Below are positions 1 through 64,000 of a stretch of 64,000 nucleotides of DNA, one piece after another. Within the stretch, counting starts at the first letter, position 1. Every line of letters begins with the position of its first letter. The notes under the pieces were generated by a model. That model did not search any database, was not told the origin of the DNA, and saw only the letters and a program-made list of their open reading frames with translations. This DNA comes from Amphiscolops sp. MND2022 (Eukaryota): NCBI GenBank assembly GCA_964187785.1, contig OZ076410.1, positions 51,150,001 to 51,214,000 on the forward strand. The letters are read 5' to 3'. The translations under genes and the position numbers were made by a program.

Positions 1-333
1 ACTGAGACGTTTAAATCTCTGATGGAAAGGAAGTCGTAGCCTACATAGTATTCTTTTATTACAACCACCTATTCATACAAACGAATATCTTCATTACCTG
101 AATATAACTACTTTCATGAATGGAACCTGCCAGCGACATTCAAGAAATTTCCTTCCTTTTGTAGCCAATTTACTCCATGGATCACGCATTCGCATGCATT
201 TTCACCTTTTCATTCATATTTTATCCTATTTCCTTCATTTATTTATCAAAGCGATCTCAATGGTTAGTTTCATGGCTGTACCTGCACGGACCGGTGGTCT
301 TTGATTGTGATTATTTACCAACTGTTAGTGTTA

Positions 334-339
334 GCAAAC
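334..339 (+). repeat. Left target-site duplication GCAAAC of the Polinton
   Basis: Direct repeat of 14738-14743, immediately outside the AGT terminus. Confidence 0.88.
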
Positions 340-1080
340 AGTAATAAGAGCGTGAGCAGATCAGGTGGGGGTGGAAGACCCTCATGTTTTAAGATAGACT
401 ATAGCCGTTCGGCTCGAGCCCAGGCCGAGAAGGGTCTTCTCAGGCCACGACTCGCTTCTCGGGTGGTGCTGGCTCGTGCTGCCGACTTGAGTCGTGCTCA
501 ATTCTGATTTGTTGAGTACTCAGCTCGTGCTGAATCGGAGCCGAGTGGTTGATATGTTGTCAATGTATAAGGATGTGCTCAATGTATCAAGATTGGGAAT
601 AGCTTCGGCAATGTTTTAGGGTAAGGAATAGCTTCGGTAATGTTTTACGATAGTGAACAGGGTTTTTCGGCACTTTGGCAAATTTTCGGCACTGTGGGAC
701 TTTGTTTAAAAAATTATTTTTAGTGGCCCGGCCGCCCGCGGGAGTAATTTTACCTGCCCCCGCAATATTTTATCCGCCTGCGGAATTTTTTATCCGCCAC
801 CGGGAAAATTTATCCGCCACCGGTATTTTTATACGCAATTTCGACTGGTTTCCGTGCTCGATTCTGATTGGCAGGTCTGATTGTCTCAATGTATAAAGGT
901 ATGGAAACGAGTGTCTTCTGATATATCAAGATATGCTATAGCTTCGTCAAAGTATAAAGATAGGAAAAGAGTAAGTGTCAAGGAAAAAAAAGAGCTAATA
1001 TGTCAGCAATGTATTAAGATCAGGAATAGGGTTTTTCGTCACCATGGGACATTTTTCGGCACTGCGAGATTTTGGGCAAA
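340..1080. repeat. Probable ancestral terminal inverted repeat region with internal sub-repeats (mirrored at ~14020-14737)
   Basis: Non-coding. GCTCGTGCT motif repeated at ~470-530; ~29-bp duplication at ~598-655; ~20-bp unit containing TTTATCCGCC x4 at ~760-835; partial direct repeat of 570-700 at 890-1080. Confidence 0.6.
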
Positions 1081-1310
1081 ATGAAATTTTGTGAGCACGA
1101 AGACCCAGGGGAATGTTTTCACCCACAAGCGCAAATGTTAATGATAGTGTGGGAGTTTTTTTTCGCCTGTGGGAACTTTTATCAACAGAGTATGTTGAGC
1201 TAGATACTCAACTGCTCTGGATTGATAAAAAACCTTTTATTGGAAAAACATTGCAATTAATCTGTATGAATGAATCAATTCCAATGCTACAAAATGTACA
1301 GAAATGTTGA
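1081..1310 (+). pseudogene. Small Polinton accessory ORF, convergent with PolB (mirror at ~13795-14030, - strand)
   Basis: ATG AAA TTT TGT GAG CAC GAA GAC... gives MKFCEHEDPGECFHPQAQMLMIVWEFFFACGNFYQQ, with in-frame stops downstream; function unknown. Confidence 0.4.
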
Positions 1311-2080
1311 ATGTTAATCAGACGAGAGTGACGTTCATTTTTTTAAAAACAATAGGTTTTAGGTAAATTTTAGTAAAAGGTCTTTTGTCTGTTCGTACAT
1401 GCCCATATTGCCAGGAATAGAACAAAGCACTGACGTCACGTCACACTCTCTTGCAAAACTCTTCCATATTTGGAAACGGGACAATCACCGCTGCTTTCAA
1501 TTTATCTCTTTTTCAATCAGTTGCGGTAAAAATTGAGTGAGTGAGAACCACAAAAGCACGTCTTGCAGCACCCACACATCAAGTCCGGGCGACATCATGG
1601 ATCGAGCTTGTTATGCTTCGTTTATTTCGATCAGCAAGTACGGAAAGAAATAGACAGTAGGCATTTGTCAAACACTTGTCCTTACAATGAAAAACTCACA
1701 GGGTGAACCACTCTTCTTTCATTTGGGATCATGTACAATCACACAGTTCCCTCTCGGTTTAGGCAATATATAGTGAGTTGGTGTCTGTTTCAAGCATTGC
1801 TTTAACATACAAACACCACAAGGATTGACGGAAATGTAGTAATAGTTCTCGAATCAGCATTCTGCAGGAGAAAATAAGCGTGTGTTCGCAGTGTTAATTC
1901 TTCTACAGTCGCACATTGATAAAAGTCAATCATTAGACTGATCCCATCCATACAGTTTTGATATACGATCTACTGACCACTTCTCATTTCTTGTCAGTCA
2001 GTCACAGACCCCAAAAAACCGTACAGAAAATTCAATGAAATTTTATTGAACAAGTCGTTCTTTAGTAATAACGTGCAAAA
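1300..2080 (-). pseudogene. Protein-primed DNA polymerase B, C-terminal palm/thumb fragment (left-arm copy)
   Basis: LETDTNSLYIA (degenerate motif C, xDTDS) at ~1760-1795; mirror of 13000-13795; stops and frameshifts. Confidence 0.75.
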
Positions 2081-2199
2081 CCCAAGCTCCAACAAAAGAA
2101 AGTGTTTTAGGATGTGTCAACTGAGGATTAAAGGGTGACTGACAACTCCTGCTTCCTGACTCGTGTCTAACAAACTAGTAAATTGTATGCTTTGCGATG

Positions 2200-2680
2200 A
2201 CAAATACGATACTGCAGTGCAAGAGACTGGGGTGGCGAGAAATAATCAGTCTATCTTTTTTTGTCTCCTAGGGTGAAAATCTCGTGGTTGTGAGCAATAA
2301 GTCTGGTACCTTCACGGATAATAAGTTCCAAGCGGTACAACTTGCAATTTTTGTAAGGTGTGGACAAGGTGGCAGTCGTAATTTGGTCTTGACACGTTCA
2401 AGTCTCCCTCCTGGAACGATTGTAAGGCTTAGTAAGAAATTATGCTGATTGAACATAGTAGTTGTATCTGGATTTCCAATTTCCCTCAGCTGAAGCTGCG
2501 ATTGTGTGATGTTTTGGTTTGAATAACGAAAAAGGACGTTTTCAACAATAACCACTGAAATAAAGTGTACACAGTAAATTTGATGGATTTAAAACTCGAT
2601 TCTATTGGACTCAAAACAAAATTATGCAGTTGCGTTCGTTGAAAGCATAATTTGCGCAATGTAATAATTATTAAGTATCA
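2200..2680 (-). pseudogene. Polinton accessory ORF of unknown function (left-arm copy)
   Basis: Mirror of 12466-12959; LFRYSNQNITQSQLQLREIGNPDTTTMF. Confidence 0.45.
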
Positions 2681-3989
2681 AAACATGGAAAATGACACAT
2701 ATCGCAACAAATCTGTATCGCTACGGAAGCAACTCGATTGTTAAGCTGTTAACAGAATAATGAAAAAATGGCGGAACGTTCGGTCAGCAATTTCAACCTA
2801 CCTTTTATGGAAGGTATGACTCAGTTTACCATGAAAGGGAGCGTAAGCCAACCATAAAAGGAAAAAGTAACTGCGTACTAGAGTCAGCGTTGCCTGTAAA
2901 GTATCTGTCAGTCAATTTCTATCTCTGTGAAAATTAATAGCTCAAGTATGTGATTCAACTGTCGGAAACAGTTTAAAATGCCCATTTAACAAGGAAGGAT
3001 CAACCGGGAAAAAACGGATCAGCTTGCAAACATCCTTCTAAAATAGAAAACTACGGAGGGACAATTTGCAATTGAACACTGTAAAAATTAACAGCGGAGC
3101 AATATTGAACATTTCATTGAAATTGTAATAAGATTGAAACAGTGATTCAGACAAACAACACTTCACAACCATGTAAAAGGAACGTAAAAAGTTATAAATT
3201 AGAAGGGGTAAAGGGTTAGGGTCATTTTGCACTCTGTTTGGGACATTGAGTGCAAAATAATCTCCCAACGGAACATTTCGTTTTGAGAGGTTTTGCTTTG
3301 ATACACGAGTTCCACAATTGTCGCAGGCAACTGTTTGATTTCAATCAAGAGCAGGCTTTATTGGCAGCGGGTGTAACAAGTGTTTATCTGAAAGCAAGTG
3401 TATCGTAACAAAAGTGTAACTCTAAAAACAAGCAACTAGATTTGTAACAGAAACTTCAAACAAGAAAGCCAGCAAATAGAATAGTAACAGAAAGTTGTAA
3501 AAGATTTAATCTGAAAGCGAGCAGCTATTTTGTAGAACTGTAATATTTTGAATGACTTGAAAATTGTTGAAATTTCAGTTTACAAAATTGTTAGACCATA
3601 TACAGAAGGTATGAGTCACTGAACCAAAAAAGGAATAGCTTTCCTACCATAAAAGGAAAAAGTAATTACGCACTAGCGTTAGATTTTCCTCTCAAGTACC
3701 TGTCAATCACTTTTAATCTCTCAAGGTATTTGCTCAAGTGTAACAAATTTCTCTCAAGGGACGCTACATTGTCTGAGAGAAATTGCTCAAGTGGAACAAA
3801 TTCACTCAAAAAGACACCGATACGTCTGGGAAAACCTCTCAAGTGGAGCAATTATCATGTCATAAAAGAAAAGTAGGGTGGGTAGTTGGCAGCTGGTTAC
3901 CCTTTCATCTTGCATTCCTTTAATTAGTTTCCATAAATAAAAAATGAATGACGTTCAAGTTTGATTGCTTTACAAAAGTAACACTCACA

Positions 3990-5010
3990 ATCGTGCAACG
4001 GAGTGCGGTAAAGAGCGCTTGAATGTTTGCTACAAAGTAAATGTGACTGTTGTAGCGTAGCAACCTAACAGTACTGGAATGCTTCTGCTTCTCTCTCATG
4101 TAGAGCTGAAAAACGTTACAAATTCTTTCTTCTGACCTTTCATTCCTGTGCAGTTGTATCGCCAAGGATTTGGAAACAGTTAAAAGGTCACAAGTGTTTT
4201 GATTACAATTGAGACAATTAACAAATCAATCCTTCAAAAGATGGTCCGGTAAAAGTGCATTCCTACAACCCATTGGAATATTCTTTAGTGAAATTGCAAA
4301 AACTGTAACCTTTGTCAACTTCCAAAACTGCCATTTCATGTTGACCATTCCACGGGGACAAGCTGTTATGACATTTTGTGAAGCAATCATTGCTTTAAAA
4401 TGCTTCAAGTCGTCCCCTGTAATCAACAGTTTGTATTTCTCCCACAATGAATTTTTTCCTTGAGGATGAACAAATCGACAGCGTGAGTCCTCAAAATTTT
4501 CCATTACGAAAATTAAAGCTACATTGAATTTAGCTGCGTATTTCAAGTGACCAAGTAAGTCATCCAGCTTGGAATTGAGCTTTTCGATACTGAAAGGTTC
4601 TACTGCGCAGTTGAATGTAACGTGATCTCCTTGCTCCAATTTTCAATCAACCAGAAATTGCTGATACGCACATGGAACATTTTTAGTGTCCGCGCCGATG
4701 GGATTGTTGCGAAATGGACGTGCACGTAGACAGAACAACCGAGTTCCCAACATTTTTTGTTGAATGCTCCCTGTTTTTGGGTTGTGCTGGTAGAAAAAAA
4801 CCCAAGAATTTCTGTGTGACACATTTTACATTTTTTTACTTTAAGCTTCACATTTTGCTGCTTCACAATACTGCAAATCAGGTCAGCTTGGGTTTTTGTT
4901 GAGAAATTAAAGTAATTGTGACAGTAAATACTTCAAAAAGAACATCTTTGTTATACAGAATGCTTCCTTTCTGTTTGTGTTCCAGTTTTTTTAAGTAAAG
5001 CTCATCCATT
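3990..5010 (-). pseudogene. pPolB N-terminal region with C2H2-like zinc finger (left-arm copy)
   Basis: CKMCHTEILGFF, then AAKFNVALIFVMENFEDSRCRF...WQFWKLTKVTVFAISLKNIPMGCRNALLPD and VRLLRYNSHIYFVANIQALF; frameshifted. Confidence 0.7.
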
Positions 5011-6093
5011 TCCACTAACAACACGCATTGTAACGATGTAACGCAACAAATCTGTATCTCCACGGAAGCAACTCGTCAGTAAAACGGTCAACAGAATAAT
5101 GAAATAATGGCGGAAAGTTCAGTCAAACCTTCATTCTGCCTTTTATGGAAAATATGAGTCACTGAACCATTGAAGGAAGTGTCAACTTACTTTAAAAGGA
5201 AAAGTTAATTACGCTATAGCATCTGCGAACCCTCTGAAGTACCTGTCAATCATTTTTCTCCTCTGTGAAAGTTGATTGCTCAAGTAGAACACGTTCCTCT
5301 GAATAACGACTAGGAAGTCCGGGAAGACGTCTCAAGGGGGACAAATCCCCTCAGTAGAACGTTGTTGTGTCTGAGAAAATAACCCAAGCGGAATAGATCC
5401 CCTGGGAAAGACGTCACATAGTCTGAGAAAGCTACTCTTGTTGAATAATTTCCCTTAGTAAGACGCGGCATCACAATTCAAAACAATAAATTATCATTTT
5501 TATAGATAGATAGCATGCGTAACTGACAAAAAATACACTTTTGTCTTTTCTCTTCAAATATCAACTTTCAACAAAAAAATTTCTCAGAAATCCCAAAAAT
5601 GGAAATGTTCAAATGTCATCCCTAACGTAGCAAAATCTTTGTAAATTGGTAGTAGCACGAGTATTAATGATACTGTTATTAGAAACGCGTATCATAGTCA
5701 CAAGACTTCTCACACTGATCCATTGTGGGTTGAATCAATAAAAGTCAATAACAAACTAATTCTACTTGGCTTTGTATTAATGCATTTAATTGCTTAAAAG
5801 TTTCGCATTATTCGATGGGCTAACAAAACGAAAAAATTTTACGTTACACAACCAAGAAAATGATTGTTTATAGACCAACAAATAGTACACCTTACGTTCA
5901 ATATAAAAGAGCTTTCCTATGTAGTGTATCATTCGTGATTTTTGTATCAAGCTCATTGTATTTGATCAATCAATGACTCTGCAAAACAAACAGATCTTGC
6001 TCACAAAGCACTCATCCCCTGGATTAACTAAAACCTGTGTTTAAGTTGAAATATTTTAATTTTTCTTTGTAAAACAAAACAATAGACAGCAAA

Positions 6094-6536
6094 TCACCGA
6101 TTAAATAGTTGCACAGTCCATGTACCAAACGTTTTTGCCTTTCTTTCAGCCCAGTGAAGAGTTGTTCGGTGTCTGTAGGGATAGCTGGAACACAACCAGT
6201 CACAATTGAGTTCTTGAATTTTTGGACATCCATAGTCATGTAAATTTTCGACCTGCTTACCCAGTAATGCGCTCAACATTGTGGAATTTTCCAATTCTAT
6301 TGCAAAGAATTCGGCTCTGTACTGCTTGAGGGTAGTCGAAAACTTTATAAGGTCATAGTAGTCCAGAGCACCGCTTCTCTAATCAAACTATTTGTGCACC
6401 AATGTGTTTGGAATGTTGGTTGAAAACTTGTTGGTGGTTCGAGCGATTATCCAAATACTTGTCCGTCAATGAAAACGCCCAATTCTTCAACATCATTTTT
6501 GTCTGCAAGCTCAACATCCATCACGATCAGAGACAT
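6094..6536 (-). pseudogene. DEDD-like (DxE) nuclease-fold accessory ORF, left-arm copy
   Basis: MSLIVMDVELADKNDVEELGVFIDGQVFG...ALDYYDL...GKQVENLHDYGCPKIQEL...CSSYPYRHRTTLHWAERKA; one frameshift near 6380. The nuclease assignment is inference from the hydrophobic-DxE start. Confidence 0.5.
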
Positions 6537-7026
6537 TGTTGCAACTTTACAGAGACAACATTGATTGGAGCTAACAATCTGGGTCACACTTGGTGTCGAT
6601 CCAAACTTTGTAAGTCAAAATGTAAGCAAGCAACTTGTTTGTACGACAGTGAAAATCAAAGTGAACTGAAAATGACAACTAAAGAAGGTAGTAGTCATTT
6701 TAGCATATAAGGTAATCCTTATTTGACGAAGTCTTCGCAAAATGGAGAAGCGTCATACTACCGTATATGGAAGCGTCAATCTACCATATATAGAAACGGT
6801 AATCTAGGGCTAGCTCAAGTGTTCTCTCAAGTACTCGTGGAAAGTTTTTCAAACTATTGAGAGATCTCTCATTCGGAAGACCAAATGCGTACAATTGTAT
6901 CGTTATAACTTCAAAGGACGTTACTTTGTATGGGAAAACTGCTCACGTAGAGCGACTGAATTTCATCCGAGGTTCTTTGTTTTTTCATCTTCCGTACCTC
7001 CTTATCTTCATTACATTTCAATTTTT

Positions 7027-7951
7027 CATGCGCAGAATTTTTATGCAATGACAATTGATTGCACAAAAAAGTATTTGTTTTTATTTATGACGCTTTTATA
7101 CAATTTGCTTTTAAACATGACACGGCCTAGAAATTTTACTTTTAAATCTGACGCGTTGTAAAAGTTTTACGTTAAAATCTGACGTGTTGTAAAAATTTTA
7201 CTTTAAAATCTGACAAGACGAAACAATTTCACTTTAAAATCTGACAAGAGCAAAAATTTTACTTTAAAACCTGACAAGACAAAAAATTTTTGCTTCAAAA
7301 CTTGTCTTTTTAATTATGTATCGCAAGTGCAAAATTTGACGTTTTTACGGAGCGACCAAAGAGAACAGGGACTGTAGTAAAGTTAACAAGACTAATCCAA
7401 TTGTGCAAACTGTAACATAGGAGTAGAACATAGCAGTCGGAACAAATGCCAATCTTTGGCGAAGCTTAAAATGCACTTTTGCAAGTATATATTTTTTATT
7501 GTGTCACATTTTAAAGTAAAAATTTTACAACGTGTCAGATTTTAAAGTGAAAAATTTACAACACTTCAGATTTTAAAGTGAAATATTTACAACGTGTCAG
7601 GTTTTTTGCAATTATTTTACAACGCGTCAGATATCACACGAAATAAAAAAATTGAAAAGACAAATTTGAAGGGCGTTTCTATTTTTTAAAGACAGGTTTT
7701 CACCCATTTTACTCCGTAGAAACGACAAATTTTGCACTTTCGATACATTCTTAAAAAGACAAGTTTTGAAGCAAAAAACTTTCGTCTTGTCAGAATTTAA
7801 AGTACAAATTTTACAACACGTCAGGTTTAAAAGTAAAATTTTTACGCCATGTCATATTCAAAAGCTAATAGTATATATACCGTCCTTGTTGAAAACAAAA
7901 TTTTTATGTGCAATCATTTTTCATTGCATCAAAATTCTGCGCAAGATCTGA
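7027..7951. mobile_element. MITE/fold-back-like inverted-repeat element in the palindrome spacer
   Basis: TGCGCAGAATTTT(T/G)ATGCAATGA at 7029 is inverted at ~7921-7943. ~31-bp units (TTTTACTTTAAAATCTGAC...) x5 at 7131-7290, reversed at ~7500-7632 and ~7785-7850. The left terminus is clipped by the palindrome arm. Confidence 0.65.
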
Positions 7952-8616
7952 AAGGTGTTGTAAAAAGTCGAACTAGTTTGTGATAGCAATATCAATGTGT
8001 TCCAATGATAGTATTGCTTCCCTGGTGATGTTCGGAATTTGCAACCAGCATCAGGTGACTCCGTGTAACAACTACTCTGACAGTGCTCTATGAAGGTTCT
8101 GATGGTTACCTAATATGGGTTAAATTGAAATGTAATGAAGATAAGGAGGTACGGAAGATGAAAAACAAAGAACCTCGGATTAAATTCAGTCGCTCTACGT
8201 GAGCAGTTTTCCCATACAAAGTAACGTCTTTTGAAGTTATTACGATACAATTGTACGCATTTGGTCTTCCGAATGAGAGATCTCTCAATAATTTGAGAAA
8301 CGTTCCACGAGTACTTGAGAGAACACTTGAGCTAGCCCTAGATTACCGTTTCCATATATGGTAGATTAACGCTTCCATGTACGGTAGTATGACGCTTCTC
8401 CATTTTGGGAAGACTTCGTCATATAAGGATTACCTTATATGGTAAAATGACTACTACCTTCTTTTGTAGTCATTTTCAGTTCACTTTGATTTTCACTGTC
8501 GTACAAACAAGTTGCTTGCTGAGAGATTTACTTTTTGATTTACAAACTTTGGATCGACACCAAGTGTGACCCAGATTGCTGGCTCCAATCAAAGTTGTCT
8601 CTGTAAATCTGCAAGA

Positions 8617-9059
8617 ATGTCTCTGATCGTGCTGAATGTTGAGCTTGCAGACAAAAATGTGGTTGAAGAATTGAGCGTTTTCATTGACGGACAAGTATTT
8701 GGATATTTGTTCAAACCACCAACAAGTTTTCAAACAACTTTCCAAACACTTTGGTGCACAAATAATTTGATTGGAGAAGCAGTGCTCTGGACTACTATGA
8801 CCTTATAAAGTTTTCGACTACTCTCAAGCAATACAGAGCCGAATTCTTTGCAATAGAATTGGAAAATTCCACAATGTTGAGCGCATTACTGGGTAAGCAG
8901 GTCGAAAATTTACATGACTATGGATGTCCAAAAATTCAAGAACTCAATTGTGACTGGTTGTGTTCCAGCTATCCCTACAGACACCGAACAACTCTTCACT
9001 GGGCTGAAAGAAAGGCAAAAACGTTTGGTACATGGACTGTGCAACTATTTAATCGGTGA
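8617..9059 (+). pseudogene. DEDD-like accessory ORF, right-arm copy (DxE reads NxE)
   Basis: MSLIVLNVELADKNVVEELSVFIDGQVFG...; C-terminal 66 aa identical to the left copy. Confidence 0.5.
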
Positions 9060-9849
9060 TTTGCTGTCTATTGTTTTGTTTTACAAAGAAAAATTAAAAT
9101 ATTTCAACTTAAACACAGGTTTTAGTTAATCCAGGGGATGAGTGCTTTGTGAGCAAGATCTGTTTGTTTTGCAGAGTCATTGATTGATCAAATACATTGA
9201 GCTTGATACAAAAATCACGAATGATACACTACATAGGAAAGCTCTTTTATATTGAACGTAAGATGTACTATTTGTAACGTAAAATTACTCCGTTTTGTTA
9301 GCCAGTTGCATAATGCGAAACTTTAGGCAATTAAATGCATTAATACAAAGTCAAATAGAATTAGTTTATTATTGACTTTTATTGACTCAACCCACAATGG
9401 ATCAGTGTGAGAAATCTTGTAATTATGATACGCGTTTCTAATAACAGTATCATTAATACTCAAATACTCGTGCTGCTACCATTTTACAATGATATTGCTA
9501 CGTTAGGGGTGACATTTGAACATTTCCATTTTTGGGATTTCTGAGAAATTCCTTTGTTGGAAGTTGATATTTGAAGAGAAAAGACTAAAGTGTAATTATT
9601 TGTCAGTTACGCATGCTATCTATCTTTAAAAAATGACAATTTATTGTTTTGGATTGTGATTCCGCGTCTTACCAAGGGATATTATTCACCAAGAGTAGCT
9701 TTCCCAGACTATGTGACGTCTTTTCCAGGCAATTTATTCCGCTTGGGTCATTTTCTCAGACACGCCAACGTCCTTTTGAGGGGATTTATTCCACTTGAAA
9801 GGTCTTCCTGGACTTTCTAGTCGTTACTTGAGAGGAACGTGTTTTCTTG

Positions 9850-10090
9850 AGCAATCAATTTTCACAGAGAAGAAAAATGATTGACAGGTACTTTAGAGGG
9901 AATGCAGATGCTATTGCGTAATTAAGTTTTCCTTTTAAAATAGGTTGATACTTCCTTTTATGGTTCAGTGACTCATACTTTCCATAAAAGGCAGAATGAA
10001 GGTTTGACTGATCTTTCCGCCATTATTTCATTATTCTGTTGACCGTTTTACTGACGAGTTGCTTCCGTAGAGATACAGATTTGTTGCGTT
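9850..10090 (+). repeat. Repeated ~250-bp cassette, copy A (related copies ~11330-11535, ~12185-12430; mirrored at ~5040-5285, ~3600-3800, ~2700-2945)
   Basis: Shared blocks ATTGACAG(G/A)TACTT(T/G)AGAGG, CCTTTTATGGT, TGACTCA..CTTCC; copies A and C also share TTCCGCCATT...GAGTTGCTTCCGTAG.GATACAGATTTGTTGC. Confidence 0.8.
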
Positions 10091-10109
10091 ACATTGTTAC
10101 AATGCGTGT

Positions 10110-11140
10110 TGTTAGTGGAAATGGATGAGCTTTACTTACAAAAACTGGAACACAAACAGAAAAGAAGCATTCTGTATAACAAAGATGTTCTCTTTGAAGT
10201 ATTTAGTGTCACAACTACTTTAATTTCTCAACAATAATCCAAGCTGACTTGGTTTAGAGCCTTGTGAAGCGACAAAATGTGAAGCGTACAGTAAAAAATT
10301 GTAAAGTGTGTCACACAGAAATTCTTGGGTTTTTTTTCCACCAGCACAACCTGAAAACAGGAAGCATTCAACAAAAAAAGGTGGGACCTCGGTTGCTCTG
10401 TCCACGTGCAGGTCCATTTTGCAACAATCCTATCGGCGCGGACACCAAAAATGTTCCATGTGCGTATCAGCATTTTCTGGTTGATTGAAAATTGGAGCAA
10501 GGAAATCACGTTGCATTCAACTTCGCATTAGGACCTTTCAGTATTGAAAAGCTCAATTCCAAGCTTGATGACTTAGTTGGTTACTTGAAATATGCAGGTA
10601 AAGTCAAAGTAGCTTTCGGTTTTGTAATGGAAAGATTTGAGGACTCACGCTGTCGATTTGTTCATCCTCAAGGAAAAAATTCATTGTGGGAAAAGTACAA
10701 ACTGTTGACTACAGAGGGATGACTTGAAACATTTCAAAGCAATGATTGTTTCAAAAAATGTCATAACAGCTTGTCCCCGCGGAATGGTCAACATAAAATT
10801 GCAGTTTTGGAAGTTGACAAATGTTATATTTTTTGCAATTTTGCTAAAGAATATTCCAATGGGCTGTAGAAATGCACTTTTACCGGACCATGTTTTGAAG
10901 GAACGATTTGTTAATTGTCTCAATTGTATTCAAAACATTTGTGACCTTTTAATTTTCTTCAAATCCTTGGCGATACAACTGCACAGAGATGAGAGGTCAG
11001 AAGAGAAAACTTGTAACGTTTTCCAGCTTTACATGAAAGAGAAGCAGAAGCATTCCAATGCTGTTAGGTTGCTACGCTAAAACAGTCACATTTACTATGT
11101 AGCAAACATTCAAGCGCTCTTCAACGCCTTTCGTTCCTAG
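10110..11140 (+). pseudogene. pPolB N-terminal region with C2H2-like zinc finger (right-arm copy)
   Basis: CKVCHTEILGFFFHQH...QHFLVD, then FNFA...KVAFGFVMERFEDSRCRF...KLTNVIFFAILLKNIPMGCRNALLPD...AVRLLR. This resembles the extension preceding the exonuclease domain of Polinton pPolB; the exonuclease and palm motifs A/B are absent. Confidence 0.7.
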
Positions 11141-11774
11141 ATTTGTGAGTGTTACTTTTGTCAACCAATCAAATTTAACGGCATTCAATTCCCATTTATG
11201 GAAAGTAATTAAAGAAATGCAAGAAGAAAGGGTAACCAGCTGTCAGCTACCCACGCTATTTTTCTTTTATGACATGATAATTGTTCCACTTGAGAGGTTT
11301 CCCCAGACGTATCGGTGTCTTTTCGAAGGAATTTGTTCCACTTGAGCAATTTCTCTCAGTCAATGTAGCGTCCCTTGAGAGAAACTTGTTACACCTGAAC
11401 AAATATCGTTCAGAGAGATTGAAAGTGACTGACAGGTACTTGAGAGGGGAATCTAACGCTAGTGCGTAATTACTGTTTCCTTTTATGGTAGGTAATCTAT
11501 TCCTTTCATGGTTTAGTGACTCATACCTTCCGTACATGGTCTAACAATTTTGTAAACTGAAATTTCAATCATTTTCAAGTCATTCAAAATATTACAGTTC
11601 TACAAAATAGCTGCTCGCTTTCAGATTAAATTTTGTACAATTTTCTGTTACAATTCTATTTGCTAGCTTTCTTGTTTTGAGTTTCTGTTACAAATCTAGT
11701 TGCTTGCTTTTAGAGTTACAACATTGTTACAATACGCTTGCTTTCAGCTAAACACTTGTTACGCTCGCTGCTAA

Positions 11775-11935
11775 AAAAGCCTGCTCTTGATCGAAATCAA
11801 ACAGTTGCCTGCGACAATTGTGGAACTCGTGTATCAAAGCAAAACCTTCAAAATGAAATGTTCCGTTGGGAGATTATTTTGCAATCAATGTCCCAAACAG
11901 AGTGCAAAATGACCCTAACCCTTTACCCCTTCTAA
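11775..11935 (+). pseudogene. Second copy of the extreme pPolB N-terminus (mirror at ~3230-3360, - strand)
   Basis: PALDRNQTVACDNCGTRVSKQNL, then after a frameshift CSVGRLFCNQCP: a pair of CxxC motifs. Confidence 0.5.
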
Positions 11936-12465
11936 TTTCTAACTTTTTACGTTCCTTTTACATGGTTGTGAAGTGATGTTTATCTGAATCACTGTTTCAA
12001 TCTGATTACAATTTCAATAAAATGTTCAATATTGCTCCGCTGTTAATTTTTACAGTGTTCAATTGCAAATTGTCCCTCCGTAGTTTTCTATTTTAGAAGG
12101 ATGTTTGCAAGCTGATCCGTTTTTCCCGGTTGACCCTTCCTTGTAAATAGGGCATTTTAAGCTGTTTCCGACAGTTGAATCACATACTTGAGCTAATAAT
12201 TTTCACAGAGATACAAAATTGATTGACAGATACTTTAGAGGCAACGCTGACTCTAGTACGTAGTTAGTTTTTCTTTTTATGGTTGGTTTACGCTCCTTTT
12301 ATGGTAAAGTGACTCACACCTTCCATAAAAGGTAGGTTGGATTTGCTGACTGAACGTTCCGCCATTTTTTCATTATTCTGTTAACATCTCAACAATCGAG
12401 TTGCTTCCGTAGCGATACAGATTTGTTGCAATATGTGTCATTTTCCATGTTTTCATACTTAATAA

Positions 12466-12959
12466 TTGAATCATTGCGCAAAATTATGCTTTCAACAAAT
12501 GCAATTGCATAATTCTGCTTTGAGTCCACAACATTTGAGTTTTATATCAATCAAATTTACTGTGTTCACTTTATTTCAGTGGTTATGGTTGGATTCGTCC
12601 TTTTTCGTTGTACAAACCAAAACGTCACACAATCGCAGCATCAGCTGAGGGAAATTGGAAATCCAGATACAACTACTATGTTCAAACAGCATGTTTTTTT
12701 ACTATGCCTTACAATCGTTCCAGCAGCGAGTCTTGAACGTGCCAAGACCAAATTACGAATACCACATTTTTCCTTACTTTACAAAAATTGCAAGTTGTAC
12801 CACTTGGAACTTATTATCCGCGAAGCTACCAGACTTATTGCTCACAACCACGAGATTTTCACCCCAGGAGACAAAGAAGATAGACTGCTTATTTCTCACA
12901 ACCCCAGTCTCTTAGGGTTCCTCCGAATCAGGAACCTGGAGTTGTCAGTCACCCTTTAA
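12466..12959 (+). pseudogene. Polinton accessory ORF of unknown function (right-arm copy)
   Basis: 126-aa open segment GFVLFRCTNQNVTQSQHQLREIG...KLYHLELIIREATRLIAHNHEIFTP, conserved between arms; starts just downstream of the repeated cassette. Confidence 0.45.
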
Positions 12960-12999
12960 TCCTCAGTTGACACATCCCAAAACACTTTTGTTGGAGCTT

Positions 13000-13795
13000 G
13001 GGTTTTGTATGTTATTACTAAAGAACGACTTGTTCAATAATATCTAATTGAATTTTCTGTACGGTTTTTTAGTATCAGTGACTGACTGACAAGAAATGAG
13101 AAGTGGTCAACAGATCGTATATCAAAACTGTATGGATGGGATCAGTCAAATGATTGACTTTTATCAATGTGCGACTGTACAAGAAATAACACTGCGAACT
13201 CACGCTTGTTTTTTCCTGCAGTATGCTGATTCGAGAACTATTACTGCATTTCCGTCAATTCTTGTGGTGTTTGTATGTAAACGGATTGCTTGAAACGGAC
13301 ACCAACTCACTATATATTGCCTAAACCGAGAAGGAATTGTGTGATTGTACATAATCTCAAATGAAAGAAGAGTTCACCCTGTGGATATCTCATTGTAAGG
13401 ACGAGTTTATGACAAAAGCCTACTGTCTATTTCTTTCCGTACTTGCTGAACGAAATAAAAGAAGCATAACAAGCTCGATCCTAGTCTCTGCAAGGCAGAA
13501 TTTAGTCGCACGGATTTGTTGTGTGGGTGCTGCAAGACGTTCTTTTGTGGTTCTCACTCACTCAATTCAATTTTTACCGCAACTGAATGAACAAGAGATA
13601 AATTGAAAGCAGCGGTGATTTTCCTGTTTCCAAATATTGAAGACTTTTGCAAAAGAAAGTGACGTGATGTCAGTGCTTTGTTCTATTCCTGGCAATATGG
13701 GTATGTACGAACAGACAAAAGACCTTTAACTACATTTACCTAAAACGTATTGTTTTAAAAAAATGAATGTCACTCTCGTCTGATCAACATTCAAC
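13000..13795 (+). pseudogene. Protein-primed DNA polymerase B, C-terminal palm/thumb fragment (right-arm copy)
   Basis: FFLQYA followed by LETDTNSLYIA at 13289-13321, then K..EF...CCKTF and MYEQTK / YIYLKRIV segments typical of the Polinton pPolB C-terminus; several stops and frameshifts. Confidence 0.78.
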
Positions 13796-14737
13796 ATTTC
13801 TGTACATTTCATAGCATTGAAATTGATCCATTTATACAGTATAAATGCAATTTTTTCCAATAAAAGCTTTTTCATCAACAGAGAGCAGTCAAGTATCTAG
13901 CTCAACATACTCTGTTGATAAAAGTTTCCACAGGCGAAAAAACTCCTACACTATCATCAACATTTGCGCTTGTGGGTGAAATCAATCCCCTGGGTCTTCG
14001 TGCTCACAAAATTTCATTTTGCCCAAAGTTTCGCAGTGCTGAAAAATGTCCCACTTTGACGAAAAACCCTATTCCCGATCTTAATACATTGCTGACGTTA
14101 TTAGCTGTTTTTATTCATTGACACTTACACTTTTTCATCTTTATACTTTGACGAAGCTCTAGCATATCTTGATATATCAGAAGACACTCGTTTCCATTCC
14201 TTTATACATTGAGACAATCAGACCGGCCAATCAGAATCGAGCACGAAAATTCAGTCGGAATTGCGGATAAACTATACCGGTGGCAGCTAACTTTTTCCGG
14301 TTGCGCATAAAATATTCCGCAGGCGGATAAAATATTGCGGGGCGGATAAAATTATTCCCGCGGGCGGCCGGGCCTACTAAAAACAATTTTTTACCCAAAA
14401 TCCCACAGAGCCGAAATTGTCCCACAGTACCGAAAAACAGTACCTTTTTCACTATCCTAAAACATTACCGAAGCTGTTCCCAATCTTTATACATTGGGCA
14501 CGTCCTATTACGTTGACGACACCTCAACCACTTGGCTCCGATTCAGCACGAGCTGAGCCCTCAACAAGTCAGAATCGAGCACGACTCAAGTCGGCACCAC
14601 GAGCCAGCACCACCCGCGAAGCGAGTCGTGGCCTGGGAAGACCCTTCTCGGCCTGGGCTCGGGCCGAACAGCTATAGCCTATTTCAAAACATAAGGGTCT
14701 TCCACCCCCCACCTGATCTGCTCACTCTCTTACTACT

Positions 14738-14743
14738 GCAAAC
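14738..14743 (+). repeat. Right target-site duplication GCAAAC of the Polinton
   Basis: Direct repeat of 334-339, immediately after terminal ...TACTACT. Confidence 0.88.
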
Positions 14744-14885
14744 ACTAAAAGCGATGAATATCTCTTCTCTAGCTGTTGAAGAAAAACGACTTCAGAGGCA
14801 CTCGAAGACGAATTAAGAAAGCTATCGGCTTGTCTCCGGGTCCGATGAAAGTGAGATATTTAAATAAATGGAAAGGTAAAAGGAA

Positions 14886-15479
14886 TTGTTTGTGAAGGCT
14901 TTCGGGTTGGGTAGTTACATAAGGTCTAACGGATCAAGAAAAGTCATTCTGACAAACTTTGAAAGGAAATACAGTCACTACCAGCTACGCCTGAAAAATA
15001 CAAAGAAACATTTCTTGAGCCGTTTCAAAATGGAAATGAACCTACAATTCTCAAACGTAGATCTAGTTGCCGAGCCAGTTAGTCCAAGCTACTTCTCATC
15101 AGTAGACGAATTGGTCGTAGACGTGAAGTCCGTGGAAGCTGCTGCCAGCGGATCAGGTGAAAGCGATATAGAAGTTATTGCATGTTACCGGCAAGTGCCA
15201 TTAAATCCTCAAACTACAATTGCTGGTAGAAAGATGACGACCGATCTGTCTGGTTGTACAGAGAGTGAATTCCCAGACTTTCCTTGGGACGATTTCGAGA
15301 AAATCTTGCAGTCGACGGAACAAGTAGACCCTCTGGACAGGCGGGCAGGGCTTTGTGGAGCTTCAAGAACTGGCAGTCCGTTAATCAGACATTGCGGGAA
15401 ACTACACCCTCAGGTTCATGCCCCTATATCTCCGCCGGCCTGTGATAAACCAACTACATATCGAGGTGAGACTTATTGA
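14886..15479 (+). CDS. Extra sense-strand ORF of a third LTR-retrotransposon family, reading across the PPT into the LTR
   Basis: 197-aa open frame. Purine-rich GGACAGGCGGGCAGGG is followed by TGTGGAGC at 15354, the same ORF/LTR junction geometry (RAGL|CG) as in element 1 (GAGL|LQ). Confidence 0.45.
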   Translation: MFVKAFGLGSYIRSNGSRKVILTNFERKYSHYQLRLKNTKKHFLSRFKMEMNLQFSNVDLVAEPVSPSYFSSVDELVVDVKSVEAAASGSGESDIEVIACYRQVPLNPQTTIAGRKMTTDLSGCTESEFPDFPWDDFEKILQSTEQVDPLDRRAGLCGASRTGSPLIRHCGKLHPQVHAPISPPACDKPTTYRGETY

Positions 15480-17045
15480 GAGCGATCAAGAAGACAAGGA
15501 GTTTACCTTGGTCTGTGATTTTTGTCCCTAGGGGAGTGTCACAGGCTGCCGTCACAGTAATTATTACCAAATCCTACTGGAAGGAGATAAAACCAACCAG
15601 ATGTTCTCACAGTTTAGACCACTGGGACACTCGGTCCGAACAGCCACAACAAACTTTAACTTAATCAACATGAAAAATATTAAATTAGAAAATACTATTT
15701 GTGTCTGTTATACTAGAAAGCTGTTATGATTTTGTTATACAAAGTATGTGAATATGCAGTAAATTATTACGTGGACAATTAGTGCGCAAGTATAATATGA
15801 ATGGAAACGTGTTCAAAATAATTACAATTCCAATTTACTGTAGTCGTTGTTTTAGGCGTGATTAACCAATCACAATGATGTAATTATTTTGCTGTAGCCG
15901 CGTAGACTGGCAGTCTGCTGCAGTAGAATTAGTACACCTCCTATCACCAGTGCTATACTTGAATGTATTATGTAGCCATAGGGACCATTGGTCCGCTATG
16001 GTTAGAATCTATCGTATGCATGTACCTTCATATTTAGACAGCATGAAACATTTCAGTTTAGTTTCCATGTATATAATCCAACTGAAAGTATAGCAGTTTC
16101 ACCCTGATTGGCTTCCCGCTTAAATTTTTCCTTTGATGTAATAATATCATGATGTCATTATGACGCAAGATCGAAAGGAGCTATTTTCAGTAATTTTGAT
16201 TCTAAAATTAGCAACATGACTCGCAAAATTAGGGTTGTCACCCCCCAGATGACTAAAAATACGAGAGACTGGCAGGCTAAAGGACAACACAACTGATGCT
16301 AATCTGACACTTGCTAGTTGCAATTAACCTAACGTTCATTGTGATTGTTTACATACAAAGACCAGTTGTACCAGTTTCAAATATCTTCAATTCAGTTAAT
16401 CAAGACATTGATACAATTCATTGTTAAAACGTTGAATTTTATTTTAATGCCTTCAACTAGAAACAAAAAGCAAAAGAAAGGCGTTCTATGCAGTTTGTTT
16501 GATTTAGAAAAGTAGAAACAGCTGACATTATGAGGAAGTTACACAAGGGACGGGAACAGAAATAATTAGTGTGAAGATGAGTTAAATTCAGACTCATCTA
16601 TTTGACTAGAATCAAACAGGCTTCAGCAAAGTTCAAATATTTTAGGAGAGGATTTTAGATCCTTACATGATACTAAAAGTAAAGAAAACAGCGAAATGAG
16701 AATTGAGACGACTAGGATAATTAGTGCGGAAATCGCTAACCAGATGTCAAGGAAATTGAATGAAGTTAAATCCAGTCTTAATGCTCAAATTCAAGATGCA
16801 ATATCAACAGCAATTTCTGAGAAAATGCTTTCGACAATCCAAAAAACTATTAGCATGCAGGGGAGAACTAATTTCACCGTTTTGGACCGAAAGTCCAGTG
16901 GGCTACAAAGGTGCCCCGGAGCCGTGAATCCCCATAAAACATGGGAAAATCACCTCAAAATGGGTTTTACACGTGAAACCAAAAAACGTGTGGGTGGTAA
17001 GACAGAGTTCAGTAGGTTCTTATACAAGCGAACAAAATTGCGACA
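15354..17045 (+). mobile_element. Probable 3' LTR of a third Gypsy-like family
   Basis: TG...CA ends (TGTGGAGC...TTGCGACA). Contains a degenerate Gag-like N-terminus from ATG 16447 (MPSTRNKKQK...IETTRIISAEIANQMSRKLNEVKSSLNAQIQDAIS...SEQNCD) that stops at the CA, as in the other families. No PBS follows. Confidence 0.5.
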
Positions 17046-17397
17046 ATGGTATTGACTAGATCACAAACCTCTAAAAGTAACCCAACTGAGATAATAGAAA
17101 TGGACTACAACAGTGATAACGACAGTGAAGCTAGTTTCCGAGACTGCAATGCACGTGGTGCATCCAACAACATTGAGAGAGCGAATTTGCTAGATCTTGA
17201 GAGAGTTCATGAAAGAATTAGAAATGATCAAAGGTTTATAGAATTGAATAACCAGATCAGAGAAATGACCTCATCTGTTAAAGCTTTGGCGAATCAGATT
17301 ACTTCTGCTATTTCAACTAACGAGCGTATTACCCCTCAGAACAGGGAAGAGAACACACAAAATGCTGTCAACTTAGACACGTTGTGTGATTCTGACA
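17046..17397 (+). mobile_element. 3' part of an LTR of a fourth family carrying a Gag N-terminus
   Basis: MVLTRSQ...NDQRFIELNNQIREMTSSVKALANQI..., coiled-coil-like Gag leader ending at ...TCTGACA (17397), then unrelated sequence. Confidence 0.4.
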
Positions 17398-17459
17398 CTC
17401 ATCGAGTTGACTCTTATCGAAGTTCGATCGTGCTACAACTGCAGCATGACAGTAGTACT

Positions 17460-18300
17460 ATTGGAGAGATTTCGTTGTAAGATCGAACTACGAAATGCAT
17501 AATAGAGTTGGCGAACAGTTTCCACAACGCATGTCAGCATCTCCATATAATCTCATTGCGATTATTAAGTCTAACCTAGACGACTACTTCCAAAGTCGCA
17601 GCAACAAGAAAAAGAAATCATCTAGGAAAAGTGGTTTTCATACCACTTCAAGGAAGAGTTTATCTACTATGCTAAATCATTACAAACGACAGAGTTGTTC
17701 TCTCACGCAACAATTGTTGAATCAGAAATTCAGACCAAATCATCTTTTTTGGGCAATTTTAAGTACCCAGATGATTTTGAATCAAACACGACGCCAGCTA
17801 AGTACCGTGACATTTTCCGCCACAAAAAATCAGACTTCAGCCTGGTTCGGGAGCAATACCTCCTGTCTGCTACGCGGACGCACTACGGACGGAAAAAAGT
17901 GGAGAAATTTGGCAGAGTTTGTGAAAAACGCTACACAGATGGTGATTTTCAACTCCCTACACAATAAATTATTGGGGCGGAAAACAATAATGTTATAGCA
18001 GAAGAGATGTGTTTCAGTACGACACGTAGTACGAATCGTATTAGGAGGTGCAATAATGATACGATCCTGCCCCCAACCTACTACGGTAGGTGTGATGGTC
18101 CTGTCACGGTTAATATGGGAAGCTATGAGATCCCGAACTTCAATACTTTGTGTTTTACTATCAAAAAAGATAGTGCAGCTGGTATTGTGAACAGTAGTGA
18201 CTGTTCATACAGCCAAGAATAAGTCTCTAACTGCAGAATTTACTACTCTAATTTATTTATTACAGCTATTGTTGAAACTACTGGTTATATGACTCAGCCT
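17460..18300 (+). pseudogene. Degenerate coding-like segment of unknown identity
   Basis: 17695-17967 and 18007-18222 are the same frame separated by one TAA; the frame extends upstream (EKWFSYHFKEEFIYYAKS) and beyond a second stop; Cys-containing; no family recognised. Confidence 0.3.
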
Positions 18301-19055
18301 TCCTTTTCCCGGGCAATTGATGCTCCCCGAAGTTGGCCTTCGTCAAAGCCAGCCACTGGTTCGGTAGTGGCGCGTCACTTCGTTCTTGCATTTAAAGCAC
18401 TAGGTGTACGTGAAAATGTTTGTTTATAAAAACTTGCACAAAATGACCCAAAAGTATAGCCCATTAGGCCCACAAAATGCGTTTAAAGCCTGTAAGCATC
18501 AAAAAACCAAAGCAGCGATTATCTACCTACAGGGGAAAAACCCTAGAAGGGTTATTTTTAACTCATGAAAACACGCGTGAGCTTCAGAAATTTGTTTTCT
18601 TTAAAAGCATACCTCGAAAAACCAAAAAACCAGTAAACAATTTCAAGTCTTTGCAAGCTCAAATAGATTTGGTTCAGTGCGGTTCTCGAATCCATATCTT
18701 CGCACTCCTACGTGGTCAGCAGGATGCTAAAAATCCTCGTTAACCTTCGGGTCAATTGAAGTTTAAAGAAGTTTTAGAAGTAATGGCAGAAAATGTGGAA
18801 GAAAAGAAAAGAAACAAGACAAGAACGTGTAAAGTCGGCGCTATATCTAAGGCTCAAAAAGCTTTTGGTGTGAGGTCTGTGGTCTGAAAAAAACCGCTAT
18901 TGTCGGGCATTTTTCTTTAAAAAGAAAACGCGCCGACCAAAAACCACCAGGGAACGAAATAATTCGACGTCATATGTCACATGTTGAGCCCGGACTGGCT
19001 TGCAGATGTATAAGAGTTGGATTTGGGCAAGGCACGGATGCAGAGCGAGATCGAC

Positions 19056-20679
19056 TGTGATAATCCTCCTCCTCGGAGTCGTCATTTGAAATGATTGTTT
19101 CGTTTATGTTTTGTATGTTTTGATGAATTGGTCTAGCAGGATTCCTAAGTTCATGCATTTCTGAGGCCCTCAGTGGATGATCATCTTCGTCTTCTGTATC
19201 TGAGTTTTCTATGTTAGATGCGTGAACTCCATTAGACCTAATACTTTTGGATCCCGAAGGTTGAGAGTTTTGTATTCCGTCGATTTCAGATCTGGGATTT
19301 GTTATTGTTGATGTTGTTTTGTTTGTCCTTATTTCTTTCAAATTTGCATCAAACTTGTTTTCCATCTCCTCTCTCATTTTCATTATCCTGTCATTGTTCG
19401 TTTGTTCAAAGTTTCCTGTCCAAACTTGGATCTCGTTTCTGATTTGGGTAGGTTCTATTAGATTAGATCTGCTTTCGTTTTCACCTAAAGGTTCCTGAAT
19501 AACAGTGCTAACATTAGTTAAAGTTTCATTATCTTGCATTGATGTTTCTACTTGTGCTTCACCCAAATCTCGGTCAGGTGATGATGTATCATTTCTTCTG
19601 CATCTCCTGTTTCTCTTATTTCCCATTGTTCTCAAGTGAAAATGTATTGGGTTTGCTGGGGAAGAATTTCAATTTATTCAAAGGGTTTTGAGAAAACAAG
19701 TTGAAAAGATAGATCAAAGGTTGATTGCAAAACTGTTTTTTACAAAGCTTGGATGTATAACTTTAAGCAACTGCTTCTGACGGTGGTAATTCCAAAGAAT
19801 GATTGGGTACTAAACTTTTAGGTCTCAAGAAAAATGACAGGGGTTACACTCATAATTATGGGTGTCATGGTCTCCAATATATATAAAAAGAATTACGTCA
19901 AATGTCGTAATCCTATTTATAGCTCCAAATAAACATTACATGACAAGCAGAAACAAGTATTCTACAACTACAGCAAAAACCCTGGAAATCCGCACAATAA
20001 CGTATATTCGCTTTTCTTTTTCCGCATAAAAACGCATATTTACATTGCAACAATGGTATAGCGCCGTATAAAGAATAATGTGGAAAACCGCATGTTGACG
20101 CATGTGCGCCGGCGATTTTCCGCATAGAGACGTATAAATAGCACTGTATCACTGTATGAAAGATTTTACTGATTTCCGCGTAATGCCGCATATGCGGTAG
20201 CAAAATTTCGCATAATGCAGTATATGCGTCTGGAAATTTCAGTATGGTAACGCATACTGAATATTTGAAAACAGCACAAGGAAGATTATTCGTTTTCACA
20301 TTTTTGTACAGTGACGCATGTCTAATGTTAAAAAATGTCACGTACCAATCTGATACCAATTTACATTCATAAAAACAATTCAATTTCACCAAAATGAGTC
20401 ATCAGATTAGGTTGTGATTAAAGGTAAAGAATCAAGAAAACACTTATGATAAATGTATCTTAATTTGCTGTCACCTTTGCACATCAATAGGAGAAAAATA
20501 CAAACCCAAATAATTACTTGACATAATTCCACAACTAGATCAAATATTTAGACATTAAAAAGGGGGTTTAAACAGTTTGCAAGGTTTCATTAAGGCAAGT
20601 TTTGTCTCTTTGGGCTGCATCAGTCGTTCTCTTTTTCACTCTTGCACAACAGGTCCAGAGCAACCATGAGGCTGCAACA
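19056..20679 (-). repeat. 3' LTR of element 1 (1624 bp)
   Basis: Matches 32768-34390; preceded on the minus strand by purine-rich AAGGGCGCGGGAC; followed by TSD. Confidence 0.93.
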
Positions 20680-21532
20680 GTCCCGCGCCCTTAAAAGAGA
20701 ACAGTGCAGCCTCGAACCCATCTATGAAGGAGCGGGACGTCACACCCCTGTCCTTGACCGTCTCCCCGTCGTAGGCGGTAGCAACGAGGTACTCCCCCAG
20801 AGTCTCCAATGCAATCAAGTCGTAGCATTTTCCGCACCAATCGCAGAAACCGGTGATATTAGGTATCACCGTTGGCAGGAGTCTGTAGATGTGTCTCTCT
20901 TGAAGAGGTAAAAGCAGCAAGTTCGTGCTGTGCCCTACTTGGAATGGGAAGTGATGGGCCGGCACTGGGTTGGGCCCACCATTCAACTGAGGAATATGAA
21001 GGCTACCTTCATGGGGCGGTATTTGTATCATTAGTGTTGCATTGTTGTACATAAGCAAGGTATTCGGATTGGGAGTGAAAGCACTATTCAGATTTACCCT
21101 GTTTGTATGAATGTCGTTTGAAATTCTGTATGTTTGTTGATGTCCATGATCAACGGGTTGTTGGGCTTGGAAATTGAGATTGTTAGATGGAAAAGTAGTT
21201 GGGTATGTAGGTATAGGTCTATTGAATGCTGCTGGTGCTTGATTGTTATTCCTGGGTGTGGGAAGAATTGCGGCTGTTGGCTTTCCGTAACTATTTATTG
21301 GGACTCCCATTGGCTCAGCCGTTCCCCAAGGGGACATTGGTGAATCTTCTAGTTCCGTATCGACAAAAGAAGTTGACGATGATTCCCTGCTAAAGTGATG
21401 TTCTTCGACAATATCCATCATTTGACGCTCGATCTGAGTGCCAGCAGTGTCGATTAGTTCAGTTACTACAGGATATTCAGTTTCCGATGTGAACAAAGTT
21501 GCTGAAGCTGCGCCCACAAACGCTGTCATCAT
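20636..21532 (-). CDS. Intact 298-aa extra ORF of element 1 ending inside the 3' LTR
   Basis: Uninterrupted frame; N/P/Q-rich middle; CDWC motif and hydrophobic C-terminal block; last ~15 codons lie in U3. Confidence 0.6.
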   Translation of the reverse strand: MMTAFVGAASATLFTSETEYPVVTELIDTAGTQIERQMMDIVEEHHFSRESSSTSFVDTELEDSPMSPWGTAEPMGVPINSYGKPTAAILPTPRNNNQAPAAFNRPIPTYPTTFPSNNLNFQAQQPVDHGHQQTYRISNDIHTNRVNLNSAFTPNPNTLLMYNNATLMIQIPPHEGSLHIPQLNGGPNPVPAHHFPFQVGHSTNLLLLPLQERHIYRLLPTVIPNITGFCDWCGKCYDLIALETLGEYLVATAYDGETVKDRGVTSRSFIDGFEAALFSFKGAGLLQPHGCSGPVVQE

Positions 21533-22933
21533 GTCCGATCTTGGTCCGCCGACTCTAAATTTTTTTCTATATATGGCAGGTTACTTGGTTGTACTACAAA
21601 CTCTTCTCCCGAATCGGTTGATACATCGATGATACTAGGCGACTGGTTTGACATCAGAGGGCTTTCCTCAAGAGTGAATTGCAGATTGTTCCTATTTTTG
21701 TTTTACCACGAAAACGAGTTAAAAGACCATATGATGATTATTTTTATCTTCTCTTTCTATTATATCAAAATCCCCCGGAAAAATTGAGCGTCATGTTCTC
21801 AGGATTCCCCAGTTTCCCTATAAGGTCCCTTCTGTGATGTATATTACTCAACCCGCAAAAAATGTCGAGTTTTGCTTCAATTTGACGTAAACAATCTTCC
21901 ATATTCGGTGTTTCATCATCCATTAGGGGGAATTCTACCTTCACCCTAAGCCCAATTGAATCATTTTAATGAGATATAAACGAAATCGTAACTAAACTAA
22001 CTTCAAAGGATTTCATGACTAATAACTTCCATTGATAAAGAAATGAAGTGAGAATTGATATACATATCCACATCTACATGACTGGGATTCATATTTATGA
22101 ATGAAGTTTTTAGGACTAAAAGTTTTGATTTTTTATGAATTGTCACATTTATCCATAGTTCATTAAAGTATTGTTTTAAGTCCTGCACTTGAAAAGTGCG
22201 TTTCATCCAGAAAAATAACAGAACATCATGTCAGGTTTTTTGTTTCTTTTCACCGTTTGACTTGTCTGTTATGGTTCACCAAAGCAAAAGAGTGTGCTTT
22301 CATGGTAAACCGTCATTCTTGTCATAGTCAATAGCTAGTGTTAACTACTGAACATTACAACATCGTAAGAAATTGAAGTCAATCCGTGTATGTCTTTCAA
22401 ACCATGTAAGCGTAGCCTTCAGCGTGGGATTGGCCATCCGTACTATGCGCATATGCGTTTGTAATTTTCCGCATACTACCGTTTGTGTAAAGGTGATTTT
22501 CTGTATCCTACCGCATTTGCGGTTATGAATTTCCGCATACTGCCTCATAATTGGTAGTACCATTTCCGTATACTGCCGTGTAGGCAGTGGTGTCTAATTA
22601 TGGTAATTACGTAATCGTCCATTCTGGCAGTAATGGACGGCAATCAATTGACCAAGCAGGTTAGAGTATTTTCTGCATTAGTGCGCATTATCTTGCTCTC
22701 AATTGCTTTTTGCCTTTCGTTTTCTACGCCACGCCTTTAATGTTAATGAAAAATGTTTAAATTTTTCAGTGGTAATTTTAGTCTTCCTTGTGTTTTACAT
22801 CAGTACAAGCAAAGTTATTCTGTCGTTTCTATTCTGATCCAATCTTATTCCACATTTTCCATTTGTCACTAACTGCTTCGCATATTCAATTTAATTTGTT
22901 ATCCACTTGCTTTTCTCCTTATCTGTGTAGCAA

Positions 22934-25900
22934 ATGGATCCCCGAACCGCAGGAAGTCGAGAGGGCAGCAGACTCCTCGGAAGGAACTTGCTAAATGGGG
23001 CTACAAATCACCAACGTCTACTTCTCCTTGTAAGACCCGATTACTGTTTTAATTTGGAATTTGTGGTTTGAATTTTTTCTGATCAGAAACAAATTTTAGT
23101 CTGAATAGCTGACCAGGCTCAACAGTGAAAACTGATTTAATCTTGATGAAAATTAATTCTTGAACTTCTTTAGGAGTTTTTCTACATCCGGTTTGGTTTC
23201 GAGTTACTTCCGCCCGTTTTGAAACTTCCTTTCACCGCGTCCGGATTCAGTTCTTCCACAGTACTAGTTTTGCTCAATAGAATTTTCATTTATATTGACA
23301 TTAAATTGATCTGTTTCAGTTGGCTTCGGATCCACACAGAAATCGCCGGCTAGGTCCCCTACAAAAGTGTACAATCTACTTGAAGTTGCCGCTGTTGAAT
23401 CAGAGAGCCCCCCTCAGATAATACAATCTACTTCTGGAAATATCGCTACTTCAATCCCAGAAACTGTTGTAAATCCTGCTGATCCTGCTCGACCAATTGA
23501 AGAGTCCGCAACTCGAAATGATGACGGAATTGAACAAGTAGTCGCGGATGATTTAAATACATCTTTATCTCCAAAAGTGCTTGCTATCCAAAAGGCTACA
23601 GAGACAAACAAAGGAGATTCGCCGCAGAGCCCTGATTGTAACGTAAGTCCGCTATTGCACAACTTTTTGTCAATGGCTGTCGATGACGCTTTCATGGAAG
23701 ACGTTACTAAAGCCGCTGACGCTTTGAACAGCTGTCAAACTACTTCGCCTAGATTTTCTTCTTTTCTACACCGGACAGAGGAAACTGAGTTGCCCACAGA
23801 AGCTCCTCAAATGATTGGCCTTGAAACTTCACCTAATGAGACAACGCCGGAGAACCCGCTCGGAGAGTTTCCACCCACCACCGAGAATCCTGGACCAAGC
23901 ACGGTGGAACCACCAAAAATGGTCATCACCAGACGGGAAGTGCTGGCCATAACAAACATTTTGGGAAGGAGCCCTCAAACCGTATTAAATGAGCCAGATC
24001 CGGCCTCAACTAGCAATTTCACCTTCAGCGTATTTGAAGATCCACCAGTTTCACCCAACAAAGGACCCACAATAGAACCCTCAGCCAGGACTGATGACCG
24101 TGATTTAGAGGAGCCAATGACTCAATCAAGTTGTGAGGATGTGCCTGTCTCCAGCGGTAAGCCACGCAGACCCAAATACTCTCTGAGGACCGACATGATG
24201 CGCAAACAGCGGTGCTCAAATTCTTTGCCACAGGGCCGATAGACCGCCAGAAGACGCCATACAAGTGGTTTTGTCGAGAATGCCGGGTAGAGTTATCCCT
24301 CATGAGTAGAGGTGTCCTTGAACTGATCTCCCATTTGAGAATTGACTCTCATTTGGTTAAAGAGCACCGGATTAGGCTAGAAACACCTGGGGCAACAAAA
24401 AGCGTTTATTTGTTAGTTTACCTCTATTTTTCTTTATCATTTAGTCAGGTCTGTTCCTAGGTAAATCGTAGTTTGATTTGCAGGGCATCACCATTTTCAT
24501 GTTTCGTGAGTTACTACAACATTGTGTCACTTCGATTTCTGGCAATGAGACGTTTTCTTTGTCTTTCCAAAGTGACCAATTCGAGACCCACATCTTTCTA
24601 ACTATCTGGGCTGGCAACGTCTTCTACCAAGTTTGCCTTGGAACTGGTCCTCGAGGGACTTTAGTCCCAAAGAAAATGATGGGATTTATAGCTTCCTTCT
24701 TGAGTCTCTTTGATAAACATCCAACTTGCATCTGTCTCATCGATTGTCCGGACAGACTCAATTCCTGCCTCGAATCTTCTTTACCAGGTCGATTGCGATC
24801 TACTTCCGTGAATGGTTTCAGTCCTAACATGTTGGAACGTTGTCTCTTTCTACCTACTTCCCGAATCCTAGAGAGACACGATTACCGCACTATCTTGGAT
24901 TTTCTACTAAGGAAACTGCGGCCCGCGCTGGATAGAGACTGGCTCCAGTCGCTACCGACCCTTCATAAGGTACAATTTGATTCGCACAATTTGTGTGGCT
25001 GTTATGTTTCTTGTTTTGAAAATCATTTGTTTTGCAGTGTGTGATTGCCCTTTCGTACACTCCAACGGACGCCTCGATCTTGATTGAAACCCTGTCAGTT
25101 CACTCGGATAAAATCCTCGACCATCTGAACCGAGAGTCCAGACTCCCTTGCTACCGGTTCCACATGCGAGAGGTTTGCATTGTATCTTTTCAGACTATTG
25201 TACCCGTGTTTCTTAATCTAAATTTCCTCTTGTCGTTATAGTCCAACACCCTTGACGAGTGCTTTCGCCTTGACACGGCATACCTGCCCAGAATGTTTAT
25301 CATTCGATGTGTCTTTGACCACTGTTAGTACAAATTTTATAAATATCCCAATTTTTCATACGATGGTCTTTTATCCGAGATTTATTTTGATCATTTCCAC
25401 ATCTTTATTCGGCATATGCTTGTTACTTTCGCCCAACAAAGGATTTCTTCCAAGTCGTATTCCGTGTTCCTTGCGTTTTTCACCTTGGCCTAATGATTTG
25501 TGTAATCTACACGAGCTCATAGGTGTGATTGCTCTTTTTGTCTTTTAACTTTGCGATTAATCTCCAAAATCCGCAGGATGCCGTATATGTGGCATCACAA
25601 TTTCTGCATGATACCGCATAATTAGCTTTCACTATCCGCGTAGTGGTGGAGGCTCGTTATCTGTAATCCGCATAAAATAGTGTATTCATCAGTTAGATCA
25701 TAGTCCGCTTGCGCTTCCATTGGTTGTAATCCGCATAGTGACGCATAGTCACCGGCTGGAATCCGCATAGTGATGCATAGTCACCGGCTGAAATCCTCAT
25801 GGTGATGCAAATGCGTTATTTTAAAACCGCATAGTGACGTTTAGTCATCTGCTGATAACCGTATAGTAATGTATGGGCGCCATTTCAAAACTGTCTAATG

Positions 25901-26862
25901 ACGTAATATTAATTTAATGTTGGTGTAGAATGACAATTTGCGTTTATCTTCGATGGTATTTGACTTGAGCTACATTGATCCATTTTATATCTTTCATGTT
26001 TCAGACAATTCGGCATTCTCAGAGACCCGCAATCAATTCGATGCTGGATTTAGGCTATACAATCAGTCTGCTGTTTTTGTCTATAGCCAACTCCAGACGA
26101 TTCTGCATGATAGTGTTCTTGGCAATATCTCCGATTGGGAACGATACCTGAGCCTTGATTTGAATCGACCGATTTGCCCTTTAAAACTGCCGATGAGTTT
26201 GTTCTTAACGAAGCTTATCACCGACTCGTTACCACAAGCAAGCTTCCGCGTCCCAGCAAGTTTGTTGATCAGACCATATCCTTTTGCAAATACTTTTGTG
26301 GGATTCTTTTGCCGCACGAGACGGTTAAATCCAGTTTAAATCCACCACGAAACTTAGAGCCTGTGGTGTTCGTCAACCATAAGACTGGTTACAGTTTTTG
26401 GTTTCGCACTATGAGTTGCAGTGCCGACCCGAGTTGTATCAGCTATTCAAATGTGCCAGTTAATGCTTACCTCCTTTGGTTCGAATTCCTGAACCGTTTG
26501 TCATCGCTATTCCAGAATTAGGAACAGATGAAGATGTCTTTCGCTCTTGTGTGGGCAGTGTGCAGATATCGTTTACCACTGTACCCAACGGGTCAAGTCT
26601 GTATCAGGATCCGCGATCCATTTACCGTGTTTTCCGACTATTGGGTAGTGGAAAGGATTTACTCCATGACCGCAAGTTCTCAGTCTGGAATTTTCTGAAT
26701 GGAGCAGTGCTAGAAGAGCGATTTTACAAAATTCGTTTGAAGCTAATTACAAGAAGGTCCTTTTCACTCCTCCCAGTTTATGTCTCCCTGACGATGGTGA
26801 TGTTACCTGTGGTACTAACTCTGGCACGAGCAACAGTTCACCATCTCCGCGTTCAGTCTTGA
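22934..26862 (+). pseudogene. Antisense, spliced cargo gene of element 1: S/P/E-rich N-terminus, CxxC...H...H zinc finger, large C-terminal domain
   Basis: Frame-preserving intron 23030-23319 (GTAAGA...TTTCAG) joins KSPTSTSP to FGFGSTQK and the 23367 ORF; zinc finger FCRECRVELSLMSRGVLELISHLRIDSH; later ORF pieces at 24478-26862. Confidence 0.65.
25570..25865 (+). repeat. Cluster of CCGCATA motifs with a ~31-bp tandem unit
   Basis: ATCCGCATAGTGA(C/T)GCATAGTCACCGGCTG repeated; about 9 CCG(C/T)ATA-like sites. Confidence 0.8.
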
Positions 26863-27200
26863 GGAAGGCGACTATTTCATTGTCGCGCTGTTCCATTGTT
26901 GAACCTCATGCTCAAAAATCGAAGGATAAGGGAGCGAAGAACAAAAAGAACTAATTTTCTTTCGTGTGAGCTTCCAAGTTGATTTCGTTTATTTTTATTT
27001 TTTTTTATAATTCTGTGTCATTGTATTTAATATTCCATCGGTATTATTGTTTTGTGATGGACATTGCGTAGAATAAAACTGTTTCAATCAGAGAAAAAGA
27101 TAGACTGGATGGAAAGAAATTGTTGTCAGTCTGTGTGTTTCTGTTAGTATCTGTAAGAGTCAGAGTAATTTGGATTGGGGTTAGGTCGTAAGTTGTATTT

Positions 27201-30200
27201 TTAACCACGAGCATTTCTGGGTTCTTCTTGCAATGGGGTATTTTCAGAATTTTTTGGGGTTTTTTGGGTTTGTATTTCTGGTAAATTTTCGTTTGGGGTT
27301 TTTTGATAAACTTCTGCTTCATCATCACATGTTTCTTGTGGTATTTCCTCATGATTTTTTTCTTCGCTTTCAGTGGACTGCTCCACTGGTATCCCCGCAC
27401 TTTTTTCTGGAAGATTGAGGGAGGGAGGGTGGTTATTTTTAGGTACTCCAATAGGTACATATTCGACGTCATCATTGTTTTGTGTATAATCTGAAGGAAT
27501 ATCCTCGAATGGGTTAGGTCCAAAGTTTGTGTTCCAAGATTGTGCATATAAATCATCATGAGCCACTGGCATTTGATAATCTTTCTGCCAATCAGATTCT
27601 CGGACAAAAATATCGGCTAAAGGTGCTTGCGTGTGAATTTTCTCAACCGAATTCTGTGTAGGAGTTGTGGTTTATTTGTTCCTAGTCTCCTAACTATATA
27701 ATTATTATTAGGAAGGACTTTCTCAACTTTGTAAGGACCCTGCCATCTGAATTCTCCAAATGGGATTTTCGTTGCTTGTGTGTCAGTTTTCGGGTTTAAG
27801 ATGTAATAGTTGTCTGTTGTTTCTAACGGTGATGCTTTTGCTTTCCTATCGTATTAGGCTTTATATTTAAGGTAGGATTGCATTATGTTCTTTTTGGTCT
27901 GGTCTAGTAGTATTCTCATTCTTCTTTGTATTTCGGATTAGGATTGTATCCCAACTTATAATCTAGTTTGTTGTGTGGTATGCGCCCGTGAAAAACTCGT
28001 GAAGGCTCGCAATCAAGTGATGCATGATAGGTTGTGTTGTGACTTAGTACTGCTAACCGGAGGAATTTATGCCAGTTATGTCGAAATTCCCCAGGTGCTG
28101 CTTTGAGTTGAGTTTTTACTGAAGCATGGGTTTTTCCCAGGAGTCCTATTGTTTGAGCATGTTTCATTGTTGCATGTTTAAGCTCAACACCTAGGACAGC
28201 TGTAACTTCGTGGGTTACTTGGGCATTAAATTGTGTGCCAAGATCTGTGATGATTGTTGTTGGAAGGTAGGTATGTTTGCATAGAATGTCCATTATGACT
28301 CGAGCCACTGATGTTGCAGTGATGCGAGCTACTGGGTATGCAAACTGATATCGAGAGAAAACATCGATTGCAGTTATTATGTGGTCGTATCCACCACTTG
28401 GTGGGAGGTTTGGTAGAGTTTCCATTTGAAGGATGTTTTCAGGGCCAAGGTCCCATTCAGGGCAATTACGTAATTCGGTCCTGAGGAGGTCATTGTTGAT
28501 TCTTTTGGTTTGTATGCAGGTTTGGCAGTTACTAACCCATTTTTTAATGTGTTTTGCAATACGTGGGTAGTAGTATTTCTGCCTTACTTCTTGTACATTC
28601 TTTGTGATGCCTGGATGGTTTGAGTTGTGACCATGTAAGGCTTGGAGTAGTTCTTCTCATTGTGAGTTTCTGATTGAGCCTGATTTTTCACGTTTTGTTT
28701 TTCTTCCCAAAGTCTGTTTTCATCAAATTCATCATCTGGGAGGATGTAGATCTGTTCATCTTCTACTATACCCGATGATTGTATGTTGACTTCTATTGCC
28801 CTCGTTTGAATATCATTACGTATGCTCATTTCGAGTTTCTCGACTGGATTAACTTCTGTTCTGGATAGGAAATCAGCTGCGGTGTTCATTGAACCAGTGA
28901 CATGGGCAATGACGAAATTTTATTGCAAGACACATTCACATGCATACCAAAGTGCTGGAGGGATGAGTTTTGCTTGAAAGAAACGGGTAACTGATCTGTT
29001 GCCCGTGAACACTATGACTGGGAAAGTGCTGCCTCACATAAGGTGTCCAAACTCAACGAAGGCAAAGTAAATGGAAAGTAATTCTTTTGCGTATTTTGAC
29101 AATTTCGTTTGCGTTGGAATAAAAAATTTAGAGCCAAATGCGATTGGTGCATATGTTTTGCGTTTGGACTGGAGTTTTTGGTTAGGGTCATCTTCTATCA
29201 TAAAAGCATATCCTGCTGCTGTAAAGCTTGCATCAGACATGACAATGAGCTTTTTGTCTTTGAGAGGTTGTCTCAGGGCTAATTGGCATGAGTTTTTGAG
29301 ACGTTTGTTCAGGTTGGTGAAATCATCCACCAAATTCGTGGGTATGTAGAATTTGGAGGTTTCTTTGAGAAGTTTGAAGAATGGAGAAAGACGTTCGGGG
29401 AGTCTCAGGATGTAATTGCGGTAATAGTTTAGGAATCCTATATATCTCTGGGGTGCTTTCTTGGATTTGGGCAATCTCAGTTTCGATAAGAAATCTTTGA
29501 CTTCGTCGGCTTGCGGTGCAACGCCTTCGGGTGTAATTGTGCGACCTACGAAGACAACTTGTTTGACTCCGAAGTGGCATTTGGACATGCATTTCTGATG
29601 CATTGGAAAACTGTTCTGACGTTGGCGCACAACTGTTTCGCATCGTTTGCTGCTATGTCGATATCATCGACATATTGTGCACATTGATCGGCTTTGATTG
29701 CCCTGTCAAGGTACTCTCTCATGAAGCTTGAAAAGGTCGAGAGAGATCTGCTAAGTCCTTGGGCGAGTCGTCGATAGGCGAAAGTTCGGCTTGCGAAGTT
29801 GAAGGCAAGCATCTGGATGGATTGGTAATCGGCCATTTAAAGGCAGTGGTAAGCTTACGAGCAGTCTAATTTGTAGAAAAATTTCTTGTCTGCCATATGT
29901 TGTGCTGCATCCGATAGTGTGCTTACAGGCTGGTTCTTGTTGATGTAGTCTTCGGTGATTAGGATGTTGATTTTCCTGAGATCTACTATTAGTCTGACTC
30001 GTCTGAGTAGTCTGCACGAAAATTGGACTGGCGTATTTAGAAAAGGGTAGTGTTGTCATGATTCCATATTTATGTAGAAGTGCCAGTTCTACCGTAATGT
30101 CATCTTTGAGATTAAGTGGTGTTGGTAAACTTTGGTTATATGCTGGTCTGTCATCATTCGGTGTGAGCTTGACCTTGAATTCACGATTGGTGTCAATGTC

Positions 30201-31260
30201 GAATCGGTCTCTGGCAAAAATGTCGTGAAAGTCAATGAGAATTTCTTCGATTTGTTTCCGCTCATCGGTAGTGAGGGTTGTGTCGGTCCAGTCGAAATTT
30301 GAGAGGAATGATTTTCTTGATTCTTCATTATCTTGAGGGTTGAGCTCTTCACGCTCTCTCAGTTCGAGGAGTTCATTGTAGATTCGTTGTTGGATTGGAG
30401 TATATGTTGTAGGATCCCCTGGTTCTTCTGGTGTTGGGAGCCGATAGGATTCTTGTTCAGGGTTTTGTGATGGAACTTTCAGGAGTTCGTTTATGTAGAT
30501 CTCAGTTGTATCTTCATGTTGTATCATGAATGATAACATTGCTGCGTCTACAGGTTGTATATGTTTGATTTGTTCTGTTGTGAGGACTTTGAATCTGCTG
30601 AATAGGTATCGCAGATTATTGTATATGGGAGTTCTGAGAAGTTAATTATTTGGTACCCGATGGCATTATTGTTGACCGTGCCTAGTGACGATGTGATGAA
30701 AATGCTGTCGTGATTTTCAAATTGTGGTGAAGGTGTGACTATTCCTGTTGCATCATGGTCTAACAGGTGTGGCATTCTGCTTGCTGTGGCAAGAGTTTCG
30801 CCTGGTTGTAGGATGTATGTATTTTCAGCAAACAAGGGCGTTGCTTGACGTAATGTTACTTGCATGTCTTGTTTTATTTGCATTGAAAAGTATGGAATGG
30901 AAAAGTTAAGATGCCTTGTGTGACTTCAAAAACTGCATTGTTTCTGCGAAGGAAGCAGAGACCAATTAGTGGGTTTGGAAGGTTTTTCATGATGATGAAG
31001 TTTTCTCGTAACATGAAATCAGCCACTTCGAATTCGAGTAGTACTGTGCCAATTGGTACTTCTAATTGACCATTGGCCACCATAATTTGGAACTTTGGCG
31101 GTGGGCCAGTATCTTTTCTTTTATTGCTACATTGGCAATCAATTTGATTTTGTTAAGGTCTTGTTCAGAAATGGCACTAGTCAGGGCTCCTGTGTCAATG
31201 ATTCCATCAATTGTGAGTTTTTCGAAATCCATTGGCATTTAAAACATGTGGCGTTTTTGT
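27201..31260 (-). pseudogene. pol: Pol of element 1 (protease, spacer, RT, RNase H, integrase), multiply frameshifted
   Basis: Protease DTGA at ~31190; RT QYVDD at ~29665-29675; RNase H VMSDASF; integrase IITAIDVFSRY / IITDLGTQF; deletion removes part of the RH-IN linker. Confidence 0.92.
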
Positions 31261-31654
31261 TTCAATGTTAGCGAGGTTGACATAGGTAGGTATGACAGGT
31301 TGCGTTCCTGATCAAACTGGATGTGGTTTAAGATGTCTTCATCTAGAAGAGGTTGTTTTTGTTAATTGCAAGAAAAGGTGTTCGGGTGGTGAGTTTCTGG
31401 TGATTTGTCTGTAGGTACGGGAGAGATTTGAGTGTTGTCTGCAAAATACTTTTCGGGAGCATCTCTCATAAGTTCGTAGTATGATTCCTGTGGGGGTTCA
31501 TCGTTGTCAGAGTGATTATGTGTCTGGGGTGTGTAGTCTGGTTCTGTAGTCAGTTGTTTGAGCTGTATATTTATTGGTTCCACGTGACGCTGCCAGTCGT
31601 CTTGTGGTTTTGTAGTTGTTATTTGGGCGTTTTGGTTGTTAAGGCGTGGCGTTT

Positions 31655-33347
31655 CTAGTTTGAATCCTTGAAAGAGGATTGTTGAGGTCGTTCTGTTTTT
31701 CGTTTTATGGGTTTTTGAGCTTGTTTGTAAGCGTCGATATCTTTATTAAGGGCGTCAGTGAGATTCCACTTAGGTGGACGGTTTTGCATGTTGGCGCCGA
31801 AATAGCTATTTTCTTCTTCATGAGCGGGTGTATTGCAGTTTTTACATTTTTCTGCATCCCGATCTTCTTCAAATTTGCGTCGTTTTGCTAGTTTGGGGCA
31901 ATCAGTCATCGTGTGGCCCATCTCTTTGCAATAACGGCACTGGTCATTTTTGAGTGTCTTGTTAGGTACTGTTTTTGGAGTTTTGGAATGTTCATTTTGT
32001 TTTTTAGTTGCCTTTTCAGCATTTTGTTCTTTTTTGGTGACGGTCATTCGGGTTTTGACCGAGAGTTCTCTGCCTCCAAACCGTTTAGTTTCATCTCCCT
32101 CTCGAGATGTTTTACGATCTGGTCGTATGTTCCGTTCTCGAGATAGGCTTGACTGATGGATTTCTTCAGGTGAGTGGGCATCTTTGCGTACAGTAAGTTC
32201 TCTATCATCTAGTGTGCGTTGTCTCCAAATGATTTTTCGGCACCTTCTTGGAGCTCCTCTAGAAAGTCCGGTAGCTTTTGATTTTCGGGATCAAAGGAAG
32301 GTCTATTAAATCTGAGCTTTGCTGAGGCACTGGACTCCGGTTTTACATATTTTCTGCGAAAGACTTTTAGAATATCCTCCAGTGTTGTGGTTGGCGTTCT
32401 TTGTATGTTTTTGAATGTTTTAGGGCCAAACCCCTGAGGTGAGCGTGAAAGTGGTAAAATTTCATTTCCTCAGTTAGATTCGGCTGCATTCGAAGCGTTG
32501 TGTGGAACAAGTCTTCGAAGTATTCGAATTCCTCATTTTTCCCATTTTTTCCGTTGAATGTTAGTGCGTTTTTGGGGTGAAAAAGTGATTGTTGGGGGGT
32601 TTCATTTGCCAGTTTTTCTATTGCAAGTGCAATTTGGTTGACTGGTTCGAGGGGTTTGTTTGTCAATGTTGACGTTGTTTGGTCTGCGTGGGATCCAACT
32701 GTATCATTTAATGACTGGGGATTTTGCGAGCTCTGTCTATGGAGTTGTCGGTTAGGTCCTGTCACCATGTGATAATCCTCCTCCTCGAAGTCCTCATTTG
32801 AAATGATTGTTTCGTTTATGTTTTGTATGTTTTGATGAATTGGTCTAGCAGGATTCCTAAGTTCATGCATTTCTGAGGCCCTCAGTGGATGATCATCTTC
32901 GTCTTCTGTATCTAAGTTTTCTATGTTAGATGCGTGAACTCCATTAAACCTAATACTTTGGGATCCCGAAGGTTGAGAGTTTTGTATTCCGTCAATTGCA
33001 GATCTGGGAGTTGTTATTGTTGATGTTGTTTTGTTTGTCCTTATTTCTTTCAAATTTGCATCAAACTTGTTTTCCATCTCCTCTCTCATTTTCATTATCC
33101 TGTCATTGTTCGTTTGTTCAAAGTTTCCTGTCCAAACTTGGATCTCGTTTCTGATTTGGGTAGGTTCTATTAGATTAGATCTGCTTTCGTTTTCACCTAA
33201 AGGTTCCTGAATAACAGTGCTAACATTAGTTAAAGTTTCATTACCTGGAATTGATGTTTCTACTTGTGCTTCACCCAAATCTCGGTCAGGTGATGATGTA
33301 TCATTTCTTCTGCATCTCCTGTTTCTCTTATTTCCCATTGTTCTCAA
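31655..33347 (-). pseudogene. gag: Gag of element 1 (starts inside the 5' LTR; frameshifted)
   Basis: 326-aa ORF ...FEYFEDLFHTTLRMQPNLTEE...; continues after a frameshift as NQKLPDFLEELQE...HLEREM; zinc knuckle CRYCKEMGHTMTDC. Confidence 0.85.
32757..32767 (-). promoter_or_regulatory. Primer-binding site TGGTGACAGGA of element 1
   Basis: Abuts the LTR-terminal CA; identical 11-mer in element 2; complementary to a tRNA ending ...UCCUGUCACCA (tRNA-Leu-like by inference). Confidence 0.8.
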
Positions 33348-34390
33348 GTGAAAATGTATTGGGTTTGCTGGGGAAGAATTTCAATTTATTCAAAGGGTTT
33401 TGAGAAAACAAGTTGAAAAGATAGATCAAAGGTTGATTGCAAAACTGTTTTTTACAAAACTTGGATGTATAACTTTAAGCAACTGCTTCTGACGGTGGTA
33501 TTTCCAAAGAATGATTGGGTACTAAACTTTTAGGTCCCGAGAAAAATGACAGGGGTTACACTCATAATTATGGGTGTCATGGTCTCCAATATATATAAAA
33601 AGAATTACGTCAAATGTCGTAATCCTATTTATAGCTCCAAATATACATTACATGACAAGCAGAAACAAGTATTCTACAACTACAGCAAAAACCCTGGAAA
33701 TCCGCACAATAACGTATATTCGCTTTTCTTTTTCCGCATAAAAACGCATGTTTACATTGCAACAATGGTATAGCGCCGTATAAAGAATAATGTGGAAAAC
33801 CGCATGTTGACGCATGTCCCCGGCGATTTTCCGGATAGTGACGTATAAATAGCACTGTATCACTGTATGAAAGTAATTATTGATCTTCGCGTAATGCCGC
33901 ATATGCGGTAGCAAAGTTCCACATAATGCAGTACATGTGTCTGGAAATTTCAGTATGGTAACGCATAATGAATATTTAAAAACAGCACAAAGAAGTATAT
34001 TCGTTTCCACATTTTCGTACAGTGACGCATGTCTAGTGTTCAGACAAGTCACGTACCAATCTGATACCAATTTACATTCATACAAACAATTCAAATTCAC
34101 CAAAATGAGTCATCAGATTAGGTTACGATTAATGGTAAAGAATCAATAAAACACTTATGATGAATGTATCTTAATTTGCTGTCACCTTTGCACATCAATA
34201 GGAGAAAAATACAAAACCAAATATATGCATGACATCAGTTCACAGCTAGAACAAATAACGAGACATAAAAGTAGGTGTTTAGACAGTTTGCAAGGTTTCA
34301 TTAGGGCAAGTTTTGTCTCTTTGGGCTGCATCAGTTGTTCTCTTTTTCACTCTTGCACAACAGGTCCAGAGCAACCATGAGGCTGCGACA
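32768..34390 (-). repeat. 5' LTR of element 1 (1623 bp)
   Basis: Minus strand TGTCGCAGCC...GATTATCACA, followed directly by TGGTGACAGGA. Confidence 0.93.
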
Positions 34391-37300
34391 TCGACAGAAA
34401 AGTATTTTGGATATTAAACTTACCTTAAAAACTGTGACTTGAAGGAAACCATTCCTCGTATTACTGGGAAACTAGAATGAAATTGACTACCGAAATGAAC
34501 AGAATAAAATGATGTCACGCATTTCCGCCAAGGCGTATAAGTCACGCCGGAAATGAGATTATTCTCCAACTGAAAACATAAGTAGGAGTACGTATAACTG
34601 TTTGTATCATAGCCAACTGTAAAATGAAAATTAAATCACAACATAGACAACAAAGCACTACGCTTCTATGAGTAAAGCACCCTAATTAAACTTTGAAACG
34701 CAATCAATGCGGATTAGAACGATGTTCCGTCGTCAGGTATACAAATATGGCCGTAGATGGCGTTGAACGGTTACCTTGTGACGTCATAGTCCCGAATAAG
34801 CTTAATAGGAATAATTCGATTGCACGACGCGAATACGTCACGGCCTTGGCAGCGGACTAGAAATCCTTCCAAATATACGTCAACGCTACAACAGACTTGG
34901 CAGTCTGCCAAGTTTGCCAACAAATTATCGTCAACAATACGTCACAAATTTATACAATTAGGTGTCTTGGCCAGTATTAAATCTGAAAGAAGCGCTATTT
35001 TATTCAGTAAAAACCAACCGAAGCCAGTTTAAACTTACGTCACGGTAACGTCAACGACAACGGTAATGGAAATGTCGAGGAATTGAATTCACGTCTGCCT
35101 CGCGTCAAATTTCAGTGAGAATGTAGGGAATATATGTGTTTTACGCCCATCTCTTATGATATACGAATGTGCTTTTTTCGAATATGAGTCGGATGAAACA
35201 TTAAAGTAATTTACAAATAAAAGTCAACTCACAGTTTATGAATAGACTAACTTAATGTGATTACTATTGATGCACTCTACATTAGTCCAAGTGTTGTATG
35301 AAATGCGAATAATTCCTTATTGGGAAGTGTTTTATATGTTGTTTTGTAAAATCTTGCCGTTTGCTAGTTTTAGTGCGATGCTAGTGCAACGACAACTTTG
35401 GTTGCTTTGCCATTCGAATGTCAATTTGGTTTTTGAGAAAATGAATAATTTTAAGGAACGTGGGCTATAAAAACGTTATTGCGCTATTCTACGCATTTCA
35501 CCGAACAGTACCAAAATCCTCATTGAAGTTTTATGAGAACCCATTGTTTCAAAAGGAAATGGTAACACTAGTTAAGAAATAATGAATTACTTTCACTATC
35601 ATTTAATCGGTTTTGTACTCGTATCTTACTTCTTACAGAATGATTTCCATTTTGGCGTCTGTAACCAGGTCATTCGATGTTCAGTTAAACTTTCATCGGA
35701 ACTTCCATTCAAAAGTAATGTAATTTCATTCTTATGTAACAATAAATTGGAGCCAACAGTTCCAGTTTTTTAAAAGTTCAATTATCAACGAATTGAGCTG
35801 TCGGACGTGCCGTCATCTTTTTGAATGGTCCGGGTTTATAATAAGCTCTAACACCTCAACTTGGGTTTGTACGTAATTCAACGATCTTGGGTGCTTTCAT
35901 TACAATCGTATGTTGGTTTTTAGTCGGCGCTTCCGTAAATAAAATGTCATTATCGTAGTGACTTTTCATCGGTTTTTTTCCATTCGGTCGAAGTAACTAT
36001 AAAGCTCCACAAATGGTCAAATTGATACATCAAGGAGGGTCCTTGTCATGATATACGACTCCAAAGCTTTGTTTGAGTGTTCAGATATGCAGACGTGTTT
36101 CAATCATGATCTCCAGCAAATAGAAGAGCTGCACAATGTTGTACAAGCGAAGACGAAACAACAGGACGCGAAGAACTTCCTTCTATTCACTTGATTGGAA
36201 TAGGGGAACTAACTTCAGACCAGCATACAGAGAATTGTTGATCTAGAGATTCCGTCAGTTATTAAAGAAATCTCATTATATATAATGCTTGGCTATAAAA
36301 TCTCCTATCTCTGTGAATAATTCATTTTCGACCAACTTCGTTTTCTTTAACCGAGTAACAGGAGAGACCCTCTTAAAAACGGAGAGAAACTTTCTCTGAT
36401 GGAACAAATTCACCAAGAAAACTTAATATTGAAAGACCGTAGGTACCTATCACTTGACAGGAAATCGGTCAGGTATCTACATAAAAACTTCGAGGGAAAA
36501 GAACATCAAACAGTCAAAGGTGGTGAGGGTAAGTGCGAAAAAGAAATCACGTTTCCTTTGACTCTATTAATTTTATCTTTCTTAAAAGGTTGTCTCGCTA
36601 CTTTTGGGCTTTTGGGATTTTCTGTGGCTAGGAGAATTCTCTGTTTTACTGCTTTGGTTCGCGGGAAATTGACGATGAGATGACGCTGGCGTCAACAACT
36701 AATACCTATTTTTGAAATTCAGCTTGATCAAAAGTGATGACTAACTTCCAAATTACGAATATTTGAACAATGCTAGGAAAATGTTTCGAAAAGATTTGGG
36801 CTCAATCCTTCTGTTAGAATGAAATCAAATTCACAATCCTTAATATTTAAATACATACATTGTCAACAATTTCGGCTTGACGCGACAAGTGCGACAAGTT
36901 CATAGATTAACTTCAGCAGAAGCAAGGAACTTCAAATGTTAATTTATGTAGCGTTATGAAATGAATGCACTTTGGTATTAATAGCCTCATTTATGAAATA
37001 GCACTCAATTGAATATGGCTTTTAACAAAATTAGCGGGTTCTTGAATTTCTCAAACAAAGGACAGGGCAATCACAACGTCAAACAAAAATGAGCTGGTAC
37101 AAAATTAACAGACAGCAAATTCATGTTTTATAACGCTGTTGATGTACAAAAATATTTTATGTAATAAAATATAGCCCTTTACCTAGCAACAAAAAATATA
37201 AACTGTTACTCTCATGTCTGTTACACTCCTTACTAATCTGGATGGATTGCAACAGCTATTTTGATGGATTTGCGGCAACATGACGACAAGTTTTCTCAGC

Positions 37301-37706
37301 TAGCTTGGCGGCTTGCCAAGTTTGACGAGTTGCTGACGCATATTTTTGGAATGAATTTCTGACTAGCTGCTAAGTTAGTGACGTCATATGGCGAAAAATT
37401 GGAAGGATTTCTAATAAAGCCATTAAAATAGGCGGATAATCGAAATGATTTTCTGGTACGCATAGATGAGGCAGTGACGTCATTTGGTATACCTTCAAAA
37501 CTTGTCTGCGTCTTACTGACGACAAATGTACATGTATTCTTATTTCTACCGCCGCCTTGTTTACTTAGCGCAGTATTGCCGTCCTAAATCACATTAATTG
37601 CTGTTCAAAGTGCCTTTCTTAGAAAAGGCTTAATTTCCCGGCGTGCCATCTCAATGTATTTGCTGTTTTAGATCTGATTGATGTTCTTTCTTGGAGATGA
37701 TTTTGG

Positions 37707-38296
37707 ATTGAGTATCTTTTTGACATGGTCCGGCATTTTTGCAATTATAGCCTTGTCGATGAGTTTTTGCGCCTCTGGACCGAACGCTTCTTTAGCTGTT
37801 TCTTGCAGTGTTAACAAAAATTCGTATAATTTTTGTTTAGTTGGATCAAATTGGAGCGAGTCCCACTCACAGCTAGCTTTGGAAGATGATTGGAAGTCTC
37901 CGAAACGCGGCTTGAATGCCGTTATTACTTCCTCGAGATTATCTTTTTTGGCGTCGTCTAGATTGCAGTACGCTTGGAGTGGGTTACCACGTAGTAGTGA
38001 GTGGAAGTAATTGATTTTTTGTATCTCGGTTAGGTGTGGGTACATTTTTATATTGTTCCTGAATAAGTCTTCGAAAAGCTCGAATTTTTCAGATTTACCA
38101 TCAAACACAGGTAGTGATGCTGTGAGTGCTTTGGCAGGGGGGGGGGGTAAGTGAGACGGTTGATAGATCTCTGGTTGTGGAGCGAATAGTAGTCTTGATG
38201 TCGAAGGTCGTTCGTTGGGCGGCAGGCTTTATGGGCGTTGTAGTCTTGTTATCTTTTTCCCCAGATTTGTGGAGTCATTGAGGACTCCTGTCACCA
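37707..38296 (-). pseudogene. gag: PBS plus truncated gag following the downstream LTR of element 2
   Basis: Near-identical to 52921-53506 (MFDGKSEKFELFEDLFRNNIKMYPHL...); homology stops abruptly at KILN (37707). Confidence 0.85.
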
Positions 38297-40390
38297 TCTT
38301 ACGGCTATTGACCGGTGTGATTTTTGGATTATACGTAGTAGTTTTAGTTTTAACAGGTGTTGAGGTTGCAGTTGCCGGAACGTTTTCGGACTCAGAAACA
38401 ATTTCCTCAGGAACGGTTGAAACAGGCTGTTTTTTAGCTACTGGGGTAATTAGTTTCAACATTTCCTTTTGGTTTTCATCTAAGATTTTAGCTAGATCAG
38501 ACATTATCTCTTTTCGAAGGGTAGACTTTATTTCTTCTAGATTTTCGGTATGGACCTTAGGAGATATGCTCGTCGCTACTACGGGGTTTATGTTCTGACT
38601 ATTCCCGGCTAGAGGAGTTTCAATCTCAGCAGAACTTAATTGTTCTACAGTTTTCCTTTTCTAGCTTCTAGTAGTCATTTTAGGAAGAGAGAAAGATTCT
38701 TTGGAAACTTGAATTTCTTAAAAGAAAGTTCAAGTTTTTCAAACGAAGTATTATCGCAACAAAAATTGAATGAATCACCTCACAAATTCTGAATATATAT
38801 ACCTTCCTGGCATCATTTGTTCCCCACCTAAAAATTCCTAGGAACCCTAAAAGTCGGTTCTGTTCATGATAATTGCTTAATCATCCTGATTATTTCAATC
38901 CTTCAGTCATTATTTCACAACTAAAAATTCCTAGTTACGACTTTTTCACGGAGCTCATGTTGAAATTATTTTTGTTCAACAATTTCATTTCCAGTTTAAT
39001 CCCGAAAAGGCGGCAAAATAAAAATCTAGTTAGATTTCTACAGAAGAAAGCACGCCGGCGTGAACAATGATTCAGCGCAAATCTAGTGTAAATCACTTTT
39101 TCGCGGTAAACGAATGACAAGCAAAAATGACTCCGAAGTTAATACGGGGAAATTTCAATTTATCTCACTGAAAAAATTAGAGCTTCATTATGAAAAGAAC
39201 AAATGATGCCAGAAAATGATAAGTACAGATTAAAGTTTGAATTTTCATGTTCCACAACGCAATGCAAATCTAAACTAACTTCACATGTACAAGGATCATA
39301 ATGATCGGATTATTTAATCACAACAGATCTATTTTACATACTTAAAAACATGGTAATCAAATTGTTTGGTCACAACATAACAAAATAGCAGATTCCGAGA
39401 CATCTTTTCCAAAAGTAGAAAAAGCACCTTACTAATATGCTCACAAAATACTCATTTGACGACTTTCCTTGCCTTAACCTGCTGCACGACTATTTTGATC
39501 ATTCCTGACAATATGGAAAAATACTTGGCACAATAGGTCTTTTATTCCAAAATCATATTTATTCCGCAATGGTTTCATACGTTTTAGAATATATTGTCGT
39601 GAACTAGAGTAATCTCAATCTTTACAATCTGCTCCGTAAGCGTTCCGTACGTATTAAGATTAGGTATAGCTGAACGGTGGCGGGTGACGAAAAGCGAGCG
39701 GAGAGCTTGATTAAATTCATTTTCTTTCTCTCAGCTAATTGGCGTTGCTAGGGGCAACCAAGCACAGTTCTATTAGCTTGAGCTCAGATAATTCCGCCAG
39801 AGAGCGACGCTATTGGTCCGTGAAAATAGAAACGCACGGTATTAGCTTATTTTGAGTGACGCTGTCAAATCGTTGTAAACATTTGCTTAAAATCACTTGA
39901 TTGAGATTTTAAGCAAATATTGACAACTGCTCTTAATATCGGAAAACCACTTCCACTATATCACTCTTGTATGTTCTTTTCCATTTTAGATTGTATGAAT
40001 TCCCTTGGGATCTCGGAGTAAAATATTGTTTTCATTGTTTTCATTTTATTGTGGAGAAGAAAGAAATGATCCCTTTTTAGAAAGCGTTATTTTGGTATTT
40101 AGATTAGTATGGAAATTTCAAAAGACGAAACCGGAACTGGCAAAGAACTTTTGCGCCTGAAAATATTATACCGGAAATTTAGTCTTTTTAGAAAATCATT
40201 TCGAACATTTGCGCGACTGATACGTCCATTGAAAAAATGTTTCCGCATTAGTTATTCATCGTGCTGTGGTTTAAAACAAAGTAAGATATTTACTTTTCTC
40301 TAGGAGTCACATTTCCCGTGTCCAAGTCCGGTTGTGCGTTTGTGCATTCCTTCGTAGCAAAAGTTGCACCGACGGGAGCGGGTCGTGACA
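38297..40390 (-). repeat. Shared LTR (3' LTR of element 2 and 5' LTR of the truncated copy), 2094 bp
   Basis: Starts TGTCACGACCC on the minus strand; matches 53507-55716; followed by a PBS rather than a TSD. Confidence 0.88.
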
Positions 40391-40954
40391 GGGCGCCTCT
40401 GGTTTTTGATATCGGTACTCCAGTGCAGTGGGGGATTTCGCGCACTACCGAACGGGCTGTTTCCTCAGTCTCTGTATTTTCGTGGACGTACAACTGTTTC
40501 CTCTGCCTGTAGTGCAGTATAGTTCTTCATAATCTAATTTATTGCCGTAACTTTCTTCTATATCAGCTGTTGAGGGCTCACTCAGATCGTCCAGCTTTTC
40601 TGCTTTGTTTGGGGAGGGTACCCTCGTCTTCCCGTATTGGTGATATTTGCCAGTACTGGGGCAGGGGTTAGTTTAGGCATAGCCCGGGGCGATTCCTGCT
40701 CTTCGTAGTAGTCGTCAGATTCGTCTTCCTTTCGATTTTCGACGACAAAGGTTTCATCTGGCTCGGAGTTCGAAGGTCGAGATAGAGGTTCGTGAGAAAT
40801 TTAGGCTTGCCTCGCTACCTCTCCATACCTTTACGGATGAATCGCTCAGGTTTAGTCTTCCCACCATATTCATTGGGAGGGTTTTTATAGGCGTGCTGTA
40901 GCGATTATTTTCTTCGTCTGAAGAGATGCCAATAACCAGAGCATAGCTATCCAT
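40320..40954 (-). pseudogene. Extra sense ORF of element 2 reading toward and into the downstream LTR
   Basis: MDSYALVIGISSDEE... start; broken frames continue across the PPT/LTR junction at 40390; positional analogue of 20636-21532. Confidence 0.35.
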
Positions 40955-41957
40955 TTTTATTCTGTCGATTTTGCTCTTTTGAGTTTTGTAGAAAGATGAC
41001 TTTATTCAAAGTTGACTGCTTTTTTCTGTTCTCTATACGTCAAATGAAAAGGTCAACAATCCTTCGTTTGTGATTATGCTGCACTTTTATTGGTCGGTTC
41101 TCCTTCTTTCGTTTCGGTCCGTCATTTAGTTCGGAAACGTTTTGTTTCCGTCTGCTTTTCTATTGACCGAGCCGCGAAAGGAAAACTTCTTACTTTTAAT
41201 CTTCGTTATTATGACGTCATCGATTTCTTCTGAAGATGCGACGCTATTGAGACGTCATTCGCTTATAGATGTCTTTCTTCATTTTCTTTTTCCATAGTTT
41301 CAAGTGATTTTGCATATAAGTTAGGAAATTTTAGAGTTCGTTAGGCCTCCTTCAGTGTTGTTCGAGGCTATAATTAAAAATAGGTGGTGGATTATCCAGG
41401 TTCACATGGCGGTGTTGGTTTTCCTTTGGAAGTTTTTATCTTAAGAGCGTTTGTCATTTGGGGATGGTTTTCTTGAACTTTTTTCTTAATTGTTCTCTTT
41501 TTTAGATTGTCTTTGAAGATTTCTCTCTCTCTCTCATGGAAGACGAAGGAGCTGAACAATCCCCTATCGTCCCTCGTGCAGGCTTTGTTAGTGGTCACGA
41601 GACCAACTTTGATTACACTGATGACGATGTTCTCTCGAAGGCGGAGGCTGCTTTTGTTGCTCCAGGTTGGTAATATCTTTTTGACTTCCATGGGCAATTG
41701 GAGTACTTTATCCTTGATCAGCCTTTATAGTCTTGCCCGTATCCCTGACGCGTCAAACCAGATCTTGTTTTCAGTAACTCAACCTGGCAATTCTTCAACA
41801 GTCCTCGGAGTTAATACGGGTGAACCCAGTTCGTCCGAGTTGGTACCTTTTTTGATCTCTTCTTTAAGCCTGCCTCCTGTCTCCACTGTGTTACGCACTG
41901 TAGCTGATTGTTCTATCAACGAAGTTTTGGTTTCTGTGCTGCCTCAGACTGAGGACA

Positions 41958-44900
41958 ATGGGGAGCTTTGGGGTTGATGTTTCTGAGAGAGCCACCGAGT
42001 CACAAGCTGTCCTTAGTTCTGATAGTGAGTCTCAAGGAGGTGAGACTGATCCCCCCGCAGAACAAAAAACGGGTCAGTACATCTGTATTCTTGGGATGGG
42101 CGTGTATATTTTTCTTGGTGTGTTTTTCTTAATCCCTTTCCCCTGGGAGTTTTCTTCGTAGACCACACGAGTGTTTTTAGGTTCAAAGTTCCCCGTGAAC
42201 GACTTGCCGGAAGAGAGTTGTGGCCTTTAAAACTCCTCCAAATAAACAAAAGGTGTCGACGCCCGAGCAATCTTCGAACCTTGTTCATGGCTGGTCGGTG
42301 GGTTTGGATACAGATGGTACCGGGTTGATGACGATGAGTCCCGAGTATCTTCATGAGTGGAGTCGTCACAATGTGAAGGAGGTTGACAACCGTACTGCTG
42401 GTACTATACAGAGTGGTTAGTTGATTTTGTCACTATATAAATTCTCTTCTTCGATGTGAGTTTTGTATCCTAAGTTATCCGTATTTCCTCCGTTTTGCGA
42501 GGATTGCTTTCGTTGTTATAGGATTCAGTGAGTTGGCTGGGAAAGAAGAAAACCCGGAAGTACATTAGTCGCAATCTGCTTCACAAAAGGATGCTGGGGT
42601 TACAACCTGCGTTTGCCTCATTTGTTGCTGGGCTCAAGAATGGATTGGCAACTCAATTTTTCTGTGAGGTGTGCAAGAGAGACGTTGCTATGAAGGCACA
42701 CGGTTTCGGGGAGTTCGTTCGACACTTTGGATCTGATCGGCACTGGTTCCGCGACGTGACTTACTGAGTTCACATGGAGTTGCCTGTGCTGAATCGTTTG
42801 CTCGAACCTATGGAGCTTTCAGAATGTCAGGAAGCAGAGTATCGGGCGCGTCCTTTCGTGGATTTAGCGGAAGGCTGTCCGTTTCCTGAAGATTTGATTC
42901 TCAAACATTCACAAGTGAAGTCTAGAGTTCTTTTCATGACCCTCGTGTCTTGTTTTTGTGACTTGCTCCAGAGTGGTGGCGATTTCACTTTGATGCGACG
43001 TATGCGGGGTTACACTTCTGCACTTCATTGGGTGATCGGAAGCCTGAGTATGTGATGCAGTGGAGTCGATCTGAGACTGTGGTGAGTCCATTACGGTTAT
43101 ATAAACATATGAATATGTTCAATTATTGAGGTTGTTTTTTGTTTCTCTCCTTTATTTGCTTTTTTTTGTTTTTTGGATCTGCGCTTCTTTCATATGTAGG
43201 GGTATAGTTCGGGGGGGGGGTTGTTCTATTGTAAGGGTTGTCATGTCAGTATAAGTTGTATTTTAGTCCTTCGTGTGTCAAGGCCTGGTTCCGCGAGTTA
43301 TCCGTTTGTTCTTGAATGGAATTACCCAATTCAAGAAGTATTCTGTGCAGTTTGAGAAAGATGGTCATTCCGAATTTTGCTTTGTGGTTTGGTGGGAGGA
43401 CGAGTTTCTGAAAAAACTATGTGTCAGTGTGGATTCCCTTGACCAGTCAATGCCTGATGCCGAATTGATTCCGTTGACCCGAGTAATGTTTTGCCTGGAT
43501 CACCCGCAATTCCCGTTGTGTGTCTGTGGTGCTACTCCAACTCTGGTTGGTGTGCTCAGTGATGCGCGCTCTGATGGTAAACATTTTGTGACGCACGAGC
43601 GTTTTACGAGTGAAATATTTTTGGTTGTTTTCGCCGAGTCCACCAAACTATTTTCGGGATGCTTGAGATCGTGATGGTTGTCGAGTATATTGTACTTTGG
43701 ATGCCTAATGCACTCCACTAGACGTGGACCAAGGGGAAGACATTATTACGTCGGTGTATTCGGCAATGTTCCGCTTGCTTCAAAGACTTGCAGTGAGTCG
43801 TGGTCGATATATTTGGGTTGTCGGCAAACATTCGTCCCTTCATACGCTACACAGGGTTGCCACATGTGAAAGATCGGGTCAACAGTGTTAGTGTTTTTTT
43901 ATCAGCTTGTACGCCCCATTTTCCATTCTCTTGTTAAAAATTCTTATTTGGTTTGTAGATGCGCAGTGCAGATTGGAACATTATTGCAGACAGCAGGATT
44001 TGGTATATGTTTGGCCTTCTTCAAGCGGTACTCACCACTTGTAAGTGTTGGTTTTGTTACTGCTTGCTGTTGTGTGTAGTGTAACAAAGTTTGTTCTTTA
44101 TGTTCCTTCTTGGATTTGGCTATTCTTGACTGTGATTGCTAGCTGTATTCGTTTGCGTGATGTATCCGTTTTGTTTTCTCTGTGGAGTTTTTCCATGATT
44201 GTCTCATTGATCTGATACCATGTGTGTTTCAGTTCATATCAATTTCGTGAAATTCAGCGAGGTGACTACGATTTTTGTTTTTATGGAGAGATCTGTAACT
44301 TCGTGTATTGTTTGCTGTTGAGGACCCGTTCAACTGGTTGTCTCCCCGGTATTCATGAGTGGGAGAGTTACATGAGTTTTGAGAAAACCTGGTTTCCCTG
44401 CAATATCATCCGATGTATTCCTCATCAATTATGATTTGGGTCAGGAACTGTTGAACGGAAAAACAAGCGAAGTTCAGGAATTTCGGGTTATTTGCAGGAA
44501 TTTCTTCAATCAACTGATCCGAGAGGTTGTTTACCACCGAAATGTTACTTCGGGGGTTTCTCTTGGCCTCTATTCTTTCTGTTTCGAAATTCTGTTGGAT
44601 GGAGACAATAACAGTGTATTTGGGCTGTTTGCTGTTCTTTGCAAGATACTGGTTGATTGCGGTACTCTTCTGTTGGGATCCTCTAGCGCTGCTGTTGACG
44701 AGTTTTATAGTTATGTGGTGGAGCAACGTCGTCAGTATGCTGGGGGTGATCAGTCAGCAAGCTCAATTTCTGATGTTTTTTACTTTTTTAATGAATGATT
44801 ATTCGTTTCTGTCACGGCACCATGTTTTGCAGGTGTTCAAATTGTGCTGTTTGATCAGAAGTTCTAAATCGAGTCGTTATCTTTCCGTGGTATTGGATCT

Positions 44901-47591
44901 TCCTGGTAGTTCGTTGTCGCAGAAGGCAGTGGATGACTGTGTACGAATGGTACAGTCGTATGTATTAAATCCAAGTTATGCCCCTAAATTGTTTTTCACT
45001 GGTCTAACTCTGGCTGCTGTGCGGATGCAGTCAAGGATGCGAGCGTATTCTGCGAGCGTATGTGACTGGTGATTTTGATGTGTAGAAGAACGTCTGTGGT
45101 GTGGTTCCGAATTTGCAACGTTTGTGTCTGGAGTGAGAAGTTCGTTTTCAGACTTATTGTTTCAGCGTCGTAAGGCCATCGAAGATCGGTATGTGGAGTG
45201 GAATTGGGCTAATAGACAGGCTCAAATTGACCGTCGTGGGAGCGCTAGTCGTAGTGAAAGTGATGCCAGTTCCGTAGAGAAGTCAAAAAAGTCTGTGGCA
45301 ACTAGTTTAAAGAGAAATGGGGGTCCGGGTACCAAAAATGAGGAAACTAAAACTGTTAGTAAGAAGAAGGGGGGTTGTTCTATTGTAAGGGTTGTCATGT
45401 CAGTATAAGTTGTATTTTAGTCCTTCGTGTGTCAAGGCCTGGTTCCGCGAGTTATCCGTTTGTTCTTGAATGGAATTACCCAATTCAAGGAGTATTCTGT
45501 GCAGTTTGAGAAAGATGGTCATTCCGAATTTTGCTTTGTGGTTTGGTGGGAGGACGAGTTTCTGAAAAAAGTATGTGTCAGTGTGGATTCCCTTGACCAG
45601 TCAATGCCTGATGCCGAATTGATTCCGTTGACCCGAGTAATGTTTTGCCTGGATCACCCGCAATTCCCGTTGTGTGTCTGTGGTGCTACTCCAACTCTGG
45701 TTGGTGTGCTCAGTGATGCGCGCTCTGATGGTAAACATTTTGTGACGCACGAGCGTTTTACGAGTGAAATATTTTTGGATTGTTTTCGCCGAGTCCACCA
45801 AACTATTTTCGGGATGCTTGAGATCGTGATGGTTGTCGAGTATATTGTACTTTGGATGCCTAATGCACTCCACTAGACGTGGATCAAGGGGAAGACATTA
45901 TTACGTCGGTGTATTCGGCAAGGTTCCGCTTGCTTCGAAGACTTGCAGTGAATCGTGGTCGATATATTTGGGTTGTCGGCAAACATTCGTCCCTTCATAC
46001 GCTACACGGGGTTGCCACATGTGAAAGATCGGGTCAACAGTGTTAGTGTTTTTTTTATCAGCTTGTACGCCCCATTTTCCATTCTCTTGTTAAAAATTCT
46101 TATTTGGTTTGTAGATGCGCAGTGCAGATTGGAACATTATTGCAGACAGCAGGATTTGGTATATGTTTGGCCTTCTTCAAGCGGTACTCACCACTTGTAA
46201 GTGTTGGTTTTGTTACTGCTTGCTGTTGTGTGTAGTGTAACAAAGTTTGTTCTTTATGTTCCTGCTTGGATTTGGCTATTCTTGACTGTGATTGCTAGCT
46301 GTATTCGTTTGCGTGATGTATCCGTTTTGTTTTCTCTGTGGAGTTTTTCCATGATTGTCTCATTGATCTGATACCATGTGTGTTTCAGTTCATATCAATT
46401 TCGTGAAATTCAGCGAGGTGACTACGATTTTTGTTTTTATGGAGAGATCTGTAACTTCGTGTATTGTTTGCTGTTGAGGACCCGTTCAACTGGTTGTCTC
46501 CCCGGTATTCATGAGTGGGAGAGTTACATGAGTTTTGAGAAAACCTGGTTTCCCTGCAATATCATCCGATGTATTCCTCATCAATTATGATTTGGGTCAG
46601 GAACTGTTGAACGGAAAAACAAGCGAAGTTCAGGAATTTCGGGTTATTTGCAGGAATTTCTTCAATCAACTGATCCGAGAGGTTGTTTACCACCGAAGTG
46701 TTACTTCGGGGGTTTCTCTTGGCCTCTATTCTTTCTGTTTCGAAATTCTGTTGGATGGAGACAATAACAGTGTATTTGGGCTGTTTGCTGGTCTTTGCAA
46801 GATACTGGTTGATTGCGGTACTCTTCTGTTGGGATCCTCTAGCGCTGCTGTTGACGAGTTTTATAGTTATGTGGTGGAGCAACGTCGTCAGTATGCTGGG
46901 GGTGATCAGTCAGCAAGCTCAATTTCTGATGTTTTTTACTTTTTTAATGAATGATTATTCGTTTCTGTCACGGCACCATGTTTTGCAGGTGTTCAAATTG
47001 TGCTGTTTGATCAGAAGTTCTAAATCGAGTCGTTATCTTTCCGTGGTATTGGATCTTCCTGGTAGTTCGTTGTCGCAGAAGGCAGTGGATGACTGTGTAC
47101 GAATGGTACAGTCGTATGTATTAAATCCAAGTTATGCCCCGAAATTGTTTTTCACTGGTCTAACTCTGGCTGCTGTGCGGATGCAGTCAAGGATGCGAGC
47201 GTATTCTGCGAGCGTATGTGACTGGTGATTTTGATGTGTGGAAGAACGTCTGTGGTGTGGTTCCGAATTTGCAACGTTTGTGTCTGGAGTGAGAAGTTCG
47301 TTTTCAGACTTATTGTTTCAGCGTCGTAAGGCCATCGAAGATCGGTATGTGGAGTGGAATTGGGCTAATAGACAGGCTCAAATTGACCGTCGTGGGAACG
47401 CTAGTCGTAGTGAAAGTGATGCCAGTTCCGTAGAGAAGTCAAAAAAGTCTGTGGCAACTAGTTTAAAGAGAAATGGGGGTCCGGATACCAAAAATGAGGA
47501 AACTAAAACTGTTAGTAAGAAGAAGAATCCTCCAAAGAAGAATCCAGAACCTGGTGTTTACCAGAAAATCAATAAGCCTTCTGACAAGTGA
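41958..47591 (+). pseudogene. Antisense, spliced zinc-finger cargo gene of element 2 (3' part tandemly duplicated)
   Basis: Introns 42073-42161 (GTCAGT...CGTAG) and 43082-43266 (GTGAGT...TTTTAG, joining SRSETV to SFVCQGLVPRV in frame); zinc finger FCEVCKRDVAMKAHGFGEFVRHFGSDRH; C-terminal VFKLCCLI...DCVRMVQSYV. Confidence 0.68.
43215..47524 (+). repeat. Head-to-tail tandem duplication, units 43215-45368 and 45369-47524 (~2155 bp)
   Basis: ORF pairs offset by 2154-2156 bp; roughly 16 differences counted by eye (~99% identity); junction AAGAAGAA|GGGGGGTTGTTC. Confidence 0.95.
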
Positions 47592-47730
47592 TGTTTCCTT
47601 GTGAAATTTAAATAGACTGTCTATTTTTGACGTTTTGGGGCACTGTTGTTGTCCGTTGATATTGTTTGATCTTTAGTGTAGAAATTAACGTTATCATTCC
47701 GGTTCGGTGTGGTCTACTCATTTTTTTCAT

Positions 47731-50700
47731 TCAGTCTGGATTTTGAGTTACCTCGTTTGTAGTGACAACGTCTAGCATCCGGAAATCAGGATGTGCATTA
47801 TGTCTAGGATTAGGGCGTAGATTATATCTTCCTGTTTTATTAGGATTATATCCAACGACTATAGGAGGTAATGTAGGCGGCACTGGAGGACTTTCGGTAG
47901 GTGGTGGTGTCATTATAAAAGGGTTATCGCTGACGTCCAGTCTAAAATGACGTAAGGTCCGTTATCAATGGGCACTTCTGTAATTGTAGCTTCTTCATTT
48001 TTTCTCTCCGTTGGTTGTCCGAACAGAACTTCTCCGAATTCGGTTTCCCAAGCTTCCCCTTTGACTGTTACGTCAGGTACTGGTCGATTGGGCGCATATA
48101 GCTTTAGGCGAATTCTATGGAGGGCTTGTGTATACCTTGTTCCCGTTCGCCGTACGACGTAGTTGTTATTAGAAAGGACTTTGACCACAATATAAGATCC
48201 CGTCCAAATGCAAGCTTTGAAAGCGAATTTCAATGACTGGTTATCAGCCTTCGGATTCAGGACATAGCAATAGTCATTGACTTTCAATGGCGTTGCTGTC
48301 GCTTTTTCATCGTAATATCGCTTGTACTTTAAGTATGATTGCATAAGGTTGTCCTTAGCTGCTTGGTGAACTTCTGTTGTTTGTTTCTGTAATTCGTCCG
48401 TTAGATCTTCGTTGGCGTCTTTTTTCCATTCTGGATTGAGACCTGTTTGATGTGCAAGATGTTGTACGGTATTCGTCCGTGAAACACTGTTGTCGGTTCG
48501 CAGCCTAAGCTTTCGTGGTAGCTCGTGTTGTCGTTCATGACAGCAATTTGCACATAATTGTGCCACATTGAGCGTCGTTCTCCCGTCGATTTTTTTCTCC
48601 CGTTTTCAATGATGCATGAGTTCTTTCGAGTATCCCTATTGTTTGGGCGTGTTTTGTCGATGCGTGGCTGATTCGGATGTCAAGCGTTTGTGCTATTTGG
48701 TTTATGACATCAGAGCGAAAACGTGATCCTTTGTCAGTGAGAATCACTGTTGGTAGGTAACAATGACGTGTCATGACATCCACTATGCATCGGCCGACTG
48801 TTCTGACAGTCATATCTTGGGTAGGGTAGGGTTGACAGTAATTCTGGTACCATATGTTTCGGTATTAGAATTTGGTGGTGTGTGACTGTGCCATCTTCTC
48901 CGTAGTATTTGCGCATGAGGACTCCGTCTTTGACTATTATTCTCTCTTCATGGCGTAATAGGTTTCGTCCACTTGGTTTAGTTTTAAGGAGGTGTTTGTC
49001 GTATCCTTCATGTAATAGGCGTACTTTTAATGCCTTTAAAATCGGGTCCGCGTCTTGTTCATTACGTATGGGTGCATTTTCTTTGATGGCTCCAAATTCG
49101 TAGACTGCCGTATTGAGCGGTATATGAACTGTTTCTGTTACTTCGGTTGATAGGTTTTGTTGTTCTTTGTCGTCTATGGCTCGTTGTTTACTAAGCGCTT
49201 TCCTTGCAAAAATCTTTTGTTCTGATTCCTCTTCTTCGTCTGGTAGGAAAAAGAGTTGTTCTTCATCTGCAACGTCTGTTGATTGTAGGTTGACTTCGAT
49301 GGGCGCCGTTATGATGTCGTCTCGTAGTTTGAATTGGACTTTCTTTTTTGTGGTTAGTTCCAGTCGAGACAAGAAATCGGCTGCATTGTTTTGTGAACCT
49401 GTGACGTGCATGATACGGAATTGGAATTGTAGTACATAGTCACAGGCGTTCCAGAGGGTGGGTGGTGTGGTTTTTGTCTGAAAGAATATCGTTACTGATC
49501 TGTTATCCGTGAGTACTAGTGTTGGTAATGTTGTTTCCCACAGGATGTGACTGTATTCTAAGAACGCGTGATAAATTGCGAGGAATTCTTTGCAATATAT
49601 TGACCTTTTTAACTGTGACGGGGAGAAAACTCGTGATCCGAAAGCGACCGGTGCGAAGGTTTTCCGTTCGGAAAGCAATTTTTTTCGTCATTTTCCTCTA
49701 TCATTAAAGCCTATCGAGGTGCTCGGAAGCTTGCGTCCGTCATTAGTATGTACTGTTTTCCTGCGACAGGTAGTCTCAGTGCTAAACCACAGGCTTCCAC
49801 GAGGCTTGTGTTGGTGGTTTTGAGATCGTTATCGAGTTCTTCAGATATGACTGTTTTTGCATCTGCTTTCAAGATCTCATACAATCCGATCAGTTTTTCC
49901 GACAGCCGGGGAAAATCGTTTCTGTAGTAGTTTACAAATCCAATGTTTTTTTGGACTTGTTTCGTTGATTTGGGAAAACTGATTTCAGATAAGAAATTGG
50001 TGATTTTGTGATCTTGTGGGGCTACTCCGTTTGGGGTGATGGTTCTGCCGAAGAATTCTACTTGCGTAACCCCAAAGTGGCATTCCTCGATTGCGAGTTT
50101 TAGACTGGCTTTGCGTACAAGTTTGCAGACCGCTCTGATGTTCTTCATGAGTTGTTCCGTTGTGTTGGCGGCAATCCCAATATCGTCCACGTATTGGTCA
50201 CATTGGTCTGCTTTGATGACTGCGTCGAGGTACTCCCGCATGAAGCTTGAGAATGCTGACAAGGCTCTACTTGGTCCTTGGGCTAGCCTCCGGTAGGCAA
50301 ATGTCCTACTAGCAAAATTGAACGCTAGGAGTTCTACTGACCTTTGATCTGCCATTTGAAGGCAGTGGTAGGCTTGCGAGCAGCCGAGTTTGCAGAACAA
50401 TTTTTCCCCGCTAAGTGTTGTACCGCATCTGAAAAGGGTGCTGATGGGGTGGTTGTTGTTGATGTAGTTGTCTGAAATGAGGGCATTGATCTTCCTCAAG
50501 TCAACAAGTAGGCGTAGTTTTCCGTTGGGTTTACTTTGAGCAAATATTGAGCTAGCGTATTTGGAAAATGGGATTGTTGTGATGATCCCGTATATATGCA
50601 TTAGGGCGAGTTCCACTGTGAGGTCGTCCTTGAGGTTTATGGGTACGGGTAAGCTCTGTGTGTATACGGTTTGTCGTTTTTGGGAGTTAGACATACATTG

Positions 50701-51780
50701 AGCTGCGTGTTCATTCCGATATCAAGTCGGTGCCGGGCGAAAATATTGTTGAATTCTACGATTACGATGATGAATTCCAAGTTTTCACGGTGTTCTCCCG
50801 TTATGAGTGAATCGTTCCATTTGAACCTGGAGAGGAATTGTGTTTGTGATTGTTCATCTTGTTTAGGGTCCAGTCGTTCTAATTTTTGTAGTTCTCGTAG
50901 TTCCCTGAGTATTCGCTGTTGAATGGGAGTGTGTTTCGACTCATCGCCGGGATTCTCGGGTGTTGGGAATCAAAAGTTTTCTACTGAGTTGTCTGGAGAT
51001 TTGATTTGCATTAAGGCACTGACATATGCGACAACATCGTCATGTTCAGTGAGGAGGTTGAGTGCTGCTATGTCGACTGGTCGTATTGATTTCGTTTCGT
51101 CGGGTTTCAGTATCTGCAGTTCTGCTAGTTTGGTGTGCGGGTTGATTGTGTAAGGGAAATCTGTTGTGTTGGCTAATTTGATGGCCACGCGTTTGTCACG
51201 GGCCGTTGTTATTGCAGGGGCTACTATGAGTTTTGCTGTCTCATCGAACTGTGGCAAAAAGTGGACAGTCCCAGTTATTGGGTGATCGTTACTCACAGTT
51301 ATGGTCGCAAGAATGATTTGTGTAGCCTGTACTGGAAGAATGGTGTGTTTCCCCTCTGTCTTGATGGTTATCGGTTTTGGGTTGCTCATCTGTTAAGGCC
51401 AGGGTGATTTGTATTTTCGGGAAGTCAATTGTTCCTTGTGCGGTGTCAAGCATTGCGGAGTGTTTTCGAAGGAACGCCAGGCCAATGATAGGGTAGGATG
51501 TTTTGGTCAATATGATGAAAGTTTGTTCAAACGTGTAGTCTCCGATCTTGAACTTCATCGTGTATGTCGCAAGGGCCTTTTCAAGTTCCGTGTTGGCGTA
51601 TTGTATTTTGAAAGGGGGTGGTGGAGCATTTCCTCTTATGGATGCCTTAAATTCTTTTTGTATTTTGTCTATGTCCTTTTCACTGATGACTGAGTCGACT
51701 AGGGCGTCTATTTTCGTTTTCTCGAATTCGAGAGGGATGAAAAGCATCCGACGTTTTTTCGTGAGAGTTATGGCTGACAT
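47731..51780 (-). pseudogene. pol: Pol of element 2, frameshifted, with deletions
   Basis: Protease IDALVDS; RT QYVDDIGIAA at ~50180-50195; RNase H ILMTDASF; integrase ILTDKGSRF and IGILERTH; C-terminal RYNLRPNPR. Confidence 0.92.
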
Positions 51781-52355
51781 TAACGGAAGGTTGTCATCTT
51801 CTTTATCATGCTGTATGAATTCTTTGATGACGTTGAGGTCATAGGGTAGCTGTTGAGGGCACCCCGTTTCTGCTTCGTTATTATCTGTTACTGCACTAGC
51901 GGGTGCGGCTTATGGTTGTGGAGGGGAAGAGGAATCAATCGTGTGTTCTTTCGATTTCCGTGACCACAGTGTCCTGTCTTCTATACAAATTATATCGTCA
52001 GCATTTATCGGTGTTGACGTTGCAGCGACGGGTATTGTCGTGGACGTTTCAGAAGTTTTCAGAATTGGTGACGGAGGTGGCGGGAATTTTGGTATTTCTT
52101 CAGGTGGTTTTTGTGAGTTTGGAACTTAGATCTTGAAGGATAGTTTGTTAGTGTCGTAGATGGTAGGTTCTTCCCAAGGGTCACAACGGTTATCCGTGTC
52201 GTAGACGTATATTCTGTCGGTTTTTGTTTCTGGTAGCGGCCTTTTGAGTGTTGCGTAGTTGTCGGGGATTCCGTTATCCATATGGGGAGTGGTGTGGGGT
52301 CATCTGGATGTCTGGCATTATGTCTGAGAATCATGCCGATGTTCCAACGGCACTG

Positions 52356-53888
52356 TCAGTTTTGCATTGGTTCTTCGTTGCATTCTGTCATGAAATCCTC
52401 CTCATGGCGATTTGGGGGGTCTTCGATTGTGTATGCCCTCGCGTCTACCGTTTCCCCAAAGCGTAGGCGCGACGTTTTCAGTTTTTTGGCTAGATTTCGA
52501 TGGTGGGAATCGGCTGGTCGGTGATCTGGTTTGTGGGTATTGAAACTCGTGTCTTCGTTTTCTAGGGTTGTTTGCGGCGTTGGCTCCGTTCCAGCAGTTT
52601 TCTGTTTTATGGGTTTTTCCACATGTGTCACATTTTGGTTTCGTCGGTTTAGTTGTCTCGAGGACTCCAATCTGTGTTTTGATCTCATAGTATCTGTCTT
52701 TTCGGAATTTACGGCATTGTGCTTTGTAGTGACTGTATTTGCCGCAATGAAAGCAGGTTCCCCGCTGGTTGGGGTCTTTTTGTGTTTCCGGAGGGGCGGC
52801 GTCTACCGCATTTAACGGTATTAGGGTGGCTTCATTAGGAGCGCCCAGGCCGCTGAGGCGCATCTCTCTTTCGAGATGTAGGACGATGTCATTATATGGC
52901 TTATCTTCGAGATAAGCGCAATTGAGTATCTTTTTGACATGGTCCGGCTTTTTTGCAAATATAGCCTTGTCGATGAATTTTTGCACCTCTGGAACGAACG
53001 CTTCTTTAGCTGTTTCTTGCAGTGTTTACAAAAATTCGTATAATTTTTGTTTAGTTGGATCGAAATGGAGCGAGTCCCACTCCCATCTAGCTTTGGCAGA
53101 TGATTGGAAGTCTCCGAAACGCGGCTTGAATGCCGTTATTACTTCCTCGAGATTATCTTTTTTGGCGTCGTCTAGATTGCAGTACGCTTGGAGTGGGTTA
53201 CCACGTAGTAGTGAGTGGAAGTAATTGATTTTTTGTATCTCGGTTAGGTGTGGGTACATTTTTATATTGTTCCTGAATAAGTCTTCGAAAAGCTCGAATT
53301 TTTCAGATTTACCATCAAACACAGGTAGTGATGCTGTGAGTGCTTTGGCATGGGGGTTAAGTGAGACGGTTGATAGATCTCTGGTTGTGGAGCGAATAGT
53401 AGTCTTGATGTCGAAGGTCGTTCGTTGGGCGGCAGGCTTTGTGGGCGTTGTAGTCTTGTTATCTTTTTCCCCAGATTTGTGGAGTCATTGAGGACTCCTG
53501 TCACCATGTTACGGCTATTTACCGGTGTGATTTTTGGATTAACCGTAGTAGTTTTTGTTTTAACAGGTGTTGAGGTTGCAGTTGCCGGAACGTTTTCGGA
53601 CTCAGAATCAATTTCCTCAGGAACGGTTGAAACAGGCTGTTTTTTAGCTACTGGGGCAATTAGTTTCAGCATTTCCTTTTGGTTTTCAGCTAGGATTTTA
53701 GCTAGATCAGACATTATCTCTTTTCGAAGGGTAGACTTTATTTCTTCTAGATTTTCGGTATGTACCTTAGGAGATTTGCTCGTCGCTACTACGGGGTTTG
53801 TGTTCTGACTATTCCCGGCTATAGGAGTTTCAATCTCAGCAGAACCTAATTGTTCTACAGTTTTCCTTTTCTGGCTTCTAGTAGTCAT
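52356..53888 (-). pseudogene. gag: Gag of element 2 (starts inside the 5' LTR; frameshifted)
   Basis: MTTRSQKRK...NSRN|MVTG; core FELFEDLFRNNIKMYPHL; knuckles CFHCGKYSHYKAQC and CDTCGKTHKTENC. Confidence 0.87.
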
Positions 53889-55716
53889 TTTAGGAAGAGA
53901 GAAAGATTCTTTGGAAACTTGAATTTCTTCAAAGAAAGTTCAAGTTTTTCAAACGAAGTATTATTGCAACAAAAATTGAATGAATCACCTTACAAATTCT
54001 GAAAACATATACCTTCCTAGCATCATTTGTTCCTCACCTAAAAATTCCTAGGATTCCTAAAAATCGGTTTTGTTCATGAAAATTGCTTAATCATCCTTAT
54101 TATTTGAATCCTTCAGTCAATATGTCGCAACTAAAAGTTCCTAATTACGACTCCTTCACGGAGCGCCTGTTGAAATTCTTTTTGTTCAACAATTTGATTT
54201 CCGATTTAATCTCGAAAAGGCGGCAAAATAAAAGTCTAGTTAGATTACTACTGAAGAAAGCACGCCGACGTGAACAATGATTCAGCGCAAGTCTAGTGAA
54301 AATCACCTTTCCGCGGTAAACGAAAGACAAGCAAAAATGACTCCGAAGACTTTACGGGGAAATTTCAAATTATCATACTGAAAAATTTAGAGCTTCATTA
54401 TGAAAGGTACAAATGATGCCAGAAAATGGTAAGTAGAGATTAAAGGTTGAATGTTGATGTTCCACAACGCAATGCTAATCTAAACTAACTTAACATGTGC
54501 AAGGATCATAATGATCGGATTATTCAATCACAACAGATCAATTATACATACTTGAAATCTTGATAATGAAATTGTTTGGCCACAACACAACAAAATGGCA
54601 GAATCGGAGACATCTTTTCCAAAAGTAGAAAAAACACCTTACTGATATGCTCACAAAGTACTCATTTGACTATTTTCCTTGCCTTAACCTGCAGCACGAT
54701 TAATTTAATCATTCCTGATAATACGGAAAATTACTTGGCACAATAGGTCTTTTGTTCCAAAATCCTGTTTATTCCGCAAGGGTTTCATACATTTTAGAAT
54801 ATATTGTCGTGAACTAGAGTCATCTCAATCTTTACAATCTGCTCCGTAAGCGTTCTGTACGTATTAAGATTAGGTATAAGTTCCGTTCTTTTAATCTGTT
54901 CCGTGAGCGCTCCGTACGTATTAGGATTAGGTATAATTTCACTTCTTTACAATCTGCTCCGTAAGCGCTCCGTACGTATTAAGATTAGGTATAGCTGAAC
55001 GGTGGCGGCTGACGGAAAGCGAGCGGAGAGCTTGATTAATTTCTTTCTCTTTCTTTTAGCTAATCGGCGTTGCTAGTGGCAACCAAGCACAGTTCTATTA
55101 GCTTGAGCTCAGATAATTCCGCCAGAGAGTGACGCTATTGTTCCGTAAAAACAGAAACGCACGGTATTAGCATATTTTGAGTGATGCTGTCATATCGTTG
55201 TTCACATTTGCTCAAAATCACTTGATTGAGATTTTAAGCGGATATTGACAACTGCTTTTAATATCGGAAAACCACTTCCACTATATCACTCTTGTATGTT
55301 CTTTTCCATTTTAGGTTCTTTGAACTCCGTTGGCATCTCGGAGTAAAATATTGTATTCAATGTTTTCATTTTAGTGTGGAGAAAAAAGAAATGATCCCGC
55401 TTTAGAAAACGTTATTTTGGTATTTAGATTAGTATGGAAATTTCAGAAGACGAAGCCGGAAATGGCAAATAACCTTTGCGTGTAAGAATATTAGACCGGA
55501 AGTTTTGTCTTTTTAGAAAATCATTTTGAACATTTGCGCGACTAATACGTCCGTTGAAAAAATGTTTCCGCATCAGTTATTCATCGTGATGTGGTTAAAG
55601 ACAAGGTAAAATATTTACTTTTCTCTAGGAGTCACATTTCCCGTGTCCAAGTCCGGTTGTGCGTTTGTGCAATCCTTCGTAGCAAAAGTTGCACCCACCG
55701 GGAGCGGGTCGTGACA
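53507..55716 (-). repeat. 5' LTR of element 2, 2210 bp
   Basis: TGTCACGACCC...CCGTAACA|TGGTGACAGGA; the 116-bp excess over the other LTR equals two extra copies of a 58-bp unit at 54829-54993. Confidence 0.9.
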
Positions 55717-55823
55717 ATTGCTTCTCTGATCAATGGTTATCCTACTGTATGGGGTTACTAAATGAAGGGTCCTAGTTTTTGTCAGCAAAGATTGAAGTTA
55801 GAAATTGTGCGTCCTATTCATTA

Positions 55824-56945
55824 CCCAGTGATTGAAGACACGCAACGCTTGGCAAGATCGTGGTTATTCTTGCTAAATCATGTTTAACCATGGTACCCTT
55901 GTCAAGATCATGGCTAATCATGATACATAGCTTGTCAAGATCATAACAAGATTATGGCAAGATCATACCAGATAACCATGGTAAGACATGTGAGCTGTAT
56001 AATTGTATAATTTATTCTTTTCATAAAAATTTCTTGTCGTCTCCAATTTCTGACTAAGCCGTTGTGATAACTTCCCTAGTCGAGATTGCTTGAACTTTTT
56101 ACATGCTGCATGGAAAAATGCAGGCGCTATTTTTTTTACAAATCATGGAAACTTCCGGAAGCTGCTTTCAAAATTAGAACGGCGTCGTAATGAAACCTGC
56201 AAAACTTTGCGGCCCAGAATTGCCGCCAAATTTAGGATGCATCTTTTAAGCAGCTTGATAAAATTAAACTGAATCAGTGAAGTTTTAATGCATGGACGTT
56301 TCTTTGAGAACTTTTATGAAATCATGGAAAGTTAGCTTGATAACCTACAAAAACATGTAAAAAATTCAAATAGTTTCAACCAGGGTTCGGACATACCCTT
56401 GATCTATCGAAAAACGTTTTTCAAACCGAAACGTATACAACACTTCTCAATAATTTGCTGTACCTATTGTCCGAGTTTTGTTTTTTGAGAGCACGGCATC
56501 GTTACTACTATCATAAATTATCATTCAAAGCAAACTCCGAATCAAGTTATTGCACTTTGCGGTTTTGCGATATCGGTGTGAAAACCAACATTTCTAGCTA
56601 TGATTTGTTAATCTTGCTAATATCTCACCTTTTGAGATAGCGTGTTGAAATTACTGAAGTTCGAGAATTCAATATAAACCGGTGTAATAAAAATGAATAG
56701 AATTAGAAAAGAAGATTTACCAAAAAACGGATTTGCTTCCATGGAACCCTCGTCAAGAACATGGTTAATCTTGGCATCCTTGCCAAGATCATGGTAAAAC
56801 ATGGTCCGCTTGGCACGATCTTGCATAATCATGGTATCCCTGGCACGATCTTGCATAATCGTGGTATCCTTGGCAAGATCTTGGCAGGGCAAGCTATCGA
56901 TTTACCAAGGTTCTTGGCAAGCGTACCATGTCTTCGATCGCTGTG
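55824..56945. mobile_element. Non-autonomous TA-flanked DNA transposon (MITE) with subterminal CAAGATCATG-type repeats
   Basis: TA|CCCAGTGATTGAAGACA... versus the reverse complement of the right end TA|CACAGCGATCGAAGACA...; repeat clusters at 55850-55990 and 56750-56930; a TA duplication is typical of Tc1/mariner-type elements. Confidence 0.6.
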
Positions 56946-58685
56946 TACTTAGTAGGGGATTCAAAATTAGGTGTTCTTCTCGCCCATAGAGCGGTTTTTT
57001 TATTGATGCAAATGACTTTTATGACTTATTGCAAAGGGGACCGCGCGAGAAAGAGGCAAGTTTTTTTACGATTTAAAATTCAAAGGCCTGAGAATTTGTT
57101 TAGATACCAAATTTACGCGCTCATGCTGTTCTAGCGATTCATCCTCGTGAGCCAACAATTGTTACTGGATGGGACGCCTCTACTATCATGAATGCTACAT
57201 TTCTATAGATTTTTCATGTCTAAAAATTCCATTAATTAAATGCTAATGATGTCGTTAATTTCCATTTTTTATAATGGTACGTTTTAGTCAAAATCATGTC
57301 TTTTCCTTCATACGTAATAGTAAGGATCTTTTCTGTTAATTCCCCCTGCCGATTTAATTCCCCCACTCCCACCGATTGAACCCCTCCCCCCAGTTAAGCG
57401 GTGAAGTGAAATCGTCTTTGAATTAATAGTAACAACCAATCAAATTGCAGTATTTTATAACTCTAATTGCAACTGAAACTCATCGCTGATAGTGGTGGGG
57501 AATTAAAATGATCCTTCTTAAATTCTTCATTAATGGTATAATTCATATTTGAGCTGAAAATTTTAAAAATTAATTTCCGCTTATTTTTGCGAACCCCTGA
57601 CGATTATACTGGTACGTGGAGGATAAATTCCACGGACACGCGGCAGGGATGGAATGAAGAGTTGGTTACTTTCACCTACTGTTGGCCATCACGTTTGAAT
57701 GGAGAAATTGAAGGAGCACTGGTTGTATTGGGAGAAGCATTTTCGCATTTTCTTTACTTGTTGGCCAATTTGACTATTTGAGTCAAACTCGCTCCTTTTT
57801 TAAACTTAAATAATTACTCCCTTGTTTGTTTTTTGCTTCGAATTTTATCTGCCAACCTAACTATTACAATACATAATGAACATCAAAACGTGAAGTGTTA
57901 AAATGTAAAACTCCTACAAAAAAGATTTTCTGAATATTTTAATTTTTACACACACTAGTGTACCAAAATGCTAGAGACACTCGATTTGGCTAAAATTTTT
58001 TAAGTGCAAAGTCTTTCAATACATTCCTTTCACAAAAAAGTATCAGTTGCAAAAAGCAGAAATCTCAAATATTGATAAAAATTACAACGGTATTTTTGGT
58101 TCAAAGTCAACTCGATGCAATAAAAGTTATATTAGATGCTATATTGGAAAGTTAGCAAAATATCAAAGACTACTTGCTTGTGAGAAGAAAAACCTCCTTT
58201 CATCATTTTTGTAGCATTGACACCGATCTTTACCTTCTATGTTTACAAATTGTCTGAATTTTTTTTCTTCAAAAGTGAATTGCAAGAGCAATATCATTTT
58301 CGTAGTAAAACTGGACGAGTTCTCGGTATAGGATTTTGCGGTATAAACTCTTCAGCATGTCGTTTCTTCCAAATTCATAACGTGAAAGATCTGAATAAAA
58401 CGTAAAATGGCGTTGTTACGATCCGCGGTTTTCGCGATTTTGCATGATGAAACTTAGAAAATGCCGAAAATCAGAAATAAGCTGAGCGTTATAACCTTCG
58501 TGATTTTTGTTCGAACAATATTATATTTCAGACCGAAAGTTGAAAAAAAATGCTCATGGGCTTTTGCTTCAATTGAATATGTCAAAATTCATTGCGATCT
58601 GGAACTTTGTCAGCGAAATCGAGTGACCGTAGTTTTTGGTACCCATTGTATTTTCATTTTCACAAAAACAATTCCCATTTCACTG

Positions 58686-58931
58686 TTATGGCTCTCCTTT
58701 TGGCTCATTTAGTTTACTCTTGTAGCTCTGGATGTTGAAGCTACGTTTCCCAAACAAATTTTGTTTGTTTCTAACTTCTCCGACAGGTCTCTCTACACTT
58801 TCAGAAATTTCCGAAATGTCTCTCTCTGAGATGCTCGGTATGTTTTCGATCCTTTGGCTGGCAACCTCAGGCTCTATTATCGAACTAGCAGGCGAACCTC
58901 TTCTTGCCGTTTTTGACCAGCGTTCTGGCAT
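58686..58931 (-). pseudogene. Possible Gag-leader fragment of another LTR family
   Basis: S/P/E-rich VASQRIENIPSISERDISEISESVE resembles the Gag leaders seen elsewhere in the window; no flanking LTR identified. Confidence 0.25.
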
Positions 58932-59519
58932 TTTGGATTCTAACTTTGGGATCTACTGATTCATATCGTTTTCTTCACTAAAGAAATGGGGAAAAAAGAG
59001 ATTTTCAAAATGGTTTTATTGATTAACGAGGATTGCGAAAATCACCAATGGATTTCAACTCCAATTGTACAAATATATCAATTGCAGATATATAAATTAT
59101 AAGGACACAACGAACAAACATCAACATAGCAAAACGACTCGTTTTCCAGAATACTCGACCAATTCGTAACAAAATTTTCGGTTCTATCACCTACTAAAGA
59201 TTCTCGTGGTCGAAGTGGATTGAATTGGAGGCAAGTGTCTAAACCTTGGCGATCTTTATGTATGTATACAATGTTTCCTGAACCAGAAGAAACCTCGGAA
59301 TGTTGATGGAGTCGATCTGAGAAAAGAGTCGTTCTTCTAATTTTGCAGGTATCTTTGAAGCGGATGCTCTGACAATTCCTGAATTATCGATTTCTGTTTC
59401 CACAGATAACAAAAGAAATTTGTTGAACTCGCACTCCCATAAGCAAAAACGCTTTTCAAAACATAACTCAGGTGATCAGTGGTGAAGAACACAGTGTTTT
59501 GCTGCAACTGAACATGTAA

Positions 59520-62270
59520 CCTTTCGAGCCGGTCAACAACTGTTGTGGTGTACAGATCCCGCATAGGAACGCCATTGCGCTTTTTGTTAATTTTTGAGTC
59601 ATCTGGATAGCAATCAGGGCATCCATGAAAGTAACAGTCAAAGAATTCGAATACAATAGCTGAAAGAATCTCGGACACTCCAGTGGAAGATGTGACAGTT
59701 TTTGTTTTGTACAGCCAAAGACAGTCAACTTTGAACACACACAAAGTTTGCTCTCGACCTTTAGCATTTCCGTAACTACCCCCTGAATTGTACAATCTCA
59801 ATTCATGTTGATGTCGTTGCACCTGGAGCTCTTGAAAAGCTGTCTGCTCCACCAAGGAGACCCAAATTGCAGCAGGAAACTACCTGAGCTCACTTCCAGT
59901 GTATCCATTGTTCGGTAAAATTACGATAGGATCATCAGGCATGAACAGTTGTCTGTAAATACAGTTACAGGCGAAGGCAGCTGTACAAGCTATTTCAAAG
60001 GGATCAATTCCGTTGCAAATAGATTGTATAAATCGTCGGTACTCTAGAAAACCCTTCTTTGCAAGCTTCACATCTGGTTTGCAATAAGAAATCAGATCAC
60101 TTTCATACTGTTTTGATTGTTCTCGATACAACAAAGTCTGTTCGTCATGCCATTTCAGGAAAGCATCATTTGCTTTTGCTCCTTTCCTAGCATTGAGAGC
60201 AAACAGGCATGCAGGAGGAAACTGCCCTTTTTGCCTAGTAAATTCTTCATGAAAAGCGCTCGAATCGACTAGTTCGAGAGCCGATTGGAGGACCTGATTG
60301 CTTGAAAAAGCAAAGCAATATCTACAACAAGACTATCTGTCGATGACTGCAACTGGGCACCTTTTTGCAATTATAGAAGCTTTGTATAAGTTTTTCGGCA
60401 CCCAGGTTCAACGCTTCGGCTGAAGTCAAAAAATGAGAAAAATAACCTTTTTTGAATTCCTTGAGGTTAAAAGTAGCTGGGAATTTGGATAAGGGGATCG
60501 AGATGAAAAGATAAGAATCGATAAAACGTTTGTTGCCAACACGCATGAAAACAACTTTATTTCCTCGCAGCAAATTTTTGAGGATGTATTTGTGCTGTTT
60601 ATACAACCATTCAAAATTGGGTAGACACTCGAACCCGCTACGGAAATGTTCAATAAATCATTCACTTTTTTGGATTTGTTCAGAAGAATTGAAAACTACG
60701 TTGCAGAACACGTTGATACAGGTATAACCAATATAGACTTGTGACTCGCCTGTTAGCGATTCGGTTACCAATAGAATTGGTTTGTGAACATCTTCATTTT
60801 TACAGCTTTATTCAGTTTCAATGTCAAACAACCAAACAACCTTGTCCGGTAGTTTTGGCCCTGTAACTGACTAACAATCTGTAGAACTTTGTCTCGATGT
60901 AACGTCGATGTCCACTCTGGGGTGACTATTGGGATTTTGGACAAAACCATGATGCTGGGAGACCAATGGGTCGCATTTGTTTTTCCTATCACTGAAAGCA
61001 AAATACACTGAACAAACATTACAACGCTTTTTTGAGCAAAGGTGGATATAAGAGGCTCTTTTTGGTACTGCATTGTCGCAAGAAGGATACTGAGTGTATA
61101 AATGACAGACACTGGAACTGATATAAAAACTGGAGACAGTTCAAACTTCGTAATTTCAAACGGCATCTGTCACATTGGAACATCTGTGATCTCACAGGTT
61201 GTTCGCCAAGCATGGCAGAGAGATTTGAAAACCCCGTTCTGTTTCAGCAACCGGACTGTCTACCGAGCATATATCCACTGGCAGAACACAGGTGCTTTAT
61301 TGTAAAGAATCCTTTGCCACAACTATAGCAATAATGACGAGCATCAAAATACCCTTTTAAGACGTAATGACATCAATATGTTCCTTGGCAAGTCAATATG
61401 TTGTATGAGCAAGTCAATGTAATTCTTGGCATGACTATTGTAGCACTTCAAAAATGCTTCCAAAAAATTGCTGTCATACGCTAGACAGATGATCTAAATG
61501 CTGTAGCGCTAAAACCTGCTGCTCAATATTAGTGCCCCAGTCATTGAATGCCGAATTGTTGTCAATTGGATATGCATTCTCAAGAGTTTTGGGGTGAAAG
61601 GTAAAAAAGGAATCTGATACTTCCTTTGACTCTTTTGGTCTAATAATGAGCTGGTTCATTTTTCGCGATTGTGTTGATCCCCGATCACGGTTTGGAGTTT
61701 TTGTTTGGTTTTTCTGAGTAGGTTTTTCCGCAATGATTATACCGATAGCAAATGCTTCCAACAGGCAATCGATGTTTTAGTTTTTGATCGCAAAAATCAA
61801 CCTCTTCTGCTTTTTAAACAATTTGATATCGGGAACCATTCCGTTCTGTCTTCCACCGATCCGTTTGCCACCCATGGTTGGTAAGGTTTTTTGAGAGAAC
61901 GTTCACTTTGATTTTTTTGCTAATATCAAACGACTTATTCGAATTCAAAACTTGGTCAATTTCGTTCAGCACTACATCAGCATTGAAGTCGTCGGCTGAT
62001 GAGAAGGGTATATGAACGGGGTAGTGCAGCGTTGGGGCGTTAAGCACCAAACGTATTCTGTGATCGTGTCTTGGTAGATCCCCTTGAATTTCTGATATGA
62101 GTTTGTTGATCATATGGCTGAATATCTTCCGCAGTTTGTCCAAAACACTCAATTTCGTGAAATAAACTTCGTAGTCCCGACTTGCAGCGCGAAGCAAACT
62201 TCGTTGCTGCAGCACTCGATTGAAACTGTTGTAGGTCTAAGGCTGGCAGGCCATCATACATCTGCAACAA
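59520..62270 (-). pseudogene. Second, distinct Maverick/Polinton protein-primed DNA polymerase B (N-terminus, exonuclease, nuclease-like insert; palm missing)
   Basis: RIRLVLNAPTLHYPVHIPF...VLNEIDQVLNSN; ExoI WLFDIET; degenerate ExoII EHFRSGFE; RFIDSYLFISIPLSKFPATFNLKEFKKGYF; ExoIII SYCKPDV; VFEFFDCYFHGCPDCYP; many stops. Confidence 0.85.
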
Positions 62271-63224
62271 TTTAAATAATATTTAGTGATCAGAACAAAA
62301 GCAATCATTAGAAAATATTTGCAAAGAAAATTTTGTGGACGAAGAGAAACGTTAATATTCATCAGATGAATGCATTGATAAATTTATTTGGATGATACTA
62401 GAGTTCTACAATCATAAACAAACACAACACGTAGCAGCATGCACAACATATTCTTGCCATCAATAACTGAGAGCCGAAAAACCTATTTTCAGCTGGAGTA
62501 CACGTCGTCTTCCATACTGTCATCATTTGCCTGGTTGTTTGGAAGGCCACAGCGTGTCTTCCAGCTCCGGCAGGAATGGATACTTCTCAAAGCCCTGGTT
62601 GGTTTGGCTGCTCTGTTCCGTGTGTATCTCTGCTGCAACCCTCGTGCTGTCTTTGCTTACTTCTTTTCTTGACCCCTGTTTGTTTCTTCGAGAGCTGCAA
62701 TGGATGAATTGGTTGAGAATTTGTACCTTTGGTGATGTGTTTTCTGCCAGACTTTTTCCCGAAGGTTGCAATGATCGCTTTTGATTTTCTTGTTGGACAG
62801 CGTTATCGAGAGTTTTATTGCATTCCGCCGAGATATTTGTAGACAACCTCGATGCTTCTATTGCCTCTTTTTCGCCTAGCCCCAAGCATGCTGCAAAAGA
62901 TGTCAGCACTTCCTTCGTGAAAGAAAAACGACTTTGTCTGTACCACTGCCCGCTTTCAAAGTCAGGTTTGAAAAACGCAACCTAATGTAAGTTGCGCCAG
63001 CTGCGCCGTTGTTTTTTTATGTTTTTAATCCAAATTCGGACCATGACTTTATCTCCGCTAAGTGTAAAATTATTAGAGGAAGTTGTGCTGCTTCATTGCA
63101 ATAACTTTCCTTCAGCTCGATGAGTGACAGTTTTGAAAAAAAAATTGTGAACATTTCCCAGTCACCTGCAGAAACAGCTTTTGATATTTTTGGAGAAACA
63201 TTGATACATTTTTTGTGATGTATA

Positions 63225-63755
63225 TTCCCGCGCGGCGCGGGAAAACCAACTTAACTATTCGTTTTAGGCTTTTTCGGCAAAGTTACTGTTGTTATATTAA
63301 AACTTCCGTGCCCCCGCTTCCTACTTGATTTCCCGCGTCGCCCGGGAAGAGGCATTTCCCGTTTTCTCGTGAACCGTTCTTCAACTACACTTTCCCGCGT
63401 CGCGCGGGATAAATTATAGAGGGGATGACCAGTAGGTCCTTGGTTGTTGTCACGGCCCAATCAAAATGCTTCTGCTCCTGCTGCCACAACCCCCCCAAAC
63501 TGGATTGAGGGGATTTGATTTTCCAGCGCTGCGTGGGAAAAGCATTTTGAGACATTTGTTTCTGTATTTTTTTGGTATGATTCATGTTGCTATTAAAGCC
63601 CATGAGAACCCACGCGGTATTCCCGCGTATTGCTTTTCTCGCGTCGCGTGGGAAGACACAATTCCCCTTTTCTTTTATGTTACCGTTTTTCCGTGCTACG
63701 CGGGAAGCCACAATTTAAAATTTCTCATACTCCAGTTTCCCGCGTTGCGCAGGTA
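63225..63755. repeat. Dispersed array of seven 19-bp imperfect palindromes, consensus TTCCCGCG-N3-CGCGGGAA
   Basis: Copies start at 63225, 63330, 63392, 63521, 63636, 63688 and 63737. Confidence 0.85.
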
Positions 63756-64000
63756 AAAGTATTGGGACGATGATGAATACGTCATTGGTGTATCGTTGCG
63801 ATCCCATCAAAACAATTCTGCTGTGCAAAAAAGTCAGTTTTTGCAACCTCAAAGTTTTTCACCTAATTTCTGAACAATTTGGAGCATTTTTACCAATTTT
63901 TAAAATTTTTCTTTACTCATGTTAATCAAGTGTTTCGGTCTGAAAAATGGCAAAAAAAATTCTCGGAAAATGCCTTTTTTTAGTTTCCAAAGATGGTTTT

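Follow-up and report, generated by a model that had tools for sequence, protein, structure and literature searches.

A non-autonomous Polinton (Maverick) derivative, probably from a family that is normally a giant palindrome

The stretch of DNA analysed here (64,000 nucleotides, in the following called the window) contains at 340-14737 a single old, inactive insertion, which is almost completely built of two inverted arms. Our explanation is that it is an old non-autonomous derivative of a Polinton (Maverick), and that its family normally has the form of a giant palindrome. Taken as a whole, including the mechanism proposed below, we consider this explanation probable. Six of the seven family copies examined, including that of the window, are palindromic and are located at different loci. 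The element and its ends are the following.

340..14737, no strand: whole element of 14,398 bp, a non-autonomous Polinton derivative in palindromic form
334..339, no strand: left target site duplication (TSD) GCAAAC, by direct reading, same as 14738-14743
14738..14743, no strand: right TSD GCAAAC, by direct reading
340..818, plus strand: left terminal region, mirrors 14260-14737, inner bound approximate
14260..14737, minus strand: right terminal region, 72% identity over about 480 bp to the terminal inverted repeat (TIR) of the relative L005
747..836, no strand: subterminal 20-bp tandem repeats, left (Tandem Repeats Finder), mirror array at 14263-14358
14263..14358, no strand: subterminal 20-bp tandem repeats, right arm (Tandem Repeats Finder)

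The GCAAAC flanks match in six of six residues at fixed positions, for which the chance is 1/4096. The left end of the element at 340 begins AGTAATAAGAG and the right end at 14737, as reverse complement, begins AGTAGTAAGAG. This direct reading agrees with the AGT-type termini and the perfect GCAAAC outside them that had been reported in a previous sequence-only reading. Both ends start with AGTA(A/G)TAAGAG, a start that is the same in five related elements whose ends were read, and the 18-mer GAGCAGATCAGGTGGGGG is confined to the two element ends (0 expected). Two hallmarks of Polintons, terminal inverted repeats with 5'-AG...CT-3' ends and a 6-bp TSD, are present. The window copy sits among nested retroelements.

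All relatives were drawn from one public assembly, ERZ25074608, which contains an autonomous-type relative (L005/L010) of 17.4 kb with integrase, A32-type ATPase, and PolB. Its TIRs have a length of 483 bp and are 95% identical, and its TSD is GATGTC (6/6). L005 and L010 carry rve, Pox_A32 (E = 1e-4), and PolB ORFs. A Peptidase_C5 match (E = 0.002) is weak and misses the cutoff, and capsid genes were not identified in this relative by Pfam. The integrase cluster comprises 127 members at 90% or higher identity. The left terminal region at 340-818 is the counterpart of the 483-bp TIR, and the first 66 bp of the window terminus are 90% identical to the terminus of the relative. With ends matching those of the window element, the relative is a candidate for the helper whose existence had been supposed before. 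The AG termini, the 6-bp TSD, the PolB remnants, and the terminal sequence common to the 17.4-kb relative support the earlier assignment to the Polintons, and in its ends, its TSD, and its gene remnants the element belongs to a Polinton lineage of which this relative is an autonomous-type member.

The arms enclose a short loop and end on tandem repeat arrays.

340..7352, minus strand: left arm, 7,013 bp, gene remnants face outward to the terminus (blastn)
7712..14737, plus strand: right arm, 7,026 bp, gene remnants face outward (blastn)
7353..7711, no strand: central loop, 359 bp, a unique stretch plus one 31-bp repeat array
7098..7300, minus strand: left arm, inner end, array of 31-bp tandem repeats, homologous to the internal arrays of L005 at 5996-6437
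7468..7643, plus strand: 31-bp tandem repeat array within the loop
7723..7864, plus strand: right arm, inner end, array of 31-bp tandem repeats, counterpart of 7098-7300
7944..8121, no strand: 178-bp segment, in the window copy only in the right arm

In blastn comparisons of the arms, 339-2163 pairs with 14738-12924 (88.2% identity), 2221-5848 with 12913-9273 (90.9%), and 5878-7024 with 9275-8122 (95.6%). The main diagonal has an identity of 92.3% over 6,816 columns (518 mismatches, 60 gap openings), so that the arms diverge by 7.7%. The AT-rich zone of the 31-bp repeats is also palindromic and pairs 7029-7183 with 7943-7789 (83%) and, innermost, 7198-7352 with 7868-7712 (82%). The earlier estimate that the arms cover about 92% of the element is thus correct for the well-conserved part, but the palindrome reaches further in and the arms around the 359-bp loop account for 97.5% of the length. 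The 178-bp segment is present on both sides in the family copy L007 and has therefore been lost from the left arm of the window copy after the arms had formed.

Both arms contain remnants of the same genes, which were identified by tblastn with the ORFs of the relative.

1439..5070 (outer bounds), minus strand: broken PolB remnant, left arm
10060..13664 (outer bounds), plus strand: broken PolB remnant, right arm
6100..6590, minus strand: remnant of a 180-aa Polinton ORF, left arm, covers 167/180 residues in 2 frames with 6 stops
8617..9053, plus strand: remnant of the 180-aa Polinton ORF, right arm, covers 149/180 residues in 2 frames with 4 stops

In the left arm, the PolB remnant covers 269 of 311 residues of the N-terminal ORF, 53 of 428 residues of the second, and 108 of 753 residues of the third. 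Its aligned stretches contain 13 in-frame stops, the frame changes several times, two or more large deletions have removed sequence including the polymerase core, and an internal segment is triplicated. The right arm covers 311/311, 116/428, and 114/753 residues of the three ORFs, its aligned stretches contain 17 in-frame stops, and it shows the same deletions and triplication. Each arm accordingly retains the N-terminal part of PolB and about 110 C-terminal residues but not the polymerase core, and one upstream/N-terminal PolB segment occurs three times per arm. The conserved 180-aa ORF is inverted compared to its orientation in the autonomous-type relative. The arms are therefore a rearranged mosaic and not a simple half of the parent. 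The longest open frame in the window copy has at most 148 codons. The PolB pieces and accessory ORFs described earlier were recovered in both arms by tblastn, as remnants of PolB and one 180-aa ORF, but Pfam gave no match in any of the 157 stop-free pieces of the window element, DNA_pol_B_2 included, and the predicted structure of the exonuclease-side part has a pLDDT of 38. The PolB assignment thus relies on sequence links via relatives. For a 138-aa piece of the arm, 383 relatives were found; in one of them, P0105, it is located N-terminal of a DNA_pol_B_2 match, and P0105 is 46% identical to the third PolB ORF of L005 (E = 4e-143).

The tblastn search with 17 ORFs of the relative resulted in matches solely to PolB, the 180-aa ORF, and a 64-aa ORF in the repeat arrays. 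The integrase, the ATPase, and 11 further ORFs did not match the window element, and the PolB side is present in two inverted copies, which agrees with the earlier claim that the other end of the parent has been lost. An rve integrase was found neither in the window element by Pfam nor in any family copy by tblastn, and a packaging ATPase, an adenain-like protease, and capsid genes were not found in the window element by either method. Because the relative encodes the rve integrase that is missing here, the element is a non-autonomous derivative and not an autonomous member.

The same architecture and the same centre are present at five other loci of the independent assembly ERZ25074608, in which the window's own locus was not found. 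L003 (250-15797, TSD CATGGT/CATGGG) and L009 (1064-13699, TSD TATATA/TACATA) are complete palindromic copies. Two of the three complete palindromic copies thus have TSDs matching in five of six positions, and the chance of at least five matches is 0.5% each. L006, L007, and L008 are also palindromic, yet truncated or interrupted. The remaining copy, L001 (6047-13772), has one arm, a perfect TSD AGCGCA, and 1.5-kb TIRs. L009, the youngest copy, has the same truncated gene content in both arms. With the same centre at other loci and different TSDs, the suggestion that the palindrome itself has transposed is supported. These comparisons show that the palindrome was repeatedly inserted as a unit at different loci, and that it already lacked the polymerase core, the integrase, and the ATPase when it moved.

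In all five two-armed copies, the closest relative of every arm is its partner arm, with identities of 85-98% versus 80-91% between copies. From the youngest copy to the oldest, arm divergence is 2-3% in L009 (97-98% identity), 2-9% in L003, about 8% in the window copy and in L008, and 8-15% in L006. Between 73 and 84% of the arm differences are private to one copy, and columns with arm differences in two copies at once appear at the rate expected by chance. Because partner arms are nearest to each other and most differences are private, the arms hardly differed from each other at the time of each insertion, although the lineages differ by 10-20%. In addition, the window copy and L009 have a deletion in the second PolB ORF that affects both of their arms, and L003 has it in neither arm. 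Such a symmetric, lineage-specific deletion shows that the arms evolve in concert in the active lineage. Lesions shared by the arms therefore do not date the fold-back, and it is not necessary to assume, as had been done, that the fold-back happened after decay had begun.

Arm-to-arm gene conversion homogenises sex-chromosome palindromes and chloroplast inverted repeats. It could therefore be imagined that the palindrome is mobile but that its arms were homogenised by chromosomal gene conversion after insertion. The mismatch density along the arms is indeed uneven (variance/mean of 4.4 in the window copy and 7.9 in L003), so that some arm-to-arm conversion after insertion or local rate differences, for example at a CpG-rich terminus, act as well. 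The inner 1.1 kb of the window copy is 95.6% identical compared to 88% in the outer part, and L003 has the opposite gradient, as conversion might produce. However, conversion would need to span the entire 6-7 kb separately in five two-armed copies and still leave 2-15% divergence. The differences in the youngest copy, L009, are evenly spread (p = 0.16), and the arm differences are mainly private and not common to copies. Furthermore, a structural difference of about 1 kb affects both arms alike in copies of two lineages, which sit at different loci, and was thus in both arms before insertion. Conversion as the source of the similarity is therefore unlikely.

For the palindromic Polinton family we instead propose the following mechanism, which is derived from sequence patterns. 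The founder would have arisen by an inverted duplication of the PolB-side part of a Polinton, through copy-back or template switch, next to the internal 31-bp repeat arrays of the parent. The two identical Polinton ends resulting from this event could be recognised in trans by the replication and integration proteins of the autonomous relative, whose integrase would generate the 6-bp TSD. TIR panhandles act as origins in protein-primed replicons (PMC4046053). When a palindrome is replicated by protein-primed strand displacement, the strand that is displaced might fold back into a full-length hairpin. This would be an extreme form of the TIR panhandle, and one arm could then correct or template its partner. 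This step would keep the arms alike in the active lineage, and after integration they would decay independently like the two LTRs of a retroelement. Near-identical halves at each insertion offer a rare sequence-based clue to how Polintons are copied. A more far-reaching version is that the family replicates through the hairpin, the second arm being regenerated from the first in each cycle, either by copying back one arm and the central turn or by snapping the displaced strand into a corrected full-length hairpin. Such a rolling-hairpin-like mode would be superimposed on a Polinton replicon that is otherwise protein-primed. We regard it as doubtful, but if true, the identity of the arms at insertion would for the first time allow single-stranded intermediates of Polinton replication to be read out by comparative genomics, and every palindromic copy could be dated like an LTR element.

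Palindromes might also have arisen repeatedly, by independent copy-back of one-armed elements such as L001 just before integration. This would likewise yield identical arms at insertion, and the one-armed L001 with its perfect TSD exists. However, the palindromic copies have one centre. The loop-unique stretch at about 7355-7470 is common to L003 and L006, present from about 7413 onward in L007, and was not found in the autonomous-type relative L005. Because this loop-specific sequence is shared, the palindromic form has one origin. L001 is missing most of the centre and its inner junction lies within the 178-bp segment adjoining it, so that L001 resembles a deletion derivative of the palindrome, and six of seven copies are palindromic. 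Recurrent origins are thus quite improbable. Long palindromes are known from assembly errors and local rearrangement, but it is very hard to imagine an immobile local structure (head-to-head insertions, or the mis-assembly and the inverted duplication in place after insertion that had been considered earlier). One perfect TSD encloses everything. An artefact would have given identical arms, but these diverge by about 8% and their alignment opens 60 gaps. The architecture and the centre also recur at five further loci of the independent assembly, of which two carry complete copies with their own TSDs. Just as improbable is that the host has retained the window copy as a source of hairpin RNA directed at the PolB of active Polintons, with transcription across both arms yielding long double-stranded RNA and small RNAs: the geometry alone (about 7 kb self-complementary, homologous to PolB and a conserved ORF) and a target family with many near-identical integrase copies would suit it, but the arms decay at a rate similar to those of other copies and there is no sign of conservation in this copy among nested retroelements.

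The Polintons/Mavericks (polintoviruses) are virus-like, self-synthesising DNA transposons. With them the palindromic family has in common the 5'-AG...CT-3' termini, the TSD of 6 bp, the presence of TIRs, and a protein-primed PolB gene, which is here reduced to remnants. Published Polintons have lengths of 13-25 kb and TIRs of 100-1,500 bp (PMC10748475). In contrast, the inverted arms here have 7.0 kb each, compared to just 483 bp for the TIRs of the relative, and integrase, ATPase, protease, capsid gene, and polymerase core are missing. In polintons of Pieris and Euchloe, gene-bearing TIRs of about 2 kb carry hexon and adenain (bioRxiv 10.1101/2025.02.07.637071). As in these butterfly elements, the repeats reach into coding sequence and genes are present twice per insertion. 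However, the butterfly polintons are otherwise complete, whereas here the whole element is repeat, with PolB-side remnants, and non-autonomous. Limited literature searches brought up these gene-bearing repeats of about 2 kb and no Polinton derivative in the form of a palindrome, and to speak of an overlooked parasite class, as was proposed before, seems fair.

Snapback genomes have been described for AAV (PMC8235507), and the classes of defective viral genomes have been reviewed (PMC13506859). Like snap-back and copy-back genomes, the window element carries one parental end twice, as inverted copies around a short turn, and lacks the other end. It has two identical origins and presumably depends on a helper. 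The earlier interpretation as a copy-back defective genome is therefore largely supported, except that the arms, which contain the PolB-side part of the parent and one relocated ORF, are a rearranged mosaic instead of a plain duplicated end. Unlike snap-back genomes, which are transient and known from virus stocks, the family is a heritable lineage with many chromosomal integrations that has diversified by 10-20%. Foldback-type transposons such as Drosophila FB and Galileo have long inverted repeats and internal tandem repeats and are mostly non-autonomous. They belong to other superfamilies with cut-and-paste transposases, TSDs of 7-9 bp, and arms of tandem repeats. The dominance of very long inverted repeats, the internal tandem repeats, and the non-autonomy are common to both, but the arms of the palindromic Polintons differ in holding gene remnants, and a sequence relation is not expected. 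For dating, the arms can be compared to LTR pairs, because both are identical when made and diverge later, so that divergence orders the insertions by age. LTRs are, however, direct repeats generated by reverse transcription, whereas the repeats here are inverted and would be kept alike by the hairpin mechanism that we infer.

The palindrome at window 340-14737 is real. The element, a Polinton derivative shaped like a hairpin, is non-autonomous and belongs to a family that spread as hairpins; its copy in the window is a dead one. Repeat finding in the window gave 25 colinear inverted pairs, joining about 367-6984 to 8161-14709, and blastn of the left against the right half resolved the arms as follows.

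Inverted pairs in the window element (blastn, left half against right half)
339-2163 / 14738-12924, minus strand, 88.2% identity
2221-5848 / 12913-9273, minus strand, 90.9% identity
5878-7024 / 9275-8122, minus strand, 95.6% identity
7029-7183 / 7943-7789, AT-rich zone of 31-bp tandem repeats, ~82% identity
7198-7352 / 7868-7712, AT-rich zone of 31-bp tandem repeats, ~82% identity

Because inverted pairs are also present in the 31-bp-repeat zone, the palindrome extends to 7352/7712 and leaves a loop of 359 bp. The whole element thus comprises 14,398 bp with arms of 7,013 bp and 7,026 bp, which on the main diagonal are 92.3% identical (518 mismatches, 60 gap openings). At the left end GCAAAC is followed by AGTAATAAGAGCGTGAGCAGATCAGG, and at the right end, in reverse complement, GTTTGC by AGTAGTAAGAGAGTGAGCAGATCAGG, so that GCAAAC stands on both flanks of the plus strand. 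The giant hairpin inside a GCAAAC target site duplication (TSD) described in the sequence-only reading is therefore confirmed by both the blastn arms and the end reads, far beyond chance. The rest of the window contains no second copy of the element. Window 15000-64000 consists of nested LTR retroelements, with LTR pairs at 19056-20679/32768-34390 (95.5% identity) and 37707-40390/52921-55716 (92-94% identity), a 2.15-kb stretch duplicated in tandem (43215-45369/45369-47525, 99.3%), and ORFs for RT/RNase H on the minus strand (48734-50694). GC and AT are both strongly skewed at 27-33 kb and 40-54 kb, in agreement with the retroelement coding strand.

Related copies were compared at further loci; all seven family loci fetched come from one ENA assembly, ERZ25074608.

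Family copies, their flanks, and the identity between the two arms of each copy
Window copy, 340-14737: complete palindrome, 14.4 kb; TSD GCAAAC, 6/6; arms 89-94% identical
L003, 250-15797: complete palindrome, 15.5 kb; flanks CATGGT/CATGGG, 5/6; arms 91-93% identical, and 91-98% in the comparison by segments
L009, 1064-13699: complete palindrome, 12.6 kb; flanks TATATA/TACATA, 5/6; arms 97-98% identical
L006: palindromic, left arm cut off, the cut adjoining retroelement genes; arms 85-92% identical
L007: palindromic, left arm cut off
L008: palindromic, centre interrupted by a DUF1759 retroelement; arms 92% identical
L001, 6047-13772: one-armed with 1.5-kb terminal inverted repeats (TIRs); perfect TSD AGCGCA

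The one-armed copy looks like a deletion derivative, because its inner junction adjoins the centre and most of the centre is missing. A stretch unique to the loop (window ~7355-7470) is also found in L003 and L006, and from ~7413 onwards in L007; it is absent from the autonomous-type relative L005. Fold-back was therefore a single event, and its product then spread. That the palindrome itself transposed had been proposed earlier, to be recognised by the same junction at other loci with different TSDs, and both the loop stretch and the copies with TSDs of their own are in agreement with this. The palindrome is thus the form usual in this family, and it moved as one piece. Some copies changed further. 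In L007 the terminal 1.1 kb and its flank are repeated three more times in tandem past the right end (14046-18292), a post-insertion tandem amplification of the element/flank junction; the flanks of two of these ends are nearly the same. L003 carries a ~965-bp tandem duplication in one arm only (12646-15797 compared with 250-3385; L002 1248-2212 / 2213-3177), a change that affected a single arm once the copy had been inserted. A gene called at L009 13805-14140, some 100 bp beyond the right end of the element, matches Pfam Monjiviricetes_fusion and may be part of a glycoprotein gene from an endogenous RNA virus.

In all copies the nearest relative of every arm is its own partner (three to four segments compared), and identity between copies is 80-91%. 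In an ungapped alignment of 838 columns, 73-84% of the arm differences show a copy-private state, and columns in which two copies both differ between their arms are as frequent as expected under independence (e.g. 7 observed and 6.4 expected for window/L003), with a single excess in L003/L008 (14 observed, 7.1 expected). Nothing in this alignment points to a master whose arms had diverged. The arms were thus near-identical at each insertion. Arm-to-arm conversion after insertion may also contribute something to their likeness, given that the density of mismatches shows over-dispersion along the window copy (variance/mean 4.4) and along L003 (7.9), though not along the young L009. In both older copies, the window copy and L003, divergence is highest at the CpG-rich termini. 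Near-identity at insertion extends to deletions: most of the second PolB ORF has been lost from both arms in the window copy and in L009, and from neither arm in L003. While the lineage is active, whatever alters one arm ends up in both. In L009, the youngest copy, both arms already carry the truncated set of genes, and the palindromic element was therefore non-autonomous when moving. For the same reason the lesions shared by the arms do not date the fold-back to a time after decay had begun, as had been suggested from the sequence.

The longest stop-free stretch in the window element has at most 148 codons. A Pfam search with all 157 stop-free pieces of at least 40 aa from both arms gave chance-level matches only and no PolB, integrase, ATPase, protease, or capsid, and an Rfam scan of the window gave no match. 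The PolB pieces of the sequence-only reading thus had no direct Pfam support, and the link to PolB was therefore sought through relatives; Pfam alone would have misleadingly implied that PolB is absent. A 138-aa piece (window 4229-4642, minus strand) has 383 relatives in a library of 1.84 billion proteins. One of these is P0105, a distant full-length PolB of 1,162 aa, in which the 138-aa domain (133-259) is located N-terminal of a DNA_pol_B_2 match (735-879, E = 3.7e-8). Tblastn with P0105 covered only residues 115-403, and the closer L005 was needed. The 753-aa ORF of L005 is 46% identical to P0105 (E = 4e-143) over a span including the DNA_pol_B_2 match region, and DNA_pol_B_2 is weakly matched by 3 of 25 relatives of the L005 428-aa ORF. 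For the exonuclease-side part, a profile built from 25 relatives found only zinc-finger matches in the PDB, a PDB search with the third PolB ORF found nothing useful, and an AlphaFold model of P0167, the exonuclease-side part, has a pLDDT of 38. A DUF559 (Vsr-like endonuclease) match lies inside the polymerase part of P0105 (918-990), and this stretch is conserved between P0105 and L005 (PolB at L005 11227-13488). Close relatives (63-84% identity) are located on ~19 contigs; inverted repeats are absent from L004, a relative that comes from another sample and is 43% identical.

In tblastn of the 17 ORFs of L005 against the window element, only the three PolB ORFs, a 180-aa ORF, and a 64-aa ORF matched; integrase, ATPase, and 11 other ORFs did not.

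Remnants of L005 ORFs in the arms of the window element (tblastn)
PolB N-terminal ORF (311 aa): 269 residues covered in the left arm, 311 in the right arm
PolB second ORF (428 aa): 53 residues left, 116 right
PolB third ORF (753 aa): 108 residues left, 114 right
180-aa ORF: left 6100-6590, right 8617-9053; 6 and 4 stops, two frames each
64-aa ORF: match within the 31-bp arrays

The arms therefore do contain PolB remnants, as had been read, although Pfam did not see them in the window. The polymerase core is missing from both arms, and the aligned stretches, which fall in several frames, are interrupted by 13 stops on the left and 17 on the right. Throughout the family, PolB is best preserved in its N-terminal region, which comprises a C2H2 zinc finger and the 138-aa domain (window 3956-5070 and 10060-11158) and may be a terminal-protein module. 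Protein-primed systems often have the terminal protein as an N-terminal fusion or encode it directly upstream of polB (PMC4046053). The 180-aa ORF (150-180 aa; L005 2866-3408) belongs to a very large family without a name (809 clusters at E <= 0.001, of which one alone has 1,088 sequences) and had no match in PDB and Pfam searches. Compared with L005, the arm DNA is a mosaic of the parent, containing internal 31-bp arrays, the inverted 180-aa ORF, the TIR, and a short piece of C-terminal PolB sequence, and a segment upstream of and at the PolB start is present in three copies per arm. The proposal that one parent end was duplicated and the other lost is broadly right, except that the duplicated end has been rearranged and has undergone deletions. 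The 31-bp arrays of the parent consist solely of direct repeats. Such arrays are found in an internal intergenic region of L005 (5996-6437) and at the centre of the palindromic derivative (window 7098-7864), and may act as regulatory sites or as a secondary origin.

L005/L010 is 17,385 bp long with TIRs of 483 bp (95% identical), a perfect GATGTC TSD, and the terminus AGTAGTAAGAGAGTGAGCAGATCAG. It encodes an rve integrase (E = 6.6e-10; cluster of 127 members at >=90% identity), a Pox_A32-type ATPase (E = 1e-4), a weak adenain match (E = 0.002), and a PolB gene split into ORFs of 311, 428, and 753 aa. The first 66 bp of the window element are 90% identical to its terminus, and window 14260-14738 is 72% identical to the L005 TIR. 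By every defining feature tested it is a Polinton, and its ends are common to the window element; these matching ends make it a candidate helper.

In protein-primed replicons the TIR panhandle of the displaced strand forms the origin (PMC4046053). In a palindrome this panhandle would be a full-length hairpin, and the concerted evolution of the arms could result either from mismatch correction within it or from a copy-back event at the centre during every cycle. Each of these processes would leave the arms identical at integration, which the integrase of the helper would complete with a 6-bp TSD.

Mis-assembly is ruled out by the ~8% divergence of the arms with indels and by the same architecture at five other loci in an independent assembly, the window locus being represented by a single assembly. 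Two head-to-head insertions were considered and rejected, and a Foldback, hAT, or MULE-type element is ruled out because termini, TSD, and relatives are those of Polintons.

The spread of a defective palindromic lineage shows that two Polinton ends and little else sufficed for propagation, and that the arms acted as one unit meanwhile, with near-identity at each insertion and with deletions turning symmetric. Polinton replication is known almost wholly from in silico inference (PMC10748475). If protein-primed strand displacement passes through panhandle or hairpin intermediates, just this arm pattern is expected, and the pattern is therefore indirect evidence for this model. Arm divergence could serve as an internal clock of Polinton activity, and palindromic derivatives are easily mis-annotated as mis-assemblies, two elements, or unclassified inverted repeats. 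Adenovirus stocks give defective genomes with one end present as a long inverted duplication. Snapback defective genomes are documented in AAV (PMC8235507) and have been reviewed for viruses generally (PMC13506859). A fully palindromic, chromosomally propagated Polinton derivative is not described in the literature searched in full text, which was a partial coverage; the findings added here are the single origin, a candidate helper with matching ends, and the near-identity of the arms at insertion. Butterfly polintons have ~2-kb TIRs with hexon and adenain (2026 preprint, 10.1101/2025.02.07.637071), and while the TIRs of published Polintons measure 100-1,500 bp (PMC10748475), the arms of the window element reach 7,013 and 7,026 bp.
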